Below, piece by piece: positions 1 through 64,000 of a stretch of DNA of 64,000 bases. The notes beneath the pieces were generated by a model. That model ran no database searches. It saw only the letters and a program-made list of their open reading frames with translations, and was not told where the DNA came from. Position 1 is the stretch's first letter, and every line of letters starts with the position of its first letter. Source of the DNA: an uncultured virus (IMG/VR IMGVR_UViG_3300020047_007813) (lineage: Duplodnaviria > Heunggongvirae > Uroviricota > Caudoviricetes). The position numbers and the translations under genes were made by a program. Location: the IMG/VR virus record IMGVR_UViG_3300020047_007813; one strand, 5' to 3'.

Positions 1-3000
1 GCATTTCTCTTGTTCTGTAGTAGGCATCACCACTTGTAAACGTGCCTGTTGCTGGCGTAACCACTTCTTGTGGGCTATAGCCATACGTTTGGTCCTGCGT
101 TTGTCCTGCATGATACTTTTGCCTCACGCCTTTTATTACGGCAGTCTTAACTTCATAGCACTCTCCGAACTCATAAAATACGTTATTCTCTACAGCATCT
201 TTCCTTGTGTAAATCTCAAATAACATCCCTTTCTCAAACACAATGGAGTCGTCTTTATATAAGTAAATGTCTGTTCCAATTACTTTTATAATCTCGAAGT
301 CTGTATAGTCAGGGTATAAATTACCCTTTGCATCTGATATAGGGCGCAGCCTATCGCCTGCCTGATAAGTAAACAGAGTAACCGCGTTGGGATGCTTATT
401 AATACCGTAGTAGCCTATATTGTCAAGATTTATCTTACACTGTGTTGCTCCTGTAGAATAAGGAAGCGCATACTCAGTACCATCGTCATTGTTATTTATA
501 TAAACAACGCTGTTAGCCAACCATTGAAGGTATGTCTGTACTTGTAAATTAGACGTTCTAACCCACTGCCATTTTACTGCCCAATCCGGTGGACGGCTTG
601 TTATGCTCCATGATAGTTTTGGGTAAAAACGATTTACTTGCAATCCTGTAGCCGGGTCTTTCTCGGTATAAAAAAGGATGTGCTTATTAAGGTCGCTATT
701 GGTTACTACTGCACACTTTCGGTCTGCCTCATCATAGTAAACAATCCCAAATATGCCATCCCAACCGCGCTTAAACGAGGATATGTATTGATAATCTGAT
801 AGTAATACTATTAAAAAACTAGAGAATGAGTATGGATTAGCGTAGTTATAGTCTGCAGCAAGTCCGCCTGATGTACCTATTAATATGTTGTAATTATTAA
901 TTGCCGTGACTATACTGAAAGTAGGATAACCGCTTCCTTGTATTGACACTACAACTGCAGCATCTCTTGTTCCTGCAGGCGTACTCGGAAAAGGAAGCCG
1001 ATCATAAGTTATAATTCTGAAAGTGCCTTGTAGTCCGGTTACGCCATACCCTCCATATTTATTAACTACTACAACCCCCGACTGAATACCCAATGATGTA
1101 ATAACCGTCCCTTCCAGGATCGTTCTGTTTTCATCGCTTATAACATCATTAGTATTTCTCCAAACAGTAACTACACCGCCCTCTGATCCTATTGCCGTAA
1201 CCGCCCATGGATTATTATAGTAATCTTTGTTTATGGTTAAGGATAGTGGAAGCATGCTAGTCTTAGCATCTATTGCTGATATACCAAAATTGTTTGTTGT
1301 ACCGTAAAAGTAAAATCCATTATGGTCGCACCGAGAAAATCTCATTCCCCAACTGCCTGTAGCAAACCAATGGTTTATATTGTATTGGTAGTTGTTTAAA
1401 AAAGGTATGTAATAAGATGCGGCTACGGGTGCTCCACTTTGAGTAACGCTCATCAGCGCATTATCAATTCTTGTATCAGCAATCATCTCGTCATAAGTTG
1501 AAGTAGATGTTATACCTGATATATCATGGTCTGTAATATATCCGCACTCAACGATAGACTTCGTATCTGCCAACTCAGGTTTTGCCAAATCAGCAATCAC
1601 ACTAGCTCCCACAACTACAACATTATTCGAGTCTGCAGTAGACGGACCAACAACTATAGTAGCCTCGAAACCCTCAAAACCGCACACTTCTAAAACCTGT
1701 GACGATGTAGACTGATAATCTTTTGTGCCATTGTTTAAAAGAGCGTCATTTATCAGGTGAGAGGCTATTCTTATTACATACGTTCCTGCCGGAACGTTAT
1801 TTATCTCCCATACGTTATACAACTTTGTTGCATATTGGTTGCCCGGGTCTCTGCCAACGAGCTTGCCATTTTGGTCAGTATAGCCTATACCATTCTCAAA
1901 AGGATTGTAGCATGGAAAGTATGGAAGGTCAGCGCTTGGCGCTGGCGACAACTTATCCCTTAACTCATTCCTTTCGTTTAATGTGCTCGCATTTAAGAAA
2001 GGAAAATCATTTATAAATCTTGTGCCGGAAGCATAAGTAGCCTCAACCTGTTTAGATGTAGCCTTATACTCGGTTCCTGCCAAATAAAATGTAAACCCAC
2101 CAGTAGGTATTCTTTGCGGAAATTTGTCAGGACCTATTGCGTTAGGATTTATAATGTCATGTACATAAAAATCTCCATCCTGATTAGGATTTAACGCATT
2201 CTCTATAAACTTAGATATGCCGCCAAAGGCTATGTTATTTGCGCTATTTGTAAGGCTATATATGCATTGATTATATTGAAAATATTTTTTAGCGTCTATA
2301 GGTCCTGGGTCATCCGGGACAAGTGGAGAGTTTACAAGGTCAAATAAATTATAAATAAACGCAACCCCTTTTATCGTATAAGAATTAGGAGCTACTTGTG
2401 GCGTGTACTCAATGTCAATAGTTGCATTTAAGTTGGGCTTATCATACCCTTCTACTATTCCACCATCAAACAATCTGTCATCAACTACTACCAAGGACTT
2501 TGCTTTCAACGGAACGCTGTCGTAAGGCTTTACCGACTTTGCCAAATCTATAGCTTGGTAGCTGCCGTCATTATAAAACTTAAACACTTGTTGCCCCTGC
2601 CCTGCAAACTGATACGGCTTCAAAGTATCGGCTATGCGCCATATCCCTGTAGTATGCTCTCTGACCAATATGTCAACGCTTCTTATGATGCTAACCAATG
2701 ATGCATCAGATAGTCTCGGGTCGGTAAAATCTACTTCAATTACATTTTGAAGCGAGCTGCCAAAATTATCTCCTGTCTGCATTAGGGCAGGAATGGTAGA
2801 TATAGCGCCCAATATACTCTCGCTGTAGTCATAATAATTATATCGCGTTCGGAATTGAAACACCTTCCCCGCAACCAGGTTAGCTTTTCTAAGAGTGTCA
2901 ATTGCTAAGGTAGCAACCGGCTCAAACAAAGATGGGTACCGCACTCTGTCTATCAGATCGCGCTTGAATAACGAGTAGCTATATGGAAGTACAATATCTT

Positions 3001-3817
3001 TGTCTGCATAAAAGTTCTCGGGAGCTACTAATGAAACTCGAACAACGCCAGCTCCTGCATCTTCAGATAAGTCAAAATAGAAATCGCCAACTTTTGACAT
3101 CTCTATCTCAACGTAATCCGAGTGCACGTTAATGTGATATTGCGTTATTGCCGTTTGACTTGCTGAATAGAAAGTCATAAACGCTGCAACTCTATCAGAA
3201 TATGATGTAGCTGCTGTTGTCCATGTAAGCGTATTTAATGCTGTTGCATTGCCTGCCTCATACAGTTTTAAGGTATATGTTGTGGAAACGGCAAAATTTA
3301 CCCGGTTAAAGTACACGTTAAACTTCAATCGCTTTCTTGTGATATTGGCTCTGGCCATATCAATCATTTTAGGGCGATCATTCGGCTGATTCCAATATAG
3401 TTTCTCATCTACAATGGCTATGCCTGTGATAAGATTATACGGGTCGTCATCAAAATTTAAAAAGTTCTCGTTGTCAAAAGTATAGTCATCAGGATGTTTA
3501 ACCTCTACTATTTTTTGAATTTCCCCAAGCGTATAGCCTTCCTGATTAATAAAATAACGATAAATACCATGATAGCCAAGGCTGTTGTAGTTAAAAAAAA
3601 CGCCTGAATTATTGGTCAAATCCTCCAAGTATCCAACACACTTGTTTGCACCGGTAGCAGGAAGGTATGCATTAGGTATTAACTTGTTTTGAGGCACGTT
3701 ATCAATCTGACCATCATTGCCGTTGATACCATTCAATAGTTTATAGTACCCGTTTATCAGGCGCTGCTCACTATCCTGGTCCATACCTAAACCCTTGAAA
3801 AATATCTCTTGCTCCAT
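1..3817 (-). CDS. crAss-like tail stabilisation/muzzle protein (P22 gp10-like), truncated by window edge
   Basis: Not in the ORF track because it runs off the edge. ATG at 3817 gives MEQEIFFKGLGMDQDSEQRL..., then LNFDDDPYNLITGIAIVDEKLYWNQPNDRPKMID, and ...GDAYYRTREM in the same frame at position 2. Frame spot-checked only. Lies after the ring-protein genes. Confidence 0.7.
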   Translation of the reverse strand, partial: MEQEIFFKGLGMDQDSEQRLINGYYKLLNGINGNDGQIDNVPQNKLIPNAYLPATGANKCVGYLEDLTNNSGVFFNYNSLGYHGIYRYFINQEGYTLGEIQKIVEVKHPDDYTFDNENFLNFDDDPYNLITGIAIVDEKLYWNQPNDRPKMIDMARANITRKRLKFNVYFNRVNFAVSTTYTLKLYEAGNATALNTLTWTTAATSYSDRVAAFMTFYSASQTAITQYHINVHSDYVEIEMSKVGDFYFDLSEDAGAGVVRVSLVAPENFYADKDIVLPYSYSLFKRDLIDRVRYPSLFEPVATLAIDTLRKANLVAGKVFQFRTRYNYYDYSESILGAISTIPALMQTGDNFGSSLQNVIEVDFTDPRLSDASLVSIIRSVDILVREHTTGIWRIADTLKPYQFAGQGQQVFKFYNDGSYQAIDLAKSVKPYDSVPLKAKSLVVVDDRLFDGGIVEGYDKPNLNATIDIEYTPQVAPNSYTIKGVAFIYNLFDLVNSPLVPDDPGPIDAKKYFQYNQCIYSLTNSANNIAFGGISKFIENALNPNQDGDFYVHDIINPNAIGPDKFPQRIPTGGFTFYLAGTEYKATSKQVEATYASGTRFINDFPFLNASTLNERNELRDKLSPAPSADLPYFPCYNPFENGIGYTDQNGKLVGRDPGNQYATKLYNVWEINNVPAGTYVIRIASHLINDALLNNGTKDYQSTSSQVLEVCGFEGFEATIVVGPSTADSNNVVVVGASVIADLAKPELADTKSIVECGYITDHDISGITSTSTYDEMIADTRIDNALMSVTQSGAPVAASYYIPFLNNYQYNINHWFATGSWGMRFSRCDHNGFYFYGTTNNFGISAIDAKTSMLPLSLTINKDYYNNPWAVTAIGSEGGVVTVWRNTNDVISDENRTILEGTVITSLGIQSGVVVVNKYGGYGVTGLQGTFRIITYDRLPFPSTPAGTRDAAVVVSIQGSGYPTFSIVTAINNYNILIGTSGGLAADYNYANPYSFSSFLIVLLSDYQYISSFKRGWDGIFGIVYYDEADRKCAVVTNSDLNKHILFYTEKDPATGLQVNRFYPKLSWSITSRPPDWAVKWQWVRTSNLQVQTYLQWLANSVVYINNNDDGTEYALPYSTGATQCKINLDNIGYYGINKHPNAVTLFTYQAGDRLRPISDAKGNLYPDYTDFEIIKVIGTDIYLYKDDSIVFEKGMLFEIYTRKDAVENNVFYEFGECYEVKTAVIKGVRQKYHAGQTQDQTYGYSPQEVVTPATGTFTSGDAYYRTREM

Positions 3818-4588
3818 TTATCGTTTTACGCTTGATGATGTTGTTGACCACGATGCATCTAAATACTCCTCAACTGTTGGAGTCAATAAAATCTCTTTGT
3901 ATTTCTGAAATGATGCATTGAAGCGACCATAGGCATTATACTTTTCGTTCAAACTAACGCTATTGTCATACTCCACCATTTGCCAATGAATGAAATTGCG
4001 TATAGTATCTGCAATAATTGTAGGTATTAAGGTGCCGCCATTAACCGAGCTTGCATCACTGGCATACTCCAATATAATTTCCACTCTCGGAACTTCCCGG
4101 CTAAATTGTATCAGGTTTAAATCAGTATTGATTTTAAAATAACCCATGTCATTAAATCCACCGCCAACGCCATACATCTCTCCAACAAATTGTCCGTTAC
4201 GGTAATGTGGCGCATAGTAATAACCTCCATTGTATCTACCGGCTATATCCTCAACGCTGCATGCCTCAGCAGCTTGCAAAGCTGACGAATACGGGTTACC
4301 GCAGTCATCATATCTGTCCTCAACAACTATGTCCTTATTAACTGATAGCGTAATTATCTGACCTCCTACATTTATTCCTACCTTAGTGTAATATGCAAAG
4401 TCTTTAGGTAGCACCGCATTCATAACGGCATTGGGTGTCAGGTAAGCCACCGCTACGTTATTATTGGCTCGTAGTTTAAGCTCACGATATCCCATAATAG
4501 CATACTGCAGGTATTTTTGCTGACGATGTGTTGTATAGTCATCCAAATCCATCTGAACGAGCGATACGCAGTAGTTTAAGTTTTTCAT
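3818..4588 (-). CDS. crAss-like tail ring/tubular structural protein
   Basis: 256 aa; LPKDFAYYTKVG and IILEYASD motifs; position in the tail operon. Confidence 0.6.
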   Translation of the reverse strand: MKNLNYCVSLVQMDLDDYTTHRQQKYLQYAIMGYRELKLRANNNVAVAYLTPNAVMNAVLPKDFAYYTKVGINVGGQIITLSVNKDIVVEDRYDDCGNPYSSALQAAEACSVEDIAGRYNGGYYYAPHYRNGQFVGEMYGVGGGFNDMGYFKINTDLNLIQFSREVPRVEIILEYASDASSVNGGTLIPTIIADTIRNFIHWQMVEYDNSVSLNEKYNAYGRFNASFQKYKEILLTPTVEEYLDASWSTTSSSVKR

Positions 4589-5211
4589 GGCGTATTAGGG
4601 TTTTGGTCGTTAGACTTTTTGTTATGGTACGTTACTTGCCCTTTGCTCAAATCAAGAATTAAATCAACCATGGTTTTCTCTAACGTTCCCGGAACATTGA
4701 TAGGGTCGTTTGGTTTTAGTCCTGATGGGTCAGGAATAAGCGTAACCATTAAAGGTGCGCCTATCATGGTACTTGGCATGTCAGGATAGTAAACCTTATT
4801 GCCTTCAAGGTAACAAGCATATATTCCAAATCCTACATCGGCAGCTTCCAACTCTTTAAACACTGCAAACTGACCTTTTTTTGTGATTATATGTTGTGTT
4901 GATTCGTCAACAAGTGCGCTTATTGAGTATAGCCCCTCATCATTTGGAATATTAATAACCGGGCATGGCAAGTCGAAGAAACATTTTTTGCGCTTATCAT
5001 CCCACTTAATCGCAACATCCTCGTAGGACTTTATCCATGCGCCATCAGCTCCCGGCTTTTTACGTGATTTTATCTCTGCGTTAATAAGGCTTGTTACGGC
5101 CATATCAATGTATTTGTAAAATTCTCGCCTGTCGTACTTCTGCATGCTGTTAGGCGCTCCCCCTGAAAGGTTTATAATGCATAAGTCCGCAAGCTCTTGT
5201 TTCGTTATCAT
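4585..5211 (-). CDS. crAss-like tail ring structural protein
   Basis: 208 aa; stop/start overlaps with neighbours; FFDLPCPVINIP; tail operon. Confidence 0.5.
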   Translation of the reverse strand: MITKQELADLCIINLSGGAPNSMQKYDRREFYKYIDMAVTSLINAEIKSRKKPGADGAWIKSYEDVAIKWDDKRKKCFFDLPCPVINIPNDEGLYSISALVDESTQHIITKKGQFAVFKELEAADVGFGIYACYLEGNKVYYPDMPSTMIGAPLMVTLIPDPSGLKPNDPINVPGTLEKTMVDLILDLSKGQVTYHNKKSNDQNPNTP

Positions 5212-6041
5212 TTACCTTGAATATTTAATTTGTCGCCAACTTGTACTAAATCGGATTCTCTAACGCTTATGCCAAGTCTTGACAACAACAATCCCATTAA
5301 TGGAATAAACAACGTTGCAGGAAGCTCGATGTCTTGACTGCCAACCGGATTGTATGTCGCAAGGAACGTTGTGCTATTAAACGTATAGTTCCACTTTGCT
5401 GTTTTTGGGTATCTTATATAGGTAAAAATTGCACTGGCTATATTCTTTGGAGCAAACTCAATCTCCATGTTATTCAGCCTGCATATTGGGTATTCCAAAG
5501 ATGGTTTTCTGACGGCATTGGTGCGCATCATATTAAATGTGGCATCATCGCATATAGTTACCGGCACCTGACTTGTATAAAATAATGCTGCATTTTTAAT
5601 CGCAAGCATTTTTAATTCTGCCACGCTCATTGGTATTGTGTCGCACCCGCATAGCTCTACGCTCATGTGCCCGCACTTTTTTTTGCTTGCAGCTTTGTAT
5701 TGCGCCTTTAATTCAGCATCCTCATAAATTGAGAACAAGGATGATGGATATAGATAATCAGTTGGCAGTTGAGCAATCCCATAACCGTTAACCGATATCC
5801 CTACGTCCGCCATCTTTAGCGATGATAGTTCTCCGGTTATTACCTGCGTAAGCTCATACGCCATTGCAGGTGCCGATTGTCCGGGCCGATACTGCTCGGA
5901 CAACCCTAGCCTACTCCTGACAATATCAACCACGCACGATGGAAGCTGGCGATTGAACGCATCAGGTCCATATTCCGCGCCTGTCTGATATTTGTTTGCC
6001 AGGTCGTCAAAGGATTGCTTAAAACTGTCAACTGAAATCAT
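5208..6041 (-). CDS. crAss-like tail ring/head-tail connector protein
   Basis: 277 aa; LANKYQTG, LPTDYLY, YIRYPK, DIELP motifs resemble crAss ring proteins. Confidence 0.55.
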   Translation of the reverse strand: MISVDSFKQSFDDLANKYQTGAEYGPDAFNRQLPSCVVDIVRSRLGLSEQYRPGQSAPAMAYELTQVITGELSSLKMADVGISVNGYGIAQLPTDYLYPSSLFSIYEDAELKAQYKAASKKKCGHMSVELCGCDTIPMSVAELKMLAIKNAALFYTSQVPVTICDDATFNMMRTNAVRKPSLEYPICRLNNMEIEFAPKNIASAIFTYIRYPKTAKWNYTFNSTTFLATYNPVGSQDIELPATLFIPLMGLLLSRLGISVRESDLVQVGDKLNIQGK

Positions 6042-6307
6042 TATCTCATAGTTACTTTATGCGCAGCTTCCGCTGCAGCAATTTCTTCCGGTGTTAATAC
6101 AACTCTTTCAAAAGTGTCGTCATGCAACTTCGGATCACTTTCTGAACCCGGACCTAAATCCATTTCTTCTGTAGGCGCTGGTACTGCCTCGTCAGACGGG
6201 CCACTTGGTTCCGTCTCGGGAATAAGCTCAGCCGTTTCGTCAACGATTGGCTCTTTAGGTGTTTCTACCGCCTTTGGCGCTACATCTGTTTTTTTTTGTT
6301 CTTTCAT
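6041..6307 (-). CDS. acidic low-complexity hypothetical protein
   Basis: 88 aa, rich in E and P, inside the operon. Confidence 0.5.
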   Translation of the reverse strand: MKEQKKTDVAPKAVETPKEPIVDETAELIPETEPSGPSDEAVPAPTEEMDLGPGSESDPKLHDDTFERVVLTPEEIAAAEAAHKVTMR

Positions 6308-6324
6308 TTTATTTATATTTAAAG

Positions 6325-7842
6325 TTAATCTCCTATGTCAATTAAGATATCGTCAAAGCTCAGCTTAGTTGTATCTACTGCTATACATGTACCCATTGCC
6401 CAAAACTGCAAATTTCCACCACTTCCTCTAACCTCCATTACCGCCCAAAGGTCTTGCGTATGGTCATATATAGGGTATCTCTTTTGTTTAGTTGTGGTAA
6501 CACCGTTTATGGTAAACATTAGCACATCTGTTACAGCTACCGATGCAGGGCCGCTTAGTTGACCTCTCAAAAGTATTCTTGGCAGTGCCGGGAAAACTAT
6601 ATCCCATACATAATCTCCAAGCTGAACAAACCCAAATATGTTAGGAGCTACCCCATCTGAAAACCCTGCACCTAAAGAAACCGCTGACACTCCATTCCAA
6701 CCGCCTAACGATGCGCTAAAGTCTAGAACAATAGTATCTGAAACTGTTGAAAAGGTTAAATTGGGAGCCGTAGACGATATGCTTTTAAACTCTTGCGTAA
6801 TACCATTAAGCCCCTTGTAAATACTCTCTCCTGTGCCTACATTACCAATGGCTTGCCCAAGGCTTTGCGATGACCTTGACACCTCCATAAATACGCTTGC
6901 GCCAATAGTGTCATTGTAGCCATATTGTAGCATTAAAACTTTTGTTTCACTATCTATTTCAAATGGCTGATCAGATGACAAGTAAATGTTTTTAAAGGCA
7001 ACAGGATAAGTTGTAACCGGTGCGCTTTCAACAGTTATTGCTGCAAGTTTGCTTTTTATGTATAACACATCCCCGGCAACAAATCCATTAGTTGATAAAA
7101 AAACTAACGTGTCTGTATCGTCAGGACTACTTAAAAACACTAGTTGAGACGAAGACAACCTTTCTGCGTCTGCCGACCCATCTAGTATGCTCACCGATAC
7201 TTCCGGTATTCCAACTTGCATACCTCTTGCCACTATATGCTTTGTTATCTCAATAGCATTTGTTAGCGCATTTGTTGGAGCAGCAAGAGTATTGGTGACA
7301 CCACTTGAATTATAATCTGCATTTAAGTAGTATCTCCTGCCTATCAGCTCGTCATACACTGCTGTTGTTGTAGCGCCTCCGGCAAAGTCCGTATCGGTAG
7401 CCGTGTTACCGCCAGTAACTGAAACAGCAATAACATATCCGTTGACTATAGAGCCAACATCTACAGGAGACTGCAAGTAAATGGTATCTCCTACATTATA
7501 GGCCGAATATTTATATCCACTACCTGGTGTGTATGCATTTATAGCAGCCGCCAATCCTGCGGCCTCTGTAGTTTCATTGGTAGTTGCAACGCTATATGGA
7601 CTTGCCAATATGCTTACTCCATTTACGGTTATAGCAATAGTTCCTGCTCCTGCAGCATTTGTAATTCTTACCACTCCTGTAGCTGACTTATTAGCTGATA
7701 TAGGCGCGTCAATAACAGCTATGTTTTTCATAGACCGTTCGCCATCTGCGTCATTTTTAGAAATGGCCAATATCTTCAACGTAGTATTCTCTACCTGATA
7801 GATATATCCGTAACCATTCCCAATATCTGATATGCTTGCCAT
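6325..7842 (-). CDS. virion structural protein (beta-rich, fibre/hub-like)
   Basis: 505 aa rich in G/T/S/A; NVGTGESIYKG..EFKSI fibre-type motif. Confidence 0.5.
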   Translation of the reverse strand: MASISDIGNGYGYIYQVENTTLKILAISKNDADGERSMKNIAVIDAPISANKSATGVVRITNAAGAGTIAITVNGVSILASPYSVATTNETTEAAGLAAAINAYTPGSGYKYSAYNVGDTIYLQSPVDVGSIVNGYVIAVSVTGGNTATDTDFAGGATTTAVYDELIGRRYYLNADYNSSGVTNTLAAPTNALTNAIEITKHIVARGMQVGIPEVSVSILDGSADAERLSSSQLVFLSSPDDTDTLVFLSTNGFVAGDVLYIKSKLAAITVESAPVTTYPVAFKNIYLSSDQPFEIDSETKVLMLQYGYNDTIGASVFMEVSRSSQSLGQAIGNVGTGESIYKGLNGITQEFKSISSTAPNLTFSTVSDTIVLDFSASLGGWNGVSAVSLGAGFSDGVAPNIFGFVQLGDYVWDIVFPALPRILLRGQLSGPASVAVTDVLMFTINGVTTTKQKRYPIYDHTQDLWAVMEVRGSGGNLQFWAMGTCIAVDTTKLSFDDILIDIGD

Positions 7843-10406
7843 TATGCTTGGATTGAAATTTGTAAGTATAAATCGGGCTTGTCTACAATATCATTAAAGG
7901 TCAATGGTGTTCCATCAACCGGGTTGTACAACCGTACTGTAAACGACATATATCCGTCAACAAAGTTGTATATCTCTGCCTCCACATCCTTTACGGCTGT
8001 TGGGTTAGCTATTAATGCAGGGTCGGTATAGCGCATAATGTTTGCTTGGGCCGTAAACGGAACATTGCTTGGCAACGTATCATAGAAGTCGCTAATACCA
8101 ATTACAATAACATCAGTCAATACATTTGGCACATTTTGACCAAGCCCTATTGTGGGCACCTGCATACCTCCTCCAAACTCGCTGAATATTAAAGAGTATA
8201 AGTATTCGGCTTGTCCTATTGGTGTTGGCTGAACTGGATTTCTATATATCTTTAGTTGCCCCAAATATCTTATCTGACCAGCAACAGGCGTAACATTTAC
8301 CGTAAACGTAATAACGCCCGATACCGTTGATGTAGCTACCGTACACCCGGTACCCTGAACTACATTGTACTCTTTTATTCCGTCAATAATATTCTGTATT
8401 GCAGAAGATACTTGAACATGATAGGTAACTTCTGTTCCAACAGTGTCTGACGTTACAGTGATGCTACCATCAGGGCTATCAACAACAAAAGTCATTCCCG
8501 TAGATGCCTCTATAGGTATTATGCTTGTTGGGCTGTCTCCGCAATCGTCACAATCCCCTGAGCACCCTACCGCTTCTTTCAATATAGCCAACTTGTTTGC
8601 CGCGTCCGTTTCATTTCCACAATAATTCGCTACCAAAAATCCCAACAAAGCTAACTCAGCAGGCTTTATAGTTATTTCGTACATGCGAGCTGCACCTGCA
8701 GGATTGGTTAATACCAAACGGTTATAGGCTTCAAATTTCTTATCCATACAGCACTTAACCTTACAAATGTCTGTACTGCATACAACATCAATCTCATCGC
8801 TGCCTGTCAATAATATTCTTACCTCAAAATCAATAGTAAAAACAAAGTCAACGGTTGATTTTACTTCTTGCGTCCAAGTTTTTGTGCAAATATTACTGTA
8901 AACAAGCAACGGAATAGAGCTTGTTAAAATGCTTTTCCCTGATGCTGGTGGAGGATATAGCGTGTGTTCCCTGGATATAGAGTAGGCATATATTCCATAG
9001 TCTGTTATATCCCTTGATGCCAATTGACTTGTACTGCACTTTAATTCATGCGATAAACATATCTGCGGAAAAGTGTAATCAAAAACATATTCAGCTTGAT
9101 ACGTTTCCGTGTAAACGCGATCCGTTTCATACAATGCTGTATATACAAACGAGTACTTTCCAGACTTTAATGTGCCATCTGAATTAAGCGGCAACGTTAT
9201 AGGAATAGTATTGTTGGGCGATATTAGTCCGAACACATCAGGCGTACCACTACTAACAGGGTTTGCATAAATTGTTTGCGTATTTATGCCATCGAAAAAC
9301 TGCAGCGACACTATATATCCCTCGGCAGATGTGGCACCTAATCCAACGTAGTCGGTTTTGTCTACTAACTTGACAAGTGTAGCAACTTTATCAAGTATTA
9401 TTTTTGCTGTTACTGACATGGTGCTTGTATTTTGTTGCGAAAATAATAAATTAAATTGTGGAATATACGCATTATAAGAAATAATACTATCGTCATGCAT
9501 CTCCATGTATCTGTATCCGGCAACATGAGCCGCTTGCATTGCTGCGTTTAAATCAGCATAAGGAGCTGTGCCGTCTCCAAACTCTTTTTCACTTAACTGT
9601 CCTGCTGTATATAGCCCTGCAGCTTCTGCTTGTGTTGTTACAGTCGCTGACACAAAGTTTGATTTAACTGCTGTGTACATGCCATAAACACGGGTTCCGT
9701 ATATAGCCAAATCGTCTATGGCGTTTTGGTTCATGTCAGTCCAGCCTGTAATTGCAGGAAACGGGGGTGTAGTTCCGTAATTGGTCATTGAAAACGCTAA
9801 GTCCTTGCCTGCAAATTGAGTTGCAAACAATGTATTGAACGTTTGTTGTGTAGATAGTATTAATGCCTCCGTATAAGGAACTGGGGCTGTTGCCCAAATC
9901 GCTACAGCATCACTGCTTGTATATGGGGCACGATATTCGCTTTTTTGTGCACAAATCCTGAACTCGTCTGTTTTTCGGTTTATTCCGGTTATTGCAACGT
10001 GACTTAGGCAATTCCAAACTGTTGGGTTAGATTGCAAGTGCGAGCTTAATGCTGTCACAAACGTAGTCCATGCTGTTATGTAATTGGCTTCCCAAAATAC
10101 AGGTTGATCTATTGTAACTAATACGTTATCGTCACCTACAAACTCGCTAAATGTTAGTTTGGTTACAGGTAAAGCGTAAACCCAATTTGGTGTTTTGTCA
10201 CCTGCTGCTACTTTTATTCCAAACTGCTTCCCGTTGGCTATTATATTGGCTATGTCGGCATCTAAATCTGTCCAATCATAAACTCCGCTACTTGGGTTTA
10301 AATTATTCCAATACCTGCAAATGGTTATACAGACGGCATTAGATGTATATACAGACAATGGAACATTGCCTGTCCATTTATCTACGATATGTATTTTTTG
10401 TTGCAT
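7842..10406 (-). CDS. structural protein with N-terminal glycoside-hydrolase-like (GH-A/GH42-like TIM barrel) domain
   Basis: WNNLNPSSGVYDWTDLD...GKQFGIKVAAGDKTPNW in the first ~325 aa; the remainder is beta-rich with a Cys cluster (CGN...CSGDCDDCGD). Confidence 0.5.
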   Translation of the reverse strand: MQQKIHIVDKWTGNVPLSVYTSNAVCITICRYWNNLNPSSGVYDWTDLDADIANIIANGKQFGIKVAAGDKTPNWVYALPVTKLTFSEFVGDDNVLVTIDQPVFWEANYITAWTTFVTALSSHLQSNPTVWNCLSHVAITGINRKTDEFRICAQKSEYRAPYTSSDAVAIWATAPVPYTEALILSTQQTFNTLFATQFAGKDLAFSMTNYGTTPPFPAITGWTDMNQNAIDDLAIYGTRVYGMYTAVKSNFVSATVTTQAEAAGLYTAGQLSEKEFGDGTAPYADLNAAMQAAHVAGYRYMEMHDDSIISYNAYIPQFNLLFSQQNTSTMSVTAKIILDKVATLVKLVDKTDYVGLGATSAEGYIVSLQFFDGINTQTIYANPVSSGTPDVFGLISPNNTIPITLPLNSDGTLKSGKYSFVYTALYETDRVYTETYQAEYVFDYTFPQICLSHELKCSTSQLASRDITDYGIYAYSISREHTLYPPPASGKSILTSSIPLLVYSNICTKTWTQEVKSTVDFVFTIDFEVRILLTGSDEIDVVCSTDICKVKCCMDKKFEAYNRLVLTNPAGAARMYEITIKPAELALLGFLVANYCGNETDAANKLAILKEAVGCSGDCDDCGDSPTSIIPIEASTGMTFVVDSPDGSITVTSDTVGTEVTYHVQVSSAIQNIIDGIKEYNVVQGTGCTVATSTVSGVITFTVNVTPVAGQIRYLGQLKIYRNPVQPTPIGQAEYLYSLIFSEFGGGMQVPTIGLGQNVPNVLTDVIVIGISDFYDTLPSNVPFTAQANIMRYTDPALIANPTAVKDVEAEIYNFVDGYMSFTVRLYNPVDGTPLTFNDIVDKPDLYLQISIQA

Positions 10407-10415
10407 ATTTTTTTA

Positions 10416-10423
10416 CAAACATA
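10416..10423 (-). promoter_or_regulatory. Bacteroidota-type -7 promoter box (TATGTTTG)
   Basis: Matches TAnnTTTG just upstream of the 10406 start. Confidence 0.5.
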
Positions 10424-10425
10424 AC

Positions 10426-10463
10426 AAAAAAACGAAAGGCCGACACAAATTAATGTGCCGACC
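10426..10463 (-). terminator. intrinsic terminator
   Basis: GGTCGGCACA/TGTGTCGGCC stem followed by a T-rich tract on the minus strand. Confidence 0.55.
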
Positions 10464-10488
10464 TAACAAACGTAAACAACCCTCAATT

Positions 10489-11433
10489 TTAGCGCAATGC
10501 CTCAACTTGGAGTCCTAACGCTTTTGCGATGCGTCCATAAAAATTCTTAGTGTCTTTTGCTGAAAGCCAGTCAATCAAAAAACGTTTTGGGTCCTTTCCG
10601 GTCTCTACTGCACATATTCTTTCGTTTTTGGCAATCCCTTTAAGCATCCAATTCATTGTTACCTGGTCATAGAAAATAGCTTCAGACTTTACAGCCTCTG
10701 ATACTACAGCCTCAATATCGTTATCCCATGCGCATAATAACGTATGCATACGTTCAACGTCATCATCAGCAAGTCTCAGTAACTCAACTTGAATTTCCTC
10801 TATTGGCTGATTTTTATAGTCATAAAACGATGTTGTCATGCCCAAGTCAATACAACGGCTGGCAGTAGCTCTCAGTAAATCTTCTGATATAGCATTATCG
10901 CCACGGATCTTAGCCTCAACAATTTTAAATCCATCAATTTTTTCAAGCATTTTAACAGCGCGCTTCATTGCCTCAAACTCTTGGAAACTAAGCTCTGTTT
11001 CAATAGGCTTGCTACCATTAGCATAGGCCTTATTTGATGCATTTGCCGGATGATTCATTAAAAACCAATTTTTTTCAAAATCTCTTTTTGTTGTCATCAA
11101 AACACCGGTCTTGCCAATCTCTATGTGTGTTGGCAAAAATTCTTTTTCACCCTGAGCACCTCTGATTGCACGGGCAGTTTCTACATATCTAACTTCAATA
11201 AACTGACCATCATGTACAAGATTATATACACATGGTATATGAATGCTGGTTGGCGTTGATGGAAGTGTTCGGTCCATCCCTCTGCCATCCTCTATATTAT
11301 AGACACTTAAATCCTTTGCCAGGACTGTAAATATCTTACTTACATTGCAAAGAGACATTTCCTCTTTCATCTTTGCTTGATTGTAGCCTAAAATATCGGC
11401 TATACTCGACTTTTCTCCATTTTTGTAAAGCAT
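10489..11433 (-). CDS. conserved hypothetical protein downstream of the major capsid gene
   Basis: 314 aa; WFLMNHP motif; crAss-like synteny. Confidence 0.45.
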   Translation of the reverse strand: MLYKNGEKSSIADILGYNQAKMKEEMSLCNVSKIFTVLAKDLSVYNIEDGRGMDRTLPSTPTSIHIPCVYNLVHDGQFIEVRYVETARAIRGAQGEKEFLPTHIEIGKTGVLMTTKRDFEKNWFLMNHPANASNKAYANGSKPIETELSFQEFEAMKRAVKMLEKIDGFKIVEAKIRGDNAISEDLLRATASRCIDLGMTTSFYDYKNQPIEEIQVELLRLADDDVERMHTLLCAWDNDIEAVVSEAVKSEAIFYDQVTMNWMLKGIAKNERICAVETGKDPKRFLIDWLSAKDTKNFYGRIAKALGLQVEALR

Positions 11434-11464
11434 TTTTTGAGTTGTTTTTAATTGTTTAACTTAT

Positions 11465-11494
11465 AAAAAAGGTGGCAGCTTTTACCCTGCCACC
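11465..11494 (-). terminator. intrinsic terminator after the major capsid gene
   Basis: GGTGGCAG-8nt-CTGCCACC followed by TTTTTT. Confidence 0.75.
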
Positions 11495-11521
11495 CCACTA
11501 ATATCCAAAAACTTAAAACAC

Positions 11522-13150
11522 TTACGCGTAAATCTTGATCATTCGATTTCCACCGGTATGCTCTGCTCCAACTTCGGAACGGTAGCACAATAATGATAAA
11601 TCGTCCTCCAACACTTTCTCGCGTGGACCCGCACCCGATAATGTCCAAACCTCCATTTTACGAGAGTACCCGTTTTTCGATTTGTAAACACTTCCGATAT
11701 ATGGCAACTCAGTACCTAACTTTGGGTTTTTAGTTTTTGCCATTGGCACAACTAAAGCCATGTTAGATGTTTTGTAACCTGCAGGCACAAACTGTGGATG
11801 CGAGAACATCGGCATTTGCACGAAGTTATGCATGAAACGACCTTTTTGGAAGCCACGGAAGTTAACTGATGCAGCTAACCCTTCATCACCCATGAACACG
11901 TCAGTAGTGATTTTCTTGGTATAGTCAACACCGGTCATTTGGAAGTAATCTTTCATGGCATTGTTGATCTCAACGTCAATCGCATATCCGGTCATCCAAA
12001 GTAAGTTGTTTGGCGCAAACTGTTTCTCCAAAATTGACGACACTGTATCGAAAATAGAAGTAGAAAATGTACCTGCTCCAACTTGCATTTTATTTCCAGT
12101 ACGCTCAATGTACGGTACTAATCCCTCTGTCGAACGGTTAGGCTCATCAGTCAGCGGGTCCATAACGTTGTTAGCGTTAGGACGCTCCCACATTAACGCC
12201 TGGTCAATTTTTGCAAGCAACTCGTACTCGGCATACTCTTGCCCTAAAACGTGATACCCAACAATGTCTTTCCCGTTGTAAATCGTATCAAACCAAATTT
12301 GGTCAGTCTCAGTAGCGCCATCCCACGAGAATCCGCCTTTAATTATCTGCGTGTAAGCATAAGACTTACGAACATTGTGGGTTAAACCACGAGGTTGTTT
12401 ACTTCCATCCGACCAAGCATTTGTTACTACCGCTAATGGAGTACCTGCAGGGTAGTTTGCCAAAGTAATATTCTTTGTAACATCAGCTAACTTGCACCAT
12501 AATGTTACATTGCTTGTTCCTGCACCAGTAATGTTGTAAACGTGAGCAATTGCTCCATTTTCTTCAAAACGAATACGGTCATTAATCTGAATTGGAACGC
12601 TATATAAATTTGGTGATGCCGAATTGGTATAAGGCGCTGCTGTGGCATAAGGCAAATAGGTATTTGTCCCTGCTGCCGAACTTAACGGGAACGAGAACAT
12701 TCCATTGCTAGCATAAGATGCATCACCGGTCATTCCTCCTATACCTACATTAATTAGCTGATGAATCCAGTCTTGCTCGTAGGTCAGCGCACTATTACGC
12801 GATATCCCTCGACTATACCCCAGCGACTCTAAGAAGTTAAAATAGGATAGCCCCTGATCGCCATATATAGGCATTAATTGAGTTCTGACCTCGGGCTTTA
12901 ACATGTCAAATGTTGATATAATTCGGTTTCTCGCCAAACCAATACCCGCATTAACATCTGCAAAGGCATAGCCTTTACTTTTCAAACTTGACAATACCAC
13001 TGCAACAGCAATAGCAAAAATAATAGCGGATGCCTCAACGCTATATTGCGCAAATGCTGCCTCGGCAAGCACTCGGCTTTCTACTGCAATAAAGCCTAAA
13101 GAGGCAATTATTAACAGGAAATTTAAAATTATTTTAAATGATTTTTTCAT
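11522..13150 (-). CDS. major capsid protein (crAss-like) with hydrophobic N-terminal extension
   Basis: 542 aa; YTQIIK, ALMWER, TEGLVPYI and CYRSEVGAE motifs; follows a scaffold-like gene and precedes a strong terminator. Confidence 0.8.
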   Translation of the reverse strand: MKKSFKIILNFLLIIASLGFIAVESRVLAEAAFAQYSVEASAIIFAIAVAVVLSSLKSKGYAFADVNAGIGLARNRIISTFDMLKPEVRTQLMPIYGDQGLSYFNFLESLGYSRGISRNSALTYEQDWIHQLINVGIGGMTGDASYASNGMFSFPLSSAAGTNTYLPYATAAPYTNSASPNLYSVPIQINDRIRFEENGAIAHVYNITGAGTSNVTLWCKLADVTKNITLANYPAGTPLAVVTNAWSDGSKQPRGLTHNVRKSYAYTQIIKGGFSWDGATETDQIWFDTIYNGKDIVGYHVLGQEYAEYELLAKIDQALMWERPNANNVMDPLTDEPNRSTEGLVPYIERTGNKMQVGAGTFSTSIFDTVSSILEKQFAPNNLLWMTGYAIDVEINNAMKDYFQMTGVDYTKKITTDVFMGDEGLAASVNFRGFQKGRFMHNFVQMPMFSHPQFVPAGYKTSNMALVVPMAKTKNPKLGTELPYIGSVYKSKNGYSRKMEVWTLSGAGPREKVLEDDLSLLCYRSEVGAEHTGGNRMIKIYA

Positions 13151-13174
13151 TTGATTTTTAGGATTAACTCGTTT

Positions 13175-14191
13175 TTATTGAGTTACACCATTTCTCTTGT
13201 TCCGCAAATACGCTTCATACGCTTGTGCATCAGTCATTGGCTTTCCATTGTTATCGCCAGGAACTTCCGGCAATCCCGATGGATTAACTTTTTGTTTAAG
13301 CTCCTCTGCCTTAATCCACTTTGCATAATCAGATATTATCGTATCTCGATTTTGGTGCAACATTTCTCGCTGAATCGCATCCTTAACCCATTCTTTTGCG
13401 CCTTCCGATGATGGATTGGAAAATCCTTCTGTTGAGCCAATTACACCTTTTAAATAGTCAACCATCTCCGCTGTTTTTGCCGGGTCTATAGAGTACAGGA
13501 ACTCGCCTTTTACTCCGGGCGCAGAAAGGTTTATTTTGCCAAACTCGGCCACTAATTTAGGTAGCTCAGGCTCCCAAGCCTTCAACTGACGTTCTGTTGG
13601 AGGGGTAGAATATTCTTGTTTCTTCTCCCGCAACCATTGTTCGGCCTCTACTGCTGCCTCTTGCATATTAAGTCGCGCTAACTTAACAGAAGGGTCATCG
13701 GCACGTTCATCTTCTCCAAGACGATAAGTGAGATCTACAAAGTCTTTTGCATCTTCCGCTGAAAAACCTTTTTTCATCTGAACATACAACGTCATTTTTT
13801 CTGCAGCCGTCATTTTGGGGTCATCCAAATTGATTTTTGCAGCTTTTTCATAGACATCTCTCTTAATACCTGCATTTGTTGCTTTCACAAGGCTCCTCAA
13901 CTCGGCATCCTTTATCATTTCTAATGGGTCCTGCTTAGCTTTCGCTAATGCCTCCTTTACCTTCTCAGCATCAGACCATTCATCACCGAAAATCCCTTTC
14001 AGTATATCAGAATGGTTAGTTGGTGCCGGTGGAGCTGGAGGAGCTACAGGGTCCACTACTAATGGTTCATTGTTATTTGGTACAGCCGGTGGATTTTGTG
14101 GAGGATCCGCTACAATTGTTTGCGGGTTTGTTTCGCCAGGATTAACCGACAATCCACTTTTTTCCAATGCTGCCTTTAAATTATCATTCAT
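13175..14191 (-). CDS. putative capsid scaffolding protein
   Basis: 338 aa; Pro-rich N-terminus, charged helical body; immediately upstream of the MCP gene. Confidence 0.55.
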   Translation of the reverse strand: MNDNLKAALEKSGLSVNPGETNPQTIVADPPQNPPAVPNNNEPLVVDPVAPPAPPAPTNHSDILKGIFGDEWSDAEKVKEALAKAKQDPLEMIKDAELRSLVKATNAGIKRDVYEKAAKINLDDPKMTAAEKMTLYVQMKKGFSAEDAKDFVDLTYRLGEDERADDPSVKLARLNMQEAAVEAEQWLREKKQEYSTPPTERQLKAWEPELPKLVAEFGKINLSAPGVKGEFLYSIDPAKTAEMVDYLKGVIGSTEGFSNPSSEGAKEWVKDAIQREMLHQNRDTIISDYAKWIKAEELKQKVNPSGLPEVPGDNNGKPMTDAQAYEAYLRNKRNGVTQ

Positions 14192-14211
14192 ATTTTGAGG
14201 GTTTTGAATTT

Positions 14212-14649
14212 TTACGCGTTTGCAGCAGTAACCAATGCGTCAAGCGTTGCGCTTACATTAAGAGCATTGATTTGGGTTTTCACTTGATCCTCCACAAACA
14301 CAATTGACTTCGCGCTGTTAAGCGGGTCAACCAAAATGTGATGGATGCTACTAATCTGAATCCCTTTGCTTGTTGTTGTTCCGTCCTGGTTGTTTACAGT
14401 AACTGGCAACACTTGAACATCAGATGTAGGGTCTGTATTAAGTAACGCACGTACCGCGCTTGGCGCACTTGCAGCTTCATACGTTTCCTTAGTCGTTCCG
14501 TCCAATCGCTTGTACATCAAAGTACAGCTATATGGATTTGTTGTAGATGGAACTACATCAAATACTTTTGCCGGATTAATTGCTGTGAAGGTGTTGCCTT
14601 GGGCTAATCCATTCACTGCAGAAGCTAATATCTTGGTTAATTTTGCCAT
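14212..14649 (-). CDS. putative auxiliary capsid/decoration protein
   Basis: 145 aa, rich in A/T/S/V, two similar halves, ends LVTAANA; head module. Confidence 0.4.
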   Translation of the reverse strand: MAKLTKILASAVNGLAQGNTFTAINPAKVFDVVPSTTNPYSCTLMYKRLDGTTKETYEAASAPSAVRALLNTDPTSDVQVLPVTVNNQDGTTTSKGIQISSIHHILVDPLNSAKSIVFVEDQVKTQINALNVSATLDALVTAANA

Positions 14650-14701
14650 GACGCTGTATGTTTAATTATTTATTTTAGGACTGTAAAAATATAAATTAAA
14701 A

Positions 14702-15682
14702 CTATAATGCAAGAATTATTTTAAGTCGGGCTATATTGACCTCTGACAAAAGCAAGTTTTTATTGATATAGTCAACCGACTTTTTGTAGCAAGCGTTACG
14801 AAACTCAAAGCTGGCATTAGTTATCATTGTTGCATACATCTTCAACTCTTGTGCGTTTTTGTAATTAAAAACTCCTGGCTTTCTCCACTCTGGCCAATCA
14901 GGAGCTACGGTAACACAACCGCTATATGTGTATTCCATCCAAGCTATATTAGACTTTGCACGGTTAAACTCATTGTCATGGAGTGGTACAATTCCAACTC
15001 CATTATACCGGTAGTTAAGCATATCGAAGTAAGATAATAACGTAGTGTATTCCTGATGGATGTGCGTTATATGGCTTGTGATAAACTTTGGATTCATGCC
15101 AAAGAAGGTTATTGTAGCCTGCTTTCCAATCCCAATAATCTCATCTTTCATGCAGTATAAGTCCCGGGTATGTGTTGGCGACCCTCTCCATATTATACCT
15201 GTATTTACGGATGCGTTAGGCTGCAACTTAAATATGCTGTCATTAAGCGCATTGGGTACAACATATATTTTATTGTTGCTTGTCAGGCAATCAAAGTAAT
15301 CTTTAAGTGCCTGTGTGCTTACCATTACCGCATGTGCATTATTCAGAAAAAACATAATGTTCTTGTGAACATCGGGCCTCATATAGTTATCGTAGCAACC
15401 GTTGTCAATTGGTATCTCAAACAAATTGTCATCATAATCAATGATTAATTTTTTGCCTAACTGCAATGCCCGTATAGCGTTGGCTACATGGTAATTGGTA
15501 TATGGTCGCTGCATGAATATTATGTCATGTGCAATCATCCCATCCCAATCACATGCGTTATTAATGCCAAGCGTGAAGTCTATATGCTCTCGCATTTGAC
15601 TGAACGGACCCATGCCGCGATAAAAACTGGTGCCGTCACTTGATGACGGCAATAATCCAAGCACTCTTATTTTTTTCTCCAT
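14702..15682 (-). CDS. glycosyltransferase (GT-B fold)
   Basis: IIDYDDNLF, VVPNAL, IIWRGS, FNRAKSNIAWMEY motifs. Confidence 0.8.
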   Translation of the reverse strand: MEKKIRVLGLLPSSSDGTSFYRGMGPFSQMREHIDFTLGINNACDWDGMIAHDIIFMQRPYTNYHVANAIRALQLGKKLIIDYDDNLFEIPIDNGCYDNYMRPDVHKNIMFFLNNAHAVMVSTQALKDYFDCLTSNNKIYVVPNALNDSIFKLQPNASVNTGIIWRGSPTHTRDLYCMKDEIIGIGKQATITFFGMNPKFITSHITHIHQEYTTLLSYFDMLNYRYNGVGIVPLHDNEFNRAKSNIAWMEYTYSGCVTVAPDWPEWRKPGVFNYKNAQELKMYATMITNASFEFRNACYKKSVDYINKNLLLSEVNIARLKIILAL

Positions 15683-16389
15683 ATCCGGTTGTGCCCTACA
15701 TTAAATAACCATTCGTACTCATCATTCTGTGTAAACGGAGGTAACAGCTCATCCACTGCATTGCTTACCGTGTCAATGCCAGGGAACATCCCGTTAGGTA
15801 TTTGAAAATTATTGCTGCAGTCGTCAACTACTAATATCCCCCCAGGCTTTATCAATGGCAGATAGTTTTTGAGGTCTGAAACAACGGTGTCGTAGTCATG
15901 CCCGCCATCTATGTAAAGTATATCAAGAGGCTTTACCTGAATCATAACGTCCTCTAATATCTTTGGGTCTGTGCTTAACCCTTCAAACAATATATAGTCA
16001 ATCGGCAAGTGAAATTGTTTGTGCATGTTTATAATATCCACCCGGTAATCGCTTTCCCAATGGCCTCCTGCTGATGTTAATGGAGTTACACCATATCGTG
16101 TTACATAGCGTTGGCTATAACTTGCAATCTGCTGTACCAATGATAATACCTGCCCTCTGAATACGCCAATCTCTAAAAAAGTAAAAGACTGAGGCATGTC
16201 GTCAATGATCAGCTTCCACATATAGTGAAAGCTCCTATCGCCAAAGCCAAAAATGTTTTTCTCTACCCAATCCCGGTGAGCTTTTAGAAATGGGTGCAAG
16301 TCCGTAAGCTGCTTAAAGCCTTCGTGCATTACCAGATGGCTTTCAGGGTCATCACTCCATTTTTCTGTACAATCTTTTAAGTTCATCAT
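15667..16389 (-). CDS. class I SAM-dependent methyltransferase (Methyltransf_24-like)
   Basis: FLEIGVFRG, LYIDGGHDY, GGILVVDD motifs. Confidence 0.8.
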   Translation of the reverse strand: MMNLKDCTEKWSDDPESHLVMHEGFKQLTDLHPFLKAHRDWVEKNIFGFGDRSFHYMWKLIIDDMPQSFTFLEIGVFRGQVLSLVQQIASYSQRYVTRYGVTPLTSAGGHWESDYRVDIINMHKQFHLPIDYILFEGLSTDPKILEDVMIQVKPLDILYIDGGHDYDTVVSDLKNYLPLIKPGGILVVDDCSNNFQIPNGMFPGIDTVSNAVDELLPPFTQNDEYEWLFNVGHNRIWRKK

Positions 16390-17906
16390 GGTATTAATTT
16401 ATAAATGTGTGTCATATCTGTGTGGCCGTTACCGTGGATGATAACCGGCTCTGTGTTGGTTACTGCATTTTTAAAGATGTAATGCTCGTCATCATAATTA
16501 AAGTCATCATCATTTGCAAATGCTATACTTTGAAATACATCGCAATTTGTATCTAATGTAATAGCGCCATCTTCGTAGTGCTTCAAATACTGTTGCGTTG
16601 ACCATAACTGATCGTTCCAGTGGTCGTCCGTTAGCATGTCGGCTTCAACCATGGCTATGAAGTCATCAACCGGTGCAACCCAACCTCCACCATTCAAAAA
16701 TTTCCATGGCGACATCGTGTGTGGATATTGGTCTGCTAACTCGGGATGTGGGTAACATGCTTTTTCTGCCTGAAACATTATAGCATCCCAATTTTTTACT
16801 CTATAACAGATGTTTTGCATACCACTTAAAAAGAAGCTATCATAGCTATCAGCATAGACAAAATGCGTCAGCTTTAGTGGATTTTCTTTCAGGTAGCGAT
16901 ACGTTTCAAGTATCTTTCCTCCATAACCTTGCCAAGTATGATATATTATTTTGTACGGTATTTTAAACCGTTTCATGGACCGGACAAACTGTTTTAAACC
17001 AGGATGTGTTAGATCGGTAGCCGTAGTCACTACCATTATTTTGGCTATTTTACTTTCTCCGCTTTCTGATAAGTACTTCCACTTAGTCGGGTTAGCAAAT
17101 CTTGGGTCATAGTATATGTCCCTTTCGCCACTTAAATACTCATCCTTTATTTTCTGAAAATCTGCACCGCCTTTCTCTGCTTCCTTTTGTTTCCAATCGT
17201 AGTAACCATCACCACCGGGGTCAAGGTGTGTTATTTCTACCGATGGTAAAAACCCGCTGATAAATCCTGCCATGTGGCAACGGTAAGCTGCAAGGCTGTC
17301 GTCAAAGCCATATAGCCCTGGCTGATATAGGTAGCCTATTTTGTCAAGCAGTGCCGAGCTGAACATCTGACAAGTACCAATAACGTGGTGCACTTTCTCA
17401 AACGTTATCCACCTATGACCTCGCTCATGTGGAACAAACATTAGTTTTGACCGGAAGTTTGGGTCCTCGTGATCTGGGCACTCCCATAAGTCATTACGCT
17501 TTAGTCCAACGATGCCTATGGTTGGCATACGCTCAATAGCGTGTTCCATTAAGTCAACCCATCCTTGCTCGTGAATAACTACATCATTATCCATTTTTAT
17601 AGCATGCTCTCCTGGTCGTCTTGTTCGCCAAGCCTTATTTATAGCCTCGGCCGTACCTATATTTTCGGGCAAAGTAATTATTTCCGGCACGTATACCTCA
17701 TTTTTATTGGGGTACATATCAGCAAATAGTTCCATAAATGCCGTTAAAATTTGTTTCGTTGTTTCACAACTGTTGTTGTCAACGATTATTAACCGGTGCT
17801 TATTAAAGTCAACGGTGTCAAGCAGGGATTGAAGCGTGTCGTATGTAAACGCGCTTCTTTTATTTTCATCAGTGTCCCAGCAGCACATTGCGATTAAAGC
17901 GCACAT
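16386..17906 (-). CDS. two-domain glycosyltransferase: GT2 plus PLOD-type GT-A domain
   Basis: IIVDNNS, KMDNDV, YGFDD (GT2); then YADSYDSF, FQAEKACYP, FLNGGGW, NDQ, LDTNCDVFQ, IHGNG (PLOD GT-like). Confidence 0.75.
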   Translation of the reverse strand: MCALIAMCCWDTDENKRSAFTYDTLQSLLDTVDFNKHRLIIVDNNSCETTKQILTAFMELFADMYPNKNEVYVPEIITLPENIGTAEAINKAWRTRRPGEHAIKMDNDVVIHEQGWVDLMEHAIERMPTIGIVGLKRNDLWECPDHEDPNFRSKLMFVPHERGHRWITFEKVHHVIGTCQMFSSALLDKIGYLYQPGLYGFDDSLAAYRCHMAGFISGFLPSVEITHLDPGGDGYYDWKQKEAEKGGADFQKIKDEYLSGERDIYYDPRFANPTKWKYLSESGESKIAKIMVVTTATDLTHPGLKQFVRSMKRFKIPYKIIYHTWQGYGGKILETYRYLKENPLKLTHFVYADSYDSFFLSGMQNICYRVKNWDAIMFQAEKACYPHPELADQYPHTMSPWKFLNGGGWVAPVDDFIAMVEADMLTDDHWNDQLWSTQQYLKHYEDGAITLDTNCDVFQSIAFANDDDFNYDDEHYIFKNAVTNTEPVIIHGNGHTDMTHIYKLIP

Positions 17907-18511
17907 GTTCCCTCCCTTCTTTTTTTACGAGTTTCAACTCCCTTTTTGTGAGATGATTTAAATTTTTCTTTTGCAGCTTCGCTCCACTTGTAACCCGCAT
18001 GACTTTTACCCTTGTGAGATTTGCTCATTTTATTTTTTGTTGTTTCACTTGTTTTATAAATTCCTTTTACTCCCTTATTGTGAGGAGGCTTTAACCTCCT
18101 TTTTTCTTTTTGTTCTTCCGTCCACTTTCTCCCTAATCCACTGTTATAAAATCCTTTTATGTTTTTTGAAAACACCCTGAGGTACTCTTTTCTTTTTTCA
18201 GAACACTTTGTAGTATTCCCAACATCTCCGCCTAAAGTAGTATTTGTTAAGTTTTTTATTTTTGAAATCCAATACATTTCTCTTTCTGCCCAAACACTAT
18301 GATCTACTTCCTCTATTAATTTAATAGTTGGGCGTATGTTTTTTAACAACAACCCTTTTATCCAAGCCTCCTTATGCGTGTGTTTTACTGCAACTTTGCT
18401 TTGGTGTATATGAATCCTCAGCCTTTCTTTTATTGTAGATACTGTTTTACCAACATACCTGATCTCCAGTGTAATTGGGTCTACTAAGCCGTATATATTT
18501 ACTTTTTTCAT
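17894..18511 (-). CDS. GIY-YIG homing endonuclease with NUMOD3-like repeats
   Basis: NIYGLVDP..IRYVGKT..RLRIH, E..WI, LTNTTLGG, SETTKNKMSKSHKGK. Confidence 0.85.
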   Translation of the reverse strand: MKKVNIYGLVDPITLEIRYVGKTVSTIKERLRIHIHQSKVAVKHTHKEAWIKGLLLKNIRPTIKLIEEVDHSVWAEREMYWISKIKNLTNTTLGGDVGNTTKCSEKRKEYLRVFSKNIKGFYNSGLGRKWTEEQKEKRRLKPPHNKGVKGIYKTSETTKNKMSKSHKGKSHAGYKWSEAAKEKFKSSHKKGVETRKKRREGTCAL

Positions 18512-18515
18512 TGTG

Positions 18516-18523
18516 CAAATATA
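18516..18523 (-). promoter_or_regulatory. Bacteroidota-type -7 box (TATATTTG) upstream of the endonuclease gene
   Basis: TAnnTTTG ending 4 nt before the ATG. Confidence 0.45.
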
Positions 18524-18755
18524 CGTTATTTTTAACTGCCATTGCGATTAGTGCCATAGCTTATAATTTTAAATTGTTACACCTTTCGGTGGCTGTCTTC
18601 CCATGCTGCCCGACCATTGCAATCCTTGTGAGGTTATGATTTACTGATAGCCCTCATTAATATTTTTTTATCTGTAAGTTGAAACTTACGCTTGTGGCCC
18701 TACAGATTAATACAGGATGCCTTCGATTGACCCTCACCCCAAGTCCGGGAGTGCG

Positions 18756-19025
18756 CTATAAGCTACCAAACCACGTTTTTAGTTCTTTGAGCGAGTGAAC
18801 GCAAATTACGTCTCCTCCATGCTCAATTATTTCTTTTTTTCTATACTCCTGCAGCTTTGTTGGCTCTTTGCCCGGCTGCTTTACTTCAATCCATAAGTAC
18901 CTGCCATTTTTTAAAGCCAACAAGTCCATTACCCCTGGCACGTTGCTCATAATTATCTTCAGAACAAAATGCCCCTCTTTTTTTAGGTGCTTTACTATCT
19001 GTGATTGTATTTTACTCTCCAGCAT
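18756..19025 (-). CDS. VRR-NUC domain nuclease
   Basis: ESKIQ, GVMDLL, WIEVKQPG, LQ motifs. Confidence 0.85.
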   Translation of the reverse strand: MLESKIQSQIVKHLKKEGHFVLKIIMSNVPGVMDLLALKNGRYLWIEVKQPGKEPTKLQEYRKKEIIEHGGDVICVHSLKELKTWFGSL

Positions 19026-19248
19026 ACCAATAAAATTTCTCTAAGTCCTCAATTGCCCTTCCATAATTAGGAAAAGTCTTTACCTCAAACATATCACAAT
19101 TATACCATGTCTCAATTTGCATAAAGTCATGGTTTAAACATACCTTGGTCCAAAAGAAAAACAATACCCGCATCTCTATCCAAACAAGGTCGTCTACTCT
19201 TACTATTCTGAATTTATTAAACTCATCGTTTGTTACTACCGTTCTCAT
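19012..19248 (-). CDS. hypothetical protein
   Basis: 78 aa overlapping both neighbours. Confidence 0.5.
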   Translation of the reverse strand: MRTVVTNDEFNKFRIVRVDDLVWIEMRVLFFFWTKVCLNHDFMQIETWYNCDMFEVKTFPNYGRAIEDLEKFYWYAGE

Positions 19249-20486
19249 GCCGTTTTAAAGTTTATGCCGAAATCCCGTAGGAAGTAGCGAGTTGTGTAGT
19301 TTTTTTTCTTGCTTACAGCCTTATATATCATACCCTCAATGCCATCCTTGGCAAACACCCAATGAACCAGTGCCGGTGTCATCCTATTTTTATCCTGCAG
19401 TCTTGCCCTTACCTGAAAATAGGTTGTGGCCGAATAGTCTATGTTATACATCACCAATGCATCAGCCGTGCTCAAATTTATCCCCTCACGGCCGCTTACC
19501 ATCTGACATATAAATATCAGGTCGTCCCTTTGATTGAACTCCATAGGATCATCGGTAAAGTTAGCAAACTGCTCTCTCAATAACTTACCTTCCTCTATGA
19601 AGCAGTAGTATATAGCTATCTTTTTACCGGCAAACTTGCTCTTAATGTACTCCACTTTTGTCAAGTCAATGGTCTCCGTGGTGCCGTCCTCAAACTTTAC
19701 AGTACCACTATATAGCTGCCTGAATTTCATCAATGCCTTTGCTGGGGTCTCAATCACTATATCTTTATCTCCAATTTTTACTACCTGGTCATCCCTCAGT
19801 GTTTTTATAACGTCATAGGTTTTCTCTTTTATGCTGATGTAGTGGAAGTGTTCTGTAACCGGACAATCAAATCCCGCATCCTCCTGGCTTAGCTTTACCA
19901 TATAGGCGTTGGCATCTCCAAGTATCTTGCTCTCGTTTCCGCGATCATAAAAGTTTAAATTCATTCCGTTTATAGGATTAGTGTATTTTATTACATAGCC
20001 GTAGTTTACCCAAGCATAGAAATTCTTAAAGTTTTTCCATGGTGAGTTGTCGTGCACCCAAAACTGATGATAGAGCTGGCTATATGTCTCAGGGTTTGGA
20101 GTGCCGCTTAAAAATATAGTGTCCGTGCACCCAATGATCTTCTTTAGGTTTACAGCCCTGTTACTTGGCTTTGGAAAAGCGCCAAAGCAATGTGCCTCAT
20201 CCAAAATGATTCCGTCAAATGCCCCCTCGAGCTTATGAAGGCTCTCGTAGTTTATAATTGTCAGATCATAGCCATACTCTCCATCAGCATAGTCTTTCAT
20301 TATGCTGCTTATGGCTTTTTTCTTTGTCACAAACAACACATCTGACTTGTCAAGGTCGCTCATAACCTGCAAGCTCGTATGTGTCTTGCCGGTGCGTACC
20401 TCTGCCGCTAAATAGGCCATACCGTATTTATTGATGCGCTCAACGCATTGTGATGCCGCCCAAATTTGTGTGTCCCGTAGCTCCAT
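19245..20486 (-). CDS. SF2 (SNF2-like) helicase
   Basis: RTGKT, LDEAH, LSGTP, REGINL, QVRAR motifs. Confidence 0.85.
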   Translation of the reverse strand: MELRDTQIWAASQCVERINKYGMAYLAAEVRTGKTHTSLQVMSDLDKSDVLFVTKKKAISSIMKDYADGEYGYDLTIINYESLHKLEGAFDGIILDEAHCFGAFPKPSNRAVNLKKIIGCTDTIFLSGTPNPETYSQLYHQFWVHDNSPWKNFKNFYAWVNYGYVIKYTNPINGMNLNFYDRGNESKILGDANAYMVKLSQEDAGFDCPVTEHFHYISIKEKTYDVIKTLRDDQVVKIGDKDIVIETPAKALMKFRQLYSGTVKFEDGTTETIDLTKVEYIKSKFAGKKIAIYYCFIEEGKLLREQFANFTDDPMEFNQRDDLIFICQMVSGREGINLSTADALVMYNIDYSATTYFQVRARLQDKNRMTPALVHWVFAKDGIEGMIYKAVSKKKNYTTRYFLRDFGINFKTA

Positions 20487-20773
20487 TAGAATGGCAAATC
20501 ATCTGCGGCAACTGACTTAGCAATTAGCTGCTCAGCATCCTCTATTTGAGCTATTGTATGATTACGCCTGTCTGCAAGCACTTTGTTTGCATGGTCAATC
20601 ATATACTGTGATTGCGTTTCTATTTCACAACGCCCGTCAACAAACCTTTTTGCCGCAGCAAATACGTCTGATGCTTTTTCTCCTTCTTCAACTTCGAGTT
20701 GAATCTCAATTTTTGCGTTCTCAAAGTTTCCTTTGCCTACCAATCTACTGTAGGTGATTAATTTTGCTTTCAT
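20486..20773 (-). CDS. hypothetical protein ending in DDLPF
   Basis: 95 aa; SSB-like acidic C-terminal tail. Confidence 0.5.
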   Translation of the reverse strand: MKAKLITYSRLVGKGNFENAKIEIQLEVEEGEKASDVFAAAKRFVDGRCEIETQSQYMIDHANKVLADRRNHTIAQIEDAEQLIAKSVAADDLPF

Positions 20774-20779
20774 AATTTT

Positions 20780-21157
20780 TTATACGGGTTTAATTAAGCC
20801 GCCCAAGGCTTTATTTCTTGTATATCTTCTTGGCACCACTACTTCTGATATCAAGCTGTAAACACCATATCGGTAAATATGTGCTCCTAAATCGCTGAAC
20901 TCATGTCGAACTTTTTTACAGTAGTCGTTCAAAAGCTCAACCGCTTTTTTCTTTGCTTTCTTATCAGAGCTTGTCTTAAAAAACTTTTTTAACTTATTGA
21001 TGTCGTCATCGGTTAAATGTCTGATAGCAAAAAGCAATACATCTTTTGATGTCCACTTATACTCACCCGAATCTATTACAGCCCCGCGATTGGTATGGCC
21101 TAATGCCTCCATCCGGTTTTTTGTTTGCAATGTAGTTGCCCCGTAGCTTGTTGTCAT
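20780..21157 (-). CDS. hypothetical protein
   Basis: 125 aa in operon. Confidence 0.5.
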   Translation of the reverse strand: MTTSYGATTLQTKNRMEALGHTNRGAVIDSGEYKWTSKDVLLFAIRHLTDDDINKLKKFFKTSSDKKAKKKAVELLNDYCKKVRHEFSDLGAHIYRYGVYSLISEVVVPRRYTRNKALGGLIKPV

Positions 21158-21441
21158 TTTATTTTAAAGCACATGATGTTTGTATAAAACTTCTCTCCAT
21201 TCTGAACCGAGTCTATAACCAGGTACATTGCTTTCCCTACAATCTCCTCGTCACTATACACTAAGTTAATCTCCTCGCCCTGATGCAACCCGGCTACATA
21301 GTTAACCGCAGCGTTTTTTACCTCCACTAACACCATGTCGGACTTACCCATCCTACCAACGACCTCCAATAACACGCACTGCTTCCGGTAGTTCTTACCT
21401 TCTTCTATTGGGTAGATTTTTTTGATGATCCCTTTTTTCAT
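21154..21441 (-). CDS. DUF3127-like OB-fold ssDNA-binding protein
   Basis: GIIKKIYP...YRKQCVLLE...FYTNIMCFKI pattern. Confidence 0.55.
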   Translation of the reverse strand: MKKGIIKKIYPIEEGKNYRKQCVLLEVVGRMGKSDMVLVEVKNAAVNYVAGLHQGEEINLVYSDEEIVGKAMYLVIDSVQNGEKFYTNIMCFKIK

Positions 21442-21691
21442 TGTCTTCTTTGTTAAATATTATTTCTCTTAATTCTAATTCAAAGCTAGGCTTTGTTGTT
21501 ATATTTTTATAATCACTACTAAACTCGATGCAAACTCCCATCTTCCTGTCATGGCCATTGTCTATCATCCACTTTACCGCCTCAATTATATCATCATCCT
21601 CCGCATTTACAAGCGCCCCGAAATCAGAAACTGTCCCTGGCTTATCAAGTATCTCCCGAAATAAAGCCCTTTTTTGCTCAACACTTATCAA
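21395..21691 (-). CDS. hypothetical protein
   Basis: 98 aa in operon. Confidence 0.45.
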   Translation of the reverse strand: MISVEQKRALFREILDKPGTVSDFGALVNAEDDDIIEAVKWMIDNGHDRKMGVCIEFSSDYKNITTKPSFELELREIIFNKEDNEKRDHQKNLPNRRR

Positions 21692-23202
21692 AATGGCGCC
21701 TCCTCTCCTCTGTCAAACTCATACACCCCTCTGCCCTTTTTTATAATTACCCCACCTCGTGTCGCTTTCTTTATCGCATGCTCTGACTTCGACTCGCTGC
21801 CTCCACTTACCTTGTTATAGCTCTGCAGCAATAACCCATAGCTTAGCTGACCGTAGTCATGCTTGCTGAATATTTTACGCATCACATCTTTTATAGTCAT
21901 CAGTGTCTCCTCTGTCCGTAATGTCATTGCCGGCTCTGGCTTATAGTCAGCCCCAACAAACATCCCAAGCTCGTCACTCCACTTAAAGTAAACCTCGATA
22001 TTATCTTTGCCCCCTCTGTTTTTCACATTCTCACCTACCTTGCTGCTCAACAATCTCAAACTTGGATCATCCTTATCTCTCGTCACCGAGAAATAGGTGT
22101 ATGCCTCCCGCATCATGGCACCGCCTAAATGCCCCCTTGCACTCTGACTATCTTTCTGCTTAAAGTTATTATGCAATGTGCCCATTATACCGCACCGGTA
22201 AGTACTGCTATAGCTCATCAGCTCACTCACAAACTCCTCGCTCTGCTCCACATTGTTGGTGTCGCCTATGAAATGGCTAAACCCGTCCAGCAATATCAAG
22301 TCATACTCCTTACTCTCCATAAACTTGCGCAAGTGCATCCTTTTGTCTTTCCATCCTATTACCGTCCGAAAGCTCCAAAAACTGATGTCCGGCAATTTAC
22401 CATGCTTGTCTCCATTTACACCAGTCCGTTTCTGAATCCGCTTTATACCATGAAATGCATCGTCATGGTCGCGCTCCGTATCTATCAGCAATACCCGTTT
22501 CTCACTGTTTACCTTAAACCCTAATGTATCTATGTCATCCCGAAGATGGCTCGCTAACACTATCTCCGTTAACTGACTTTTACCAGTACCGGGACTCGAT
22601 ATAAGCAAACTTACATTCCCTTTTGTCAATATAGGAGACCCCTGCAGCTCCAAAACAACGCGGCTCTCACTTACCTTGTGGTTTAGCGTAACCTCATACG
22701 GCTTGTTTACTCCATAACTAAAAACTTCCCTGATCTTATTGCTGCTTAACTCTACACCATCCAAAAGACTTATACTGTCCGCTGAGTCATTATACGCATT
22801 GGCAATAGCCTCCTGGCTCGTTCTGATAATCTCCCGCAATACAAATTTCTCTATCAGTATCTTGCAGTTATACCCGGTGTTGGTCGTGTTCGATACCTGA
22901 TTTACTAACTGTGATACATAAACCGGTCCGCCTACAGCCTCCAGCTTTCCTTGCTTCTTTAAAAATTGTACAGCCGTAAGTAAATCTATCGGAATGTCTG
23001 AAAAATACATCTGCTGTGTAGCAGCAAAGATAATTGAATGCGATTCCTTGTAAAAAACATTCTCATTCTTTATCGCTGAAAATACAACATCTCTTGCCGT
23101 TGCATCCATTAATACCGCCCCCAACACTGACACTTCAATGTCAATCGCTTGTGGTGGTAGTTTGCCGTCCTGAACTATCGCAGGGTTTTTCTTTGTCGCC
23201 AT
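21688..23202 (-). CDS. replicative helicase: DnaB N-terminal domain, AAA_25/RepA-type ATPase and C-terminal winged helix
   Basis: LPPQAIDIEVSVLGAVL (DnaB-N); SPGTGKS, LLIDTE, LLDG, LHNN, RGHLG. Confidence 0.8.
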   Translation of the reverse strand: MATKKNPAIVQDGKLPPQAIDIEVSVLGAVLMDATARDVVFSAIKNENVFYKESHSIIFAATQQMYFSDIPIDLLTAVQFLKKQGKLEAVGGPVYVSQLVNQVSNTTNTGYNCKILIEKFVLREIIRTSQEAIANAYNDSADSISLLDGVELSSNKIREVFSYGVNKPYEVTLNHKVSESRVVLELQGSPILTKGNVSLLISSPGTGKSQLTEIVLASHLRDDIDTLGFKVNSEKRVLLIDTERDHDDAFHGIKRIQKRTGVNGDKHGKLPDISFWSFRTVIGWKDKRMHLRKFMESKEYDLILLDGFSHFIGDTNNVEQSEEFVSELMSYSSTYRCGIMGTLHNNFKQKDSQSARGHLGGAMMREAYTYFSVTRDKDDPSLRLLSSKVGENVKNRGGKDNIEVYFKWSDELGMFVGADYKPEPAMTLRTEETLMTIKDVMRKIFSKHDYGQLSYGLLLQSYNKVSGGSESKSEHAIKKATRGGVIIKKGRGVYEFDRGEEAPF

Positions 23203-23436
23203 ATCTTTTTTCTACAATACCACATACACAAAAGCAGGTGCTGTTACCTCAATGATAAAACATGGGGTATCCTGCCTCTGTGTGTGGCATTTTCTTAAAT
23301 TGTTGTTTTTTGTGGAGTTTATCATTTTTGTGGGTAACAGCGATTGCAAACCAATAAATTAAATTTCATACTTCCTAATGTTTTTTTAATGAAAATTTAA
23401 CACCCCGCAAACCCAATGAAATCAAGCCTAAAAAAA

Positions 23437-23733
23437 GTTGAGGTGAATTCGAGGTGAATTTGAGGTAATTGTGAGGTAAGCGGTTTCAGTGGGTTTGAGG
23501 CATGTTTTGGCTAACTTCCGCATATACGTTGTGCGTTTTTTTTCTTCAAAAAAGTGCGTTTTCTCAATGATAGCAAGGCTTCGGCACATGTTGAGGTAAT
23601 CATTTTCCCATTACCTCCAATTCACCTCAACACCACTTTTTCTCTTTTTTACGTTAAACGCAATAACAACAAGGGTTACAGCTATTTTTAAATTACCTCC
23701 GATTTACCTCAAAATCACCTCCGATTTACTTCA
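23437..23733. repeat. inverted arrays of ~11-bp iterons (GAGGTRA core)
   Basis: 4 direct copies at 23437-23481, a mixed-orientation block at 23590-23631, 4 reverse copies at 23691-23733. Confidence 0.8.
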
Positions 23734-23745
23734 GCGAGATTTTAT

Positions 23746-23778
23746 ATTTATACCCCTATATATATAGGGGTAATAAAT
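23746..23778. repeat. palindrome TACCCCTATATATATAGGGGTA
   Basis: Perfect inverted repeat beside the iterons and an AT-rich stretch. Confidence 0.75.
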
Positions 23779-24266
23779 CTTAAAAAAAGAAATTCTGCCA
23801 GGTAGACCTATCAAAAATTTTTGAAAATATTTTTTGATCTGCTCGAGTTCTCTAATGGATAGATAAACGACACCCCATCCGGTTTCCGAATCGGACGCAA
23901 AACGCGGAACCCACCCCCCTACATCGTGTGCAGGTTGTCAATGGTCGGTGCTCCATGCAGGTGAAAGCCACCATTGAGGGCAAAGCAAGGCAATATAGCA
24001 GCGCATAGCGTGATATAGGCTATATTCGGGGGTGATAACTCGAAATGGCTGCGATATACAGATGCTAACCGTACCAATGTGCAGAATAATCCCGCTATTT
24101 CAGCTGTAATCCTTGCTACGGTGGGGTAGGAGGGAGGTTAAGCCCAACATATAGTCATGTGTTTTCGGGGCTATTTAACATAATAGTATTTATGGTAACG
24201 AAAATCGGGTCATTTTTTTTATTGGGAGATATATTCTACCTTCGGGCAAGCAAAACACCTCAAATA

Positions 24267-24698
24267 ATGGCAAAATCAAAATATAAACAGCCCGAAACGC
24301 CCTGCCAATGCTGCAACGAAGCAATAGAACCTTATAACAAGAGGCTTTCATCTCATACGGTTGTATATAACGTAGTGCAGTCCTACAATCAGCTATTGCG
24401 CCATACGTTGAACTCTCACCACTTGGGCAAATATGCGGTTGTGGTATTGATAACCCTCCACTATTCAGGCAAACCAATCACGATGGCGAATATAGATGAG
24501 CGGGCAAGCGGTAGAGTGAAAGTGAAAGCAAATAGCTATGCAGCACTGCGGGACTTAATAAAGTTAGGCTATGTTATCCCGACAACGGGGCGTAGGTCGA
24601 AATGGGGCGGCATGGGCTACAGATACAGCCTAACCATTAGCGGGAGGTTGTTTGTCGAAAACAACTTATTGAAGCCATTAATTGCCGCTATTGCCTAA
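24267..24698 (+). CDS. winged-helix DNA-binding protein
   Basis: Likely start MAKSKYK at 24267; ALRDLIKLGYV...YSLTISG (MarR-like wHTH). Confidence 0.55.
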   Translation: MAKSKYKQPETPCQCCNEAIEPYNKRLSSHTVVYNVVQSYNQLLRHTLNSHHLGKYAVVVLITLHYSGKPITMANIDERASGRVKVKANSYAALRDLIKLGYVIPTTGRRSKWGGMGYRYSLTISGRLFVENNLLKPLIAAIA

Positions 24699-24937
24699 AA
24701 CAACCGACCCTCCGACATATACTTATCCCACAATTAGCCCAAAGTGGCTAAAATGTGCCTAAAAAAGCCAAATAAGGGCATAGTATTGATTTTATTGATA
24801 TTTCTGTCCATATAGCCAACTATATGGACGGCTATGTGTTAAACTTTTGTTAACGCTGCAATATTTCTTTTAGACTATGTAATATGTATTGTTTTTTTTA
24901 TTTGCTTTGTACCAAACAAGTCAAAAACACTATAAAA

Positions 24938-26062
24938 ATGACAAATTTAAAAATCCCAAATGAGTCTCAAACGCCCTATGAGTGGGCATTAGAGAACAAT
25001 TTACCCGAAGCAAAAGATGGTATGCTTTGGAAGGAGTGTTGCCAGGCAATTGGAGTAACACCACAAGGAACAGAGAGCCCTAAAATATGCATAGGCCGCA
25101 ACATTCGCGCGGCATTGCGTGACACTATGCCAAGCAGACAAGTAGCTGCAAAGATAGGCGGCAATGAGCCAAAAGTAACTACTGCAACAGCAGCGAGTCA
25201 AGAGTTGGCGCAAATGATGGCAGCGGCAATACAACCATTGCTTAACCTACAACAGCAGCAACCAATAGACCAGGCTGCGATAATCGAGTTGATAAAGCAA
25301 TATGCGCCAACCAAGCATATAGAAATCAATCTGAATGGCGCTATCAATACAGTTGAGGGCATAACGCACTATCAGTTTGAGCAATTGCTTAAAATAGTTA
25401 GTGCGGGCGTTAACATTATGTTGGTAGGCGCTGCGGGTAGCGGTAAGACTACATTAGTAGAGCAATGCGCGAAAGCATTGGGTCGCGAGTTCTACTGTAT
25501 GAGTGTAGGCAATCAGACAACAAAGTCAGATTTAATGGGTTACATGGATGCACAAGGGCGCTATGTGAAGACTATATTTAGGGATGCTTATGAGTTCGGG
25601 GGCGTTTTTTGCCTCGATGAAGTAGACGCGGGCAACGCGAATACAATCACATGCTTGAATAGCGCGCTGAGTAATGGAGTATGTGCATTTGGCGATGGCA
25701 TGGTAAAGAAACACGCGGACTTTCAATGTGTGGCAACAGCTAATACATTCGGAAGTGGTGCAAGTCGTAGCTACGTGGGACGTAACCAAATGGACGCTGC
25801 GAGTTTGGATAGGTTTGTAACGGTTGAGATTAAGTATGACGAGAATATGGAGCGTATTATAGCGGGTCATGACAGTTGGGTGGCAACCGTTCAGAAAGTA
25901 CGCAAGGCAATGGAGGGAGAGCGCATAGTTATAAGCCCTCGCGCTTCAATCATGGGCGCTAAGCTATTGAAAGCAGGACTAACACATAAAGAGGTGTTTG
26001 ACATGACTATATTGAAAGGGTGCAGTGAAGATATTAAAACTAAAATCAACGCAGCACTATGA
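24938..26062 (+). CDS. MoxR/CobS-like AAA+ ATPase
   Basis: GAAGSGKT, CLDEVD, VATANT, DAASLDRF, ISPR; ATG at 24938 follows an A-rich leader. Confidence 0.85.
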   Translation: MTNLKIPNESQTPYEWALENNLPEAKDGMLWKECCQAIGVTPQGTESPKICIGRNIRAALRDTMPSRQVAAKIGGNEPKVTTATAASQELAQMMAAAIQPLLNLQQQQPIDQAAIIELIKQYAPTKHIEINLNGAINTVEGITHYQFEQLLKIVSAGVNIMLVGAAGSGKTTLVEQCAKALGREFYCMSVGNQTTKSDLMGYMDAQGRYVKTIFRDAYEFGGVFCLDEVDAGNANTITCLNSALSNGVCAFGDGMVKKHADFQCVATANTFGSGASRSYVGRNQMDAASLDRFVTVEIKYDENMERIIAGHDSWVATVQKVRKAMEGERIVISPRASIMGAKLLKAGLTHKEVFDMTILKGCSEDIKTKINAAL

Positions 26063-26880
26063 AACACTTCAAAATAGTATTCGACAGCGTATCTGAGATA
26101 GCAGCGTATATTGAAAGCAACAGGGCAACGCATGACGTAAGCAAGAACGGTTACGGTTCGTCTTATGATAGGGATGAAAAATTTAGGGGTGGTAGTCATG
26201 ATGATTTGATTGATGGCTTACGCAATGGAGACATAAAAGCATTAGCCGAGTTTACAGCGGCTAATGTTAATGTGGAACTATCAACAATTGACAATATCAT
26301 GCACAGCGATGTGTCGGGGGCTTATGTTGACATGGGGGCATTCATAAACGGAGCGCCCGAATGTATGGTACAATTCAGCACTGAGGAGAGCAACAGATTT
26401 TGCGATATAGTTTGTAACATCAGTTATTCAGCGGACACAACGCATAAGCAAATGATGGCTAAATACATGTATATAGTCAAACTAATAGACTTGTTGGAGC
26501 GTAGTAATACCCGCTGCAAACTAACCATTATATGCTATTCTAAGGGTGCTAAGAAGAAAGGCAAAAAATGGACAGCTACAGATGATAGGTGCGACATAAC
26601 GGTACAATTAAAGCAATACAGCGAGGCTTTAAGTTTGGGGCATCTTCTATTTGTTTGCTGCAATCCATTGTTTTTAAGGGGTGCAGTAAACATAATACAG
26701 CACATAAATTTAGAGCAAATAGGATTTGTCTATGCGGGTTGCTGTACGGGTAATGATACGGTGCATCCCGCATGCGACATCTACGTTCCAAGCATGTACG
26801 CGGACACAAGAAAGTACTTAGGAACAGATGCAGATTTTAAGCAATGGGTATCGGGTATGCTACCTATGCTAAACAGTTAA
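26059..26880 (+). CDS. vWA-like partner of the MoxR ATPase
   Basis: Coupled by ATGA overlap; DVSGAYVDMGAFINGAPECM; degenerate MIDAS NISYS. Confidence 0.65.
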   Translation: MKHFKIVFDSVSEIAAYIESNRATHDVSKNGYGSSYDRDEKFRGGSHDDLIDGLRNGDIKALAEFTAANVNVELSTIDNIMHSDVSGAYVDMGAFINGAPECMVQFSTEESNRFCDIVCNISYSADTTHKQMMAKYMYIVKLIDLLERSNTRCKLTIICYSKGAKKKGKKWTATDDRCDITVQLKQYSEALSLGHLLFVCCNPLFLRGAVNIIQHINLEQIGFVYAGCCTGNDTVHPACDIYVPSMYADTRKYLGTDADFKQWVSGMLPMLNS

Positions 26881-26915
26881 TGGTTCGTGCGGGTTCGATT
26901 CCCGCGACTGTTCAA
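26872..26915 (+). ncRNA. mini tRNA-like element 1 (acceptor stem and T-arm, no anticodon arm)
   Basis: AACAGTT-aaTGGTtcgt-GCGGG-TTCGATT-CCCGC-GACTGTT-CAA. Confidence 0.6.
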
Positions 26916-26959
26916 CGGAGCAATAATACTCCATTTCACAATTAAAAACAAACACTATT

Positions 26960-27385
26960 ATGTACTTAAAAACAGACTGCACCCACAGAATAATGTGGAG
27001 TCAAGAAACAGACAAGAATATCTACCTTGTAGAGCAAGACAAGGTAAGTCAGGAGTTTACATATAGTCTTAATGGCTATGTACTGAGTAAACCATGCCGC
27101 ACACATTTGAAAATGATGGCGCACTTCAATTTGCCCGCGCCAAAGCAAACTATCATTAGCATATTAGCAGATGGCGAGGTTATAAACTTAAACTTTGCAC
27201 AAGGCAACATAGGCAAGTGTATTAAGAGTATAAAGGCAAGTCTAACATGTGATTTCACCGTAATAGGCGCAAGAGTGTTCACGCTGCTATTGGTGGCTAT
27301 ATTAGCAACATCATGCAGCACAACTAAACACAGCAGACCATCACACAGCACCGCTAATTACTACAAACATTGTAACAACTTATAA
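26960..27385 (+). CDS. early hypothetical protein with late hydrophobic/lipobox-like segment
   Basis: FTLLLVAILATSC near the C-terminus. Confidence 0.45.
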   Translation: MYLKTDCTHRIMWSQETDKNIYLVEQDKVSQEFTYSLNGYVLSKPCRTHLKMMAHFNLPAPKQTIISILADGEVINLNFAQGNIGKCIKSIKASLTCDFTVIGARVFTLLLVAILATSCSTTKHSRPSHSTANYYKHCNNL

Positions 27386-27388
27386 CAC

Positions 27389-27604
27389 ATGACAACACGC
27401 GAAAAAATAGAGGTGCTAAAAGCTACTCAGTTGAAAAATTTTAAGTGGAGTAGGTTCAGTAGGTGTTGGTATGCAAAGCTAACGCAAGGCAATTTGGACA
27501 AAGCAAATAGCATAGCGGGAACGGCTATTCCTTTACCATCAGCAATAACAGAGCGTGAGGCATGGTTGATAGATGACATGACAGCGAAACAAGAGAGCAA
27601 ATAG
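27389..27604 (+). CDS. early hypothetical protein
   Basis: 71 aa; FKWSRFSRCWY. Confidence 0.5.
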   Translation: MTTREKIEVLKATQLKNFKWSRFSRCWYAKLTQGNLDKANSIAGTAIPLPSAITEREAWLIDDMTAKQESK

Positions 27605-27629
27605 CAGCATGGGCAAAAGACTATATAAG

Positions 27630-27710
27630 AAGTTAACTGACGATGGATTTTAAATCCGAAACGCTGCAATTCATTCAGTTTTGCATGGATTTGGGTGATG
27701 CGTTTGACTT
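27630..27710 (+). ncRNA. hammerhead-ribozyme-like motif (variant core)
   Basis: CTGACGA-t-GGATT/AATCC-GAAA core; ACGC/GCGT stem III; AAGTTA/TGACTT stem I; intergenic. Confidence 0.4.
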
Positions 27711-27754
27711 CGAGTATCAAGCAAGTTGGTAACAATATTAATCACTCCACAAAT

Positions 27755-27961
27755 ATGAGAATAGTAAGGCTAATTGTATTTCTGCTGCTGATAGCTGCAT
27801 TGATGCACGCGAAAATGTACAGCGACAAAGTACATGCGGCACAAACAGAGGCTGCAAGGTTGGAGAGTATAGGCTATAGCTCGGACTGGGCGCATCACAA
27901 GGCGTGGTGTGAGGCGGGTCTGATTGAAAAGGACAGCCTATATTGGGCAATAGATAGATGA
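27755..27961 (+). CDS. small membrane-anchored early protein
   Basis: MRIVRLIVFLLLIAALMHA N-terminus. Confidence 0.5.
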   Translation: MRIVRLIVFLLLIAALMHAKMYSDKVHAAQTEAARLESIGYSSDWAHHKAWCEAGLIEKDSLYWAIDR

Positions 27962-28001
27962 GTGGTAAGTAGTGGAGGTTCGACTCCTCCACCATCTACA
28001 A
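27955..28001 (+). ncRNA. mini tRNA-like element 2
   Basis: TAGATG-agTGGTaagta-GTGGAGG-TTCGACT-CCTCCAC-CATCTA-CAA. Confidence 0.6.
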
Positions 28002-28037
28002 TATGGCAACGAAGCCATAGGTTAAATAATACTACAA

Positions 28038-28565
28038 ATGAAGAAAACTAAAATCAGTACAGATGGCACGAGCTACTACGGCAGCTCGGCAACAGCAACA
28101 TTAGAGCAAATGCGCAAAGCATTGGGCGCTCCCGATTGGGAAGACAATAAGGGCTTAGGCAAGGTAAATTTTGAGTGGGAGCGCGAGACCGAAACGGGAT
28201 TAGTATTTACCGTTTACGATTGGAAATATTATCGTGAGATTGATGACAACGAGGACATCCAATGGAACATTGGCGGTCATAGCAAGGATGCAACGGAGGC
28301 TGCGCGAGGCGAGATAGAGAAAGCGTTACAACAGATAGGAAACAAAGAGGAGTGTACATGCTTTTTGTTTGGGTTGGATGCTATAGTTGCTTATAACGAT
28401 GGGGGAGCTGATGCAGCAGCAGAGGCGATTGCAGAGGGCAAAGGCGATGTATTCAGATACACTAATGAGCACAGACTATATGACCTGCTAACATTTGCGA
28501 GTGGATGGGGCGACTTTACGGAGATTAGCGAGGATGAGTACAACTTGATAACAAAGGAGGTATAA
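28038..28565 (+). CDS. early hypothetical protein
   Basis: 175 aa; GKVNFEW, FTVYDWK, WNIGG motif common in phage early proteins. Confidence 0.6.
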   Translation: MKKTKISTDGTSYYGSSATATLEQMRKALGAPDWEDNKGLGKVNFEWERETETGLVFTVYDWKYYREIDDNEDIQWNIGGHSKDATEAARGEIEKALQQIGNKEECTCFLFGLDAIVAYNDGGADAAAEAIAEGKGDVFRYTNEHRLYDLLTFASGWGDFTEISEDEYNLITKEV

Positions 28566-28566
28566 C

Positions 28567-28830
28567 ATGATAGACGAGATAATTGAACTAATGAAGGGTG
28601 CAAAATTTGAACAAGGCAACTTCACGGATGAGATGGCAGACTTCATGGAGAGCCTGCACGTATGCAGTAGGTGTAATGCACTTACAAAAGATGGCTATGT
28701 GGTTAATGATGGCGATGAGATATTTTGCAGCGACCAATGCCTGAGCACAGTTTACCCGCCCGAAGTGTGGGCAGAAATGAGTAAAGACGATAACAACGAA
28801 AACTATTGGACAAGATGGACAGAACTATAA
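28567..28830 (+). CDS. small zinc-finger protein
   Basis: CSRC...FCSDQC. Confidence 0.55.
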   Translation: MIDEIIELMKGAKFEQGNFTDEMADFMESLHVCSRCNALTKDGYVVNDGDEIFCSDQCLSTVYPPEVWAEMSKDDNNENYWTRWTEL

Positions 28831-29372
28831 AAAAATACATAGTATGCGAGTATTACGCAGCCAACTATGGCATACAGCCAATAGGAAGGGGTGAGAATGA
28901 CGTATTGGAGCTATTTGATACAGAGGAAGCAGCAAGGCAAGATATAGCCGAGCATGTAGCCGATGTAGCGGAGGCTGTAAAAAAGGGCGACATGAGCGAG
29001 GAGTACAGCATTGACGACTATACGGTAATCGAGGTAGAAGTGGTTAACCCAACAGCGCCAGCGGCACTGCAAAAGTTGATATTCACCTATGAGGGCGATA
29101 CGTTTTGTATGCGCAGGCAAGATGACGACTTTGAGCTGTATTTTGAGTTCAAGGTACTCAAAGAGGATTTCAATGGCATTAAGAGCGTACAGAGATGGGC
29201 TGACGAGGCTATATTCGATGTTGGGCAACCGGTTAAAGTTGCGTTTGGGAAACACAAGTACATTGTAAAACGCTCGATTGAGCGATTTGACCTATTGCAA
29301 GGCAAGATATGCGTAAGTTTAATAGGAGCGCGGTTGAAAACCAATTTGCGCGATTTACAACACGATTATTAG
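28806..29372 (+). CDS. acidic early hypothetical protein
   Basis: 188 aa in early operon. Confidence 0.5.
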   Translation: MDKMDRTIKKYIVCEYYAANYGIQPIGRGENDVLELFDTEEAARQDIAEHVADVAEAVKKGDMSEEYSIDDYTVIEVEVVNPTAPAALQKLIFTYEGDTFCMRRQDDDFELYFEFKVLKEDFNGIKSVQRWADEAIFDVGQPVKVAFGKHKYIVKRSIERFDLLQGKICVSLIGARLKTNLRDLQHDY

Positions 29373-29415
29373 GGGTATGGTAGCAAAGGGGGTTCGACTC
29401 CCCCTTTCCCTACAA
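29370..29415 (+). ncRNA. mini tRNA-like element 3
   Basis: TAGGG-gtaTGGTagc-AAAGGGGG-TTCGACT-CCCCCTTT-CCCTA-CAA. Confidence 0.6.
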
Positions 29416-29453
29416 TGAGGGTAATTCAGCTCTCAGGTTAAACAAACACTATA

Positions 29454-29825
29454 ATGAAAGAAAACGATTTTTGGGCTGACGCGGAAGTAGTCAGCACGTA
29501 CACAAGAGCAGAGGCTCTCGCTGATGGGTCATTGATTGACCAAAGCGAAGTAGCCAAAGAAGCAGGGTTTAAGTACCCGCTAGCAATTACTTCGGGTTTG
29601 CATGGAGTAATACAAAAAGCTATAAAGGATGGGTCAGACACGATTGATTGGATAATGTGGGACATTCTTACTATGTTCAAAATTGCTATCAAAAAGGATG
29701 GCAACGACAACAAAGTATGGTTTCAGTTCTCGCTACAAGGCAAGATAGTTGACCTATGGAGCGTAATTGATGGGGGCGATGATGGCAAACCTGTAATTAC
29801 AATTATGCTAACAACGGAGGACTAA
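29454..29825 (+). CDS. DUF6573-like protein
   Basis: YTRAEALADGSLID, EAGFKYP, WDIL, GDDGKPVITIM motifs. Confidence 0.6.
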   Translation: MKENDFWADAEVVSTYTRAEALADGSLIDQSEVAKEAGFKYPLAITSGLHGVIQKAIKDGSDTIDWIMWDILTMFKIAIKKDGNDNKVWFQFSLQGKIVDLWSVIDGGDDGKPVITIMLTTED

Positions 29826-29829
29826 GGAC

Positions 29830-30057
29830 ATGGAAACGACATTCAAAAAAAAGGTAAAAGGGATTGTCATGGAAAATATTTTTGATAATAGCGGAAGTGA
29901 GCTGTTTATGGTAAAGTATTATGCAAACTTGGCGATTAAAGACGATGAGGAGTTTATAGAAGATAAATCATATCGCTACGAAATTACTATCAGACACCCA
30001 GAGGGAACGGACGCAATTGAATTATTTAACAACGCTGTAAAACAAATAAGCAAATGA
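29830..30057 (+). CDS. hypothetical protein
   Basis: 75 aa in operon. Confidence 0.45.
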   Translation: METTFKKKVKGIVMENIFDNSGSELFMVKYYANLAIKDDEEFIEDKSYRYEITIRHPEGTDAIELFNNAVKQISK

Positions 30058-30314
30058 AACATACAAAAGGAAATTGGAAAGTTTATGCAGACACAATACA
30101 AAACGAAGACGGGCTAATAGCAGAAATTGCCACCCAAAACGGGAACAGTAAGAATTGGCAAGCAAACGCAAAGCTGATAGCAGCAGCTCCCGACATGTTG
30201 GAAGCCTGCAAGTTGGCATTGGTAGTATTAAGGGGCTTGGATAGCTCAGCATTAGTAATTCCTATATTAGAACAAACAATTAACAAAGCAACGAAAGCTA
30301 TGACGAATTTATAG
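30054..30314 (+). CDS. phage protein of the HTxGxW...NARLIAAAPDLLEA family
   Basis: MKHTKGNW...ANAKLIAAAPDMLEA. Confidence 0.65.
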   Translation: MKHTKGNWKVYADTIQNEDGLIAEIATQNGNSKNWQANAKLIAAAPDMLEACKLALVVLRGLDSSALVIPILEQTINKATKAMTNL

Positions 30315-30388
30315 GCAAGACAAAGACGTGCAACAAGTGTAAGCGCGTTTATAAATTTTCTGATTTAATTGTAAAACTTATATAAACT

Positions 30389-30724
30389 ATGAAAAAACGA
30401 ATATTCTTATCCGGCCCGATAACGGGCTTGATTAACGACAACAAGGGCGCATTTATGGATGCTGCCCAAGTGCTAAGGGCAATGGGCTATATAGTCTTTG
30501 TTCCTTATGAAATCATGCAAGGCATAGATACCGAAGGCTGGGAGCACATGGACTACTGCCGAGTATGTGCAGCCATGTTGATAAACGAAGCCGATGTGAT
30601 GCTGCAATTGCAGGGATGGCAAAAGTCTACAGGCTGCGCCATTGAGAAAGCAACATGTGAACTGTTTAAAATTCCTTATTTACCTATAGAACAATTCTTA
30701 GATGAACGAGAACAAGCCAAATAG
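30389..30724 (+). CDS. DUF4406 (nucleoside deoxyribosyltransferase-like) protein
   Basis: IFLSGPITG, LQGWQKSTGCAIE. Confidence 0.75.
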   Translation: MKKRIFLSGPITGLINDNKGAFMDAAQVLRAMGYIVFVPYEIMQGIDTEGWEHMDYCRVCAAMLINEADVMLQLQGWQKSTGCAIEKATCELFKIPYLPIEQFLDEREQAK

Positions 30725-30848
30725 CAAGAAACGCCCGCGAGGTCGCGGCAAATGAATTATCTGTCGCTGAACGCTTAGTAGGGGTACGGAGTTAGTAGGC
30801 AGCAGCTTTTCAAGGCATATCAAAGGTTTAGTAGTGTTTTCCTTTGAC

Positions 30849-30888
30849 ATAGTAGCCGGGATTGAAAGATATCCCGCTACTATTTTTT
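30849..30888 (+). terminator. intrinsic terminator
   Basis: ATAGTAGC(C)GGGAT/ATCCCGCTACTAT followed by a T tract. Confidence 0.65.
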
Positions 30889-30899
30889 AAATCACTATA

Positions 30900-31181
30900 T
30901 TGATAACTATAACAATGCACGAAATACTAATAACCCGAAACAATGCGCAAGCCCGCTATGACGAGCTTGGAGCAAAGCTAAACAAAGATAGCTATAAGCA
31001 CGATGCTGAAATTGTACGTGAGCGCAACAAACTGCTTAAAGAGATAATAGAGATGAATACGCAACTGGTCAACTACTATTCAGCGCGTCATAAAGGGGTT
31101 ATAAAGGATGCAAGTTGTAATCCCCCAATTAAGTATCAGCCCGGCTTTATAAACCGAGCGATTAGAAACAAAAAATGGTAG
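30900..31181 (+). CDS. hypothetical protein
   Basis: ~90 aa, last gene of the plus-strand block. Confidence 0.4.
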   Translation: MITITMHEILITRNNAQARYDELGAKLNKDSYKHDAEIVRERNKLLKEIIEMNTQLVNYYSARHKGVIKDASCNPPIKYQPGFINRAIRNKKW

Positions 31182-31202
31182 CATATAGCTACCATTTTTT
31201 TT
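31170..31202. terminator. bidirectional terminator between convergent operons
   Basis: AAAAAATGGTAGC-ATATA-GCTACCATTTTTT. Confidence 0.75.
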
Positions 31203-32751
31203 AAATTACCTCGATGTGAAGCTCTCCATCCCCATCCCGTTCCACAATCTCAAACAGCCCAAACATGTCATGCTCCTTCAGTTCGTTGATTGCCTCATTA
31301 AGATTGGCATCATCCATGAGCGAAGCATTTGGTATAGCCAACATATTTACGCCATTGGGATTATATGCAGCATTAAGGGCAACGCCAAGTCTGATGATAT
31401 TGCCAGTGCTCATTAGCTTATCGCTAAGGATTAAATCGTTGTAAGTAACCTGCCCTTTGTCCTCGTCATACTTCATTCCCGGTATCGGGAACACACCGGT
31501 CATAATATAGTTACGTCTTTCGGTTCGCAAGTCCACTACGCTTTGTTGCAGCGCAAACCATTCCTTTTCTAAGTTCTCAGCCTCCTCCACTTTCATGCGG
31601 TATTGGTTTGCGTTATCAACGGCAGTGTTCCAATCGGTCATTTCTTTAACAGCAGCATCCAATATAGCTTTTGCCTTTGCCTCCACATCAAGATTATGCT
31701 CGCCAACACGTTTAACCTCGTCAAGTATGGCTTGTTGTTTTTCCTCTTTTATAGCTTTGTTTTTTGCATCTATAGTTGCGAGAAGCTCATCCACTTCTCC
31801 AAGCCCTCTAGTTACCGAAGCTAACAGCGCGTCTGCCTTCTTGTTTAGGTCTTCTATTTTGCTGTCAATGTCTTTCAGGTCGGCATCAATTTGTTCGTTT
31901 CGTGCTTGCATGGCTGCAATGCGGGCTAAATTCTCTTTTTTCTCATTGTTAAGGCTTTGTGCCATATCCTCCCCGCGCGATTTAGAGCCTTTTATTTCCA
32001 TTAGCTTACTGTCAAGAACAAGCAAATCTGAACGTTCTTTAATTAAATCTGATTTGTCGAACAAAGCATATTTAGCTTCAATAGCCCGTGCGTTTTCGGC
32101 AGCATTTAGCTTGTGCTTGTTCAGATACTCTTGATTGGCATCGTACAACGGCTTCAAGTCTTTCTTCTCATTGTACTTCTCAGGGTTAACTTCATCACGC
32201 ATTTTAGCCACATAGCCCGCAGCTATATCACGGTTACGGCCTACTACAGTGCGGGTGTTTTCTTTTGCTGCAATGTCATCAGCAAACTTTTTGATAATGT
32301 CCGGGCTGAGGTTCGCGAGCTTCAAGAAAAACTCCTCGTTAGCTTTTCGTCCAGCAGCAGTGTCTTGGTTTTTTAATACCTCGAAAATATCAACATACGG
32401 ACCCGCAGCAGCGGTCAAGAATGTTTTGGGCGATTTTAGTTTTGCTCCCCCGTCCTTGTTGGTAACATCGAAAGTGATACCATCTTTGGTTTCTTTCAGT
32501 TTCACCAATACATTGTAGGTTACGCCATCGCGCTCAAAGTCAAGGCTGATACTGCCCTTGTCTTTACCTTCGGTAACGAGGTTGTCGGCAGTTTCTTCGA
32601 GGTTAAGGGCTATGCGTATAGCCTGAATTAAAGATGATTTTCCGGCTCCGTTGTTTCCCATAAGGAAATAGCTGTTGCCGTTAAACGCCAGGTCTATTTT
32701 CTCCAATTTCTTGAAGTCGCGGATAGACACCGCTTTGAGGATTGTTTTCAT
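31201..32751 (-). CDS. Rad50/SbcC-like ATPase with coiled coil
   Basis: IRDFK, GNNGAGKSS, long coiled coil, MSTG signature, ASLMD. Confidence 0.75.
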   Translation of the reverse strand: MKTILKAVSIRDFKKLEKIDLAFNGNSYFLMGNNGAGKSSLIQAIRIALNLEETADNLVTEGKDKGSISLDFERDGVTYNVLVKLKETKDGITFDVTNKDGGAKLKSPKTFLTAAAGPYVDIFEVLKNQDTAAGRKANEEFFLKLANLSPDIIKKFADDIAAKENTRTVVGRNRDIAAGYVAKMRDEVNPEKYNEKKDLKPLYDANQEYLNKHKLNAAENARAIEAKYALFDKSDLIKERSDLLVLDSKLMEIKGSKSRGEDMAQSLNNEKKENLARIAAMQARNEQIDADLKDIDSKIEDLNKKADALLASVTRGLGEVDELLATIDAKNKAIKEEKQQAILDEVKRVGEHNLDVEAKAKAILDAAVKEMTDWNTAVDNANQYRMKVEEAENLEKEWFALQQSVVDLRTERRNYIMTGVFPIPGMKYDEDKGQVTYNDLILSDKLMSTGNIIRLGVALNAAYNPNGVNMLAIPNASLMDDANLNEAINELKEHDMFGLFEIVERDGDGELHIEVI

Positions 32752-32763
32752 ATTTTTAATGGA

Positions 32764-33159
32764 TTATTCGGGAAACTGTATCTCAGTCAGCCCTTTTTTG
32801 TTATTAAGTTTTCTGTTTTTAATGTGATGTTTCATGTCGTATTGAAGATGGCATTTCTGACACATAGCTTGCAGCCTATCTAACGAAACCTCATGGTTGA
32901 GCTTGTCGTGATCTAAATGCGCAATCGTCAAACATACTTTTGTTGACTTTAAATTGGCGTTGCTCCATGCTTCGCTTTCCATGCCTTCAGGCCAATACTC
33001 CCAATCATCAACGCCTTTGCCGTAACGATGTATCAATCTGCCATTTTCAACCCCGCAAACCTCACAACGGTTTTTTGCACGTTCCAATATAGCAGGACGT
33101 ATCTCTGTTTTCCAATTTGCGGGGTATTCCTTGTAATTTATTGGCATGGTGTTATTCAA
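32764..33159 (-). CDS. HNH-like endonuclease
   Basis: YPANW, RCEVCG, LTIAHLDH, MCQKCHL. Confidence 0.75.
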   Translation of the reverse strand: MNNTMPINYKEYPANWKTEIRPAILERAKNRCEVCGVENGRLIHRYGKGVDDWEYWPEGMESEAWSNANLKSTKVCLTIAHLDHDKLNHEVSLDRLQAMCQKCHLQYDMKHHIKNRKLNNKKGLTEIQFPE

Positions 33160-33433
33160 ATAGTGATAATTGTACGTTTACCCATTTCACAAACCTTGCT
33201 TTGTTTATTCCAATCGGCAAAGTATAGCTGCGCTGAACAACTGTATCTCCTACCCATTCACCATGCCCCGATTGCAGTAGCCTAACAACATAGGTGTCGT
33301 CTGTTTCGCCTATGATGCTGTTTTCTTCAAGTGCTCTCTCCCATCCACCGGGCAACTTGTATTCTCCGGTTTCAATCAGGAACAAGCCCCGTTTAGCAGA
33401 TTCGTAGGCTTGGTAGTTATATAGGATATCCAT
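33152..33433 (-). CDS. hypothetical protein
   Basis: 93 aa ending QLSLFE (clamp-binding-like motif). Confidence 0.5.
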   Translation of the reverse strand: MDILYNYQAYESAKRGLFLIETGEYKLPGGWERALEENSIIGETDDTYVVRLLQSGHGEWVGDTVVQRSYTLPIGINKARFVKWVNVQLSLFE

Positions 33434-33436
33434 AGC

Positions 33437-34327
33437 CTATTTATTCTCTATACCATACATTTTATTGAACGCTGCATCTTTGTCGCTGGTAGGGGCAGGA
33501 GTTTCTTCTTCGGTTGGCTTCACCGCATCCGTAGGCTTCACCTCCTCAAACGTGCCATCCTCTGTAGTGGTTTCGCCAAATACATCTGCGGGACCCTTAG
33601 GTGATGAGTTTTTAAACTCCTTCTCTTGCTCTGAAATAACCTCGGCAGCTAATGTATTAGTGCCCTTTGGCAACGACTTGTAATGCCTACGGATGACGGC
33701 CTTCTTTTGCATTTCACTCTCCCAATTGCTATATGGAGAGTATGAGCTGTTTGCTCCATCGCTCATAGCCTTTATTTTGTCCAGCTCCCATTTGGGGATA
33801 AACTCATAAACTTTTGTGTTGTCTTTAAGCACGGCACAGCTTAATGCACCTACAACTCTGCGCTGCTTGTTCTCCGCTTCCGACTCAGCATATTTTTTAA
33901 CGTGAACGGTATTCACCATGTCAAACACAAAATCCTCATCATCATACACTATACTAGCGGCCATATACTTTACATCGCCACCGTCAGTCAGTATTTTTGT
34001 CAACCCCATCCATGACGGGTCAAGAATACATTTGCCTTTTCTCGGAATAAGGTAAGCTAGTTTCATGGCAGGGTTAAGCGTAATCCCCATTCGTGCAACG
34101 TTGATGATGCAATTGATAATACTCGCAAATCCATCGGGCGTAGTAGCTATTTTTTGAAGGGATGTGCTGCCTTCAATTATTTGCGAGGCAAAACCTGCTT
34201 CAATTTTTGCTTTGTTCGGGTCTGCTATCATTGCAAACTTTTGCATCCCGGATGATACTGCTTGTTTCCATGCCGCCATAGGAGCTGCTGCATCCTGCGT
34301 TTTCGCGACTTCTTTCTGTGTTGCCAT
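33437..34327 (-). CDS. recT: RecT-family single-strand annealing protein
   Basis: GITLNP..LAYLIPR, SWMGL, SPYSNWESEMQKKAVIRR..K.LP. Confidence 0.85.
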   Translation of the reverse strand: MATQKEVAKTQDAAAPMAAWKQAVSSGMQKFAMIADPNKAKIEAGFASQIIEGSTSLQKIATTPDGFASIINCIINVARMGITLNPAMKLAYLIPRKGKCILDPSWMGLTKILTDGGDVKYMAASIVYDDEDFVFDMVNTVHVKKYAESEAENKQRRVVGALSCAVLKDNTKVYEFIPKWELDKIKAMSDGANSSYSPYSNWESEMQKKAVIRRHYKSLPKGTNTLAAEVISEQEKEFKNSSPKGPADVFGETTTEDGTFEEVKPTDAVKPTEEETPAPTSDKDAAFNKMYGIENK

Positions 34328-34419
34328 TTTCTGATAATTGTTTTAATTTGTTTATAAACTCTTGTTGTGTCATGGGCTTCTCGATTGCATCAAAGAACCG
34401 GTTAGCCTCAAAGTAATCG

Positions 34420-34767
34420 TTAAATATTATTGCCTCTAATAATAGCCTCGCTGTCGTCATGTGATATGATTTTAATTTCTCCGCTGTCCCACTCTTTTAT
34501 AAGGGCTATCAGCTCTGTAAATTTAGCTTTATCCTGCTTTCTTGCAATGTTAAACACTATACCAAACGCCTCTGACACAGAGGTGAGTTGCTCCTCATCA
34601 TCCATGCGCTTCTCTAATCTCCTTGCGAGCTTATTCCCTGCATTGGTAAAATTGTTGACCAACATGCTATCCATGCCTGAAAATCTGTTTTTGAACAGCC
34701 ATCCAAGTTTATCAACCTCATACATAGCGCATATAAAGGTTATAAGGTCAGAGTTGTTTTTGCTCAT
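34420..34767 (-). CDS. hypothetical protein
   Basis: 115 aa between the RecE-like and RecT genes. Confidence 0.5.
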   Translation of the reverse strand: MSKNNSDLITFICAMYEVDKLGWLFKNRFSGMDSMLVNNFTNAGNKLARRLEKRMDDEEQLTSVSEAFGIVFNIARKQDKAKFTELIALIKEWDSGEIKIISHDDSEAIIRGNNI

Positions 34768-35636
34768 GCAAATAAGTTTTTACGCCAAGCAGGTAGTTTA
34801 GCTGTTAGTATTCCATGACTTGCATCAGCAAGCGTGTCGTAGCTCCCCCATACATCTGTATCGGTACATTCTTTTACTTTACGCATGAAATGTTTGTACT
34901 GGTTGATGCCAATAAACAAGTCATCGTCAGTTAACCGGTAAACAGCAACGCCATAAGGAAATATATTCTCAATGGCTATATACAAGTAGTGATCCGTTTC
35001 GTAGCCCAGCACTTGACGTATAGCCTCCACTTGCATGCCTGCCTGCGTAAGATAGTCATACTTTACGATTGTTTTTCCAAACGCTTCAGGACTTGCGTCA
35101 TCCGTTGTTTTAAGGTCAATAACGGTGTTCCACTTGCCTCCATTATTGCGCCTAAAGTCGCACCTGGCTCTTGCTTTTAGTCCGGTGTCCTGGTCAACAT
35201 AGTAAATGGACTGCTCAGGCATACCGCTATCCAACAGCTTTGTTACAGCTTCGCATTTTAATGCTGAGTTTTTCATGGCAGATGCCGTAACATAGTCGTC
35301 AGCCGATACTATGTTGCGACCTTTGGCCAATAATATCATGCCGTTGTAGTTTTCCTTACCCTCTTTTGTGTTGCGCTTAATATTTAGACCTTCAGGTACA
35401 ACAAAGTTTTCTTTCTCAAATAAGTCAGGCTCCAATAGCAATGTATGAACCAATGTGCCTAATGATTGGGATGCTGTTGGTTTGCCGCTATCAGGGTCCA
35501 AGAAGTACTGACTGTAATGAAAAGGGGATGTGCCCATCTTCTTTAGTCGCGATGCAGAGATATAGTCTTTTCTCGAGTGATAGTCCTCGTTGCTCTCGCC
35601 ATCAAAAACTACCGGGAGTTTGATTATTTCTCTCAT
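34764..35636 (-). CDS. RecE/exonuclease VIII-like PD-(D/E)XK nuclease (DUF3799)
   Basis: NEDYH, ISASRLK, GTLVHTLLLEP, ARCD, DLKTT. Confidence 0.85.
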   Translation of the reverse strand: MREIIKLPVVFDGESNEDYHSRKDYISASRLKKMGTSPFHYSQYFLDPDSGKPTASQSLGTLVHTLLLEPDLFEKENFVVPEGLNIKRNTKEGKENYNGMILLAKGRNIVSADDYVTASAMKNSALKCEAVTKLLDSGMPEQSIYYVDQDTGLKARARCDFRRNNGGKWNTVIDLKTTDDASPEAFGKTIVKYDYLTQAGMQVEAIRQVLGYETDHYLYIAIENIFPYGVAVYRLTDDDLFIGINQYKHFMRKVKECTDTDVWGSYDTLADASHGILTAKLPAWRKNLFA

Positions 35637-35833
35637 TACACAGGCATGTTTAAGCCCTTTCGGACAGCGGCTATAATCAGTTCCTCTTTAGTAGGCTTGT
35701 CTTTATAGTCATAATCCGCCTGTAGGTTTATCAACGCTTTGTTGACCTCTTTAGGCAAAACTACCCCAACCCTGGGGCCTGTTTCTTCTACGCCAATGCG
35801 CAGGAATTTTTTAAAATCGTTTGTCGTACTCAT
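35636..35833 (-). CDS. small ribbon-helix-helix-like regulator
   Basis: 65 aa; RVGVVLPKEVNKAL...TKEELIIAAVRKGL. Confidence 0.45.
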   Translation of the reverse strand: MSTTNDFKKFLRIGVEETGPRVGVVLPKEVNKALINLQADYDYKDKPTKEELIIAAVRKGLNMPV

Positions 35834-35849
35834 ATTGTTTATTTTGGCG

Positions 35850-35895
35850 CAAATATACTATTTGTTTGTTATATGCAAAATGTTTTTTATGTTTG
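35850..35895. promoter_or_regulatory. divergent Bacteroidota-type promoters
   Basis: TATATTTG on minus (35850-35857) and TATGTTTG on plus (35888-35895); the plus promoter faces the cassette array. Confidence 0.55.
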
Positions 35896-35929
35896 CCCAA
35901 AAAATTAGTAATTCAATTTGCGTTTTGAC

Positions 35930-36181
35930 ATGAACTGGATAGAACAACGACCAAAAGAAGGGGACACCGTTAAGGTGTTTCTTTCTTTACCTGATGAAAT
36001 ATTGATTGGTGTTGCCTTGCGATACCATGATGGTAAAGTAATAATAGATAACGGGCTCCCGCTTGGGGAGCGTTCAGGAAGCGATTTTTATCGCGTTCCT
36101 GAATGTCCCCAAGCTGGTGTTGTGCGGCAGTCCGCCTTAGCGGCTGCCGTGCGACACCCGCGCAGCGGGAGCCCGTTGTAG
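35930..36181 (+). CDS. hypothetical ORF running into the first array site (possibly interrupted gene)
   Basis: MNWIEQRPKEGDTV...; from 36050 on it translates GC-rich hairpin DNA. Confidence 0.4.
   Translation: MNWIEQRPKEGDTVKVFLSLPDEILIGVALRYHDGKVIIDNGLPLGERSGSDFYRVPECPQAGVVRQSALAAAVRHPRSGSPL
36046..36181 (+). repeat. attC-like site 0 (GC-rich, branched)
   Basis: ATAAC-GGGCTCCCGCT...AGCGGGAGCCC-GTTGTAG enclosing two further hairpins. Confidence 0.6.
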
Positions 36182-36204
36182 TGCAAGACGCGAAGCGGAT
36201 TGCG

Positions 36205-36415
36205 CTACAACGTTACGAGGGTTGGCGAAGTTTTTATTTGCGGATTTGAAACACAAAACTAAATTATACAATGGAAAATAGACAGAAGATTTTAAGCGAT
36301 AAACACATACTTGGAAAGTTGAACGAGCATGGTTTGACGAATACTGTAATGGAGGCAATGACTGATTATGCACAGGAGCAAGCAAATAAAAATTTTGTCC
36401 AACCCTATGTTAGCA
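36205..36415 (+). repeat. attC-like site 1
   Basis: CTACAAC-gttacg-AGGGTTGGCGAAGTTTTTATTTGC...GCAAATAAAAATTTTGTCCAACCCT-at-GTTAGCA. Confidence 0.85.
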
Positions 36416-36567
36416 AATCGTTAGCCCCATATAGATGCCCAATATGCGGGGGCAATGGCTTGGTATCAGGTTCGTTTTATACATCGCTACTAGGATGTGG
36501 TGGCACAAGCGCTAATATAACTGAAAAGTGTAGAAGTTGCGATGGAAGTGGACTGTTATGGGGCTAA
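36271..36567 (+). CDS. cassette 1: DnaJ-type zinc-finger protein
   Basis: CPICGGNG...CRSCDGSG; starts inside the site 1 loop. Confidence 0.65.
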   Translation: MENRQKILSDKHILGKLNEHGLTNTVMEAMTDYAQEQANKNFVQPYVSKSLAPYRCPICGGNGLVSGSFYTSLLGCGGTSANITEKCRSCDGSGLLWG

Positions 36568-36571
36568 TGTT

Positions 36572-36702
36572 TGCTAACGAATGGTGCTTGCCGAAGGGCG
36601 GGTTTAGAATTACAAATGTTTAATTAAGTACTAATGTCAAATAGAATTACAGATGCTCAGGGCTTGCACGTTAGCCCGCCTTTTGGCAAACACGTGTTAA
36701 AT
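36572..36702 (+). repeat. attC-like site 2
   Basis: TGCTAAC-gaatg-GTGCTTGCCGAAGGGCGGGTT...AGCCCGCCTTTTGGCAAACAC-gt-GTTAAAT. Confidence 0.85.
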
Positions 36703-37083
36703 GATGGTTTTATTATAGACTTTTTTGAACTTATGTTTTTAGCCGAATCAGTTATTCCAGAAAGACCAATAGCACGTTCAATGTGTTTTGATGATTTTTC
36801 AGAAAGGCATTATCATAAAATGAATGATAATCAAAGAAAACAATTTTTTGAACACGTACAAAAGTGTCACGGTTTCAATTTAGAAAATGAGCAATGCAGA
36901 CACTTTTTTGCAAGATTTAACCCTAAAAATCAATACTTAGTTTCTTGTTTTTATAATGGGAAAGCCGAAGCTATTGTATGTTATATGTTTGATGAAGAAT
37001 ATAGGACTGAAAAAAACAGATTTGTCAATCGTGAATACATTAAAAGCGTTGTCAGGGTGTGGGATTCTCAAACTATCATTTAA
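36634..37083 (+). CDS. cassette 2: hypothetical protein (paralogue of cassette 3 ORF)
   Basis: IDFFELMFLAESVIPERPIARSM; its stop TAA is the TAAC core of site 3. Confidence 0.7.
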   Translation: MSNRITDAQGLHVSPPFGKHVLNDGFIIDFFELMFLAESVIPERPIARSMCFDDFSERHYHKMNDNQRKQFFEHVQKCHGFNLENEQCRHFFARFNPKNQYLVSCFYNGKAEAIVCYMFDEEYRTEKNRFVNREYIKSVVRVWDSQTII

Positions 37084-37154
37084 CGTTTTCGGGGTAACAG
37101 AAGGCGGCTATACAGTCGCAAACGTCAGCCGCTTTTTGTTACCCTGTGTTATAA
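37078..37154 (+). repeat. attC-like site 3 (short loop)
   Basis: ATTTAAC-gttttc-GGGGTAACAGAAGGCGGCT...AGCCGCTTTTTGTTACCCT-gt-GTTATAA. Confidence 0.85.
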
Positions 37155-37214
37155 GATGCCGCTTCCAGTAAGCATATTAGTAGTAGAATATTTTAATTAT
37201 TAAATTTTAAAGCG

Positions 37215-37592
37215 ATGGCAGAAATAAAAATAGATTTTTTTGAATTAGCATTTCTTGCTGAAACATGTATCCCTCCAACACCAATAGCGAGGTCAATGTT
37301 TTGGGATAGGCTTATAAACGAAATATACCACCAACTCAATGACAATGAAAGGAAAAGGTTATTTGAATGGATGAAACGAAATGATAGGTTTAAATTAGAA
37401 AATGAAGATTGTCAATGGTTCTATGCCAGATACAATCCAAATAACCAATATGAGGTAAGTTGCTTCTATAAGGGAAGTCCACAAGTTGTAAAAGCATTTA
37501 TGAAAGATGAATTGTATAGAACAAATAAGACAACACATATTTCTCCTGAATACATAAAATTTGCAACTAAAATTAAAATATCAAACAAATGA
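37215..37592 (+). CDS. cassette 3 ORF a: hypothetical protein (paralogue of cassette 2)
   Basis: IDFFELAFLAETCIPPTPIARSM, ARYNPNNQY. Confidence 0.7.
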   Translation: MAEIKIDFFELAFLAETCIPPTPIARSMFWDRLINEIYHQLNDNERKRLFEWMKRNDRFKLENEDCQWFYARYNPNNQYEVSCFYKGSPQVVKAFMKDELYRTNKTTHISPEYIKFATKIKISNK

Positions 37593-37843
37593 GGCACACA
37601 TCAGGCATTACAAAAATGAAAATGCTTATTAAGAAAAATAAGCGTGATGTTGAAAATGGAAGTAATGAAATTTACGAGTTCTTAATTAAATGGTGTGATA
37701 GGTTGATAAAAGAAGAAAAAGAATTTAAGAAAAAAGAGTGTTCTCATGACTTTGTTGAAACCGGATTGAGTGGGGAATATTTTTGTTATAAATGCAATAT
37801 CTATATGTCTGATTATTTTAAAAAGCGGGCAGTAAAAATTTAA
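37589..37843 (+). CDS. cassette 3 ORF b: small zinc-ribbon protein
   Basis: CSHDF...CYKC; ATGA-coupled to ORF a. Confidence 0.55.
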   Translation: MRHTSGITKMKMLIKKNKRDVENGSNEIYEFLIKWCDRLIKEEKEFKKKECSHDFVETGLSGEYFCYKCNIYMSDYFKKRAVKI

Positions 37844-37894
37844 TAATTAAAAAATAATGGTTAGTAGGATACATGATTGGAAACGTGCGGTTTC

Positions 37895-38019
37895 TTATAA
37901 CGTATCGGGTATTGGCGAAGTTGCCGAACCGAAAGTTTAATTGAAAAACAAAAGTTGAAATTATGGACGAAAGTTTAATTGAAAAACAGAACGGCAATTT
38001 TGCCAATACCTTGTTAGTG
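37895..38019 (+). repeat. attC-like site 4
   Basis: TTATAAC-gtatcg-GGTATTGGCGAAGTTGCCG...CGGCAATTTTGCCAATACC-tt-GTTAGTG. Confidence 0.85.
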
Positions 38020-38694
38020 GCAGTGCATTCTAAGCCGAAATGTTTGGATTTGTTCTGCTGTTCTGGCGGTGCAGGAGTTGGTTATAATCTTGCTGGGTTT
38101 GATGTAATTGGCGTGGATATAGAGCCACAACCTGAATACCCTTTTACATTCATACAGGGCGATGCACTTCAATATGTAAAGGAACACGGACACGAATTTG
38201 ATTTTATACACGCAAGCCCGCCCTGCCAACATTTTACCAAATACAATAATTGCCGTAAGGATTTGAAAGAACGCTATGAAGATTTGATTGAACCTACAAG
38301 GCAGGCGTTGATTGAAAGCGGAAAGCCTTATGTAATTGAAAATGTTGTTGGAGCTCCTTTACATAACCCGATTACATTATGTGGCTCTATGTTTGGACTT
38401 GATGTGCGTAGGCATAGATTATTTGAAAGCAACTTTGAAATACCACAACCCAAATGCGACCACAAAGTATGGGAACCAAATAGATTTCCAGGGGGCAGGT
38501 CAAGAGAGCGTGGACACGCCAGAGTATTATGCAGGGGAACAGTTGAAATTGGGAGGTGGAATATTCCGATTAAAACCCAGCAAGATGCAATGGGTATTCA
38601 ATGGATAACGGAATTACGAAAGTTGAGCGAAAGCATCCCGCCAGCTTTTACAAGATATATCGGTGAGCAGTGGGTGTCGCTGCATTGCCACTAA
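37963..38694 (+). CDS. cassette 4: C5 cytosine DNA methyltransferase
   Basis: LDLFCCSGG, ASPPCQ, IENV, RRHRLFE; its stop TAA is the core of site 5. Confidence 0.85.
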   Translation: MDESLIEKQNGNFANTLLVAVHSKPKCLDLFCCSGGAGVGYNLAGFDVIGVDIEPQPEYPFTFIQGDALQYVKEHGHEFDFIHASPPCQHFTKYNNCRKDLKERYEDLIEPTRQALIESGKPYVIENVVGAPLHNPITLCGSMFGLDVRRHRLFESNFEIPQPKCDHKVWEPNRFPGGRSRERGHARVLCRGTVEIGRWNIPIKTQQDAMGIQWITELRKLSESIPPAFTRYIGEQWVSLHCH

Positions 38695-38823
38695 CGTTCC
38701 CTCGCTTTGTGTCAGTGGCGGATTAAAAAATACTGACTTTTCGATTAATAACTAAACATACAAAAATGCAAGAAACATTAAATTTAGACCAAACCCCGCC
38801 ATTGCACAAAACGAGTGTTAGTG
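38689..38823 (+). repeat. attC-like site 5
   Basis: CACTAAC-gttcc-CTCGCTTTGTGTCAGTGGCGG...CCGCCATTGCACAAAACGAG-t-GTTAGTG. Confidence 0.85.
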
Positions 38824-39311
38824 GCAGTCCTTTATTCGATTACATTAAATGTCCCCTTCATAGATATACTTTTAAAGTAAAAAATATTCGTGAATGGACT
38901 GAAAATAATTGCGAGGGAAGAACTTTAAACCTATTTGCAGGAAGAACAAAACTAAATATTGACGAATTAAGAAATGACCTTGACGAAGAAGCATTGGCAG
39001 ATTATAGAATGGATGCAGTTGAATTTTTGAGGACTTGGAAAGGAGAAAAATTTGATACGGTATTACTTGACCCTCCGTATGCTTTTCGTAAAAGTATGGA
39101 AATGTACAAAGGGATAAAATGCAGTCCCTTTAAGCAAATGAAAGACGAAGTTGTAAATGTTTTAAAGCCAAATGGGAAAGTAATAACTTTTGGTTATCAT
39201 TCAAATACAATGGGAGCAAATAGAGGTTTTAAAGTTGAGAAGATTGCTTTATTTTCTCACGGTGGAGCAATTCACGATACAATAGCTTCTGTTGAACGGT
39301 GGTGTCTTTAG
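38766..39311 (+). CDS. cassette 5: small amino (N6A/N4C) DNA methyltransferase
   Basis: LNLFAG and LLDPPY motifs. Confidence 0.75.
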   Translation: MQETLNLDQTPPLHKTSVSGSPLFDYIKCPLHRYTFKVKNIREWTENNCEGRTLNLFAGRTKLNIDELRNDLDEEALADYRMDAVEFLRTWKGEKFDTVLLDPPYAFRKSMEMYKGIKCSPFKQMKDEVVNVLKPNGKVITFGYHSNTMGANRGFKVEKIALFSHGGAIHDTIASVERWCL

Positions 39312-39375
39312 GATTGCCACTAACTACTATATGTATTTTAAACCATAAAACTTAACAATAACAACTATTACAGAC
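39310..39375 (+). other. attI-like terminal site
   Basis: AGGATTGCCACTAAC core, complementary to the cassette 5 GTT core, followed by AT-rich DNA with no hairpin and then the recombinase ATG. Confidence 0.55.
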
Positions 39376-40212
39376 ATGAACATCGGAAACTACATCAAAC
39401 TTTATTCCGAAGATTTAAGGCTTAAAAACTATGCTGAATCTTCAATTGAAAACTATTGCTCACAAGTAGCTTTATTTTTATCTGACCATGAAAAAGTTGC
39501 TACTAAACCGAGTGAAATTTCGGAACGCCAAATAAAAGAGTGGCTACTTAAAGCAAATACTATTAATAGCCGGAAGCATAGATTATCAGCCGTTAAGTTA
39601 TTTTATAAACTCACAGGACACCAACCAATGAAGTTTAGATATATTGAATATCCAAAGGCGGATAAGAAGTTACCAATAGTACTTTCTGTTGATGAAATTC
39701 AACGAATGTTTAATGTGTGCGAAAACAAAAAGCATAAGGTGATTCTTGCATTGCTTTACTCTTGCTCGTTAAGAGTTAGCGAATTAATAAACCTACGATG
39801 GAAGGATATTGACCGGAGCCGAATGATTATAAATATTATCCAGGCAAAAGGAAATAAAGATCGTCAAGTTGGATTAAACGACAAACTGATCCAATTGCTA
39901 ACGGATTATTGGAATGAGTATAAATCAAAAGAGTATGTTTTGAATGGGCAATCATCAATTCAATATTCGGAAAGAAGTGTTGGTGAAGTTATGAAACAAT
40001 TAGCCGCAAAATCCGGCATTGAAAATAAAAGAATTTACACGCATTTATTGCGACACACATCAGCTACGCACATGGTTGAAAATGGTGTTGATATTGCTTT
40101 AATACAAAAGTTGTTAGGTCATTCATCAGCTAAGACCACTGCTATCTACACTCACATCAGCCACAATCATATTTCAAAAATCAATAGTCCTTTAAATTCT
40201 ATTCAATTATGA
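39376..40212 (+). CDS. tyrosine recombinase (XerD/IntI-like, N-terminal SAM-like domain)
   Basis: SLRVSE, AKGNKDR, HLLRH, LLGH, TTAIY catalytic motifs. Confidence 0.9.
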   Translation: MNIGNYIKLYSEDLRLKNYAESSIENYCSQVALFLSDHEKVATKPSEISERQIKEWLLKANTINSRKHRLSAVKLFYKLTGHQPMKFRYIEYPKADKKLPIVLSVDEIQRMFNVCENKKHKVILALLYSCSLRVSELINLRWKDIDRSRMIINIIQAKGNKDRQVGLNDKLIQLLTDYWNEYKSKEYVLNGQSSIQYSERSVGEVMKQLAAKSGIENKRIYTHLLRHTSATHMVENGVDIALIQKLLGHSSAKTTAIYTHISHNHISKINSPLNSIQL

Positions 40213-40514
40213 AAAATTTAATCATTGCCTTATGCTTTATGGCAACATCTTTAAAAGCACAAACCGTTTTAATTAACGGTCAACAGTACCAGCAAAATGA
40301 TACGGCTGTGATAGTCACCACCTATGCTGACGTAACGGTTACTTCACCTGCGTCCGTTGATGCCGTTAGAATTTACTATGTTGGTGCAAATTCGTACTAT
40401 GCGCCAAACTTCACCGAGCAGTTTATGGTAACACAAAAGCCTAAGTTGTTCCGGGTGTATTGGCGAATCAATGGGGTTTGGTCTGACCCTTATAGAGTAT
40501 ACTTAAAAAGATAA
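40209..40514 (+). CDS. secreted hypothetical protein
   Basis: Signal peptide MKNLIIALCFMATSLKA|Q. Confidence 0.55.
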   Translation: MKNLIIALCFMATSLKAQTVLINGQQYQQNDTAVIVTTYADVTVTSPASVDAVRIYYVGANSYYAPNFTEQFMVTQKPKLFRVYWRINGVWSDPYRVYLKR

Positions 40515-40517
40515 GAT

Positions 40518-40955
40518 TTAGCGTGACTTATTAAAAAGATGGCCGTTATCCTTGTAAAACTTGATGATATTTTCGTCAATCTTCTGGAACCGATCATCTG
40601 TCTTTTGAAACCTATCTGCTATCATCTTGTTGAACTCGGATTGATTGTCTATTATTCGTTTCATGTCAGTATTTTGACGCTCCCATTGCTCCTCAGCTCT
40701 TGCCATGAATCCATTTTGCGTAGTGCTGATTTCTATCAATGAGCTGGTCACGCCTTGATGCGTTTCCTCGATTGCAGTGACTTTCATTTTTAGTGATGCG
40801 ATTTCATTAGTGTTGCTTTCAATCTTGTTGTCCATCCCCTTTAGCGTGGATATAATAAGGTAATAAATTCCTGCGCCCGATATAATTAATCCGGCTACTA
40901 TTCCAATATATTTGATTATTTCGTCAATTGTAAATATTACTTGCTGTTCGTGCAT
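40518..40955 (-). CDS. membrane-anchored coiled-coil protein (lysis-module candidate)
   Basis: N-terminal TM segment followed by a coiled coil. Confidence 0.5.
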   Translation of the reverse strand: MHEQQVIFTIDEIIKYIGIVAGLIISGAGIYYLIISTLKGMDNKIESNTNEIASLKMKVTAIEETHQGVTSSLIEISTTQNGFMARAEEQWERQNTDMKRIIDNQSEFNKMIADRFQKTDDRFQKIDENIIKFYKDNGHLFNKSR

Positions 40956-41470
40956 AAAAGCGGCTTTATTTCCTTAATTGTTTTTACTATTTGTTCGCCT
41001 TCGTTTGGCGTTAATTCGTGATCATGACTAAAGGCAACAACCAGGCAACCTTCGCTAATGCTTTTATTTATCCGGTACTTAAATGATGTTTTAACATTTA
41101 TTGTGTTGTGAAGCCTTTTTATATCATCCTTGCTATTCTTGTCTACTGTTGTAAAACCTTTTTGTTCTAATTCTAACAGCATAGGTAAGCATGGCGTACT
41201 GTTTATATCCTTAAATGACTTTTGAATCTCAGGTGTGCCAATACTTACGCTCTCATATAGCATTGTCGCCCCATCGTCAATATAGTTTATAATCGCAACC
41301 CTGTTAGCGCCTATATCTTCACGAAGTGAATCCAGGTGATCTTTAATGGACACTTTAGCTTTCAGCACCTTTACACTTGACTTCTTGCTTTTTCTTTGGG
41401 CCAAATAAATGTTTAGGTTATGCCCTAAAAAAGCAATCACCATACCCACCATAACGCTAATTAAATTCAT
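40937..41470 (-). CDS. putative T4 T-like holin (TM plus GAF-like domain)
   Basis: Likely start MNLISV at 41470 (ATGA overlap); TM segment, then GANRVAII...YESV. Confidence 0.45.
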   Translation of the reverse strand: MNLISVMVGMVIAFLGHNLNIYLAQRKSKKSSVKVLKAKVSIKDHLDSLREDIGANRVAIINYIDDGATMLYESVSIGTPEIQKSFKDINSTPCLPMLLELEQKGFTTVDKNSKDDIKRLHNTINVKTSFKYRINKSISEGCLVVAFSHDHELTPNEGEQIVKTIKEIKPLLCTNSK

Positions 41471-41652
41471 ACTTTTTTCTTTATGTAATTTTTCGTATTG
41501 CTTGAAAACCGGCATACAATAATGCCCATGCCAGTTATAATTCCACCCACTCCAATTGCATAATCTTTCTGTATTACAGAGATGACACCCAGCGCAATGG
41601 TATTTACGCCACCCCAAAATATTTTTGATTTAAAGACTGACTTCCGTATCAT
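41467..41652 (-). CDS. small two-TM holin-like protein
   Basis: FKSKIFW, two hydrophobic segments, basic C-terminus. Confidence 0.5.
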   Translation of the reverse strand: MIRKSVFKSKIFWGGVNTIALGVISVIQKDYAIGVGGIITGMGIIVCRFSSNTKNYIKKKV

Positions 41653-42079
41653 ATCCGTTTATAAATATTTTCATTAACTCAACACATTCCTCATCTTCTT
41701 TGTCAAACCCTTTAAAAGCCTTTTCGCCAGGCGAAAACATATCCCAATCCACTTTTCGTATAACATCTTTGCATTCGGACTTATTAAATTCCTTTATTTT
41801 CTTTTTTAACTCAATGGTGCCGGCTTCATCAAATAAGTACCCGGTTGCATCCTTTAGGATTTCACCCTTTTCACCTTTCAAACAAAGTTTTAACCGGATA
41901 TTGTCAACCTCATCGTTATACTCGGCTGCCCAATCTTGAAAGGACTTCATAGTTTTTACCATTTTTCTCTGAACTGGAGTGTCAATTGAAACTGCTTTTT
42001 TGTCCTCGCCAACTTTTACAAAGGCGTTCATGAACGCTGTTGCTAATTGTGCTGCTTGTTCTACTTGTTTATGTGTCAT
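41630..42079 (-). CDS. hypothetical protein (possible tail assembly chaperone)
   Basis: 149 aa, helical; TACATTTG box at 42084-42091. Confidence 0.4.
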   Translation of the reverse strand: MTHKQVEQAAQLATAFMNAFVKVGEDKKAVSIDTPVQRKMVKTMKSFQDWAAEYNDEVDNIRLKLCLKGEKGEILKDATGYLFDEAGTIELKKKIKEFNKSECKDVIRKVDWDMFSPGEKAFKGFDKEDEECVELMKIFINGYDTEVSL

Positions 42080-42091
42080 AATGCAAATGTA

Positions 42092-43132
42092 TTATTTGTA
42101 ACTAATTATTGATGATGGAAAATTTAATATAGCCTGCACTTGAACTTCAATCCATTGCAACGATTGGCCTTTGCCAACTCTTAACGCTTGTCTAAAACTT
42201 GTTTCATCACAATTGTTTCCGCAAGGTACACCATATTTTGATTGGTTAGTTTGGGCGCAGGTTTTTAAACCCAAATTGTTGATGTAATTAACCATTTTTC
42301 CGTTGCCATCGGCTGCTAATGACGTGTGCTTGAACACATACCTTGCAGGGCTTCCGCTTTCCATGCAAATACGCAATATGCGCTCATTGATATTGATAGT
42401 ATCACAATTGACTCCGCCATTAGATGCAGTGTCACAAATGATAGGAAATTGATTATTAGTCATCATGTCAAATACAATCAACTTTGTCGGGAACGCTTCA
42501 ATATAAGCTCGTCTGAAAACATTAAAGGCATTTAAAACTTTTCGTGAAGTATAGCCATAACGCTTCCATTCTTCTGGCGCATTGGTAATATCAGGATTGT
42601 CGCCAACATCAGGTAGCTTTAATTCTAAAGTTGTAGTGCCTATTGCTCCATAGCCTATACCGATAATTATATTTTGATAGTCAGGGCTTGAATTTACAAA
42701 TCGCTTCATTTCTTGAATAAATCCTAAACAATATTCTTGATAAGTAGAATCCCAAGGCAACGGAATGGCAACATCGTATAGCTTTCCATCCCCCTGATGC
42801 CTTAAATCTGTAAAGTAGGCAACATTTGGAGCGCAGTCATCCTTTACCCACTCGGCAACTTTTGAATTAAGCACAATGCTTAAAATTGCCTTTTTATTAT
42901 ACCGCTTACAGTTAGCTAATTCTGCTTGTACCGTTGACCAATTGTATCTGCCCGGTGCCGGGTTGATAAAGCCTGAATAGCAAGCAATATTAATCGTTTC
43001 GATGTTCTTAAACTTGTAAACGTCAACCGTTGTCGGCTTATTCCATAGCGTCCAACAAGTCAATGATTGTGCTTTTGCTGCGAAAGCAGCTACCACCAAG
43101 CATAGGGATAGTATTGATTTTCTAATTTTCAT
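42092..43132 (-). CDS. secreted glycoside-hydrolase-like TIM-barrel protein
   Basis: Signal peptide ...AAKA|Q; INPAPGRYNWS, IPLPWDSTY; resembles the N-domain of 7842-10406. Confidence 0.55.
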   Translation of the reverse strand: MKIRKSILSLCLVVAAFAAKAQSLTCWTLWNKPTTVDVYKFKNIETINIACYSGFINPAPGRYNWSTVQAELANCKRYNKKAILSIVLNSKVAEWVKDDCAPNVAYFTDLRHQGDGKLYDVAIPLPWDSTYQEYCLGFIQEMKRFVNSSPDYQNIIIGIGYGAIGTTTLELKLPDVGDNPDITNAPEEWKRYGYTSRKVLNAFNVFRRAYIEAFPTKLIVFDMMTNNQFPIICDTASNGGVNCDTININERILRICMESGSPARYVFKHTSLAADGNGKMVNYINNLGLKTCAQTNQSKYGVPCGNNCDETSFRQALRVGKGQSLQWIEVQVQAILNFPSSIISYK

Positions 43133-43361
43133 TGTATTTTGTGTTAATGTAATCGTTTATTTGATTGTTGTAATCAGCCAAAATCTGAAAGCCTGTTTTG
43201 TTCAGATTACTTGTTGCTGTAAAGGATTCCGTTAAAGAAAACCCTTTTGTATCGCCATCAATTCCAACATAGATTTGAAATTTCTGAACTATGTCTCCTG
43301 TCGTTAAATTGATAGCTGGAGTGTCGTCTTGTACTTTTGAAAGAATAATGTAGTTTATCAT
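43122..43361 (-). CDS. small tail-fibre-associated protein
   Basis: 79 aa after the fibre genes. Confidence 0.4.
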   Translation of the reverse strand: MINYIILSKVQDDTPAINLTTGDIVQKFQIYVGIDGDTKGFSLTESFTATSNLNKTGFQILADYNNQINDYINTKYNEN

Positions 43362-43363
43362 GA

Positions 43364-44221
43364 TTAATTAGTTTGTTGATAGAAACATACCGAACCTGCC
43401 TTTGCTACAATTGCTGAACTTGACACTTCACTTGCAAATCTTGCAATAAACGTTCCGTCAGCCGAAGGTATAAAATATCCTTCCATTACTGCCATGTTAT
43501 TACCTGTTGCCGCTGATGTGGCGTTACTTGCTGCTGGAAGGTCGAATCCTTGTACATTAGCATTCCTTGTTGTTGTAGTTGTAGTCAATGAGTATTCACT
43601 TTTCATTGATAAATTAGCTGCCGTTCCTGCGGAACAGTTTACACCCCACCTGCTACCTGTTGTAGTTGCCGCTGCGGTGTAGTAAATTATAAACTTAAAC
43701 CAATACAACTTACCAGCAGTTACCGAAAAACTCAATCCTGTAACATCTGCTATTGTATTAGCTACTGCATTGTTGTTTGTAACATCACTTCCTAAAACAA
43801 CTGCCGTTATTCCACTTGTCGAAGCATTTGCACCTTGATTTATAGATTGCTTAACTGCTCCTGTGCTTGCAAATACTTGAAAGCCTACACCTTCTTGATA
43901 CTGTAATCGTTCTGTTGTTGCTAAAGTAACTTTACATAAAATGTATTCTGTTCCATTAGCATCTAATTTTACAGTCACAACTGCATTTACAGTGTCTTTA
44001 TTGTAAATAGAAATGAAATCAATCAACCTTTGTGTACTTGATGCTGGTGCAGGCGCAATAGTAACATCTGTTGTATTATTTGTTGTTGTAACTGTTCTTC
44101 CAGCTTCAAATGTTGTCGAAGTCCTGTCTCTCCATGATGCCATACATTCTAACTGATTGGTAGTTATTGCGCCACCTAATACTACTTGAAGATTATCTGT
44201 TGTTTGACTTAGTGCTATCAT
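43364..44221 (-). CDS. tail fibre/spike protein
   Basis: T/A-rich; N-terminus homologous to that of 44229-46757. Confidence 0.6.
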   Translation of the reverse strand: MIALSQTTDNLQVVLGGAITTNQLECMASWRDRTSTTFEAGRTVTTTNNTTDVTIAPAPASSTQRLIDFISIYNKDTVNAVVTVKLDANGTEYILCKVTLATTERLQYQEGVGFQVFASTGAVKQSINQGANASTSGITAVVLGSDVTNNNAVANTIADVTGLSFSVTAGKLYWFKFIIYYTAAATTTGSRWGVNCSAGTAANLSMKSEYSLTTTTTTRNANVQGFDLPAASNATSAATGNNMAVMEGYFIPSADGTFIARFASEVSSSAIVAKAGSVCFYQQTN

Positions 44222-44228
44222 TATTTTT

Positions 44229-46757
44229 TTATATTAAACCTTCTACTTGTTGTTGTGTTAGTCCACCACTTGGCGTTTGCCATGTTGCTGCTGTTGAACT
44301 TGTTGCTGTTAAAACTTGACCGATTGATGGTGCGGTTGCTGCACTTACATCAACTTCTGTTGTTGCTGACTTTAACAATCTTGCTGTCAAAGTGTTATTC
44401 GTGCCTGTCATTGTCTTGTTAGTCAATGTTTGGGCAAAGTCAACCATTGCAAAGGTATCTGTTGTCGTTAACAAAGGAATGTTTAAAGTCCTGTCTGCTG
44501 CAAGGTTAGCCGCTGTAATGTTGTAGCCAAATGTTCCACCCGCGTTATATAGTTTAAATATACCACTACCCGAAAATCCACCTGCCGCTAATCCTGCAAC
44601 GCTAAAGTCTAAAAAAGTTCCATTCAACCACATTCCTGTATTTACCGTTCCATTGAACGCATAGGTTGGTGTTGCTACCGCACCTGCTGCTCTACGCATT
44701 GTAAATGAATTTGTGGTTACACTGTTTATTGCTGTTGATGAAAACCTATATCTTGCAGCACCGCCTGTTACTAAACCTAATTCATTGGCAACTGGCATAT
44801 AAAAACCTAAATCAACTGCGCCTATTCCGATTGTTGGTAAAGCCGCTGTTCCTGCACCTAATAAAGATAATTGGCTATTTGAGTTATCCCAAACTAAGTT
44901 TGCACTTTCACTAACTACATTTACTGCACCTTCAAATAGTATTCTGCTTGCCGTTCCACTTGTTATAGTAGTTGAACCAACTATAATTGTAGATGCTGGC
45001 GCACTTGTTAAATATCCTACATCATTAGTCCATTGGCTAATCAATCCTGATTTATTAGTTAGTGTAGCTGTTGAAATATCTGTTAAAATTGATTCGCCAT
45101 TATATTTAAAATCACTTGTGCCATAAAAATAAATACAGCCGTTATCATCATCAATAATAAACCTTGTTCCATTTCCTAAAATATCGGCATCGCCCAATTC
45201 AGTTATATTTGTTCCAGAATGATTTAAGTGTAACTTTGATTTACTGCTACCTAATAATTCAAGTCCTGTTCCGAAAGAACCTAATATGTAACTTCCATTT
45301 ATAACAGCCGTTTGAATACCTGTTGTAAATTCTTGAATGGTTGTTGTTGCACCAATAGTAGTTCCTAATTCGTTTAGATAAACATTAGTATCTAATGCCC
45401 ATGTTCCTGCACCTGTCTTTTTTAAGAATGATGTGCTTGCAAATCCTAAAGCTGCTATTGCTGTTAAGTCTGCATCTATTGGTTGCCATAAAGCATCATA
45501 AGCAGCATCAATGTTTATTACTGGTGTTGCACCGCCTGTTGATGTTATTCTGTTGACTGTACCTGAAACTGACGTTACTGTGCCCGCCCCTACCGTTGCC
45601 CAACTCAAAGTAGAAACGCCTAAAACTGGCAAACTTGCCGATAGCACTTGCCCCGCTGTTGGGTCGGTAATCGGTAAAATGTAGGTAATATCAGTATTTG
45701 GAAAAGTAGGTGCTGTTACTCCTGATTTTAAAGTTAGTGTGTTGGCGTTTATGGCGTTTTTAAACACCAATGTTCCATCTGCCACTCCTGCCAAACCTAC
45801 GTTTACATCACCGCTGTCCATAGATACCTGAACGCCTGTGCCAAACTGAAATACATTGCTTACAATTGTGTATATAGTATTTAAAGATGCTTGTTCGTAA
45901 AAATTAAAAACTCCACTACCATCTGTAAATGCTTCAAAAACACTTCCGCCACCACCGTTAAATAATATCTTGTCTCCTGACGAAACATTTATGTCGTAGC
46001 CTAATGTAAAATCACCATAGCTTAAAACGCTTTGCAGGTTTTGCGAACCCGAACTTGCCGATGCCCACTTTAATCCTGTAGCTGTAGTACTATCGGCTGT
46101 TAATACTTGTCCGTTTGTTCCTACGGCTAATCTTATGTCGGTTGTGCTAAACGTGAATAAATCACCTTTGGTGGTTAGTGGGGATGTAATATAATTCGCG
46201 TCATTGGTCCATTGGCTTATTAATCCCGTTTTATTACTAACGACTTGTGCCCCGGTTAAAGTTAGTACTATAGATGGGTCTATATCAAATGTTATCGGAA
46301 CACTGCCGTCAAAAGAGCCTCCAAGCAAACCTGTGCCAGCGGTTAATGGAAATGTGGTTACGCCTACTGACAATGCGATTACTACGGTCTTAATATTGCC
46401 GTATTTATCCATAACCTTCCAACCATCTGCATGGGTGTAGATTAATTGGTCACCTGCATCTAACTGCACAATAACAATAGAGGTTTCTACGCCTGTATCT
46501 TTAAATACTCTTACTGTTTTAGCTGTGGTGTCAGTGTTTAAAATCTGAACGGTGTCTATATCTCTGATCGTGCCTGATGTCGGAGCATCGCAAATCGGCA
46601 CTGCGGCAGTGTCGTCAGTAACGCTTTCTTGGGAGTTGCCATTGTATGTAGCGCCCAACTTATCGCTATAAGAAACTATTACCGGTAATTGGTTTGTGGT
46701 TACAGCTCCCGTAAGCTGCACTTTTAATGTTGATATAGAAGTGTTAAGTCTTAGCAT
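44229..46757 (-). CDS. tail fibre protein
   Basis: LTTKGDL..RLAVGTNGQVLTADS, GTVTSVSG, DADLTAIAAL, QTLTNKT fibre motifs; repeated ISQWTND. Confidence 0.75.
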   Translation of the reverse strand: MLRLNTSISTLKVQLTGAVTTNQLPVIVSYSDKLGATYNGNSQESVTDDTAAVPICDAPTSGTIRDIDTVQILNTDTTAKTVRVFKDTGVETSIVIVQLDAGDQLIYTHADGWKVMDKYGNIKTVVIALSVGVTTFPLTAGTGLLGGSFDGSVPITFDIDPSIVLTLTGAQVVSNKTGLISQWTNDANYITSPLTTKGDLFTFSTTDIRLAVGTNGQVLTADSTTATGLKWASASSGSQNLQSVLSYGDFTLGYDINVSSGDKILFNGGGGSVFEAFTDGSGVFNFYEQASLNTIYTIVSNVFQFGTGVQVSMDSGDVNVGLAGVADGTLVFKNAINANTLTLKSGVTAPTFPNTDITYILPITDPTAGQVLSASLPVLGVSTLSWATVGAGTVTSVSGTVNRITSTGGATPVINIDAAYDALWQPIDADLTAIAALGFASTSFLKKTGAGTWALDTNVYLNELGTTIGATTTIQEFTTGIQTAVINGSYILGSFGTGLELLGSSKSKLHLNHSGTNITELGDADILGNGTRFIIDDDNGCIYFYGTSDFKYNGESILTDISTATLTNKSGLISQWTNDVGYLTSAPASTIIVGSTTITSGTASRILFEGAVNVVSESANLVWDNSNSQLSLLGAGTAALPTIGIGAVDLGFYMPVANELGLVTGGAARYRFSSTAINSVTTNSFTMRRAAGAVATPTYAFNGTVNTGMWLNGTFLDFSVAGLAAGGFSGSGIFKLYNAGGTFGYNITAANLAADRTLNIPLLTTTDTFAMVDFAQTLTNKTMTGTNNTLTARLLKSATTEVDVSAATAPSIGQVLTATSSTAATWQTPSGGLTQQQVEGLI

Positions 46758-46759
46758 GT

Positions 46760-46960
46760 TTAGTTGTTATTTGCATAAGCCCAAATGTCAGATGACATGC
46801 TGCTATTAATTAAAACCCACTCGTTTCCTAATGATAGATATTGTGCAGGGGTAACATAGTCTATAAATACCGTACCTTTTAACTTGAAAGGCTGGGGTCG
46901 CTCATCTGGCTTGCCGTATATTATAGGATTTTCCATATAGCCATATATTAGTTGTGCCAA
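46760..46960 (-). CDS. hypothetical protein
   Basis: ~60 aa; start codon uncertain. Confidence 0.4.
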   Translation of the reverse strand: MAQLIYGYMENPIIYGKPDERPQPFKLKGTVFIDYVTPAQYLSLGNEWVLINSSMSSDIWAYANNN

Positions 46961-46975
46961 ATGTAACTATATTTG
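46958..46975. promoter_or_regulatory. back-to-back Bacteroidota-type -7 boxes
   Basis: TACATTTG (minus, 46958-46965) and TATATTTG (plus, 46968-46975) at the strand switch. Confidence 0.55.
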
Positions 46976-46991
46976 TCAAAAATCCTCAAAA

Positions 46992-47612
46992 ATGAAACAG
47001 ATAAATAATTTAGTATTAATTAAGCCTGACCTCGGGCATTACAACAACATAACCCTATCCAATGGAGTTGTGCTATTCAATGATGTTACATGGGAAAAGG
47101 AGCAGCATGCATGTACTTCAGGAACAGTTGTCGGCTTGCCTGACCGTGTGCGTTACCCAAAGCCATACAACGGCAAGTTGGAAATAGAGATTGGTGACGA
47201 GGTTATTTTTAACTACCTTGACTATAGCAACTGTAAGTCCAATGGTAGTATTGATAAAGATGGCAATATGTTTTTGCCCTACGACTACCTTTACCTGGCG
47301 ATTAGAAAAGGGGAAATAAAAATGCTCAACGGCTTTATCGTTGTTGAGGGGATTAAGGATGATCGCGATAAAACAGAAGGGGGTATATACCTTCCTGAGA
47401 TGTCAAAAAAGACAAGCGAGCAATCCGGTATAGTACGCTATATTGGAGATCCGTTAGACGATGGCTTCACTTACGAGGAAATAAAAGTAGGCGACACCGT
47501 AGTTTTTGCTGAGCACCACTCCATACCGTTGCAGTATCAGATGCATCAAATCATTGACAAGGATAAAACGCTGTATAAAATTAAATGGAGTGATTTACTA
47601 GCTGTAGCATGA
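46992..47612 (+). CDS. tandem-domain GroES-like co-chaperonin
   Basis: Two GroES-like halves; KTEGGIYLPE, GIVRYIG, IKVGDTVVF, DLLAV. Confidence 0.75.
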   Translation: MKQINNLVLIKPDLGHYNNITLSNGVVLFNDVTWEKEQHACTSGTVVGLPDRVRYPKPYNGKLEIEIGDEVIFNYLDYSNCKSNGSIDKDGNMFLPYDYLYLAIRKGEIKMLNGFIVVEGIKDDRDKTEGGIYLPEMSKKTSEQSGIVRYIGDPLDDGFTYEEIKVGDTVVFAEHHSIPLQYQMHQIIDKDKTLYKIKWSDLLAVA

Positions 47613-48262
47613 ACATTAACGACTATAAGATAACACAGGATGAGTACAATACCTTAACCTACAATGTAACCGCTTGTAAGACTAAGGATATTTTAAAAAC
47701 GTTTCCTGAACTTACGCAAATCCCTGAATTTGCTATACCTATATCCATAAAGGATAAAAATACAGTGATTAAGTTTATTGTGCTGTTTTATGACAAAAAC
47801 ACTCCATTGCGCAAGATTGAGAAGGAAAGCGACAGGAAGGTGTATGCTGCTATGATAGCAGGGTTTGACTACAGCATAGATACGGGATTGTTTGCGCCTG
47901 AAATTGACACTATACTGCGTTGTAAAGACGGACCTGTAAACCACATGATTATTGGTTATCTGCGCCACATATCAAGTGTTCAGTATTCTACCATGGTTGT
48001 TGGTTACGAAATGTTTTACCAAAAGCTAGAGGTAATCATGGAGAATAAGAAAAAGGGAGCTGCTGCAGAAGCTGCGCGTGGTAAGATGTGGGAGCAAGCC
48101 ATGAAGCTGAAAGACAACCTGGAAGTAATGGCTGAAAAACTTACATCTGAAAAAAATCCGTTTTTAAAGGAGGACTTGTACCGGGTAGTGAATGTGGAGT
48201 TGAATAAAAACATGATGATATTCCCGGAGGATAGGGTACTAGCTAAGAAAACTAATGGCTAA
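47609..48262 (+). CDS. hypothetical protein upstream of TerL (terminase small subunit candidate)
   Basis: 217 aa, helical, overlaps the TerL start. Confidence 0.35.
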   Translation: MNINDYKITQDEYNTLTYNVTACKTKDILKTFPELTQIPEFAIPISIKDKNTVIKFIVLFYDKNTPLRKIEKESDRKVYAAMIAGFDYSIDTGLFAPEIDTILRCKDGPVNHMIIGYLRHISSVQYSTMVVGYEMFYQKLEVIMENKKKGAAAEAARGKMWEQAMKLKDNLEVMAEKLTSEKNPFLKEDLYRVVNVELNKNMMIFPEDRVLAKKTNG

Positions 48263-50405
48263 ATACAGATATAAGAGTTCTGATAAGAGTATTGTTTACC
48301 ATGCTGACGACCCGAAGCTGGATAACATAACCGTTATGCTACCCGAGCCTCCATCATTTGAGGACACGTTAGGTTTCGGGCTTAGCCCTGATGAGCAGTA
48401 TTGGGACAACTACCAACGGCTAAATCCTATACCGAATAAGCTGGCCGCTTTAAAAAAACTAAAGACCTCTGACCACCAAAAACGGCAAGAGATTTTAGAT
48501 AACGAGGTATATTATGCTGATGAAATTGACTTTATAAAACAAGAGTGGGAGAGATCCGAGCAAGGGGGCAAAGGCTTGTGGTTGTTTATAAATGGCAAAC
48601 AATACTGGATGCCACCGGAGATGTATTTTTATTTACGTGAGTGGACGATTGGAGATAGCCACCCCAGGTATTATAAACGCGACTGGAAATATTGGGTATT
48701 CTCTAACTTCAGCGACAACGACCCTTGCTCCTATGGGTTTAACTATGTAAAGTTCAGGCGTGAAGGGGCAACGACCAAAGTAAGTTGTTGGAGATATTGG
48801 CGCACGATGCAAAACCGAAATCATAAAGCCGGTTGCCAATCAAAGAATGATGACCATGCAGAGGAGGTGCACACAGCTTTTGTTATGGCCCCGTGGAAGA
48901 AACTATCATTTTGGTTTCGGCCTATATGGGATAACGATACGAAAAACACTTCCGAGATTAATTTTTTCGCACCGGTTGCAAAGAACGATCCTTGGTTTGG
49001 AGAGGAGTCTTTAGATAGCGTTATTGACTACAAGGATGCTGGTATATTTGCTTATGATGGCGTAAAACAACATAGCTTCCATAATGATGAGGTAGGTAAA
49101 ATGCCGGTTGTTGATGTCAACGAGCGATGGCAGGTGCAGCGCCCGTGCTTTGAGCAAGGTGCAAGGATTATAGGCAAAGCTCGCAACACAAGTACCGTTG
49201 CCGAGATGGATAAAAAAGGGGGTCGTAGGTTTAAGATATTATGCGATGACTCCCACTATGGCAAGCGCAATGAAAATGGCAGAACAAAGTCAGGGCTGTA
49301 CAATCTTTTCATTAGTGCTACTGACGGTTACGAAATGGCGAAGGCTGACGTAGCAAAGACTATGGCTCAGTTAGGCATGGACCCAACAACGGCCACTGAC
49401 TATCCTGACAAGTTTGGAGAGTGTAACGAATTGGTTACACATAAGTACATGACCAATACACGCCAGGCTTTCCTTGATGATGGCGATATAGTCAAGTATA
49501 TAGAGGAGTGTCGGCAGTTTCCTATGCGTTGGGATGATTGTTGGATGGAAAGTAGCCGAAGCCAAAACTTTAATATGCTTAAAATTGAGCGTAGGTTAGC
49601 AGAGCTTAGTGATGACAAATATTACTATACTCATGTGAAACGCGGAAATTTTAAGTGGGAAAACGATATCCGTGATAGTAAAGTAATTTTCGAGGAGTCA
49701 GAAACAGGTAAGTTTTACGTGTCGTTTTTGTTTGATCAGGACGGACTTGCTAACAAGCATTATTGGAGTAACAACATGCGGCATCCCGGGAATACAAACA
49801 AATTCCATGCGGGAGCTGACCCGTTTAAGTTTAAAAAGACTAGGACAAATAAGCGTTCTGATGGTGGTGGAGCTGTGTTTATGATGCGCGATGGCAGCGT
49901 TGACCATGCCTTGTTAGACATATCGCAATGGACCACTAACCGTTTTTGCTGTACTTATAGCAACCGGCCAAAAGATAAAACTGAATATGGCGAGGATATG
50001 TTGATGATGTGCGTATATTACGGGTGCGAAATGTACCCTGAAATCAATGTAGAATTTATTTGGGAATATTTTGAGGAAAGAGGTTACTTTGCATATCTGA
50101 CGTTTGGTGTCAATAGAAAAACTCTTAAAATAGAGAACACCCCAGGTGGATATTCGAGAGGCGCAGCCATTGAGGAGATATTCAGAGAATACCATAGCTA
50201 TATTGAGAACCATTGTGAACGGGAGGTGCATCGTGAGATATTGCAACAGTGCAAGGAGATTGACGATGATATGGGCGATTATGACTTGTTTGTTGCCGGT
50301 GGGCATGCAATGGTGGGGATTAAAAAGAATGCGTTTAATCCAACTGCGGATCAGATGAAGAAATGGGAGGAGGATGACTATTTTGGACTCCACGATATTG
50401 ACTAA
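48255..50405 (+). CDS. terL: terminase large subunit
   Basis: KFRREGAT (Walker A variant), HNDEVGK, AGADP, YPEIN, DYDL; crAss-like size. Confidence 0.85.
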   Translation: MAKYRYKSSDKSIVYHADDPKLDNITVMLPEPPSFEDTLGFGLSPDEQYWDNYQRLNPIPNKLAALKKLKTSDHQKRQEILDNEVYYADEIDFIKQEWERSEQGGKGLWLFINGKQYWMPPEMYFYLREWTIGDSHPRYYKRDWKYWVFSNFSDNDPCSYGFNYVKFRREGATTKVSCWRYWRTMQNRNHKAGCQSKNDDHAEEVHTAFVMAPWKKLSFWFRPIWDNDTKNTSEINFFAPVAKNDPWFGEESLDSVIDYKDAGIFAYDGVKQHSFHNDEVGKMPVVDVNERWQVQRPCFEQGARIIGKARNTSTVAEMDKKGGRRFKILCDDSHYGKRNENGRTKSGLYNLFISATDGYEMAKADVAKTMAQLGMDPTTATDYPDKFGECNELVTHKYMTNTRQAFLDDGDIVKYIEECRQFPMRWDDCWMESSRSQNFNMLKIERRLAELSDDKYYYTHVKRGNFKWENDIRDSKVIFEESETGKFYVSFLFDQDGLANKHYWSNNMRHPGNTNKFHAGADPFKFKKTRTNKRSDGGGAVFMMRDGSVDHALLDISQWTTNRFCCTYSNRPKDKTEYGEDMLMMCVYYGCEMYPEINVEFIWEYFEERGYFAYLTFGVNRKTLKIENTPGGYSRGAAIEEIFREYHSYIENHCEREVHREILQQCKEIDDDMGDYDLFVAGGHAMVGIKKNAFNPTADQMKKWEEDDYFGLHDID

Positions 50406-50426
50406 TTAAACTAATACTAATACATC

Positions 50427-52706
50427 ATGCAATTACCTTTCGTAAAAAATTATTTAGGCTCGGTTTTTATGAACCCCTCAGATGACATCAACCCTGATAT
50501 CAAAAAGGGCGACACGGCATGGTTTCTAAAAAAGGCATCCTATGTTTATAGTCAATATGTGAGTAACAACTGTGCTATCAAATATACCGACCTCGAAGGT
50601 ATGCGTGAGTCCAGGTTGTACTCGGACGGACTAAACTCGGTTGAGAAATACAAGGACACTTTATGTCCTCGTACAGTTAAAAAAGGAAAAGTGTCTGACA
50701 AACGCAAGGGGCTATACAACATCAGTTGGGATATATTCGCAATCTATCCAAAGTTTCGCAAGAAGATTATGGGATTGTTTGACGAAATAGACTACTACCC
50801 ATGCGCCACTGCTGTTGATGAGATGTCAGATAGCAAACGCCAGGGTTTAATGTTCTCTATGTGGGCAGAAAAAGAAAATGCAGCATTCCTAAAACATTAC
50901 GATGCCATTACCGGAGCATCAGCTCAACAAGACCAAAAATCACCTAACTTGCCTATTGAGCCACAATCATTAGAGGAGTTGCACATGCTTGCAAGCATGG
51001 GAGCTTTTAAACTCTTGGAGGAGATTGAGATGGAGAAGCTGATCAACTGGAGTTTAAACATGAGCAACCGGAAAGAGATTAAGAAAAAAGTTATTCGAGA
51101 TTTCATTGACTATGGCAGAGCTATTGTTAAAGACTATACTGATGTTGTTGATGGTCGCGCAAAAGTAGAGCGCATTGACCCGCTGTTTGGCGTAATTAAC
51201 TATACCAAACAAGGGCAAGCTGACGAGATAACCGAAGCAGGAGTTATCCGGTTTTACTCATTGGCTGCTCTTAAAGACTATGGCTTATCTGACCAGCAGC
51301 TTATAAAGGTAGCCAAGGGCTATAACGGACAAATGGGCAACATGCCTTTTGCATGGAACGCAGGCTATGACCAAGCCTATAATACGCCAATGTTTAATCC
51401 AATGAAATGCGCTGTCCTTGACTTTGAGTTTGAGAGTGTAGACACGAGGCTATATAAGATTGTGAACTCACGCGGCATGGACGTGGCCGAGCTTGACGAG
51501 AATCCTGATCGTACCGCTAAGCGTGTTGCAAAAGGACAAGTCGTGTCCAAAAAAGACAAAACTAAAAGATGGTACCGCTGCAAGTGGGTTATTGGCACTG
51601 ATATTATTTTTGACTACGGCTATCAATACGATGTAGCCTATAACCATGATGACAAGCCACGCTCATCCTTTACCATGTATAAAGTTGACGAGCGTTCTAT
51701 AACCGATACCTGCAAGGCTATTATTGATGACATTCAAATCATTGTTTTGAAGCTGCGTAATGCAGAAGCAGAAGCAGCTCCATCAGGTTTAAAAATTGAG
51801 TGGGGGTCACTTTCTGAAATTGCACTTGGAGGAGATAGTGGCACGTTACAGCCATTGGAGCTGATGAAGCTCCGTAGGCAGTCCGGGGATATCGTGTTTA
51901 AATATGCCCGTGACAAAAATGGTCAGATTATACAGGGAGCTAACAACCCTATTGAGGAAATCAAAGGCGGTATAGGCCCGTTATTGAATGAATTGCTGTT
52001 GTCGTATGCGGAGAAGATAAACATGTTACGGATGGTTACTGGCATCAATGATATCGCTGATGGCTCAACACCTAACCCAAACATGCCGGTTAAAACTTCC
52101 GAGATGGCAAGAGCAAGTACCAACGATATATTAAAGCCTATATTGAGTGGCTATCAGGATATTCAAAAGTCGGTTGCTACAAATCTTTCTTTGCGCTGGC
52201 AACATATAGTACGCTTTGGAAGCAAAGAAAGCATAACCGGATTTACGCAAGCTGTAGGCGCACCTGGAATGCAGATAATTAAACTGTCTTCTGATGTTTC
52301 GGCTGCTACTATGGGTATCACTTTTGAGGCGCTTATTGATGACAATTTCCGTCAACGCATAGAGAATGCCGCGTTAGAAAGTATGAGAGCTGCAAAGAAC
52401 AATATGCCGGGTATCACCCTTAATGATTACTTTGTTATCTTGCGTTGTATGGATAGTGGTCAAATGAAATTTGCTGAAATGTACCTTGCTTATCGTGAGC
52501 AACAAGAAACCCAAAAACAACAAGCGATTGCGGCACAAAACTCCAAAGCGCAAAGTGATGGTTTGATGCAAGCTGAACAAGCGAAGACACAAAAGGAATT
52601 GGCAATTATTGATGCTAAGTCAAAAGCAAAAATAGCGGAGATCATGGCGCAAGGTGCCGAGGATAGAAAAACCCTTGCGGTTACGCCACAAAAGGCAGTT
52701 GCTTAA
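50427..52706 (+). CDS. portal protein
   Basis: 759 aa after TerL; NISWDI..PKF, LRMVTGINDIADGSTP motifs of crAss-like portals. Confidence 0.85.
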   Translation: MQLPFVKNYLGSVFMNPSDDINPDIKKGDTAWFLKKASYVYSQYVSNNCAIKYTDLEGMRESRLYSDGLNSVEKYKDTLCPRTVKKGKVSDKRKGLYNISWDIFAIYPKFRKKIMGLFDEIDYYPCATAVDEMSDSKRQGLMFSMWAEKENAAFLKHYDAITGASAQQDQKSPNLPIEPQSLEELHMLASMGAFKLLEEIEMEKLINWSLNMSNRKEIKKKVIRDFIDYGRAIVKDYTDVVDGRAKVERIDPLFGVINYTKQGQADEITEAGVIRFYSLAALKDYGLSDQQLIKVAKGYNGQMGNMPFAWNAGYDQAYNTPMFNPMKCAVLDFEFESVDTRLYKIVNSRGMDVAELDENPDRTAKRVAKGQVVSKKDKTKRWYRCKWVIGTDIIFDYGYQYDVAYNHDDKPRSSFTMYKVDERSITDTCKAIIDDIQIIVLKLRNAEAEAAPSGLKIEWGSLSEIALGGDSGTLQPLELMKLRRQSGDIVFKYARDKNGQIIQGANNPIEEIKGGIGPLLNELLLSYAEKINMLRMVTGINDIADGSTPNPNMPVKTSEMARASTNDILKPILSGYQDIQKSVATNLSLRWQHIVRFGSKESITGFTQAVGAPGMQIIKLSSDVSAATMGITFEALIDDNFRQRIENAALESMRAAKNNMPGITLNDYFVILRCMDSGQMKFAEMYLAYREQQETQKQQAIAAQNSKAQSDGLMQAEQAKTQKELAIIDAKSKAKIAEIMAQGAEDRKTLAVTPQKAVA

Positions 52707-53218
52707 GGCTTGTAGTATTCAAACGTATGCGAACACGATACAGAAACACCTGTAGGAACAATCATTGGAGGAACAACACCTTGGTCATTCGGCTCAATAA
52801 CTGTTGCATCATTGTTAGCTGTAGTCAATAAGCTGCCGCCAGGTACGATAACCGTTTTAGATATGCCCATTACAGACAAGTCTTTTAAAACAGGGTTGCA
52901 AGCTCTTGATGCTGCACCTGAGAAACCAGCTACGCTTGCATTTTTCAAATACATTAGCGTGTCGTTCACAACATAGTCAATCTCTTGTATCTCCGTATCT
53001 GAGATAATCAAGTATTGTGCTTTTAAAGATGTTGTGCCACCTTTGTTCTCTGATGTATATTGCGTAAGCTCGCTAACAAATGCCGTACCTGTTCCGATTA
53101 CTTGTTTTGAACCCGCTGCACATGTTATTGTGCCAGTTAGCGCTGCCACTACAGGAGCCGGTACTATTGTTAGTGCCGCTGATGTAAATCCGTTTACGAA
53201 TGCTCTTACTACTGCCAT
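52703..53218 (-). CDS. small structural protein
   Basis: TGTIT...VIGTGTAF..EL fibre-like motif; TACATTTG box at 53235-53242. Confidence 0.45.
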   Translation of the reverse strand: MAVVRAFVNGFTSAALTIVPAPVVAALTGTITCAAGSKQVIGTGTAFVSELTQYTSENKGGTTSLKAQYLIISDTEIQEIDYVVNDTLMYLKNASVAGFSGAASRACNPVLKDLSVMGISKTVIVPGGSLLTTANNDATVIEPNDQGVVPPMIVPTGVSVSCSHTFEYYKP

Positions 53219-53244
53219 GATATTTTAGTTTTTACAAATGTATG

Positions 53245-56200
53245 TTATTTTTTAATTGGATATAGTTCTTCTGATCGGTAAATTCTTTTTGATAACGCAT
53301 TGCTGTCAAGCTGATTTAAAATACCACCCATCATTACCGAGTGCAAGTGGTCAATAAATGCCGCAGTAACCTTTACACCGGTAGTGTTATATATAGCCTT
53401 GCTAATGTCCTCTGCTCCTTGTGTACCATACTTTAGCTTAACCTCCCAAGGCATAATGTTGTCATTGCCTGCGTAATAAGCCTTAGCAAGCCTCTCATTA
53501 GTCAATGGATAGCCATTGTAAGAGTTAATGCCTCGTAATTCCTCATATCCAAACTTCAATAAAGGATTGGTATTTGCTGCAATAGCATTGCCGAGCTTCA
53601 TTGACTTTTGAGCCAGGTCATCCCCCTCTTTATAATTAAGATTAAGATTGATAGGCGTGGCATTACTCATAGCCTGTACAGCCATGTTTTTAAATGCTTC
53701 GGGATTGTTCTTTTTAAGATAGTCAATGTAGTTAACCACCATTGTATTCGCTGTTGCAGGAAGCCCTCTCAATGGGAGCTTTACATAGTCATCATACTTT
53801 TCTCCATCGTAGTAAAACTGCGAGCCGGTTTTAAACAGTATGTTATTGTTTTTATCAGGATTATTAACGGTGTCAAATGACTTCTCGTCATCATCATTCC
53901 ACATGTTTTTTATAGCTGCATATAGCATAGGCAATAATGCATATACGCCTATTTTTAATATACCCATAGCCAATCCTGATGCAACTTTGTTTTTTCTTAT
54001 GCCCAGTGTGCCACCTTCAGTATTAGTAATTGTCCTCCAATCTGAAAACTCGCCTTTCACCCTTGCGCTGAAAAACTGAAACAGCCCTGACATGTACTTT
54101 GCCCAATTACCTGCCGCTGGAAAGTTGGGTGAGGCCGAACGATTTAAAGTATCAAAAGCAATTTCATCAAGTGCGGCTACTAACTCATCTCCGCTTTTTC
54201 CACTTAGCGCATTCAAGCGTAACACCGTTTCTTTTGCCCACTTCGTAAAGCCAACTCTATCAACGCCCTCTACGTCCATACCTCTAGTGTAAGTGTAAAT
54301 CTTAGGCATTTGTTCTAACGACACCCCTAGCCTTGGTACTGCAGTAAGTATGTATTTCAACATTGACATCGCCTGTTGTGGGGTAGTCATGTTTATTTTC
54401 TCCGTTATTTTATGATTTGGATCATTAAATATATCGTCAAATGCACCGCGAGTAAATGACTTTGATTTCATCCACTCCTCGTATTGCTTGGTCCTGATTC
54501 CGGTAAAGTTTGCTAATAAGCCACTACCCAAAGCCTCAATCATTTGTGGTAATAGTATAACTGCATTAATTGTTTTCTCGGCTATATCCTTGCCGGCTAT
54601 TGCACCATACTTGCTCATGGTCAAGCTTCTGAAATTGTCAATGACACTGTTGGCAAACAAAAATGACGGGCTGTAGGTAATGATACCAGCCCTCGCTACC
54701 TTATTCGCCAGGTTTATCAGCTTCATTACTCCATTCATCTCAAAGTCATTGATGCCGCGTAACGCTTTTGCTGCCTCCTCATTAACGGCTATAAACTTAG
54801 TCTTGCCGTCAATCTTATATTGGATAGGCGCAAATCCTTCCGGTGCCTTTATTTGGTCAATGTTTTTTGGGAACATGAACGGTTGCCCATTAGCATCATA
54901 GCGCAACTCAAAGCCCTCTACTTCTTTAAAGAAATGATTATCCTCGTCCACCTCTCGTAACTTATGGATGCGCTCCATCGTTTTGTTGCGCTCTCCCAAT
55001 ATCCTTGACTTGTAAATCATTTCAGCCATGCGGTCAAAGATGTTGTTTACCGCAAAGCCAGGATCAGCTAATTTAATACTCTCATTGGTGTATTGCTCCT
55101 CCGTTAAAGTGCCTGCGCTATACATGCCGTCAAGAAGCTCCTGTGCACCTCGGTAAAACTCATCCTGAGTAATTATCTTGTGGTCAACGCCTGCTTGTAG
55201 TTTATTCAAGTCGTTTAACGTGAAGTCAGCGGGCTTGCTACTGATACCTTTTATTTTGTGCAGTACAGTTGACTGTGCTTTGCCGTCTGCTTTTTTAGTA
55301 AGATTGGTAAAAATATTTTGCACCACGCTAAATGGAGCATAGAAATCTTTACTATCCATTACTGCATCCAGTGTTTCTTGCGAAATCAAACCGCCCTCAT
55401 ATAGCTCCAACATTATGCCGTCAGCATGCTTTTGGAATAACTCGCCTCTGTCAACTACCTTTTGATATTGTGATGGGCTTAACCGGTCTTGGATATTCTC
55501 TAATTGAGCAAGCGCCTGTTGAATGGTTACGTTACCGGTAGCTTTGATGTTGTCCTGATCCTTTAACCGGTCAATTACTCGTCTTGCAGCTATGTACTCA
55601 TGCAATGACTGCAGCTCTGTGTTAGACAATCCTTTTAATACCTCATCCACAAAGTCCTCCACTGCAAGTTTTGCCGGGCCTGTATAGCTTTGCTCAAATA
55701 CGCGGCCTAATGGCACCCGGCTCATGCGTTGTGCATTAGGGTATTTTTTAAGTACGTCATCCTCTAACCTGGTTACATACACAAATGGGTTATCAATGTG
55801 CTTGCTTAAATTCAAAAAGAAATCCTTAACCTTACCTGGGAGCGTTGATGGCTTGTCCTTTGGGTTAAGCATTTGGTTAAACATTTCCTGCGCTACTTTC
55901 TTTTCAGCATCGGATATAGGCTGATTGGGTAATGCAAAGGATGGTGTTTTGCCTATACGCAACATAGTGGCTCGCATACGTGCCTTAAATGTTTTTTCCT
56001 CTGCTAACGACATTACAGGACCGCCCGCTGCAGCAAGCTCATTCTTAGCATGTGCAAGCCCGTCCTGAATAGCTTTCTCAATCTCGGGCTTAGTGCGTGT
56101 ACCCGCTAATATAGCTTTCTTAGTAAAGTCCATTGTGCCGTTCCATATTGCAGGAAACAAATTGAATGGAGGCATGATGCCAAACAGCTTGTTCTTAATC

Positions 56201-59200
56201 TTTGCGTCATCAAATGCTTTGGCTATACGCTCTTTAGTGTATTTTTCCTTGGCCTTGTTCCATGCATCAACAATAAAGTCATGCGCCTTGTCACCAATAA
56301 CCTTTATGAAGTCAGATAATTTATTCATGCCTTTTTTAAGGTATAGGTAAGCAAGTTTGGTATATGCTGCAGCAAGTTTAACCCGCTTCTTGGTTACGAT
56401 ATTATTCATGCCCAATTCCCCCGCATCGCTATTGTCACCCTCTAAATCATCAATGTCTTTTTTTGCATCATTAATTTCGTCATCAATAGATTTGGCCTCG
56501 GCATCGTATCTGTAAAACTTAGAGCCTTCTTCGGCAGTATCTAAATCGTCATAAGATGTTATTTTTTGAACATCCCCGTTTTCAGAAATAGCATAAATCT
56601 CGTCATCCCAGCCTTCGTTAATTAAATCCATGACTTCGTTAACGCTTCTAATTCTTGTTCCGTCAGCTTCAATAACATCACTTGTTGGTAACGCTTTAGC
56701 TGATTCCGCTGCCATCTCAGATAATGTTTGGTCAATCTTCTTTTGAGTGGCGAGAGCTTCCTCATATTCTTTTGCTCTTGGAAATTCATCGGGCAATTCA
56801 GATAGGTACTTTTCCTTATCTGCTATATCTTTCTCATAAGCGCTTTTTTCGCGTTCATTTGCCAATAAATCGTCTGCAATACCTCTTATTTGACGGTGTG
56901 CAAATGATCCTAAATAAACGGGGTCATCACTTTTTATAGCGGCTTGCACACTTTTATTATTTGGGTTTACAACATATATGCTTGGAGTAAATTCATACCA
57001 AACGGCTTTGCCATTCGACTCAAATGTATAATCTGCCTGCATAACAATATCATACCCTGCAATATGTCCGACAATCTTATGTCCAGATGGCGCAAAACTT
57101 GTGCTTTCTATTGACTTTGTGCTTAAAATAGGGTGCGCCTTAATCATTTCTTTGATATAGTCGCTTTTTACCTGAAGCAATGCTTCTCCTGCAAGTTTGC
57201 GTTCTGTAAACTCCACTCCACCAATTACCTCTTTGAAATTCCACTCTCCTGTTTTTTCATTTTTGGTAGAGTTGCTTTCAAATAGTTTTATGTCTTCCTG
57301 ATTTCTTTTAATACGACTTTCAGTATAAGATAAACCTTGTTCAGACCGGGCTATTTTGTCTTGGACTGTATATTTTTCTTGTGAAAAGCCTTTTTCTGCC
57401 GCATCAAGCTCTTTTACTTTTTTGTCAATCTTAGCTTTTTCAAGCAGTACTGGATTACCGGATATTACTGCGGTCATGGTAGCAAACGAAACTCCGTTTT
57501 CTTCATCACCATCTCCTTCTGATATTTCCCTGACCTTGCCATCTGTTGTTTTCGCCTGGTCTATAAACTGCTGCTTGGTATCAAGTAATTGATATTTGTA
57601 AGCATCAAGCGTGTACTCTGTTGCATAGTAATAAACAGGTAGCTGATTATCGTAAAACTCCTCTGTTATTAAATTGCCTTGTCTTATACCACGTCCGTTA
57701 CGCTGCTCCATGTCCGAAGGTCGCCAAGGAACATCAATATGATGCATGGCAACTATCCTGTTTTGGATGTTTACCCCGGTGCCCAACTTAGATGTTGATC
57801 CGATTATCACCCTTACCTTACCTGACCTTGCATCATTAAACAGTTGTTCTTTTTTTGCAGCCGTATTATAATCATGTATAAATGCTATTTCATTTGCAGG
57901 AATACCACGTTTTACCAACTTGTCTTTTATAGACTGATAAATATTAAAGGTAGCTTCATTCGATTCTGTAATGGCATCGTCAATCTGCTCCTCGCTATAT
58001 TCAAGAATGGTAGCTATTCTTTTCCTAACATCTTTAATTGGTGGATATCTTGGCGTTTCTGAAAATGCAGCAGAGCCAAAAATGGTTTCCAAAGTATCGT
58101 TGTCAATACCTCTACTCTCCAACAAGTCAAACAGGTTTATAGATGGGTTAGCCGACTTAGGCGTACCAATGTCGCTAAACACCAATTGGATGCCCTTGTG
58201 CTTATCGCTTTCTTTGTAATGCTCCAGTATAGTATCTGCGGCTACCCCTAACTTACCAACCTCGCTATCTGCATAAGTTGGGTCAACTAATCGCATATCA
58301 ATAGCCATTTTGCTTGCTAAGTTTGTTGCAAGTAGCATGTAAGCCTTTTTTTGCTTGTCGGTCAATACACGACCAATGCGACTGCCATCTTTAGTTTTGG
58401 CAAACTCTTGTATTCTTTTTCCAAAACGTCTTTGCTCTTTTGTTGGGCTTACGTTAACAAGCAAGCCATTTACGCCTTCTGAATCGGTGTATGGTGTGCT
58501 TACATTTTCGTAATCAAAATTGCCGTTTTTTGCAGGTTGAATATCTTTGCCAACACTGCTTAAACTAAGCCAATGCTCATTTTTGCTCAATCCTTTCATG
58601 CCGCCTATAACCCGGTACTTATTGCCATCAATAAATATAGTTTCGTTTTTGGCAATAGGCTTTGATGTTTTTACTCTGAATGTTTTTTTAAACTCGGGGC
58701 GTGGCAGTTTTAAGTTTTTCTCATTACGAACATCTGCAATTTCTCTATACATGGTTGCCATTTCAGGAACATTCATAAAGTTGCGCATCCTTGTCTTTGG
58801 TTTCAATGAATTGGTTACACCAAATTCTATTTCAGAGCCTACGCTTGCAAATGTATTCGCCCAATTATCAAAAGAGTTTATTCCTAACTCTTTCATTTTA
58901 TTAGGACGCAAATATTTAAACAACAAATACATTTCTACCATTGTATTGCTGATAGGCGTTCCTGATGCAAATACAGTTCCTTTATCAGCACTATAAAACT
59001 TTTGCAATGTCCTTGCAGCAAATAATAAATTAAAGGCTTTTGTTGATCCTTTGGGGTCGCCTAATCCAGCTACGCCACGTTGGATAGTATTATAAGTAAG
59101 GTTTTTAAACTGTTGGCTTTCGTCAACAAACATGAAGTCAATCCCCATTTCCTCAAACGACTTTAGGCTATGGTCTTTTTTCATTAACGCTGCATTTTGC

Positions 59201-62200
59201 AGCTTAACAGCTAAATTAAGCTTTCTCGTTTCTAAACCATTTATCTCCCTTTTGCTTAAATCGTTATTTTTAGCAGCTAATATATCCTCCTCTAACGCAT
59301 CTATCTCTTGCTGTATAATCTCTTGCTGTATATCTGCTGACTGCTGAATCATTCCAAATTGGTCATGCGTCATAATAATAGCATCCCAATCATTATTAGC
59401 CATCTTAGCAAAAAACGCTTTTCTATTCTCCGGGCTAAAGTCTTTCTCTTTTGGAGACAACACTTTTGCCATTGGATAGGAATCCTTAAAAGTTCTTGCT
59501 AAGTCACTTGTGTTAGCTTTTAGGCCTAGTATAATCGGCTTTTTAATCATGCCCATTTGCTTCATTTTCATAGCAGCAACAACCATAATCAAAGATTTGC
59601 CCGACCCAACTATATGGTCAAGTATGCCATTCATTTGCTGAATTATCATCCAAACCCCATCCATTTGATGTGAACGAAGTTTATGCCCAATATATCCTGG
59701 GAAAGTCAAATGAGAACCGTCATTTTTAGGAACAATTGTTCCATTGAAATTGTCATTATAAAAATCAACTAATTCATTACGTCTTTTGTCATCTTTCCAA
59801 AGCCATTTATCAAATTCTCGTTTGATTTTATCTGCTTTCTCAATCGCTACTGCCGTTGCCGCTTCGTCAACAATTGTTGTCTTTCTTCCATCTTCGTCCT
59901 CAACCGTTCTTTTCACTAACGGAACCCTGTTTTGCATTACTTCTTCAAGCAAATCAAATCCATTCAATCTTGGAGTGCCGTAAGCATCTGTTACCTGTGT
60001 ATTGTGCGGGTCGCTGCCTGTTACATTAACACTACCTGTTGACAATCTTGTTATTTTAATGTCTTGTTGAAACAGTTTTGATGCAAAATCCATGTAATGC
60101 TTTACGTCAATCCAAGGCGCGCTTATTGGTGCATAGATTTGAGATGCATTTAAAGGAGCTGGCTGAACGGCCTCTAAAGCTGTTACGTTATCATTATAAA
60201 AAGGATCTTCCTTAGCAGCCAATATAGCCTCGTTCAGTTTTTGCCTTACATTTCCTGATAAATATTTCGTGTTATCCTCAAATCCTCCTTTTGGATTTTT
60301 AAAGATTACACCTTTGCCAAGTTTTATTGCTTCATCTTTTGAAACTCCTAACAGCTCTGCAATCCTATCAATATCTACACTACCTGTTTCATTAAGGTTT
60401 ATTGCTACTGCATCTGATACGTTTTCAGCAGCAGTAGCTCGCTTAGCTTTTTCAAAAACGCGCTTAGTAAAAATATCAGCAAGCCCTACAACCTTTTTGT
60501 CCTCAACATGCTCTAACGCCATCATGTTATGGCCATCTGAATCAAGCTCGAACAAAGTCTTGTTTTGCAAGATTGTTCCATGCGCTTTTACAAAGTCGTC
60601 ATAGGCTGTCTTTAGTAGCGCCTTGTAGTGCGTTATGGCTTCGTCAGTATAATCTCCCAGCTCTGATGCATACACACGGTTTAATGCGTTTCTAATCGCA
60701 ATCATGTCATGTATAGCTCCAGCGTATTTTTTAGGGATGCTGATTTTATTTACCTGCTTAATATCAAAATCTTCAACTCGCAATCCAATCTCAGCCAAGT
60801 TTGCGATATCATTTTCGGTTGCGTTGCCCTCTCTAACTCTATCGGGACTAACATTTACATCTCTTGCTTTTTGGTCAAGGTTTCCATCAATAGCTTGCTG
60901 GTCAGATATTACTCCAAATACACCCGGCTTAACCTCTACAACATTTCCATTGCGTTGTCCTTTGTTTTTAACATAGTGGTTTTCTATTTCCTTTTCGGAA
61001 TTGTTATTGCCAGAGTCAATTTTTTTATGGAAGATTTTTTCTGCCAAATCAGATATGCCTTTTTCAAGGTCTATGCCGGTAGATGTTACCGTCATTTGAT
61101 CTTCTGTCTGCAGGCCTCCTGCCTCAAATTTACCTAAAACCATTTCCGGGTTTTTGTGGAAATATTGATTATAGGTAATTTCATGCGTCTGCTGTTTTTT
61201 ATCCTTATGATTAACAGTAGCAGGCTTTGATTCAATAAACTTATTTGGCTGTGCAGGGGTTTCGTCTGTATCAAACTTTCTCAAAAATATAACATCGGTT
61301 ACTACCTCTGTGTTTGCATTACCTTTAAAGGTATTGTTTGGCAAGCGTATAGCCCCCATAAACTCTGCACTTTTGGCTATATGCTTTCTCAAATCCGCAT
61401 TGCTTGGCGAGTCTAATATACCAGCACTTGTTACAATTGCTATCAATCCTCCCGGCTTTACATCTTGAAGTGCTCTTGCAAAAAAGTAAGAGTGTATTTT
61501 AGATGTGGATTGCCTGATCGCCTGTATTTTGCTTTTTGCAAATTTAGGGTCATAAACAGAGTAAGTGCCAAAAGGGATATTCGATATAACCAAATCGGCT
61601 GCGCCTGGCGCAATACTTACCTTTTCATAACCGTCATTACGCGAAATAATGTTTGGGTATAACGCTCTTAGTATTTCTGCTGTAATATTATCTTTCTCAA
61701 TAGCTGCTGTTTTAGAGTTATTAATCATGTCAATAGGCATAGCCCCTATAAAATGACCTATCCCTGCACTTGGCTCTAATACCGCACCTCCTTTAAACCC
61801 TGCATGGCGCAACACGTTATAAATACCTCGTATTACAGGTATAGCGGTATAGTGTGCGTTTAATGTAGAGCTTTTTATAGCATCAATGTTTTCTTTGTAG
61901 TTTCTGGGGTCAAGCTCTTTTAGCAAATCATGCACTTGTCCAATGCGCTGTTTTAGCCCTGAATTTGATGCGCTCCAACCGTTATCTGAATTGGGGTCAA
62001 ACCCTATTTCTTTGATACCGCCCCAACCTACATACTTAAATAATTGGTCTTGCTCGTTTGGCGTAGCAATCCTGTTTTCGTTTTTAAGCGTTATTAATAT
62101 TTTTAACGCATTGATATTGTCATCCAACTTTTTAGAAACACTAAATGAAGTAGGTCCTGCATAGTTTGGAGGAATAACAAAGTTTCCATTGTGGCGTGTT

Positions 62201-64000
62201 TGAGAAATAACCGGTGTGCTTTCTGATGGATCAGGCAATGGCTGCTCAACTGACGTTCCTCCTAAGTCCTTGTTTACTTCCTCGTTTCCGTTTAGAGTGA
62301 CCGTAACTCCTCCAGTGCCATCTCCTCCGCTTGGCTTTGGTGCAGCCCCTTGGCTTCCAGCCGGCTCTGTGTTTCGATTGCCTTCTCCACCTTTTCCACC
62401 GCCCACTGATCCAGCTCCTTGCTGTCCCGAAGTCGGTAGTACATCTGACTGTGATTGTCCATCAACCACTCCTTTACCATCTTGGTCCACCGATGATTCA
62501 CCAGCAGTTCCTGATTTTCCGTTAGTTTCATTTTCTTCTGATTTTAATTGTTCAATAAACTTTTCTAAGTCAAATTTCCTTACCTCGCGCGGGTCGGTCA
62601 TTTCATCTGCAAGGGCATCCTCCGCACGATTATACGTTGACGAATAGCCATCTTTTAATGCATCCCAATATTCGCGCAAGCGAGCTTCACCATATTTCTT
62701 ATAAATCTCCTTGGCTATATCTTGGAGCTTGCGCAAGCCTTTTTCAAGGTACTTGGCAATAATCTTTGCAGCAATGGCTAACAACTCAGGGTCAACGCCT
62801 GATGACATCTTCCCCTTGCTTTTGCGGTCCATTTCATCAAATAGATCGTCAATGTCGTCATCGAGCTTTTGTTCCTTTGCTGACTTCTGCTTAGGCTCCT
62901 CTGCATCCGGGATCTTTATATTGTCAAACCTTTTGTCTGTGTATTCGCCAACAGCATCTTTTATTTTATTTGCAAGTTCGCCTACTGTAATGGCAGCGTT
63001 ATCCCAACGATTCCCATATCCAGTGTATTTACTATCTTTCTTAGTAACCCTCCAATAAAATTCACCAACATCAAGTGTATCATTTCCGAAATTACCCGCA
63101 TAGTCATTACCCCAATCAGCATCCGCTTTAAAAGATAAGTAAACTCCATACTCGCTATTTGGCTTCCATAATATTATCGTGCCGTCACCACCTATCGGGG
63201 CAATATTAGTATTCGCATATTCTTTTTTGCCTTTCTTATCGGTATCATGCTCGTAGCCTAACGCCTCCGCAAGAGCTTTGGAATATTTTGTCAAGTCCTG
63301 TTTAAATTTCTTTTCAGGAGTTCTACTTCCGTTCTCACGCAAATCTTTCATTGTATCTCCGCTGCTATCGTAGTGGCCTAACAATTTGAGTTTATTCTCT
63401 ATATCGGCAAGGTGCTTATCAATCTTCTCGACTTGCGCAGACACATTTGCTGATGTTTGTTTTACAAGGGTTCCATCGCCATCGTATTTGTATTTTATAA
63501 CCTCATTCGCGGTATGAATGGTTATCTCTCCAAAGGTTTTTATAATGGCACCACTGTTTCCTTCAATATGGGCTATTTCTTTTTTGTCGGTGACGGTTTC
63601 CCATCCTGATTGCTCTGTTGTAACAGCCTGTATTTCTCTAAGCGTAGCTTCTCCCGAAGCGACAACAGCTTCTGTACTGTTTTTTTCTTGTTCCTGTTCT
63701 CCAGGATTGTCGCCCGGTACGATAGTGGATCCTTGTTCATTTGTTTTAGCTTTTAAGTGTTTTTCATAAAATGGTATAACCAGCTTTTCCTCTTGCTCAA
63801 CATTCTGCAAAGACATTTTATGCATTTTAGTTGCATCTTCAATATCTTTCTGACTTGAAGTCCTCGATGATTGCATTTCCTTTAACACATCAGGCCACTC
63901 CGCAATAGATTTTTTTGTTCTTGCGAGAACGTCTTTCATAAAGTTAATCTCATCCAAAATTTCTTTTGGTGACATCCCTTTAACCGAAACAACTGTTTTA
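53245..64000 (-). CDS. giant DarB-like polyvalent protein (N6-adenine MTase, SNF2 helicase, large C-terminal domain); probably 5'-truncated
   Basis: VLEPSAGIG, ISNIPF, VGSGKS, FVDESQ, SGTPISN, QRNGRGIRQGN; the frame stays open from 63975 to the window end. Confidence 0.85.
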   Translation of the reverse strand, partial: KTVVSVKGMSPKEILDEINFMKDVLARTKKSIAEWPDVLKEMQSSRTSSQKDIEDATKMHKMSLQNVEQEEKLVIPFYEKHLKAKTNEQGSTIVPGDNPGEQEQEKNSTEAVVASGEATLREIQAVTTEQSGWETVTDKKEIAHIEGNSGAIIKTFGEITIHTANEVIKYKYDGDGTLVKQTSANVSAQVEKIDKHLADIENKLKLLGHYDSSGDTMKDLRENGSRTPEKKFKQDLTKYSKALAEALGYEHDTDKKGKKEYANTNIAPIGGDGTIILWKPNSEYGVYLSFKADADWGNDYAGNFGNDTLDVGEFYWRVTKKDSKYTGYGNRWDNAAITVGELANKIKDAVGEYTDKRFDNIKIPDAEEPKQKSAKEQKLDDDIDDLFDEMDRKSKGKMSSGVDPELLAIAAKIIAKYLEKGLRKLQDIAKEIYKKYGEARLREYWDALKDGYSSTYNRAEDALADEMTDPREVRKFDLEKFIEQLKSEENETNGKSGTAGESSVDQDGKGVVDGQSQSDVLPTSGQQGAGSVGGGKGGEGNRNTEPAGSQGAAPKPSGGDGTGGVTVTLNGNEEVNKDLGGTSVEQPLPDPSESTPVISQTRHNGNFVIPPNYAGPTSFSVSKKLDDNINALKILITLKNENRIATPNEQDQLFKYVGWGGIKEIGFDPNSDNGWSASNSGLKQRIGQVHDLLKELDPRNYKENIDAIKSSTLNAHYTAIPVIRGIYNVLRHAGFKGGAVLEPSAGIGHFIGAMPIDMINNSKTAAIEKDNITAEILRALYPNIISRNDGYEKVSIAPGAADLVISNIPFGTYSVYDPKFAKSKIQAIRQSTSKIHSYFFARALQDVKPGGLIAIVTSAGILDSPSNADLRKHIAKSAEFMGAIRLPNNTFKGNANTEVVTDVIFLRKFDTDETPAQPNKFIESKPATVNHKDKKQQTHEITYNQYFHKNPEMVLGKFEAGGLQTEDQMTVTSTGIDLEKGISDLAEKIFHKKIDSGNNNSEKEIENHYVKNKGQRNGNVVEVKPGVFGVISDQQAIDGNLDQKARDVNVSPDRVREGNATENDIANLAEIGLRVEDFDIKQVNKISIPKKYAGAIHDMIAIRNALNRVYASELGDYTDEAITHYKALLKTAYDDFVKAHGTILQNKTLFELDSDGHNMMALEHVEDKKVVGLADIFTKRVFEKAKRATAAENVSDAVAINLNETGSVDIDRIAELLGVSKDEAIKLGKGVIFKNPKGGFEDNTKYLSGNVRQKLNEAILAAKEDPFYNDNVTALEAVQPAPLNASQIYAPISAPWIDVKHYMDFASKLFQQDIKITRLSTGSVNVTGSDPHNTQVTDAYGTPRLNGFDLLEEVMQNRVPLVKRTVEDEDGRKTTIVDEAATAVAIEKADKIKREFDKWLWKDDKRRNELVDFYNDNFNGTIVPKNDGSHLTFPGYIGHKLRSHQMDGVWMIIQQMNGILDHIVGSGKSLIMVVAAMKMKQMGMIKKPIILGLKANTSDLARTFKDSYPMAKVLSPKEKDFSPENRKAFFAKMANNDWDAIIMTHDQFGMIQQSADIQQEIIQQEIDALEEDILAAKNNDLSKREINGLETRKLNLAVKLQNAALMKKDHSLKSFEEMGIDFMFVDESQQFKNLTYNTIQRGVAGLGDPKGSTKAFNLLFAARTLQKFYSADKGTVFASGTPISNTMVEMYLLFKYLRPNKMKELGINSFDNWANTFASVGSEIEFGVTNSLKPKTRMRNFMNVPEMATMYREIADVRNEKNLKLPRPEFKKTFRVKTSKPIAKNETIFIDGNKYRVIGGMKGLSKNEHWLSLSSVGKDIQPAKNGNFDYENVSTPYTDSEGVNGLLVNVSPTKEQRRFGKRIQEFAKTKDGSRIGRVLTDKQKKAYMLLATNLASKMAIDMRLVDPTYADSEVGKLGVAADTILEHYKESDKHKGIQLVFSDIGTPKSANPSINLFDLLESRGIDNDTLETIFGSAAFSETPRYPPIKDVRKRIATILEYSEEQIDDAITESNEATFNIYQSIKDKLVKRGIPANEIAFIHDYNTAAKKEQLFNDARSGKVRVIIGSTSKLGTGVNIQNRIVAMHHIDVPWRPSDMEQRNGRGIRQGNLITEEFYDNQLPVYYYATEYTLDAYKYQLLDTKQQFIDQAKTTDGKVREISEGDGDEENGVSFATMTAVISGNPVLLEKAKIDKKVKELDAAEKGFSQEKYTVQDKIARSEQGLSYTESRIKRNQEDIKLFESNSTKNEKTGEWNFKEVIGGVEFTERKLAGEALLQVKSDYIKEMIKAHPILSTKSIESTSFAPSGHKIVGHIAGYDIVMQADYTFESNGKAVWYEFTPSIYVVNPNNKSVQAAIKSDDPVYLGSFAHRQIRGIADDLLANEREKSAYEKDIADKEKYLSELPDEFPRAKEYEEALATQKKIDQTLSEMAAESAKALPTSDVIEADGTRIRSVNEVMDLINEGWDDEIYAISENGDVQKITSYDDLDTAEEGSKFYRYDAEAKSIDDEINDAKKDIDDLEGDNSDAGELGMNNIVTKKRVKLAAAYTKLAYLYLKKGMNKLSDFIKVIGDKAHDFIVDAWNKAKEKYTKERIAKAFDDAKIKNKLFGIMPPFNLFPAIWNGTMDFTKKAILAGTRTKPEIEKAIQDGLAHAKNELAAAGGPVMSLAEEKTFKARMRATMLRIGKTPSFALPNQPISDAEKKVAQEMFNQMLNPKDKPSTLPGKVKDFFLNLSKHIDNPFVYVTRLEDDVLKKYPNAQRMSRVPLGRVFEQSYTGPAKLAVEDFVDEVLKGLSNTELQSLHEYIAARRVIDRLKDQDNIKATGNVTIQQALAQLENIQDRLSPSQYQKVVDRGELFQKHADGIMLELYEGGLISQETLDAVMDSKDFYAPFSVVQNIFTNLTKKADGKAQSTVLHKIKGISSKPADFTLNDLNKLQAGVDHKIITQDEFYRGAQELLDGMYSAGTLTEEQYTNESIKLADPGFAVNNIFDRMAEMIYKSRILGERNKTMERIHKLREVDEDNHFFKEVEGFELRYDANGQPFMFPKNIDQIKAPEGFAPIQYKIDGKTKFIAVNEEAAKALRGINDFEMNGVMKLINLANKVARAGIITYSPSFLFANSVIDNFRSLTMSKYGAIAGKDIAEKTINAVILLPQMIEALGSGLLANFTGIRTKQYEEWMKSKSFTRGAFDDIFNDPNHKITEKINMTTPQQAMSMLKYILTAVPRLGVSLEQMPKIYTYTRGMDVEGVDRVGFTKWAKETVLRLNALSGKSGDELVAALDEIAFDTLNRSASPNFPAAGNWAKYMSGLFQFFSARVKGEFSDWRTITNTEGGTLGIRKNKVASGLAMGILKIGVYALLPMLYAAIKNMWNDDDEKSFDTVNNPDKNNNILFKTGSQFYYDGEKYDDYVKLPLRGLPATANTMVVNYIDYLKKNNPEAFKNMAVQAMSNATPINLNLNYKEGDDLAQKSMKLGNAIAANTNPLLKFGYEELRGINSYNGYPLTNERLAKAYYAGNDNIMPWEVKLKYGTQGAEDISKAIYNTTGVKVTAAFIDHLHSVMMGGILNQLDSNALSKRIYRSEELYPIKK

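Follow-up and report, generated by a model that had tools for sequence, protein, structure and literature searches.

A probable phage-borne, integron-like gene-capture platform in which hairpin-bounded cassettes adjoin a Xer-like recombinase gene

Classical integrons are arrays of mostly single-gene cassettes, ~300-1200 nt in length and mostly of unknown function. Each cassette carries an imperfect hairpin site, attC, with conserved AAC and GTT cores; the core that follows a site agrees with the one preceding the next site, and the fold is strand-asymmetric. The docking site adjoins the gene for a tyrosine recombinase, and the I2 insertion of the integron integrases has been held to be their key innovation. 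All of these traits except the insertion recur in the phage array described here, its carrier being a phage. Xer enzymes can also act on folded DNA. In the integration of CTXphi, the host XerCD enzymes integrate a folded single strand whose hairpin is imperfectly paired at its centre. The phage array may be likened to this system in having a Xer-type enzyme without the IntI insertion and a one-strand hairpin with an imperfectly paired central region, but CTXphi relies on host enzymes and on the chromosomal dif site, mobilizes its genome in full, and forms no array of cassettes. Small gene modules that reassort among replicons between short recombination or stem-loop elements are likewise found with pdif, the double-stranded XerC/XerD sites of Acinetobacter plasmids that alternate in orientation, and with the promoter-early stem-loops (PeSL) of T4-type phages, which are thought to act via homologous recombination. 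Unlike the phage array, neither carries a circle-opening footprint.

Clusters of attC sites are already known from phages. In Qi et al. 2023 (PMC9892861), clusters lacking an integrase (CALINs) and carrying methyltransferase cassettes are described from virulent phages; Polaribacter phage P12002L is among the CALINs listed, and a site from it was recombined experimentally by IntI1 between the G and the TT of GTT. Our site scan placed nine sites of the phage array's class on one strand of P12002L. The similarity lies in the attC-like sites and the methyltransferase cassettes. In that paper, however, the sites are treated as integron components without an integrase, whereas the phage array has both a conserved docking site and a dedicated non-IntI recombinase. 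The term "Xer" occurs nowhere in PMC9892861, and no description of the full system, including a non-IntI recombinase of its own, was found in the literature searched.

The window, the entire 64,000-nt stretch of viral DNA that was analyzed (IMG/VR record IMGVR_UViG_3300020047_007813), probably contains a phage-borne, integron-like gene-capture platform at positions 36049-40212. Its features are listed in Table 1. The preliminary description had named five hairpin sites and a variant at 36046, and all are present, as six sites on the + strand between 36049 and 38832. They share one plan: TAAC, a G and ~4 nt, an imperfect stem of 20-28 bp, a loop of 4-140 nt, a T, and GTTA. The general form is that of attC, namely an imperfect hairpin with paired R and L boxes in which AAC and GTT are kept, but the dimensions differ. 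A stem scan of both strands of the window returned the six sites of the array and none elsewhere; a looser scan yielded one unrelated hairpin at 23399. When the + strand was folded as single-stranded DNA the proposed hairpin was adopted, with z-scores of -7.9, -4.9, -4.1, and -3.1 for sites 0, 3, 4, and 5, respectively. The z-score of -1.5 against shuffled sequences for site 2 is not significant alone, and for site 5 the - strand gives a better fold than the + strand. An Rfam search gave chance-level matches only.

Table 1. Coordinates of the array, its surroundings, and the recombinase gene within the window
Feature	Position	Strand	Description
Candidate Bacteroidota-type promoter	35865..35895	+	Pattern match: TTTG, 19 nt, TATGTTTG; divergent intergenic region upstream of array
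Site 0 (variant)	36049..36133	+	AAC 36050, GTT 36119; 5-nt spacer, 28-bp stem, 4-nt loop, T, GTTG box
Unit 0	36052..36210	+	GC-rich, ORF-less; short internal GTTG box, 13 nt, its complement
Site 1	36197..36423	+	AAC 36209-36211, arms 36218-36241 / 36382-36406, 140-nt loop, GTTA 36409; AAC-side box included
Cassette 1	36211..36577	+	ORF 36271-36567, 98 aa, no family; start inside site 1 loop
Site 2	36564..36710	+	AAC 36576-36578, 21-bp stem, 68-nt loop, GTTA 36696
Cassette 2	36578..37083	+	ORF 36634-37083, 149 aa; start in loop; first 27 residues encoded by site
Site 3	37070..37162	+	Compact; AAC 37082-37084, 20-bp stem, 17-nt loop, GTTA 37148
Cassette 3	37084..37900	+	ORFs 37215-37592 (125 aa) and 37589-37843 (84 aa)
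Site 4	37887..38027	+	AAC 37899-37901, 20-bp stem with G.T pairs, 65-nt loop, GTTA 38013
Cassette 4	37901..38694	+	ORF 37963-38694, C5 cytosine DNA methyltransferase; start in loop
Site 5	38681..38831	+	AAC 38693-38695, gapped 21-bp stem, 74-nt loop, GTTA 38817
Cassette 5	38695..39323	+	ORF 38766-39311, DNA methyltransferase with DPPY motif; adjoins docking site
Docking site (attI-like)	39310..39335	+	Last cassette's AAC-side box, TAAC 39321-39324, then conserved TACTATATGTA 39325-39335
Xer-like tyrosine recombinase, 278 aa	39376..40212	+	R133, K158, H223, R226, H249, Y258 all present

The array is composed of six units, five gene cassettes and one without an ORF. At the start of each unit is its hairpin site, and at its end is a box able to pair with the one after that hairpin. 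This relationship was measured over 15 nt, with the GTT-side box of each site set against the AAC-side box downstream, which belongs to the next site or, for the last, to the docking site. The six sites give 11, 10, 14, 13, 14, and 14 Watson-Crick pairs, plus one or two G.T pairs each, and the pairing claimed between the GTT core of a site and the AAC core of its successor is thus borne out at 10-14 of 15 positions. The corresponding values within a site are 7, 4, 6, 8, 6, and 12. The two cores of one site had been said to be mostly non-complementary beyond AAC/GTT, which is true for five of the six; the value of 12 at site 5 arises because the last two cassettes carry a near-identical box. 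Outside of the array, only 2 of 303 GTTA motifs in the window have a TAAC partner that pairs at 12 or more of 15 positions at a distance of 150-1500 nt downstream. An R' of one site that is complementary to the R'' of the next is the footprint expected of circular cassettes opened in the core, and the unit boundaries first proposed (36211-36577 and onwards) are exact if the cut falls at AA^C.

A search with the recombinase provided 45 non-redundant loci for comparison with the window. In these loci plus the window, 92 sites lie upstream of the recombinase gene (189 kb), three lie downstream (279 kb), and two are on the other strand. The chain footprint extends to these loci. Agreement at 7 or more of 11 positions beyond the core was seen in 52 of 67 pairs of consecutive sites, versus 319 of 8958 among all other pairs and 4 of 95 when the boxes of one site were compared with each other. 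In a MAFFT alignment of 48 sites, 83% of the L-stem cells are paired, a value that falls to 37-48% when the partners are slid, and 19 of 20 L-stem pairs have changed on both sides. The core is paired at 98.7%, and a conserved G.U is present in 38 of the 48 sites. The stems of the 92 sites, 59 of which are ungapped, place a G opposite a T 105 times and a T opposite a G 10 times, and the arms are more stable on the + strand in 84 of 92. The asymmetry of the phage sites appears to come from G.T pairs, in contrast to the extrahelical bases of classical attC. The loops share sequence, and in many sites the start codon lies within the loop.

Cassettes are reassorted in nature. Comparison of related contigs, as the preliminary description had proposed, revealed that relatives of the recombinase carry differing cassettes and that one cassette may occupy different array positions. 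One is found at position 1 in loci L001 and L048 and at position 2 in L017, and ends at AAC. A second is located at position 1 in L014 and position 3 in L017, and a third at position 1 in L051 and position 2 in L048. Assembled contigs from four metagenome studies of wastewater and aquatic samples contain cassettes 3, 4, and 5 of the window, each singly and in other contexts, with breaks at 37081, 37903, 38692-38696, and 39324. The contigs with cassette 3 span 37081-37903 and 37128-37912, whereas one with cassette 4 is identical across 37981-38696. In run X3, the sequence beyond 39324, after cassette 5, is a further hairpin and not the docking site. A contig of 186 nt spans 36049-36230, in the region of unit 0, and the site 4 hairpin is very abundant in four runs. 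Breakpoints had been predicted at the AAC cores. Single-cassette differences do fall there, in the metagenome contigs and also between the cultured isolates mumin6-1 and mumin6-4 described below, but a second class lies at the 3' arm/GTT side and would not be expected if AAC were the only cut. Indeed, between L014 and L017 the cassette body is 95% identical and the hairpins differ, whereas between L014 and L020 the hairpin is 99% identical and the flanks differ. Loose contig ends were observed at 38006, 38820, and 38832.

The docking site ends 40 nt before the recombinase gene, and TAAC plus TACTATATGTA, or a near variant, is positioned ~50 nt before the recombinase start codon in most of the 45 loci. 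For 13 pairs of loci with upstream DNA in both, including the window versus L026 and the window versus L032, nucleotide homology starts 2-7 nt before the C of the docking-site AAC. The attI-like site claimed beside the recombinase is thereby confirmed as a conserved element at which homology between relatives begins, and its location corresponds to that of attI, the cassette entry site beside the integrase gene. On sequence grounds alone, the crossover would be placed within or next to the shared TAAC.

The recombinase displays the R-K-H-R-H-Y set and the two-domain fold, with no insertion, of the Xer enzymes. Its best NCBIfam matches are, in order, XerA (199 bits, cut-off 220), XerD (174, cut-off 330), XerC (168, cut-off 335), and the integron integrase model TIGR02249 (166, cut-off 265, in two stretches); no curated Xer family cut-off is reached. 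The best PDB matches are the XerC-like 4a8e and XerA 5hxy. In contrast to the integron integrases, the IntI-specific insertion (I2 helix region) is absent, as judged from an alignment to VchIntIA (2a3v) in which residues 173-201 span VchIntIA 175-246, and thus ~43 residues are missing there.

In the mechanism that we propose, the two boxes and two arms of a free circular cassette would form one long imperfect hairpin from the + strand. Its R stem would measure ~15 bp and have a G.T pair at position 11, and its L stem would measure ~20 bp and include two G.T pairs; a 4-nt bulge between the stems and the loop would complete the structure. Such a site would differ from classical attC in its ~15-bp, cassette-specific R boxes and in its single 4-nt bulge, confined to the 5' side. 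Recombination of the folded strand with the docking site ahead of the recombinase gene would take place inside the TAAC core, such that new cassettes would enter beside that gene, and the product would presumably be resolved by replication. The likely catalyst is the adjacent enzyme, a Xer-type tyrosine recombinase without the insertion by which classical integron integrases read attC hairpins.

The cassette ORFs and the recombinase gene are all on the + strand, and the genes are read toward the docking site. In integrons, by contrast, intI is divergent and the cassettes are read away from attI under Pc. Cassette genes and recombinase are probably read from one putative upstream promoter, recognized by its match to what we take to be the Bacteroidota-type consensus. 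Four of the five gene cassettes have their start codon inside the hairpin loop, and therefore the 3' arm and box are translated; frequent start codons in the loops are a further difference from classical integrons. The cargo consists mainly of DNA-modification genes and should protect the phage against host restriction. The ORF of cassette 4 matches PF00145 (weakly) and phrog_363 (5e-41), and that of cassette 5 matches phrog_11619 (8e-42). The 125-aa protein of cassette 3 is a paralogue, at 51% identity, of the cassette 2 protein. Genes for RecT and an exonuclease lie just upstream of the array. The carrier had been called a crAss-like Bacteroidota phage. The crAss-like assignment is unsupported, but a Bacteroidota host is plausible because all matches of the large terminase are to phages of Flavobacteriia (~26% identity).

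It is unlikely, although of the alternatives it fares best, that the cassettes are mobile but the neighboring recombinase is a lysogeny integrase or a Xer-type resolvase, with an enzyme of the host or of a co-infecting phage moving the cassettes in trans. Pointing in this direction is a second sample, collected by site, of 80 viral loci (not de-duplicated). In 49 of the 80, at least 1.5 kb of further DNA after the array end contains no related recombinase, and these arrays end at other terminal motifs beside ordinary phage genes. Among five such records a PF00589 search matched one, and neither of the two that are at least 90% complete. The cultured Flavobacterium phage isolates mumin6-1 and mumin6-4, which are 99.9% identical, differ by one 506-nt cassette with TAAC at both bounds, and PF00589 has no match in either genome. 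Either some turnover events therefore proceed without an adjacent recombinase, or the enzyme works in trans; slippage is also a possible origin of this indel because its ends share 7 nt. In a paper on related cultured phages (PMC8776804), the integrase is taken as a sign of temperate life. Nevertheless, the type of terminus tracks the recombinase perfectly in this sample, with the TATATGTA type in 10 of 10 arrays that have the enzyme and in 0 of the 49 that do not. The docking site keeps its distance from the gene in most loci, and its left side varies between relatives exactly from TAAC, which would not be expected of a phage attP, since both of its sides move together with the phage. Among 185,579 species genomes, only one short contig carried a close relative of the recombinase. 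Each comparative test put forward in the preliminary description upholds its core view of mobile cassettes docked at a site beside the recombinase gene, although most arrays found by site have no recombinase nearby.

Less probable still is that the hairpins are regulatory stem-loops akin to PeSL, serving as promoters or translation starts, and that homologous recombination between similar hairpins, aided by RecT and the exonuclease, shuffles the genes. The start codons and shared sequence of the loops would fit, as would the breakpoints within hairpins or at their 3' edge and the proximity of the two recombination genes, and since the sense strand holds all of the G.T pairs, folding would be expected of the mRNA as well. 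Homologous recombination, however, explains neither the complementarity of the post-hairpin box to a unit-end box hundreds of nucleotides away nor the joining of a cassette to a docking site that lacks a hairpin and shares TAAC alone with it, and because stem sequences vary while pairing is kept, the homology available to it is limited. That the array is an old relic no longer moving in the window phage is highly improbable, for although no close relative of the phage backbone that could show turnover was found and unit 0 looks degenerate, the R-box pairs are near-perfect (13-14 of 15 for four of six), the recombinase keeps all catalytic residues, and single cassettes in recent metagenomes differ from those of the window at 0 to 3 positions over 716-785 nt.

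If the array is an integron-like capture platform, its wider implications can be put forward only tentatively. Bacteroidota phages may run their own gene capture, in which a plain Xer-type recombinase lacking the I2 insertion recombines folded single-stranded hairpins, reading G.T wobbles and a fixed bulge rather than flipped-out bases, and the hairpin doubles as a translation-start module. Such a system might have invented the integron principle independently, or it might be a living relative of the integron ancestor. Phages could then be a main reservoir, and perhaps the workshop, of cassettes, with recombinase-less arrays serviced in trans during co-infection. The phage would keep small accessory genes, two DNA methyltransferases included, as swappable hairpin-bounded cassettes in an integron-like manner but with a simpler enzyme.

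As can be seen from the table, the array of hairpin sites is followed by a docking site resembling attI and by a gene for a tyrosine recombinase. The five sites and one variant site of the preliminary description were all recovered, by a reading of positions 35500-41500 and by a scan for AAC, spacer, stem, loop, stem, spacer and GTT. Their common form is TAAC, a G with ~4 nt, an imperfect stem of 20-28 bp, a loop, a T and GTTA. A stricter scan of both strands of the 64-kb window returned no sites beyond these six. The loose scan alone picked up an unrelated 19-bp hairpin at 23399-23504, which is flanked by AAC and GTT without the AACG/TGTT form.

Features of the array region and metagenome contigs matching single units (X1, X3 and X9 are metagenome runs)
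Feature	Position	Strand	Remarks
Site 0 (variant)	AAC 36050 / GTT 36119	+	loop 4 nt; GTTG in place of GTTA
Site 1	AAC 36209 / GTT 36409	+	loop 140 nt
Site 2	AAC 36576 / GTT 36696	+	loop 68 nt
Site 3	AAC 37082 / GTT 37148	+	loop 17 nt
Site 4	AAC 37899 / GTT 38013	+	loop 65 nt
Site 5	AAC 38693 / GTT 38817	+	loop 74 nt
98-aa ORF	36271-36567	+	no family
149-aa ORF (cassette 2)	36634-37083	+	51% identical paralogue of the 37215-37592 product, neighbouring unit
125-aa ORF (cassette 3)	37215-37592	+	51% identical paralogue of the 36634-37083 product
84-aa ORF	37589-37843	+	
C5 DNA methyltransferase	37963-38694	+	
DPPY methyltransferase	38766-39311	+	
Docking site	39321-39335	+	TAAC then TACTATATGTA
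Tyrosine recombinase	39376-40212	+	
101-aa ORF	40209-40514	+	signal-peptide-like N-terminus; no family match
Cassette-3 unit contig, X9	37081-37903		
Cassette-3 unit contig, X3	37128-37912		3 differences
Cassette-4 contig, X1	37981-38696		identical
Cassette-5 contig, X3	38795-39324		then another hairpin, not the docking site

The claim that the GTT box of each site, which begins at GTT, is complementary to the AAC box of the next, which ends at AAC, was borne out, with 11, 10, 14, 13, 14 and 14 Watson-Crick pairs of 15 nt and 1-2 additional G.T pairs in each duplex. With the AAC boxes of their own sites, the GTT boxes of the six sites form 7, 4, 6, 8, 6 and 12 pairs, the last value arising because cassettes 4 and 5 have nearly identical boxes. 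Outside the array, 2 of 303 GTTA occurrences in the window have a partner at 12/15 or better. Folding of the + strand as single-stranded DNA yielded the proposed structure, in which paired TAAC and GTTA lead via a 4-nt bulge into an unbroken stem. For five sites, the z-scores on this strand are -7.9, -1.5, -4.9, -4.1 and -3.1, and that of -1.5, for the site at 36576, is not significant alone. For site 5 the - strand fold is slightly better than that of the + strand. In an Rfam scan of 35000-41000 with E up to 10, all matches were to snoRNAs and miRNAs at chance level, and a tRNA search of the window found none.

The array's outermost unit, 36052-36210, is GC-rich (~60%), lacks an ORF and carries a 28-bp hairpin. 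It contains two short elements consisting of a box, 13 nt and a complementary box, one of them with GCGAAGC, and it looks like an empty or degenerate cassette. One metagenome contig, of 186 nt, covers just this element.

In most loci retrieved for comparison (prefixed L), the final cassette has TAAC at its end and TACTATATGTA, or a close variant, next to it, ~50 nt 5' of the recombinase start codon. Whether related contigs carry different cassettes before the same recombinase had been raised as a check, and indeed they do. In 13 locus pairs, both members of which have upstream DNA, nucleotide homology begins 2-7 nt before the C of the docking AAC and extends into the recombinase gene, and the cassettes upstream are unrelated. 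The window paired with L026 and with L032 is among these cases, and three contigs (L011, L012 and L053) start exactly at this point.

The recombinase contains the catalytic residues R133, K158, H223, R226, H249 and Y258. Against the NCBIfam models it scored 199 bits for XerA (cut-off 220), 174 for XerD (cut-off 330), 168 for XerC (cut-off 335) and 166 for the integron integrase (cut-off 265). In the integron integrases, hairpin single-strand recombination is thought to have been gained via one inserted helix (PMC7790495). Residues 173-201 of the recombinase align across residues 175-246 of the VchIntIA chain (2a3v), and the IntI-specific segment is therefore absent. Among 185,579 species genomes, a close relative was found on one contig only, of 2.2 kb (L182). 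This contig belongs to a MAG labelled Legionella sp. and probably derives from a phage and was misbinned.

A recombinase-first sample of 56 loci from viral and metagenome contigs, which together with the window amounts to 645 kb, contained 122 sites co-oriented with the recombinase gene and 6 in the opposite orientation. After removal of 11 duplicate loci, 92 sites remained in the 189 kb upstream of the recombinase and 3 in the 279 kb downstream of it, and the other strand had 2. The footprint of a chain, defined as 7 or more of 11 positions in common outside the core, was observed in 52/67 consecutive site pairs versus 319/8958 other pairs and 4/95 own-site pairs. The low-scoring consecutive pairs are mostly far apart, probably with an undetected site between them. 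In a MAFFT alignment of 48 sites, from which three near-duplicates were excluded, the L stem is 83% paired with changes on both sides in 19 of 20 pairs, and the core is 98.7% paired; the controls gave 49% for the own-site box extension and 37-48% for slid partners. Mismatches are one-sided: a 5'-arm G faces a 3'-arm T in 105 cases, a 5'-arm T faces a 3'-arm G in 10, and the + strand arms are the more stable in 84 of the 92 sites. The 5' spacer measures 5 nt in 57/92 sites and the 3' spacer 1 nt in 53/92, with median values of 20 bp for the stem and 522 nt for the unit. Loops are 60-79 nt long in 50 of the 92 sites and shorter than 40 nt in 31. The cargo of the relatives is mostly small proteins without a Pfam match. 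The 15 of 74 with a match comprise 10 DNA methyltransferases, PAPS-reductase-like, YopX, Ro60/TROVE and dCMP deaminase proteins, and one weak match.

Individual cassettes occupy different positions in different arrays. A methyltransferase cassette adjoins the docking site in L001 and L048 and is second in L017, with homology running from AAC to AAC; another is at position 1 in L014 and position 3 in L017. Of the relatives with upstream DNA, L051 has the closest recombinase (90% identity over 111 residues), and its last cassette recurs at position 2 in L048. Other arrays also encode homologues of the window's cassette proteins, at 40-50% (L089) and 84% (L164) identity. The expectation that breakpoints fall at the AAC cores stood in part: shared cassettes start and end at AAC, and a second class of breakpoints lies at the 3' arm/GTT side. 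Thus L014 and L017 share a cassette body, 95% identical from the end of the 3' arm onward, with differing hairpins, and L014 and L020 share a hairpin, 99% identical, with unrelated flanks. The stretches concerned are L014 7003-7125 and L017 5033-5153 for the former and L014 4818-4934 and L020 5686-5802 for the latter, and both breaks are at the 3' arm/TGTT. Reassortment of hairpins is separate from that of cassette bodies. We infer that the second class reflects homologous exchange between similar hairpins, superposed on site-specific insertion.

Assembled contigs from four runs of four wastewater and aquatic studies were compared with 35800-40300; such contigs reveal the contexts of cassettes and cannot reveal circles. 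The run-search matches share just 13-27% of the sampled words of the stretch, and therefore any statement on habitat is confined to these four runs. No contig in these runs spans 35800-40300; single units are present. Loose ends cluster at 37912, 38691-38692, 38820, 38832 and 39324; some loose ends lie directly after GTTA or after the box and belong with the second breakpoint class. The summed depth of hairpin 4 in the four runs is very high, as expected because this site type is common to many cassettes. Joints of 36623 to 37977/37981 were rejected as deletions, given their 20-nt sides and similar hairpins.

The region's ORFs are all on the + strand, and the 101-aa ORF, which overlaps the recombinase stop by 4 nt, is the last of this block. 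In four of the five gene units the ATG is located inside the hairpin loop, and the frame continues through the 3' arm and GTTA box. The cassette-2 protein has 27 additional N-terminal residues encoded by the site, and its cassette-3 paralogue starts after the compact hairpin; the pair thus shows that the hairpin-encoded leader is an add-on. The window is that of a phage. Among its products are a large terminase, portal, virion proteins, helicases, RecT, an exonuclease and a DarB-like protein. The label "crAss-like" is not supported: the terminase, at ~26% identity, matches exclusively phages of Flavobacteriia (85 records). Adjoining the array upstream and transcribed divergently are a RecT-like annealing protein and an exonuclease VIII-like nuclease (33437-35636, - strand), which might supply single-stranded DNA or bring about homologous exchange between hairpins. 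No relatives of this exonuclease were found among the viral contigs, which offered no array on the same backbone for comparison, and of the window's flank genes only one recurs in the first 21 loci. An ORF of 3576 aa at 53245-63975 (- strand) matches DarB-like antirestriction and DNA methyltransferase families (phrog_10089, phrog_11801), and is a second, very large counter-restriction investment of the same phage.

As a site-first control, a degenerate site pattern was matched to viral contigs, giving at least 125 stretches; 80 among the matches listed have flanks, duplicates being kept. In ten of these 80 listed matches, a same-strand related recombinase follows the last site by no more than 3.5 kb, and the terminus is of the TATATGTA type; 17 end before a call is possible, 4 gave no site in the scan and 49 have no related recombinase. 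Among the matches listed, the 49 arrays without a recombinase terminate in other motifs beside ordinary phage genes, and 78 ORFs downstream of them include no recombinase. PF00589 was found in one of five such records searched among the matches listed; the two records with a completeness of 90% or more both lacked it. Among the matches listed, orphan arrays are therefore common. Alternative motifs recur after the last TAAC (L057, L076, L085, L101, L075, L124 and others), one type being TAC.CGCTAAC then TATAAAAGTATTAC and another containing GTATAGGCGCAG. Their recurrence suggests further types of docking site.

Cultured phages carry such arrays as well. Hairpin 4 has matches in 17 Flavobacterium phage records, 5' of methyltransferase genes. 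In phages mumin6-1 (L183) and mumin6-4 (L184), the sites, at least 10 in each, are all on one strand. The two phages are 99.9% identical, and what separates them is one 506-nt unit, with TAAC at both ends and 7 nt common at the junction. PF00589 is absent from both genomes despite this difference, and turnover can therefore occur where no tyrosine recombinase is resident. Of the four differences in 4.6 kb between the two phages, three are adjacent bases (L183 3945-3947, L184 4451-4453) directly 3' of one site's GTTA, where the pairing with the cassette end box is broken in mumin6-1; the change is possibly a trace left by exchange on the GTT side. The main text of PMC7077304 links the 15 variably present methyltransferases of Muminvirus to plating efficiency and gives no mechanism for the variation; the words "hairpin", "cassette" and "integrase" are absent from it. 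Polaribacter phage P12002L (L185, NC_028924.1; 31313-40948, - strand) has nine sites of the window's class on one strand, in two groups, among methyltransferase, Mom-like and HNH genes, and its annotation includes no integrase. Phage attC clusters are already published (Qi 2023). In that paper P12002L is listed as an attC cluster without an integrase, one site of which was recombined by IntI1 (PMC9892861). Full-text literature searches turned up no account of a phage array equipped with a docking site and a non-IntI recombinase of its own. In the Polaribacter Freya isolates (44.0-48.9 kb), there is a distant recombinase relative (29.5% identity) with shifting coordinates.

In the proposed mechanism, the + strand of a circular cassette would fold into one long hairpin composed of the R stem, bulge, L stem and loop. 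Inside TAAC, the recombinase would exchange a single strand with the docking site; replication would then finish the insertion, the one-strand exchange and the replication step being analogous to those of integrons and CTXphi. The array would grow at the recombinase end, which would make the DPPY methyltransferase cassette its most recent acquisition. A promoter-like match of Bacteroidota type at 35865-35895 is the probable start of transcription, and the loops would provide A-rich leaders and start codons. Double-stranded dif-like half-sites were rejected, given spacers that are unequal on the two sides (~5 nt against ~1 nt), and because a double-strand site does not need a complementary partner. 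A shufflon-like inversion switch was rejected given ORFs all on one strand and differing unit contents, and an IS200/IS605-like single-strand transposon given no HUH transposase in the region.

If the proposed mechanism is true, a cassette platform run by an enzyme without the inserted helix would constitute a second route to the same chemistry, open to testing because both the enzyme and the sites are small. The swapping of anti-restriction methyltransferases by virulent and temperate flavobacterial phages would likewise be accounted for. The site model provides a means of finding accessory and counter-defence genes in phage metagenomes.

Follow-up and report, generated by a model that had tools for sequence, protein, structure and literature searches.

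A helix I2 insertion serves as the working definition of an integron integrase (IntI), and recombinases that lack it and lie beside attC sites have been dismissed as 'not IntI'; IntegronFinder requires a match to the intI_Cterm profile (accessible part of PMC4889954). A survey of tyrosine recombinases describes the same insertion as 'not fully conserved' within the integron-like subgroup (accessible part of PMC8138268). The locus described here raises the question of whether a tyrosine recombinase without the insertion, encoded next to an array of DNA hairpins in a 64,000-nucleotide viral sequence (the window, i.e. the whole stretch analysed), might nevertheless operate a cassette system. The original prediction, made from the sequence alone, was that this enzyme lacks the IntI-specific insertion and belongs to a separate Xer-like lineage that recognises hairpin sites by a different mechanism. 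The observation is confirmed by the present analysis and the interpretation is supported in part. As far as sequence comparison can indicate, the locus is quite probably a phage-borne, integron-like cassette-capture platform operated by a compact IntI relative that lacks helix I2.

The window represents a tailed phage, with PHROG matches for large terminase, portal, virion protein, DnaB-like helicase, RecT and exonuclease VIII, and the relatives of the recombinase suggest that its host would belong to the Bacteroidota. The recombinase gene is the last of a block of + strand genes that begins at ~35900.

Architecture and phylogeny of the recombinase

The catalytic residues R133, K158, H223, R226, H249 and Y258 are all present, and are invariant across 39 aligned proteins; the enzyme appears to be catalytically intact. 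About 40 residues had been noted between AKGNKDR and the helix preceding HLLRH, and an AlphaFold model (pLDDT 94), which contains no helix I2, gives a close value of 35 (AKGNKDR ends at R163 and the helix starts at residue 199); the reported absence of an LP.AL..KYP-type segment holds for the 278-aa protein. Measured from the end of KGxKxR to the H of HxLRH, the spacing is 59 residues in the phage recombinase vs 100-101 in IntI (18 of 20 rows parsed), with values of 53-64 in the wider recombinase family (94 of 99 rows parsed), 66 in XerD (four of five rows, one being mis-parsed) and 61-64 in XerC (6/6). Alignment resolves the difference from IntI into two deletions, one of ~31 aa that holds helix I2 and one of ~8-10 aa in the beta4-5 hairpin, and both the TIGR02249 profile and VchIntIA (2A3V) align in two stretches with the gap falling at the insertion. 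The best fold matches of the model are XerA 5HXY (Z 23.6, rmsd 14.8, 260 residues) and VchIntIA 2A3V (Z 21.6, rmsd 4.2, 267 residues), and the C-terminal SPL and the SAM_4 N-domain are common to the phage recombinase and IntI.

In VchIntIA the I2-region residues K209, Y210 and W219, together with W157, hold the extrahelical G20'' in trans, and T12'' is held in cis by P232, H240 and H241 of beta4-5 (accessible part of PMC3053210). The premise that helix I2 reads the extrahelical bases is thus correct for G20'' and incorrect for T12'', which beta4-5 reads. By alignment, P232, W219 and the rest of the I2-region contact set for G20'' have no counterpart in the phage recombinase, and H240/H241 align with Q196/Y197, of which Y197 is invariant in the 39 aligned proteins.

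No curated cut-off is passed by the recombinase. The best NCBIfam match is XerA (NF040815, 199 bits against a cut-off of 220, passed by three of five relatives), and the scores against XerD (TIGR02225, 174.4/330), XerC (TIGR02224, 167.6/335) and IntI (TIGR02249, 166.3/265, the profile on which IntI1 as control scored 507.5) are lower. The expectation that IntI HMM screens would miss such proteins was therefore correct, and none of 121 Flavobacteriales genomes searched reaches the TIGR02249 cut-off; a scan of viral sequences for IntI returned two loci.

The main tree comprised 51 proteins and 277 columns, including nine IntI (mostly Ignavibacteriota-type, plus IntI1, one cyanobacterial and one viral) and no archaeal XerA. 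IntI is monophyletic in this tree (100/100) with the phage recombinase outside it, in a phage-only clade (100/100) inside a larger family (93/92), and IntI, this family and some other SAM_4 recombinases are together separated from XerC/D (99/89). An AU test rejected a topology in which the phage clade was forced together with IntI1 (p-AU 1.7e-9), so that membership of bona fide IntI, one of the findings that would have told against the original prediction, is rejected. In a quick tree of 41 rows the family was not one clade, and IntI fell inside its radiation with weak support. The proposal of a separate Xer-like lineage accordingly holds as regards separation from IntI and is not borne out as regards 'Xer-like', the main tree favouring the IntI side, although a grouping with XerC/D was not rejected (p-AU 0.094). 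On these comparisons the recombinase is neither IntI nor, by score, XerC/D, and is probably nearer to IntI.

Three observations concern other members of the family. One Ignavibacteriota-type genome (G005; loci L107, L127 and L132) carries a true IntI gene, with a stop, plus members of the phage-recombinase family. TpnF, the product of the recombinase gene beside tet(X3) (L022 5986-6651, plasmid pHH1107; Acinetobacter plasmids), is a 43% identical relative that aligns only to residues 62-274, and no hairpin sites were found in its locus, L022. A search for HARP in five long bacterial forms of the recombinase gave no Pfam match at E 0.05.

The hairpin array and its attI-like site

The + strand carries six AAC...GTT hairpins (S0-S5, 36050-38819) and, at 39322, a seventh AAC without a hairpin (Table 1). 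A cassette begins with the C of one AAC, ends with the AA of the following one and has its hairpin at the head, and the cargo genes face the recombinase. A hairpin scanner (score >=16) gave six hits in the 64 kb, all on the + strand within 36050-38819 (one being a partial fold of S0) and none on the - strand, vs two hits in 2,004,832 bases of shuffled sequence. Both irregularities of the arms noted beforehand were found: the spacer of S1-S5 is asymmetric, with 5-6 nt after AAC vs 1-2 nt before GTT, and the bulges are inconsistent, with one on the 3' arm in S1, one on the 5' arm in S5 and none in S2-S4. A covariance model built exclusively from 42 bacterial sites recovered S5, S4, S2 and S3 and nothing else in the window, missing S1 and S0, and had no match in a class 1 integron or in 11 XerC/XerD loci. 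Rfam covariance models gave no match in the window; Rfam Flavo-1 was considered as the identity of the sites and rejected, since the single Flavo-1 hit in nine loci is not one of them.

Table 1. Features of the array and recombinase locus (positions in the window)
Feature	Position	Strand	Remarks
c0, far array end: atypical site S0 (36050-36177) and 34-nt self-complementary body	36050-36210	+	no bulge; branched; z ~ -12 on both strands
S1, long loop, head of c1 (36211-36577)	36209-36411	+	missed by covariance model
c1 cargo: 98-aa ORF, DnaJ-type CxxCxGxG motifs	36271-36567	+	weak DnaJ matches (E 1e-3), far under cut-off; first ATG within S1
S2, head of c2 (36578-37083)	36576-36698	+	covariance model E 1e-12
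c2 cargo: 149-aa ORF, no family match	36634-37083	+	first ATG within S2; body end to end in other phages
S3, head of c3 (37084-37900)	37082-37150	+	covariance model E 5e-6
c3 cargo: two ORFs (125 aa and 84 aa), no family match	37215-37843	+	
S4, head of c4 (37901-38694)	37899-38015	+	covariance model E 6e-15
c4 cargo: C5-type DNA methyltransferase, 243 aa	37963-38694	+	phrog_363 E 5e-41; PF00145 under cut-off; first ATG within S4
S5, head of c5 (38695-39323)	38693-38819	+	covariance model E 4e-18
c5 cargo: DNA methyltransferase, 181 aa	38766-39311	+	phrog_11619 E 8e-42; first ATG in S5 loop
attI-like site: AAC 39322-39324 then TACTATATGTA, no hairpin	39310-39340	+	54 nt before recombinase start
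Tyrosine recombinase, 278 aa	39376-40212	+	Phage_int_SAM_4 and Phage_integrase domains; without IntI insertion

At 6/6 junctions in the window the sequence following each GTT is complementary to that preceding the next AAC (7-10 nt, perfect), as expected if each circular cassette closes a full stem. The same holds across loci, where complementarity of >=6 of 7 nt was found in 51 of 73 next-site pairs vs 8 of 131 own-site pairs. That the far end of the array has a hairpin and the end nearest the recombinase only a bare AAC assigns each hairpin to the gene on its right and points to a crossover at AA|C, i.e. probably at 39323/39324 in the attI-like site; it also equates the + strand with the attC bottom strand, and places the recombinase gene as in a classical intI arrangement.

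A pattern search places the terminal AAC 54-55 nt ahead of the recombinase start codon in 12 of 18 distinct viral loci; inspection by eye adds five more, and the contig of the remaining one is too short (three further loci, L003, L008 and L009, were dropped as duplicates). In all eight viral loci where both were called, the left flank of the attI-like site matches the nearest cassette, which implies that cassettes enter at this site.

Some features of individual cassettes may be added. The c0 region has no ORF, has a GC content of 0.63, forms a branched palindrome and is present in a public contig (36049-36230); in the cultured Polaribacter phage Leef_1 an atypical farthest site is likewise followed by palindromes (L023 2247-2370). 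An 87-aa ORF (35918-36181) reads across S0, and its 3' end was probably altered by the entry of c0, which would put the left half of the original attI at ~36040-36051. The c2 protein and the first c3 protein (37215-37592) are paralogues (51% identical) of a family that occurs in 11 viral loci and has no Pfam, PHROG or PADLOC match. No immunity families were identified among the window cargo; the two methyltransferases probably protect the phage against restriction by its host. Searches of GenBank phages with S5 and S0 gave no match, and the last cassette of L013 shares the ends of c1 and has a different body.

Sites, cargo and cassette movement in related loci

The survey of DNA around homologues that had been suggested as a check was carried out, and AAC-hairpin-GTT arrays are present. 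In the 18 viral loci (score >=16) there are 42 sites upstream on the same strand in 78 kb, a density to be set against the shuffled control above, with one site upstream on the opposite strand and three downstream; of the 12 loci with >=2 kb upstream, nine have a site and three have none. Bacterial loci were those of the best 80 of at least 592 confirmed relatives, i.e. 24 short and 56 long forms. Within this set the short forms have 23 sites upstream and ten downstream on the opposite strand (a site in 11 and none in nine of the 20 loci with >=2 kb of upstream sequence), and the long forms have 47 sites downstream on the opposite strand in 169 kb and six elsewhere, with a site in 20 of 27 loci. 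Sites were found beside XerC/XerD in 0 of 11 loci, for which flanks of 1.5 kb only were available, and in two of 12 other recombinase loci; the hosts carry separate XerC and XerD genes with no hairpin sites nearby.

In 25/25 phage cassettes the bulge strand carries the longest ORF, and in 28/30 bacterial cassettes the other strand carries it (two being without an ORF), i.e. phage cargo is inverted relative to bacterial cassettes with the same type of site. This bears on a rival account in which the phage gene serves chiefly as an integrase or resolvase of the phage, with the attI-like site as its attP, cassettes being moved by a chromosomal family member of the host or picked up on integration into, or exit from, a host array. 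The PHROG annotation of the gene as integrase, the common occurrence of chromosomal homologues in Bacteroidota, the existence of a phage (P12002L, below) that has sites without a recombinase, and the spacing of the attI-like site, which we take to be dif-like, would all suit such an account. We nonetheless consider it improbable, given that the cassette beside the site matches the left flank in each of the eight viral loci noted above, that the 54-nt spacing between gene and site is kept in the phage-only clade (100/100), and that simple pick-up from a host array would not give the observed inversion (25/25 viral vs 0/28 bacterial cassettes).

Leef_1 shows the layout of the window, five sites preceding the gene of a 34% identical recombinase, and since this phage is in culture the phage version of the system is testable. 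A Flagellimonas plasmid carries the full-length enzyme, two sites and erm(F). In L004 (5136-5633) a second short array is formed by sites that lie on the recombinase strand, downstream of the gene. L184 combines five sites with a distant (28%) recombinase, and in the Polaribacter phages Freya_1-10 the coordinate of a 30% identical integrase increases along with genome length, from 44.0 to 48.9 kb.

Site anatomy was compared over 140 distinct sites (77 bacterial, 46 viral, 12 from named records and five from the window), 128 of them with ungapped arms. A G opposite a T directly after AAC is found in 125/140 sites and, amongst those with ungapped arms and counting the index from the last T, a 3-4 nt bulge on the AAC arm in 119/128, a T-A pair at -9 in 112/128 and a G·T wobble at -17 in 98/128, the wobble being present in all five window sites (shifted by an extra base in S1). 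A bulged base within 16 bp occurs in 29/140 sites, at scattered positions, and in none of the 140 at -11, the position of G20''. Because the scanner rewards pairing, pairing rates are circular; it scores G·T below Watson-Crick pairs, however, and would pass a bulge at -11. A C·A mismatch at index -8 was rejected as a recognition mark, being present in only 32/128 sites. The aadA7 attC bottom strand has an extrahelical G at -11 and an extrahelical T at -18, equivalent to -17 if the G is omitted (accessible part of PMC9892861). The present sites thus lack the base that I2 reads, and have a weakly paired T where beta4-5 reads one. A scan for classical attC geometry picked up the two class 1 attC sites in L159; S1-S5 were all missed.

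These data also bear on whether the sites might be recombined as ordinary double-stranded DNA, in the manner of Xer or Cre, with the palindromes incidental or functional in RNA. The enzyme itself could be read in this way, inasmuch as it has no insertion tied to single-strand recognition, is shorter in this region than XerC/D, and finds its best profile and fold matches in XerA. As duplexes, however, the sites share little except AAC and GTT 70-200 nt apart, whereas their arms stay paired even though the base pairs differ, and in 125/140 sites the bulge strand is the better folder of the two; we regard recombination of the duplex as the least probable of the alternatives considered, and scarcely credible.

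Evidence of cassette movement came from public contigs of four runs from four studies and from IMG/VR loci. Public contigs change partner at AAC: c3 occurs whole, as a single piece (37081-37903), c4 is joined to S2 (38689 to 36576), c5 continues into a hairpin after 39324, different cassettes precede 38691-38692, and homology to the attI-like site and recombinase begins at 39321, behind other DNA. None of the public sequencing runs contained half of the array's words, and all were DNA rather than RNA runs. In IMG/VR, bodies are matched from GTT to AAC for c2 in 5/11 loci, for c5 in 1/33 and for c4 in L165, and one cassette that is mid-array in L017 adjoins attI in L014. Two findings run counter to the simplest form of our reading. 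Bodies occur with different hairpins (c2 in 5/11 loci; c5 in L161; L017/L014), which tells against a strict AA|C crossover, and 12 of the 27 loci with the c5 methyltransferase have no site within 3 kb, which tells against a platform. Exchange on the GTT side, or RecE/RecT activity between arms, may add to the shuffling, and the inverted repeats around each body would allow its inversion, a possible origin of the phage orientation.

The shuffling may alternatively be ascribed to homologous recombination, the hairpins then being repeated expression units (translation starts, terminators) shuffled by the phage RecE/RecT as in the hyperplastic regions of T4-type phages. RecT and exonuclease VIII genes do lie 0.4-2.6 kb from the array, the first ATG falls inside the site in four of the five window sites and 8/25 viral cassettes, and hairpins are exchanged between bodies. 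Break points nevertheless fall on the AAC/GTT triplets rather than at random within the repeats, complementary cassette ends and a terminal site without a hairpin call for site-specific recombination, the same sites occur in bacteria with the opposite gene orientation, and promoter-like sequences are not in excess (18 sites vs 17.0 expected in a sigma-70 scan, the model being one not suited to Bacteroidota). Taken together, these make expression units shuffled by homologous recombination very improbable as an explanation of the array, although such recombination may still underlie the hairpin exchanges.

Related bacteria have sites of the same type, which bound resistance genes. In Riemerella anatipestifer a gene together with 27 bp upstream and 140 bp downstream is reported to integrate without homology, by a route described as unexplained and, in the accessible part of the report, without a named recombinase (PMC13148043). 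On plasmid pRCAD0416RA-1 the two ends of this unit map to two such sites, at an identical point within the GTT of each (16529-16531 and 17485-17487), with the caveat that the donor in that experiment was another strain than the source of pRCAD0416RA-1, said in the accessible text to share the same 140 bp. The site type therefore offers a concrete mechanism for this integration, and a surveillance marker. The plasmid carries 12-13 sites bounding tet(X), blaOXA, lnu(I), estT and aph(3')-IVb, and no recombinase. Riemerella plasmids L208 and L209 have 8-13 sites around tet(X), blaOXA, estT, lnu(I), erm(F) and aadS, and one site type is also found on Bacteroides, Sphingobacterium, Myroides, Salmonella and Acinetobacter plasmids (13 records).

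Proposed mechanism and relation to known systems

In the mechanism that we propose for the integron-like platform, single-stranded DNA of the + strand, the counterpart of the attC bottom strand, would fold at each site, and the enzyme would cut at AA|C and perform one strand exchange, either with the double-stranded attI-like site (insertion) or with another hairpin (excision), the resulting junction being resolved by replication. Choice of strand, and the block on a second exchange, would rest on the 3-4 nt bulge of the cut strand and on the G·T wobbles, which become A·C mismatches on the other strand, rather than on an extrahelical G. Phage transcription towards the recombinase would express the inverted cargo. 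We further speculate, with some doubt, that the wobble T at -17 may flip onto the invariant Y197. The prediction of a different mechanism needs correction, core geometry, crossover triplet and the position of the conserved T all matching attC; recognition is probably a simpler version of the attC mechanism. Were the enzyme to recombine hairpin sites, single-strand cassette recombination would be possible without I2, and a large set of integron-like platforms, with at least 592 relatives of the recombinase, would be escaping current screens, such as that of the 121 Flavobacteriales genomes above.

By the definitions of IntI and attC the window system is not an integron, yet it appears integron-like on every feature that can be tested on sequence. 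It shares with integrons the recombinase, adjacent attI-like site, cassette array, AAC/GTT core and complementary cassette ends, and with attC (aadA7, from the accessible part of the source cited above) a conserved A at index -9 and a T at the helical position of T12''. It differs in an enzyme that lacks helix I2, has a shortened beta4-5 hairpin and lies outside the IntI clade, in sites where a 3-4 nt asymmetric bulge replaces the near-symmetric unpaired spacer and the extrahelical G is missing, and in phage cargo that is inverted to face the recombinase. With XerC/XerD and archaeal XerA the enzyme has in common a simple two-domain tyrosine recombinase architecture; unlike XerC/XerD-dif, it is associated with an array of sites rather than a single dif, and it scores under the XerC, XerD and XerA cut-offs. 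A literature search, in which few subscription journals were represented, found no paper defining the window's system.

The closest described system is rAID-1 of Bacteroidales, so that a branch of the recombinase family is already in print. In the accessible part of that account (Ross et al., bioRxiv 10.1101/471110) a recombinase annotated as XerD-family lies beside an array whose repeats are 'reminiscent of integrons', membership requiring >44% identity to BF9343_RS08045 and >=2 co-directional downstream genes, rich in immunity genes. Clusters L210 and L211 fit this description: their recombinases belong to the present family (59-residue spacing, position inside the family in the tree), and a scan found three and five compact AAT-core hairpins, short and asymmetric, on the matching strand. 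The phage recombinase is 35-36% identical to these two, and a T at -17 is present in only 3/8 rAID-1 repeats, which counts against the wobble-T reading. As described in the accessible text, rAID-1 is chromosomal or plasmid-borne, with a 367-aa enzyme upstream of co-oriented immunity genes and repeats of ~40-46 nt with AAT in place of AAC, whereas the window has a phage-borne 278-aa enzyme, an array upstream of it, inverted cargo and methyltransferases; downstream co-directional immunity genes are not what the window contains. That text gives no crossover, hairpin geometry or missing I2 (10.1101/471110).

Phage attC clusters without an integrase (CALINs) were described by Qi et al. 2023, who tested six phage sites with IntI1, of which, in the accessible part of the paper, only P12002L_attC1 failed (PMC9892861). 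This site has the geometry of the window sites and lies between two methyltransferase genes of Polaribacter phage P12002L, which carries nine such sites on one strand and no recombinase match. P12002L attC2, which IntI1 did recombine, was cloned from the opposite strand according to the accessible text, and its geometry class is not assignable here (PMC9892861). Methyltransferase cassettes in a phage of Bacteroidota are thus common to the P12002L CALIN and the window, and unlike P12002L the window has its own recombinase and attI-like site.

A wider reading, put forward only tentatively, is of a second, phylum-wide class of integron in Bacteroidota and their phages, in which I2-free single-strand recombination works through a bulge and a flippable wobble T. 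This class could preserve the state before IntI gained I2 and attC its extrahelical G, and could be the route by which Flavobacteriales arrays of tet(X), erm(F) and blaOXA arose, the phages having taken it up, with their cargo inverted, as a counter-defence shuffler.

Elsewhere in the window, an intergenic stretch upstream of the DnaB-like gene contains an inverted repeat (23398-23507, -) and several short repeats (23400-23800) near the minimum of cumulative GC skew, and the repeat stretch at 23398-23800 is a candidate replication origin. The inverted repeat matched in a first loose scan for hairpin sites, was lost in the final scanner and was discarded as a site. By eye, an AAA-type ATPase ORF (392 aa) is followed by a 273-aa partner (24884-26880, +), a pairing that we assume to correspond to that of MoxR/VWA modules. 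A 3576-aa ORF amid the virion genes (53245-63975, -) shows by eye methyltransferase-like and helicase-like motifs in its translation; it is presumably DarB-like and possibly an injected anti-restriction protein.
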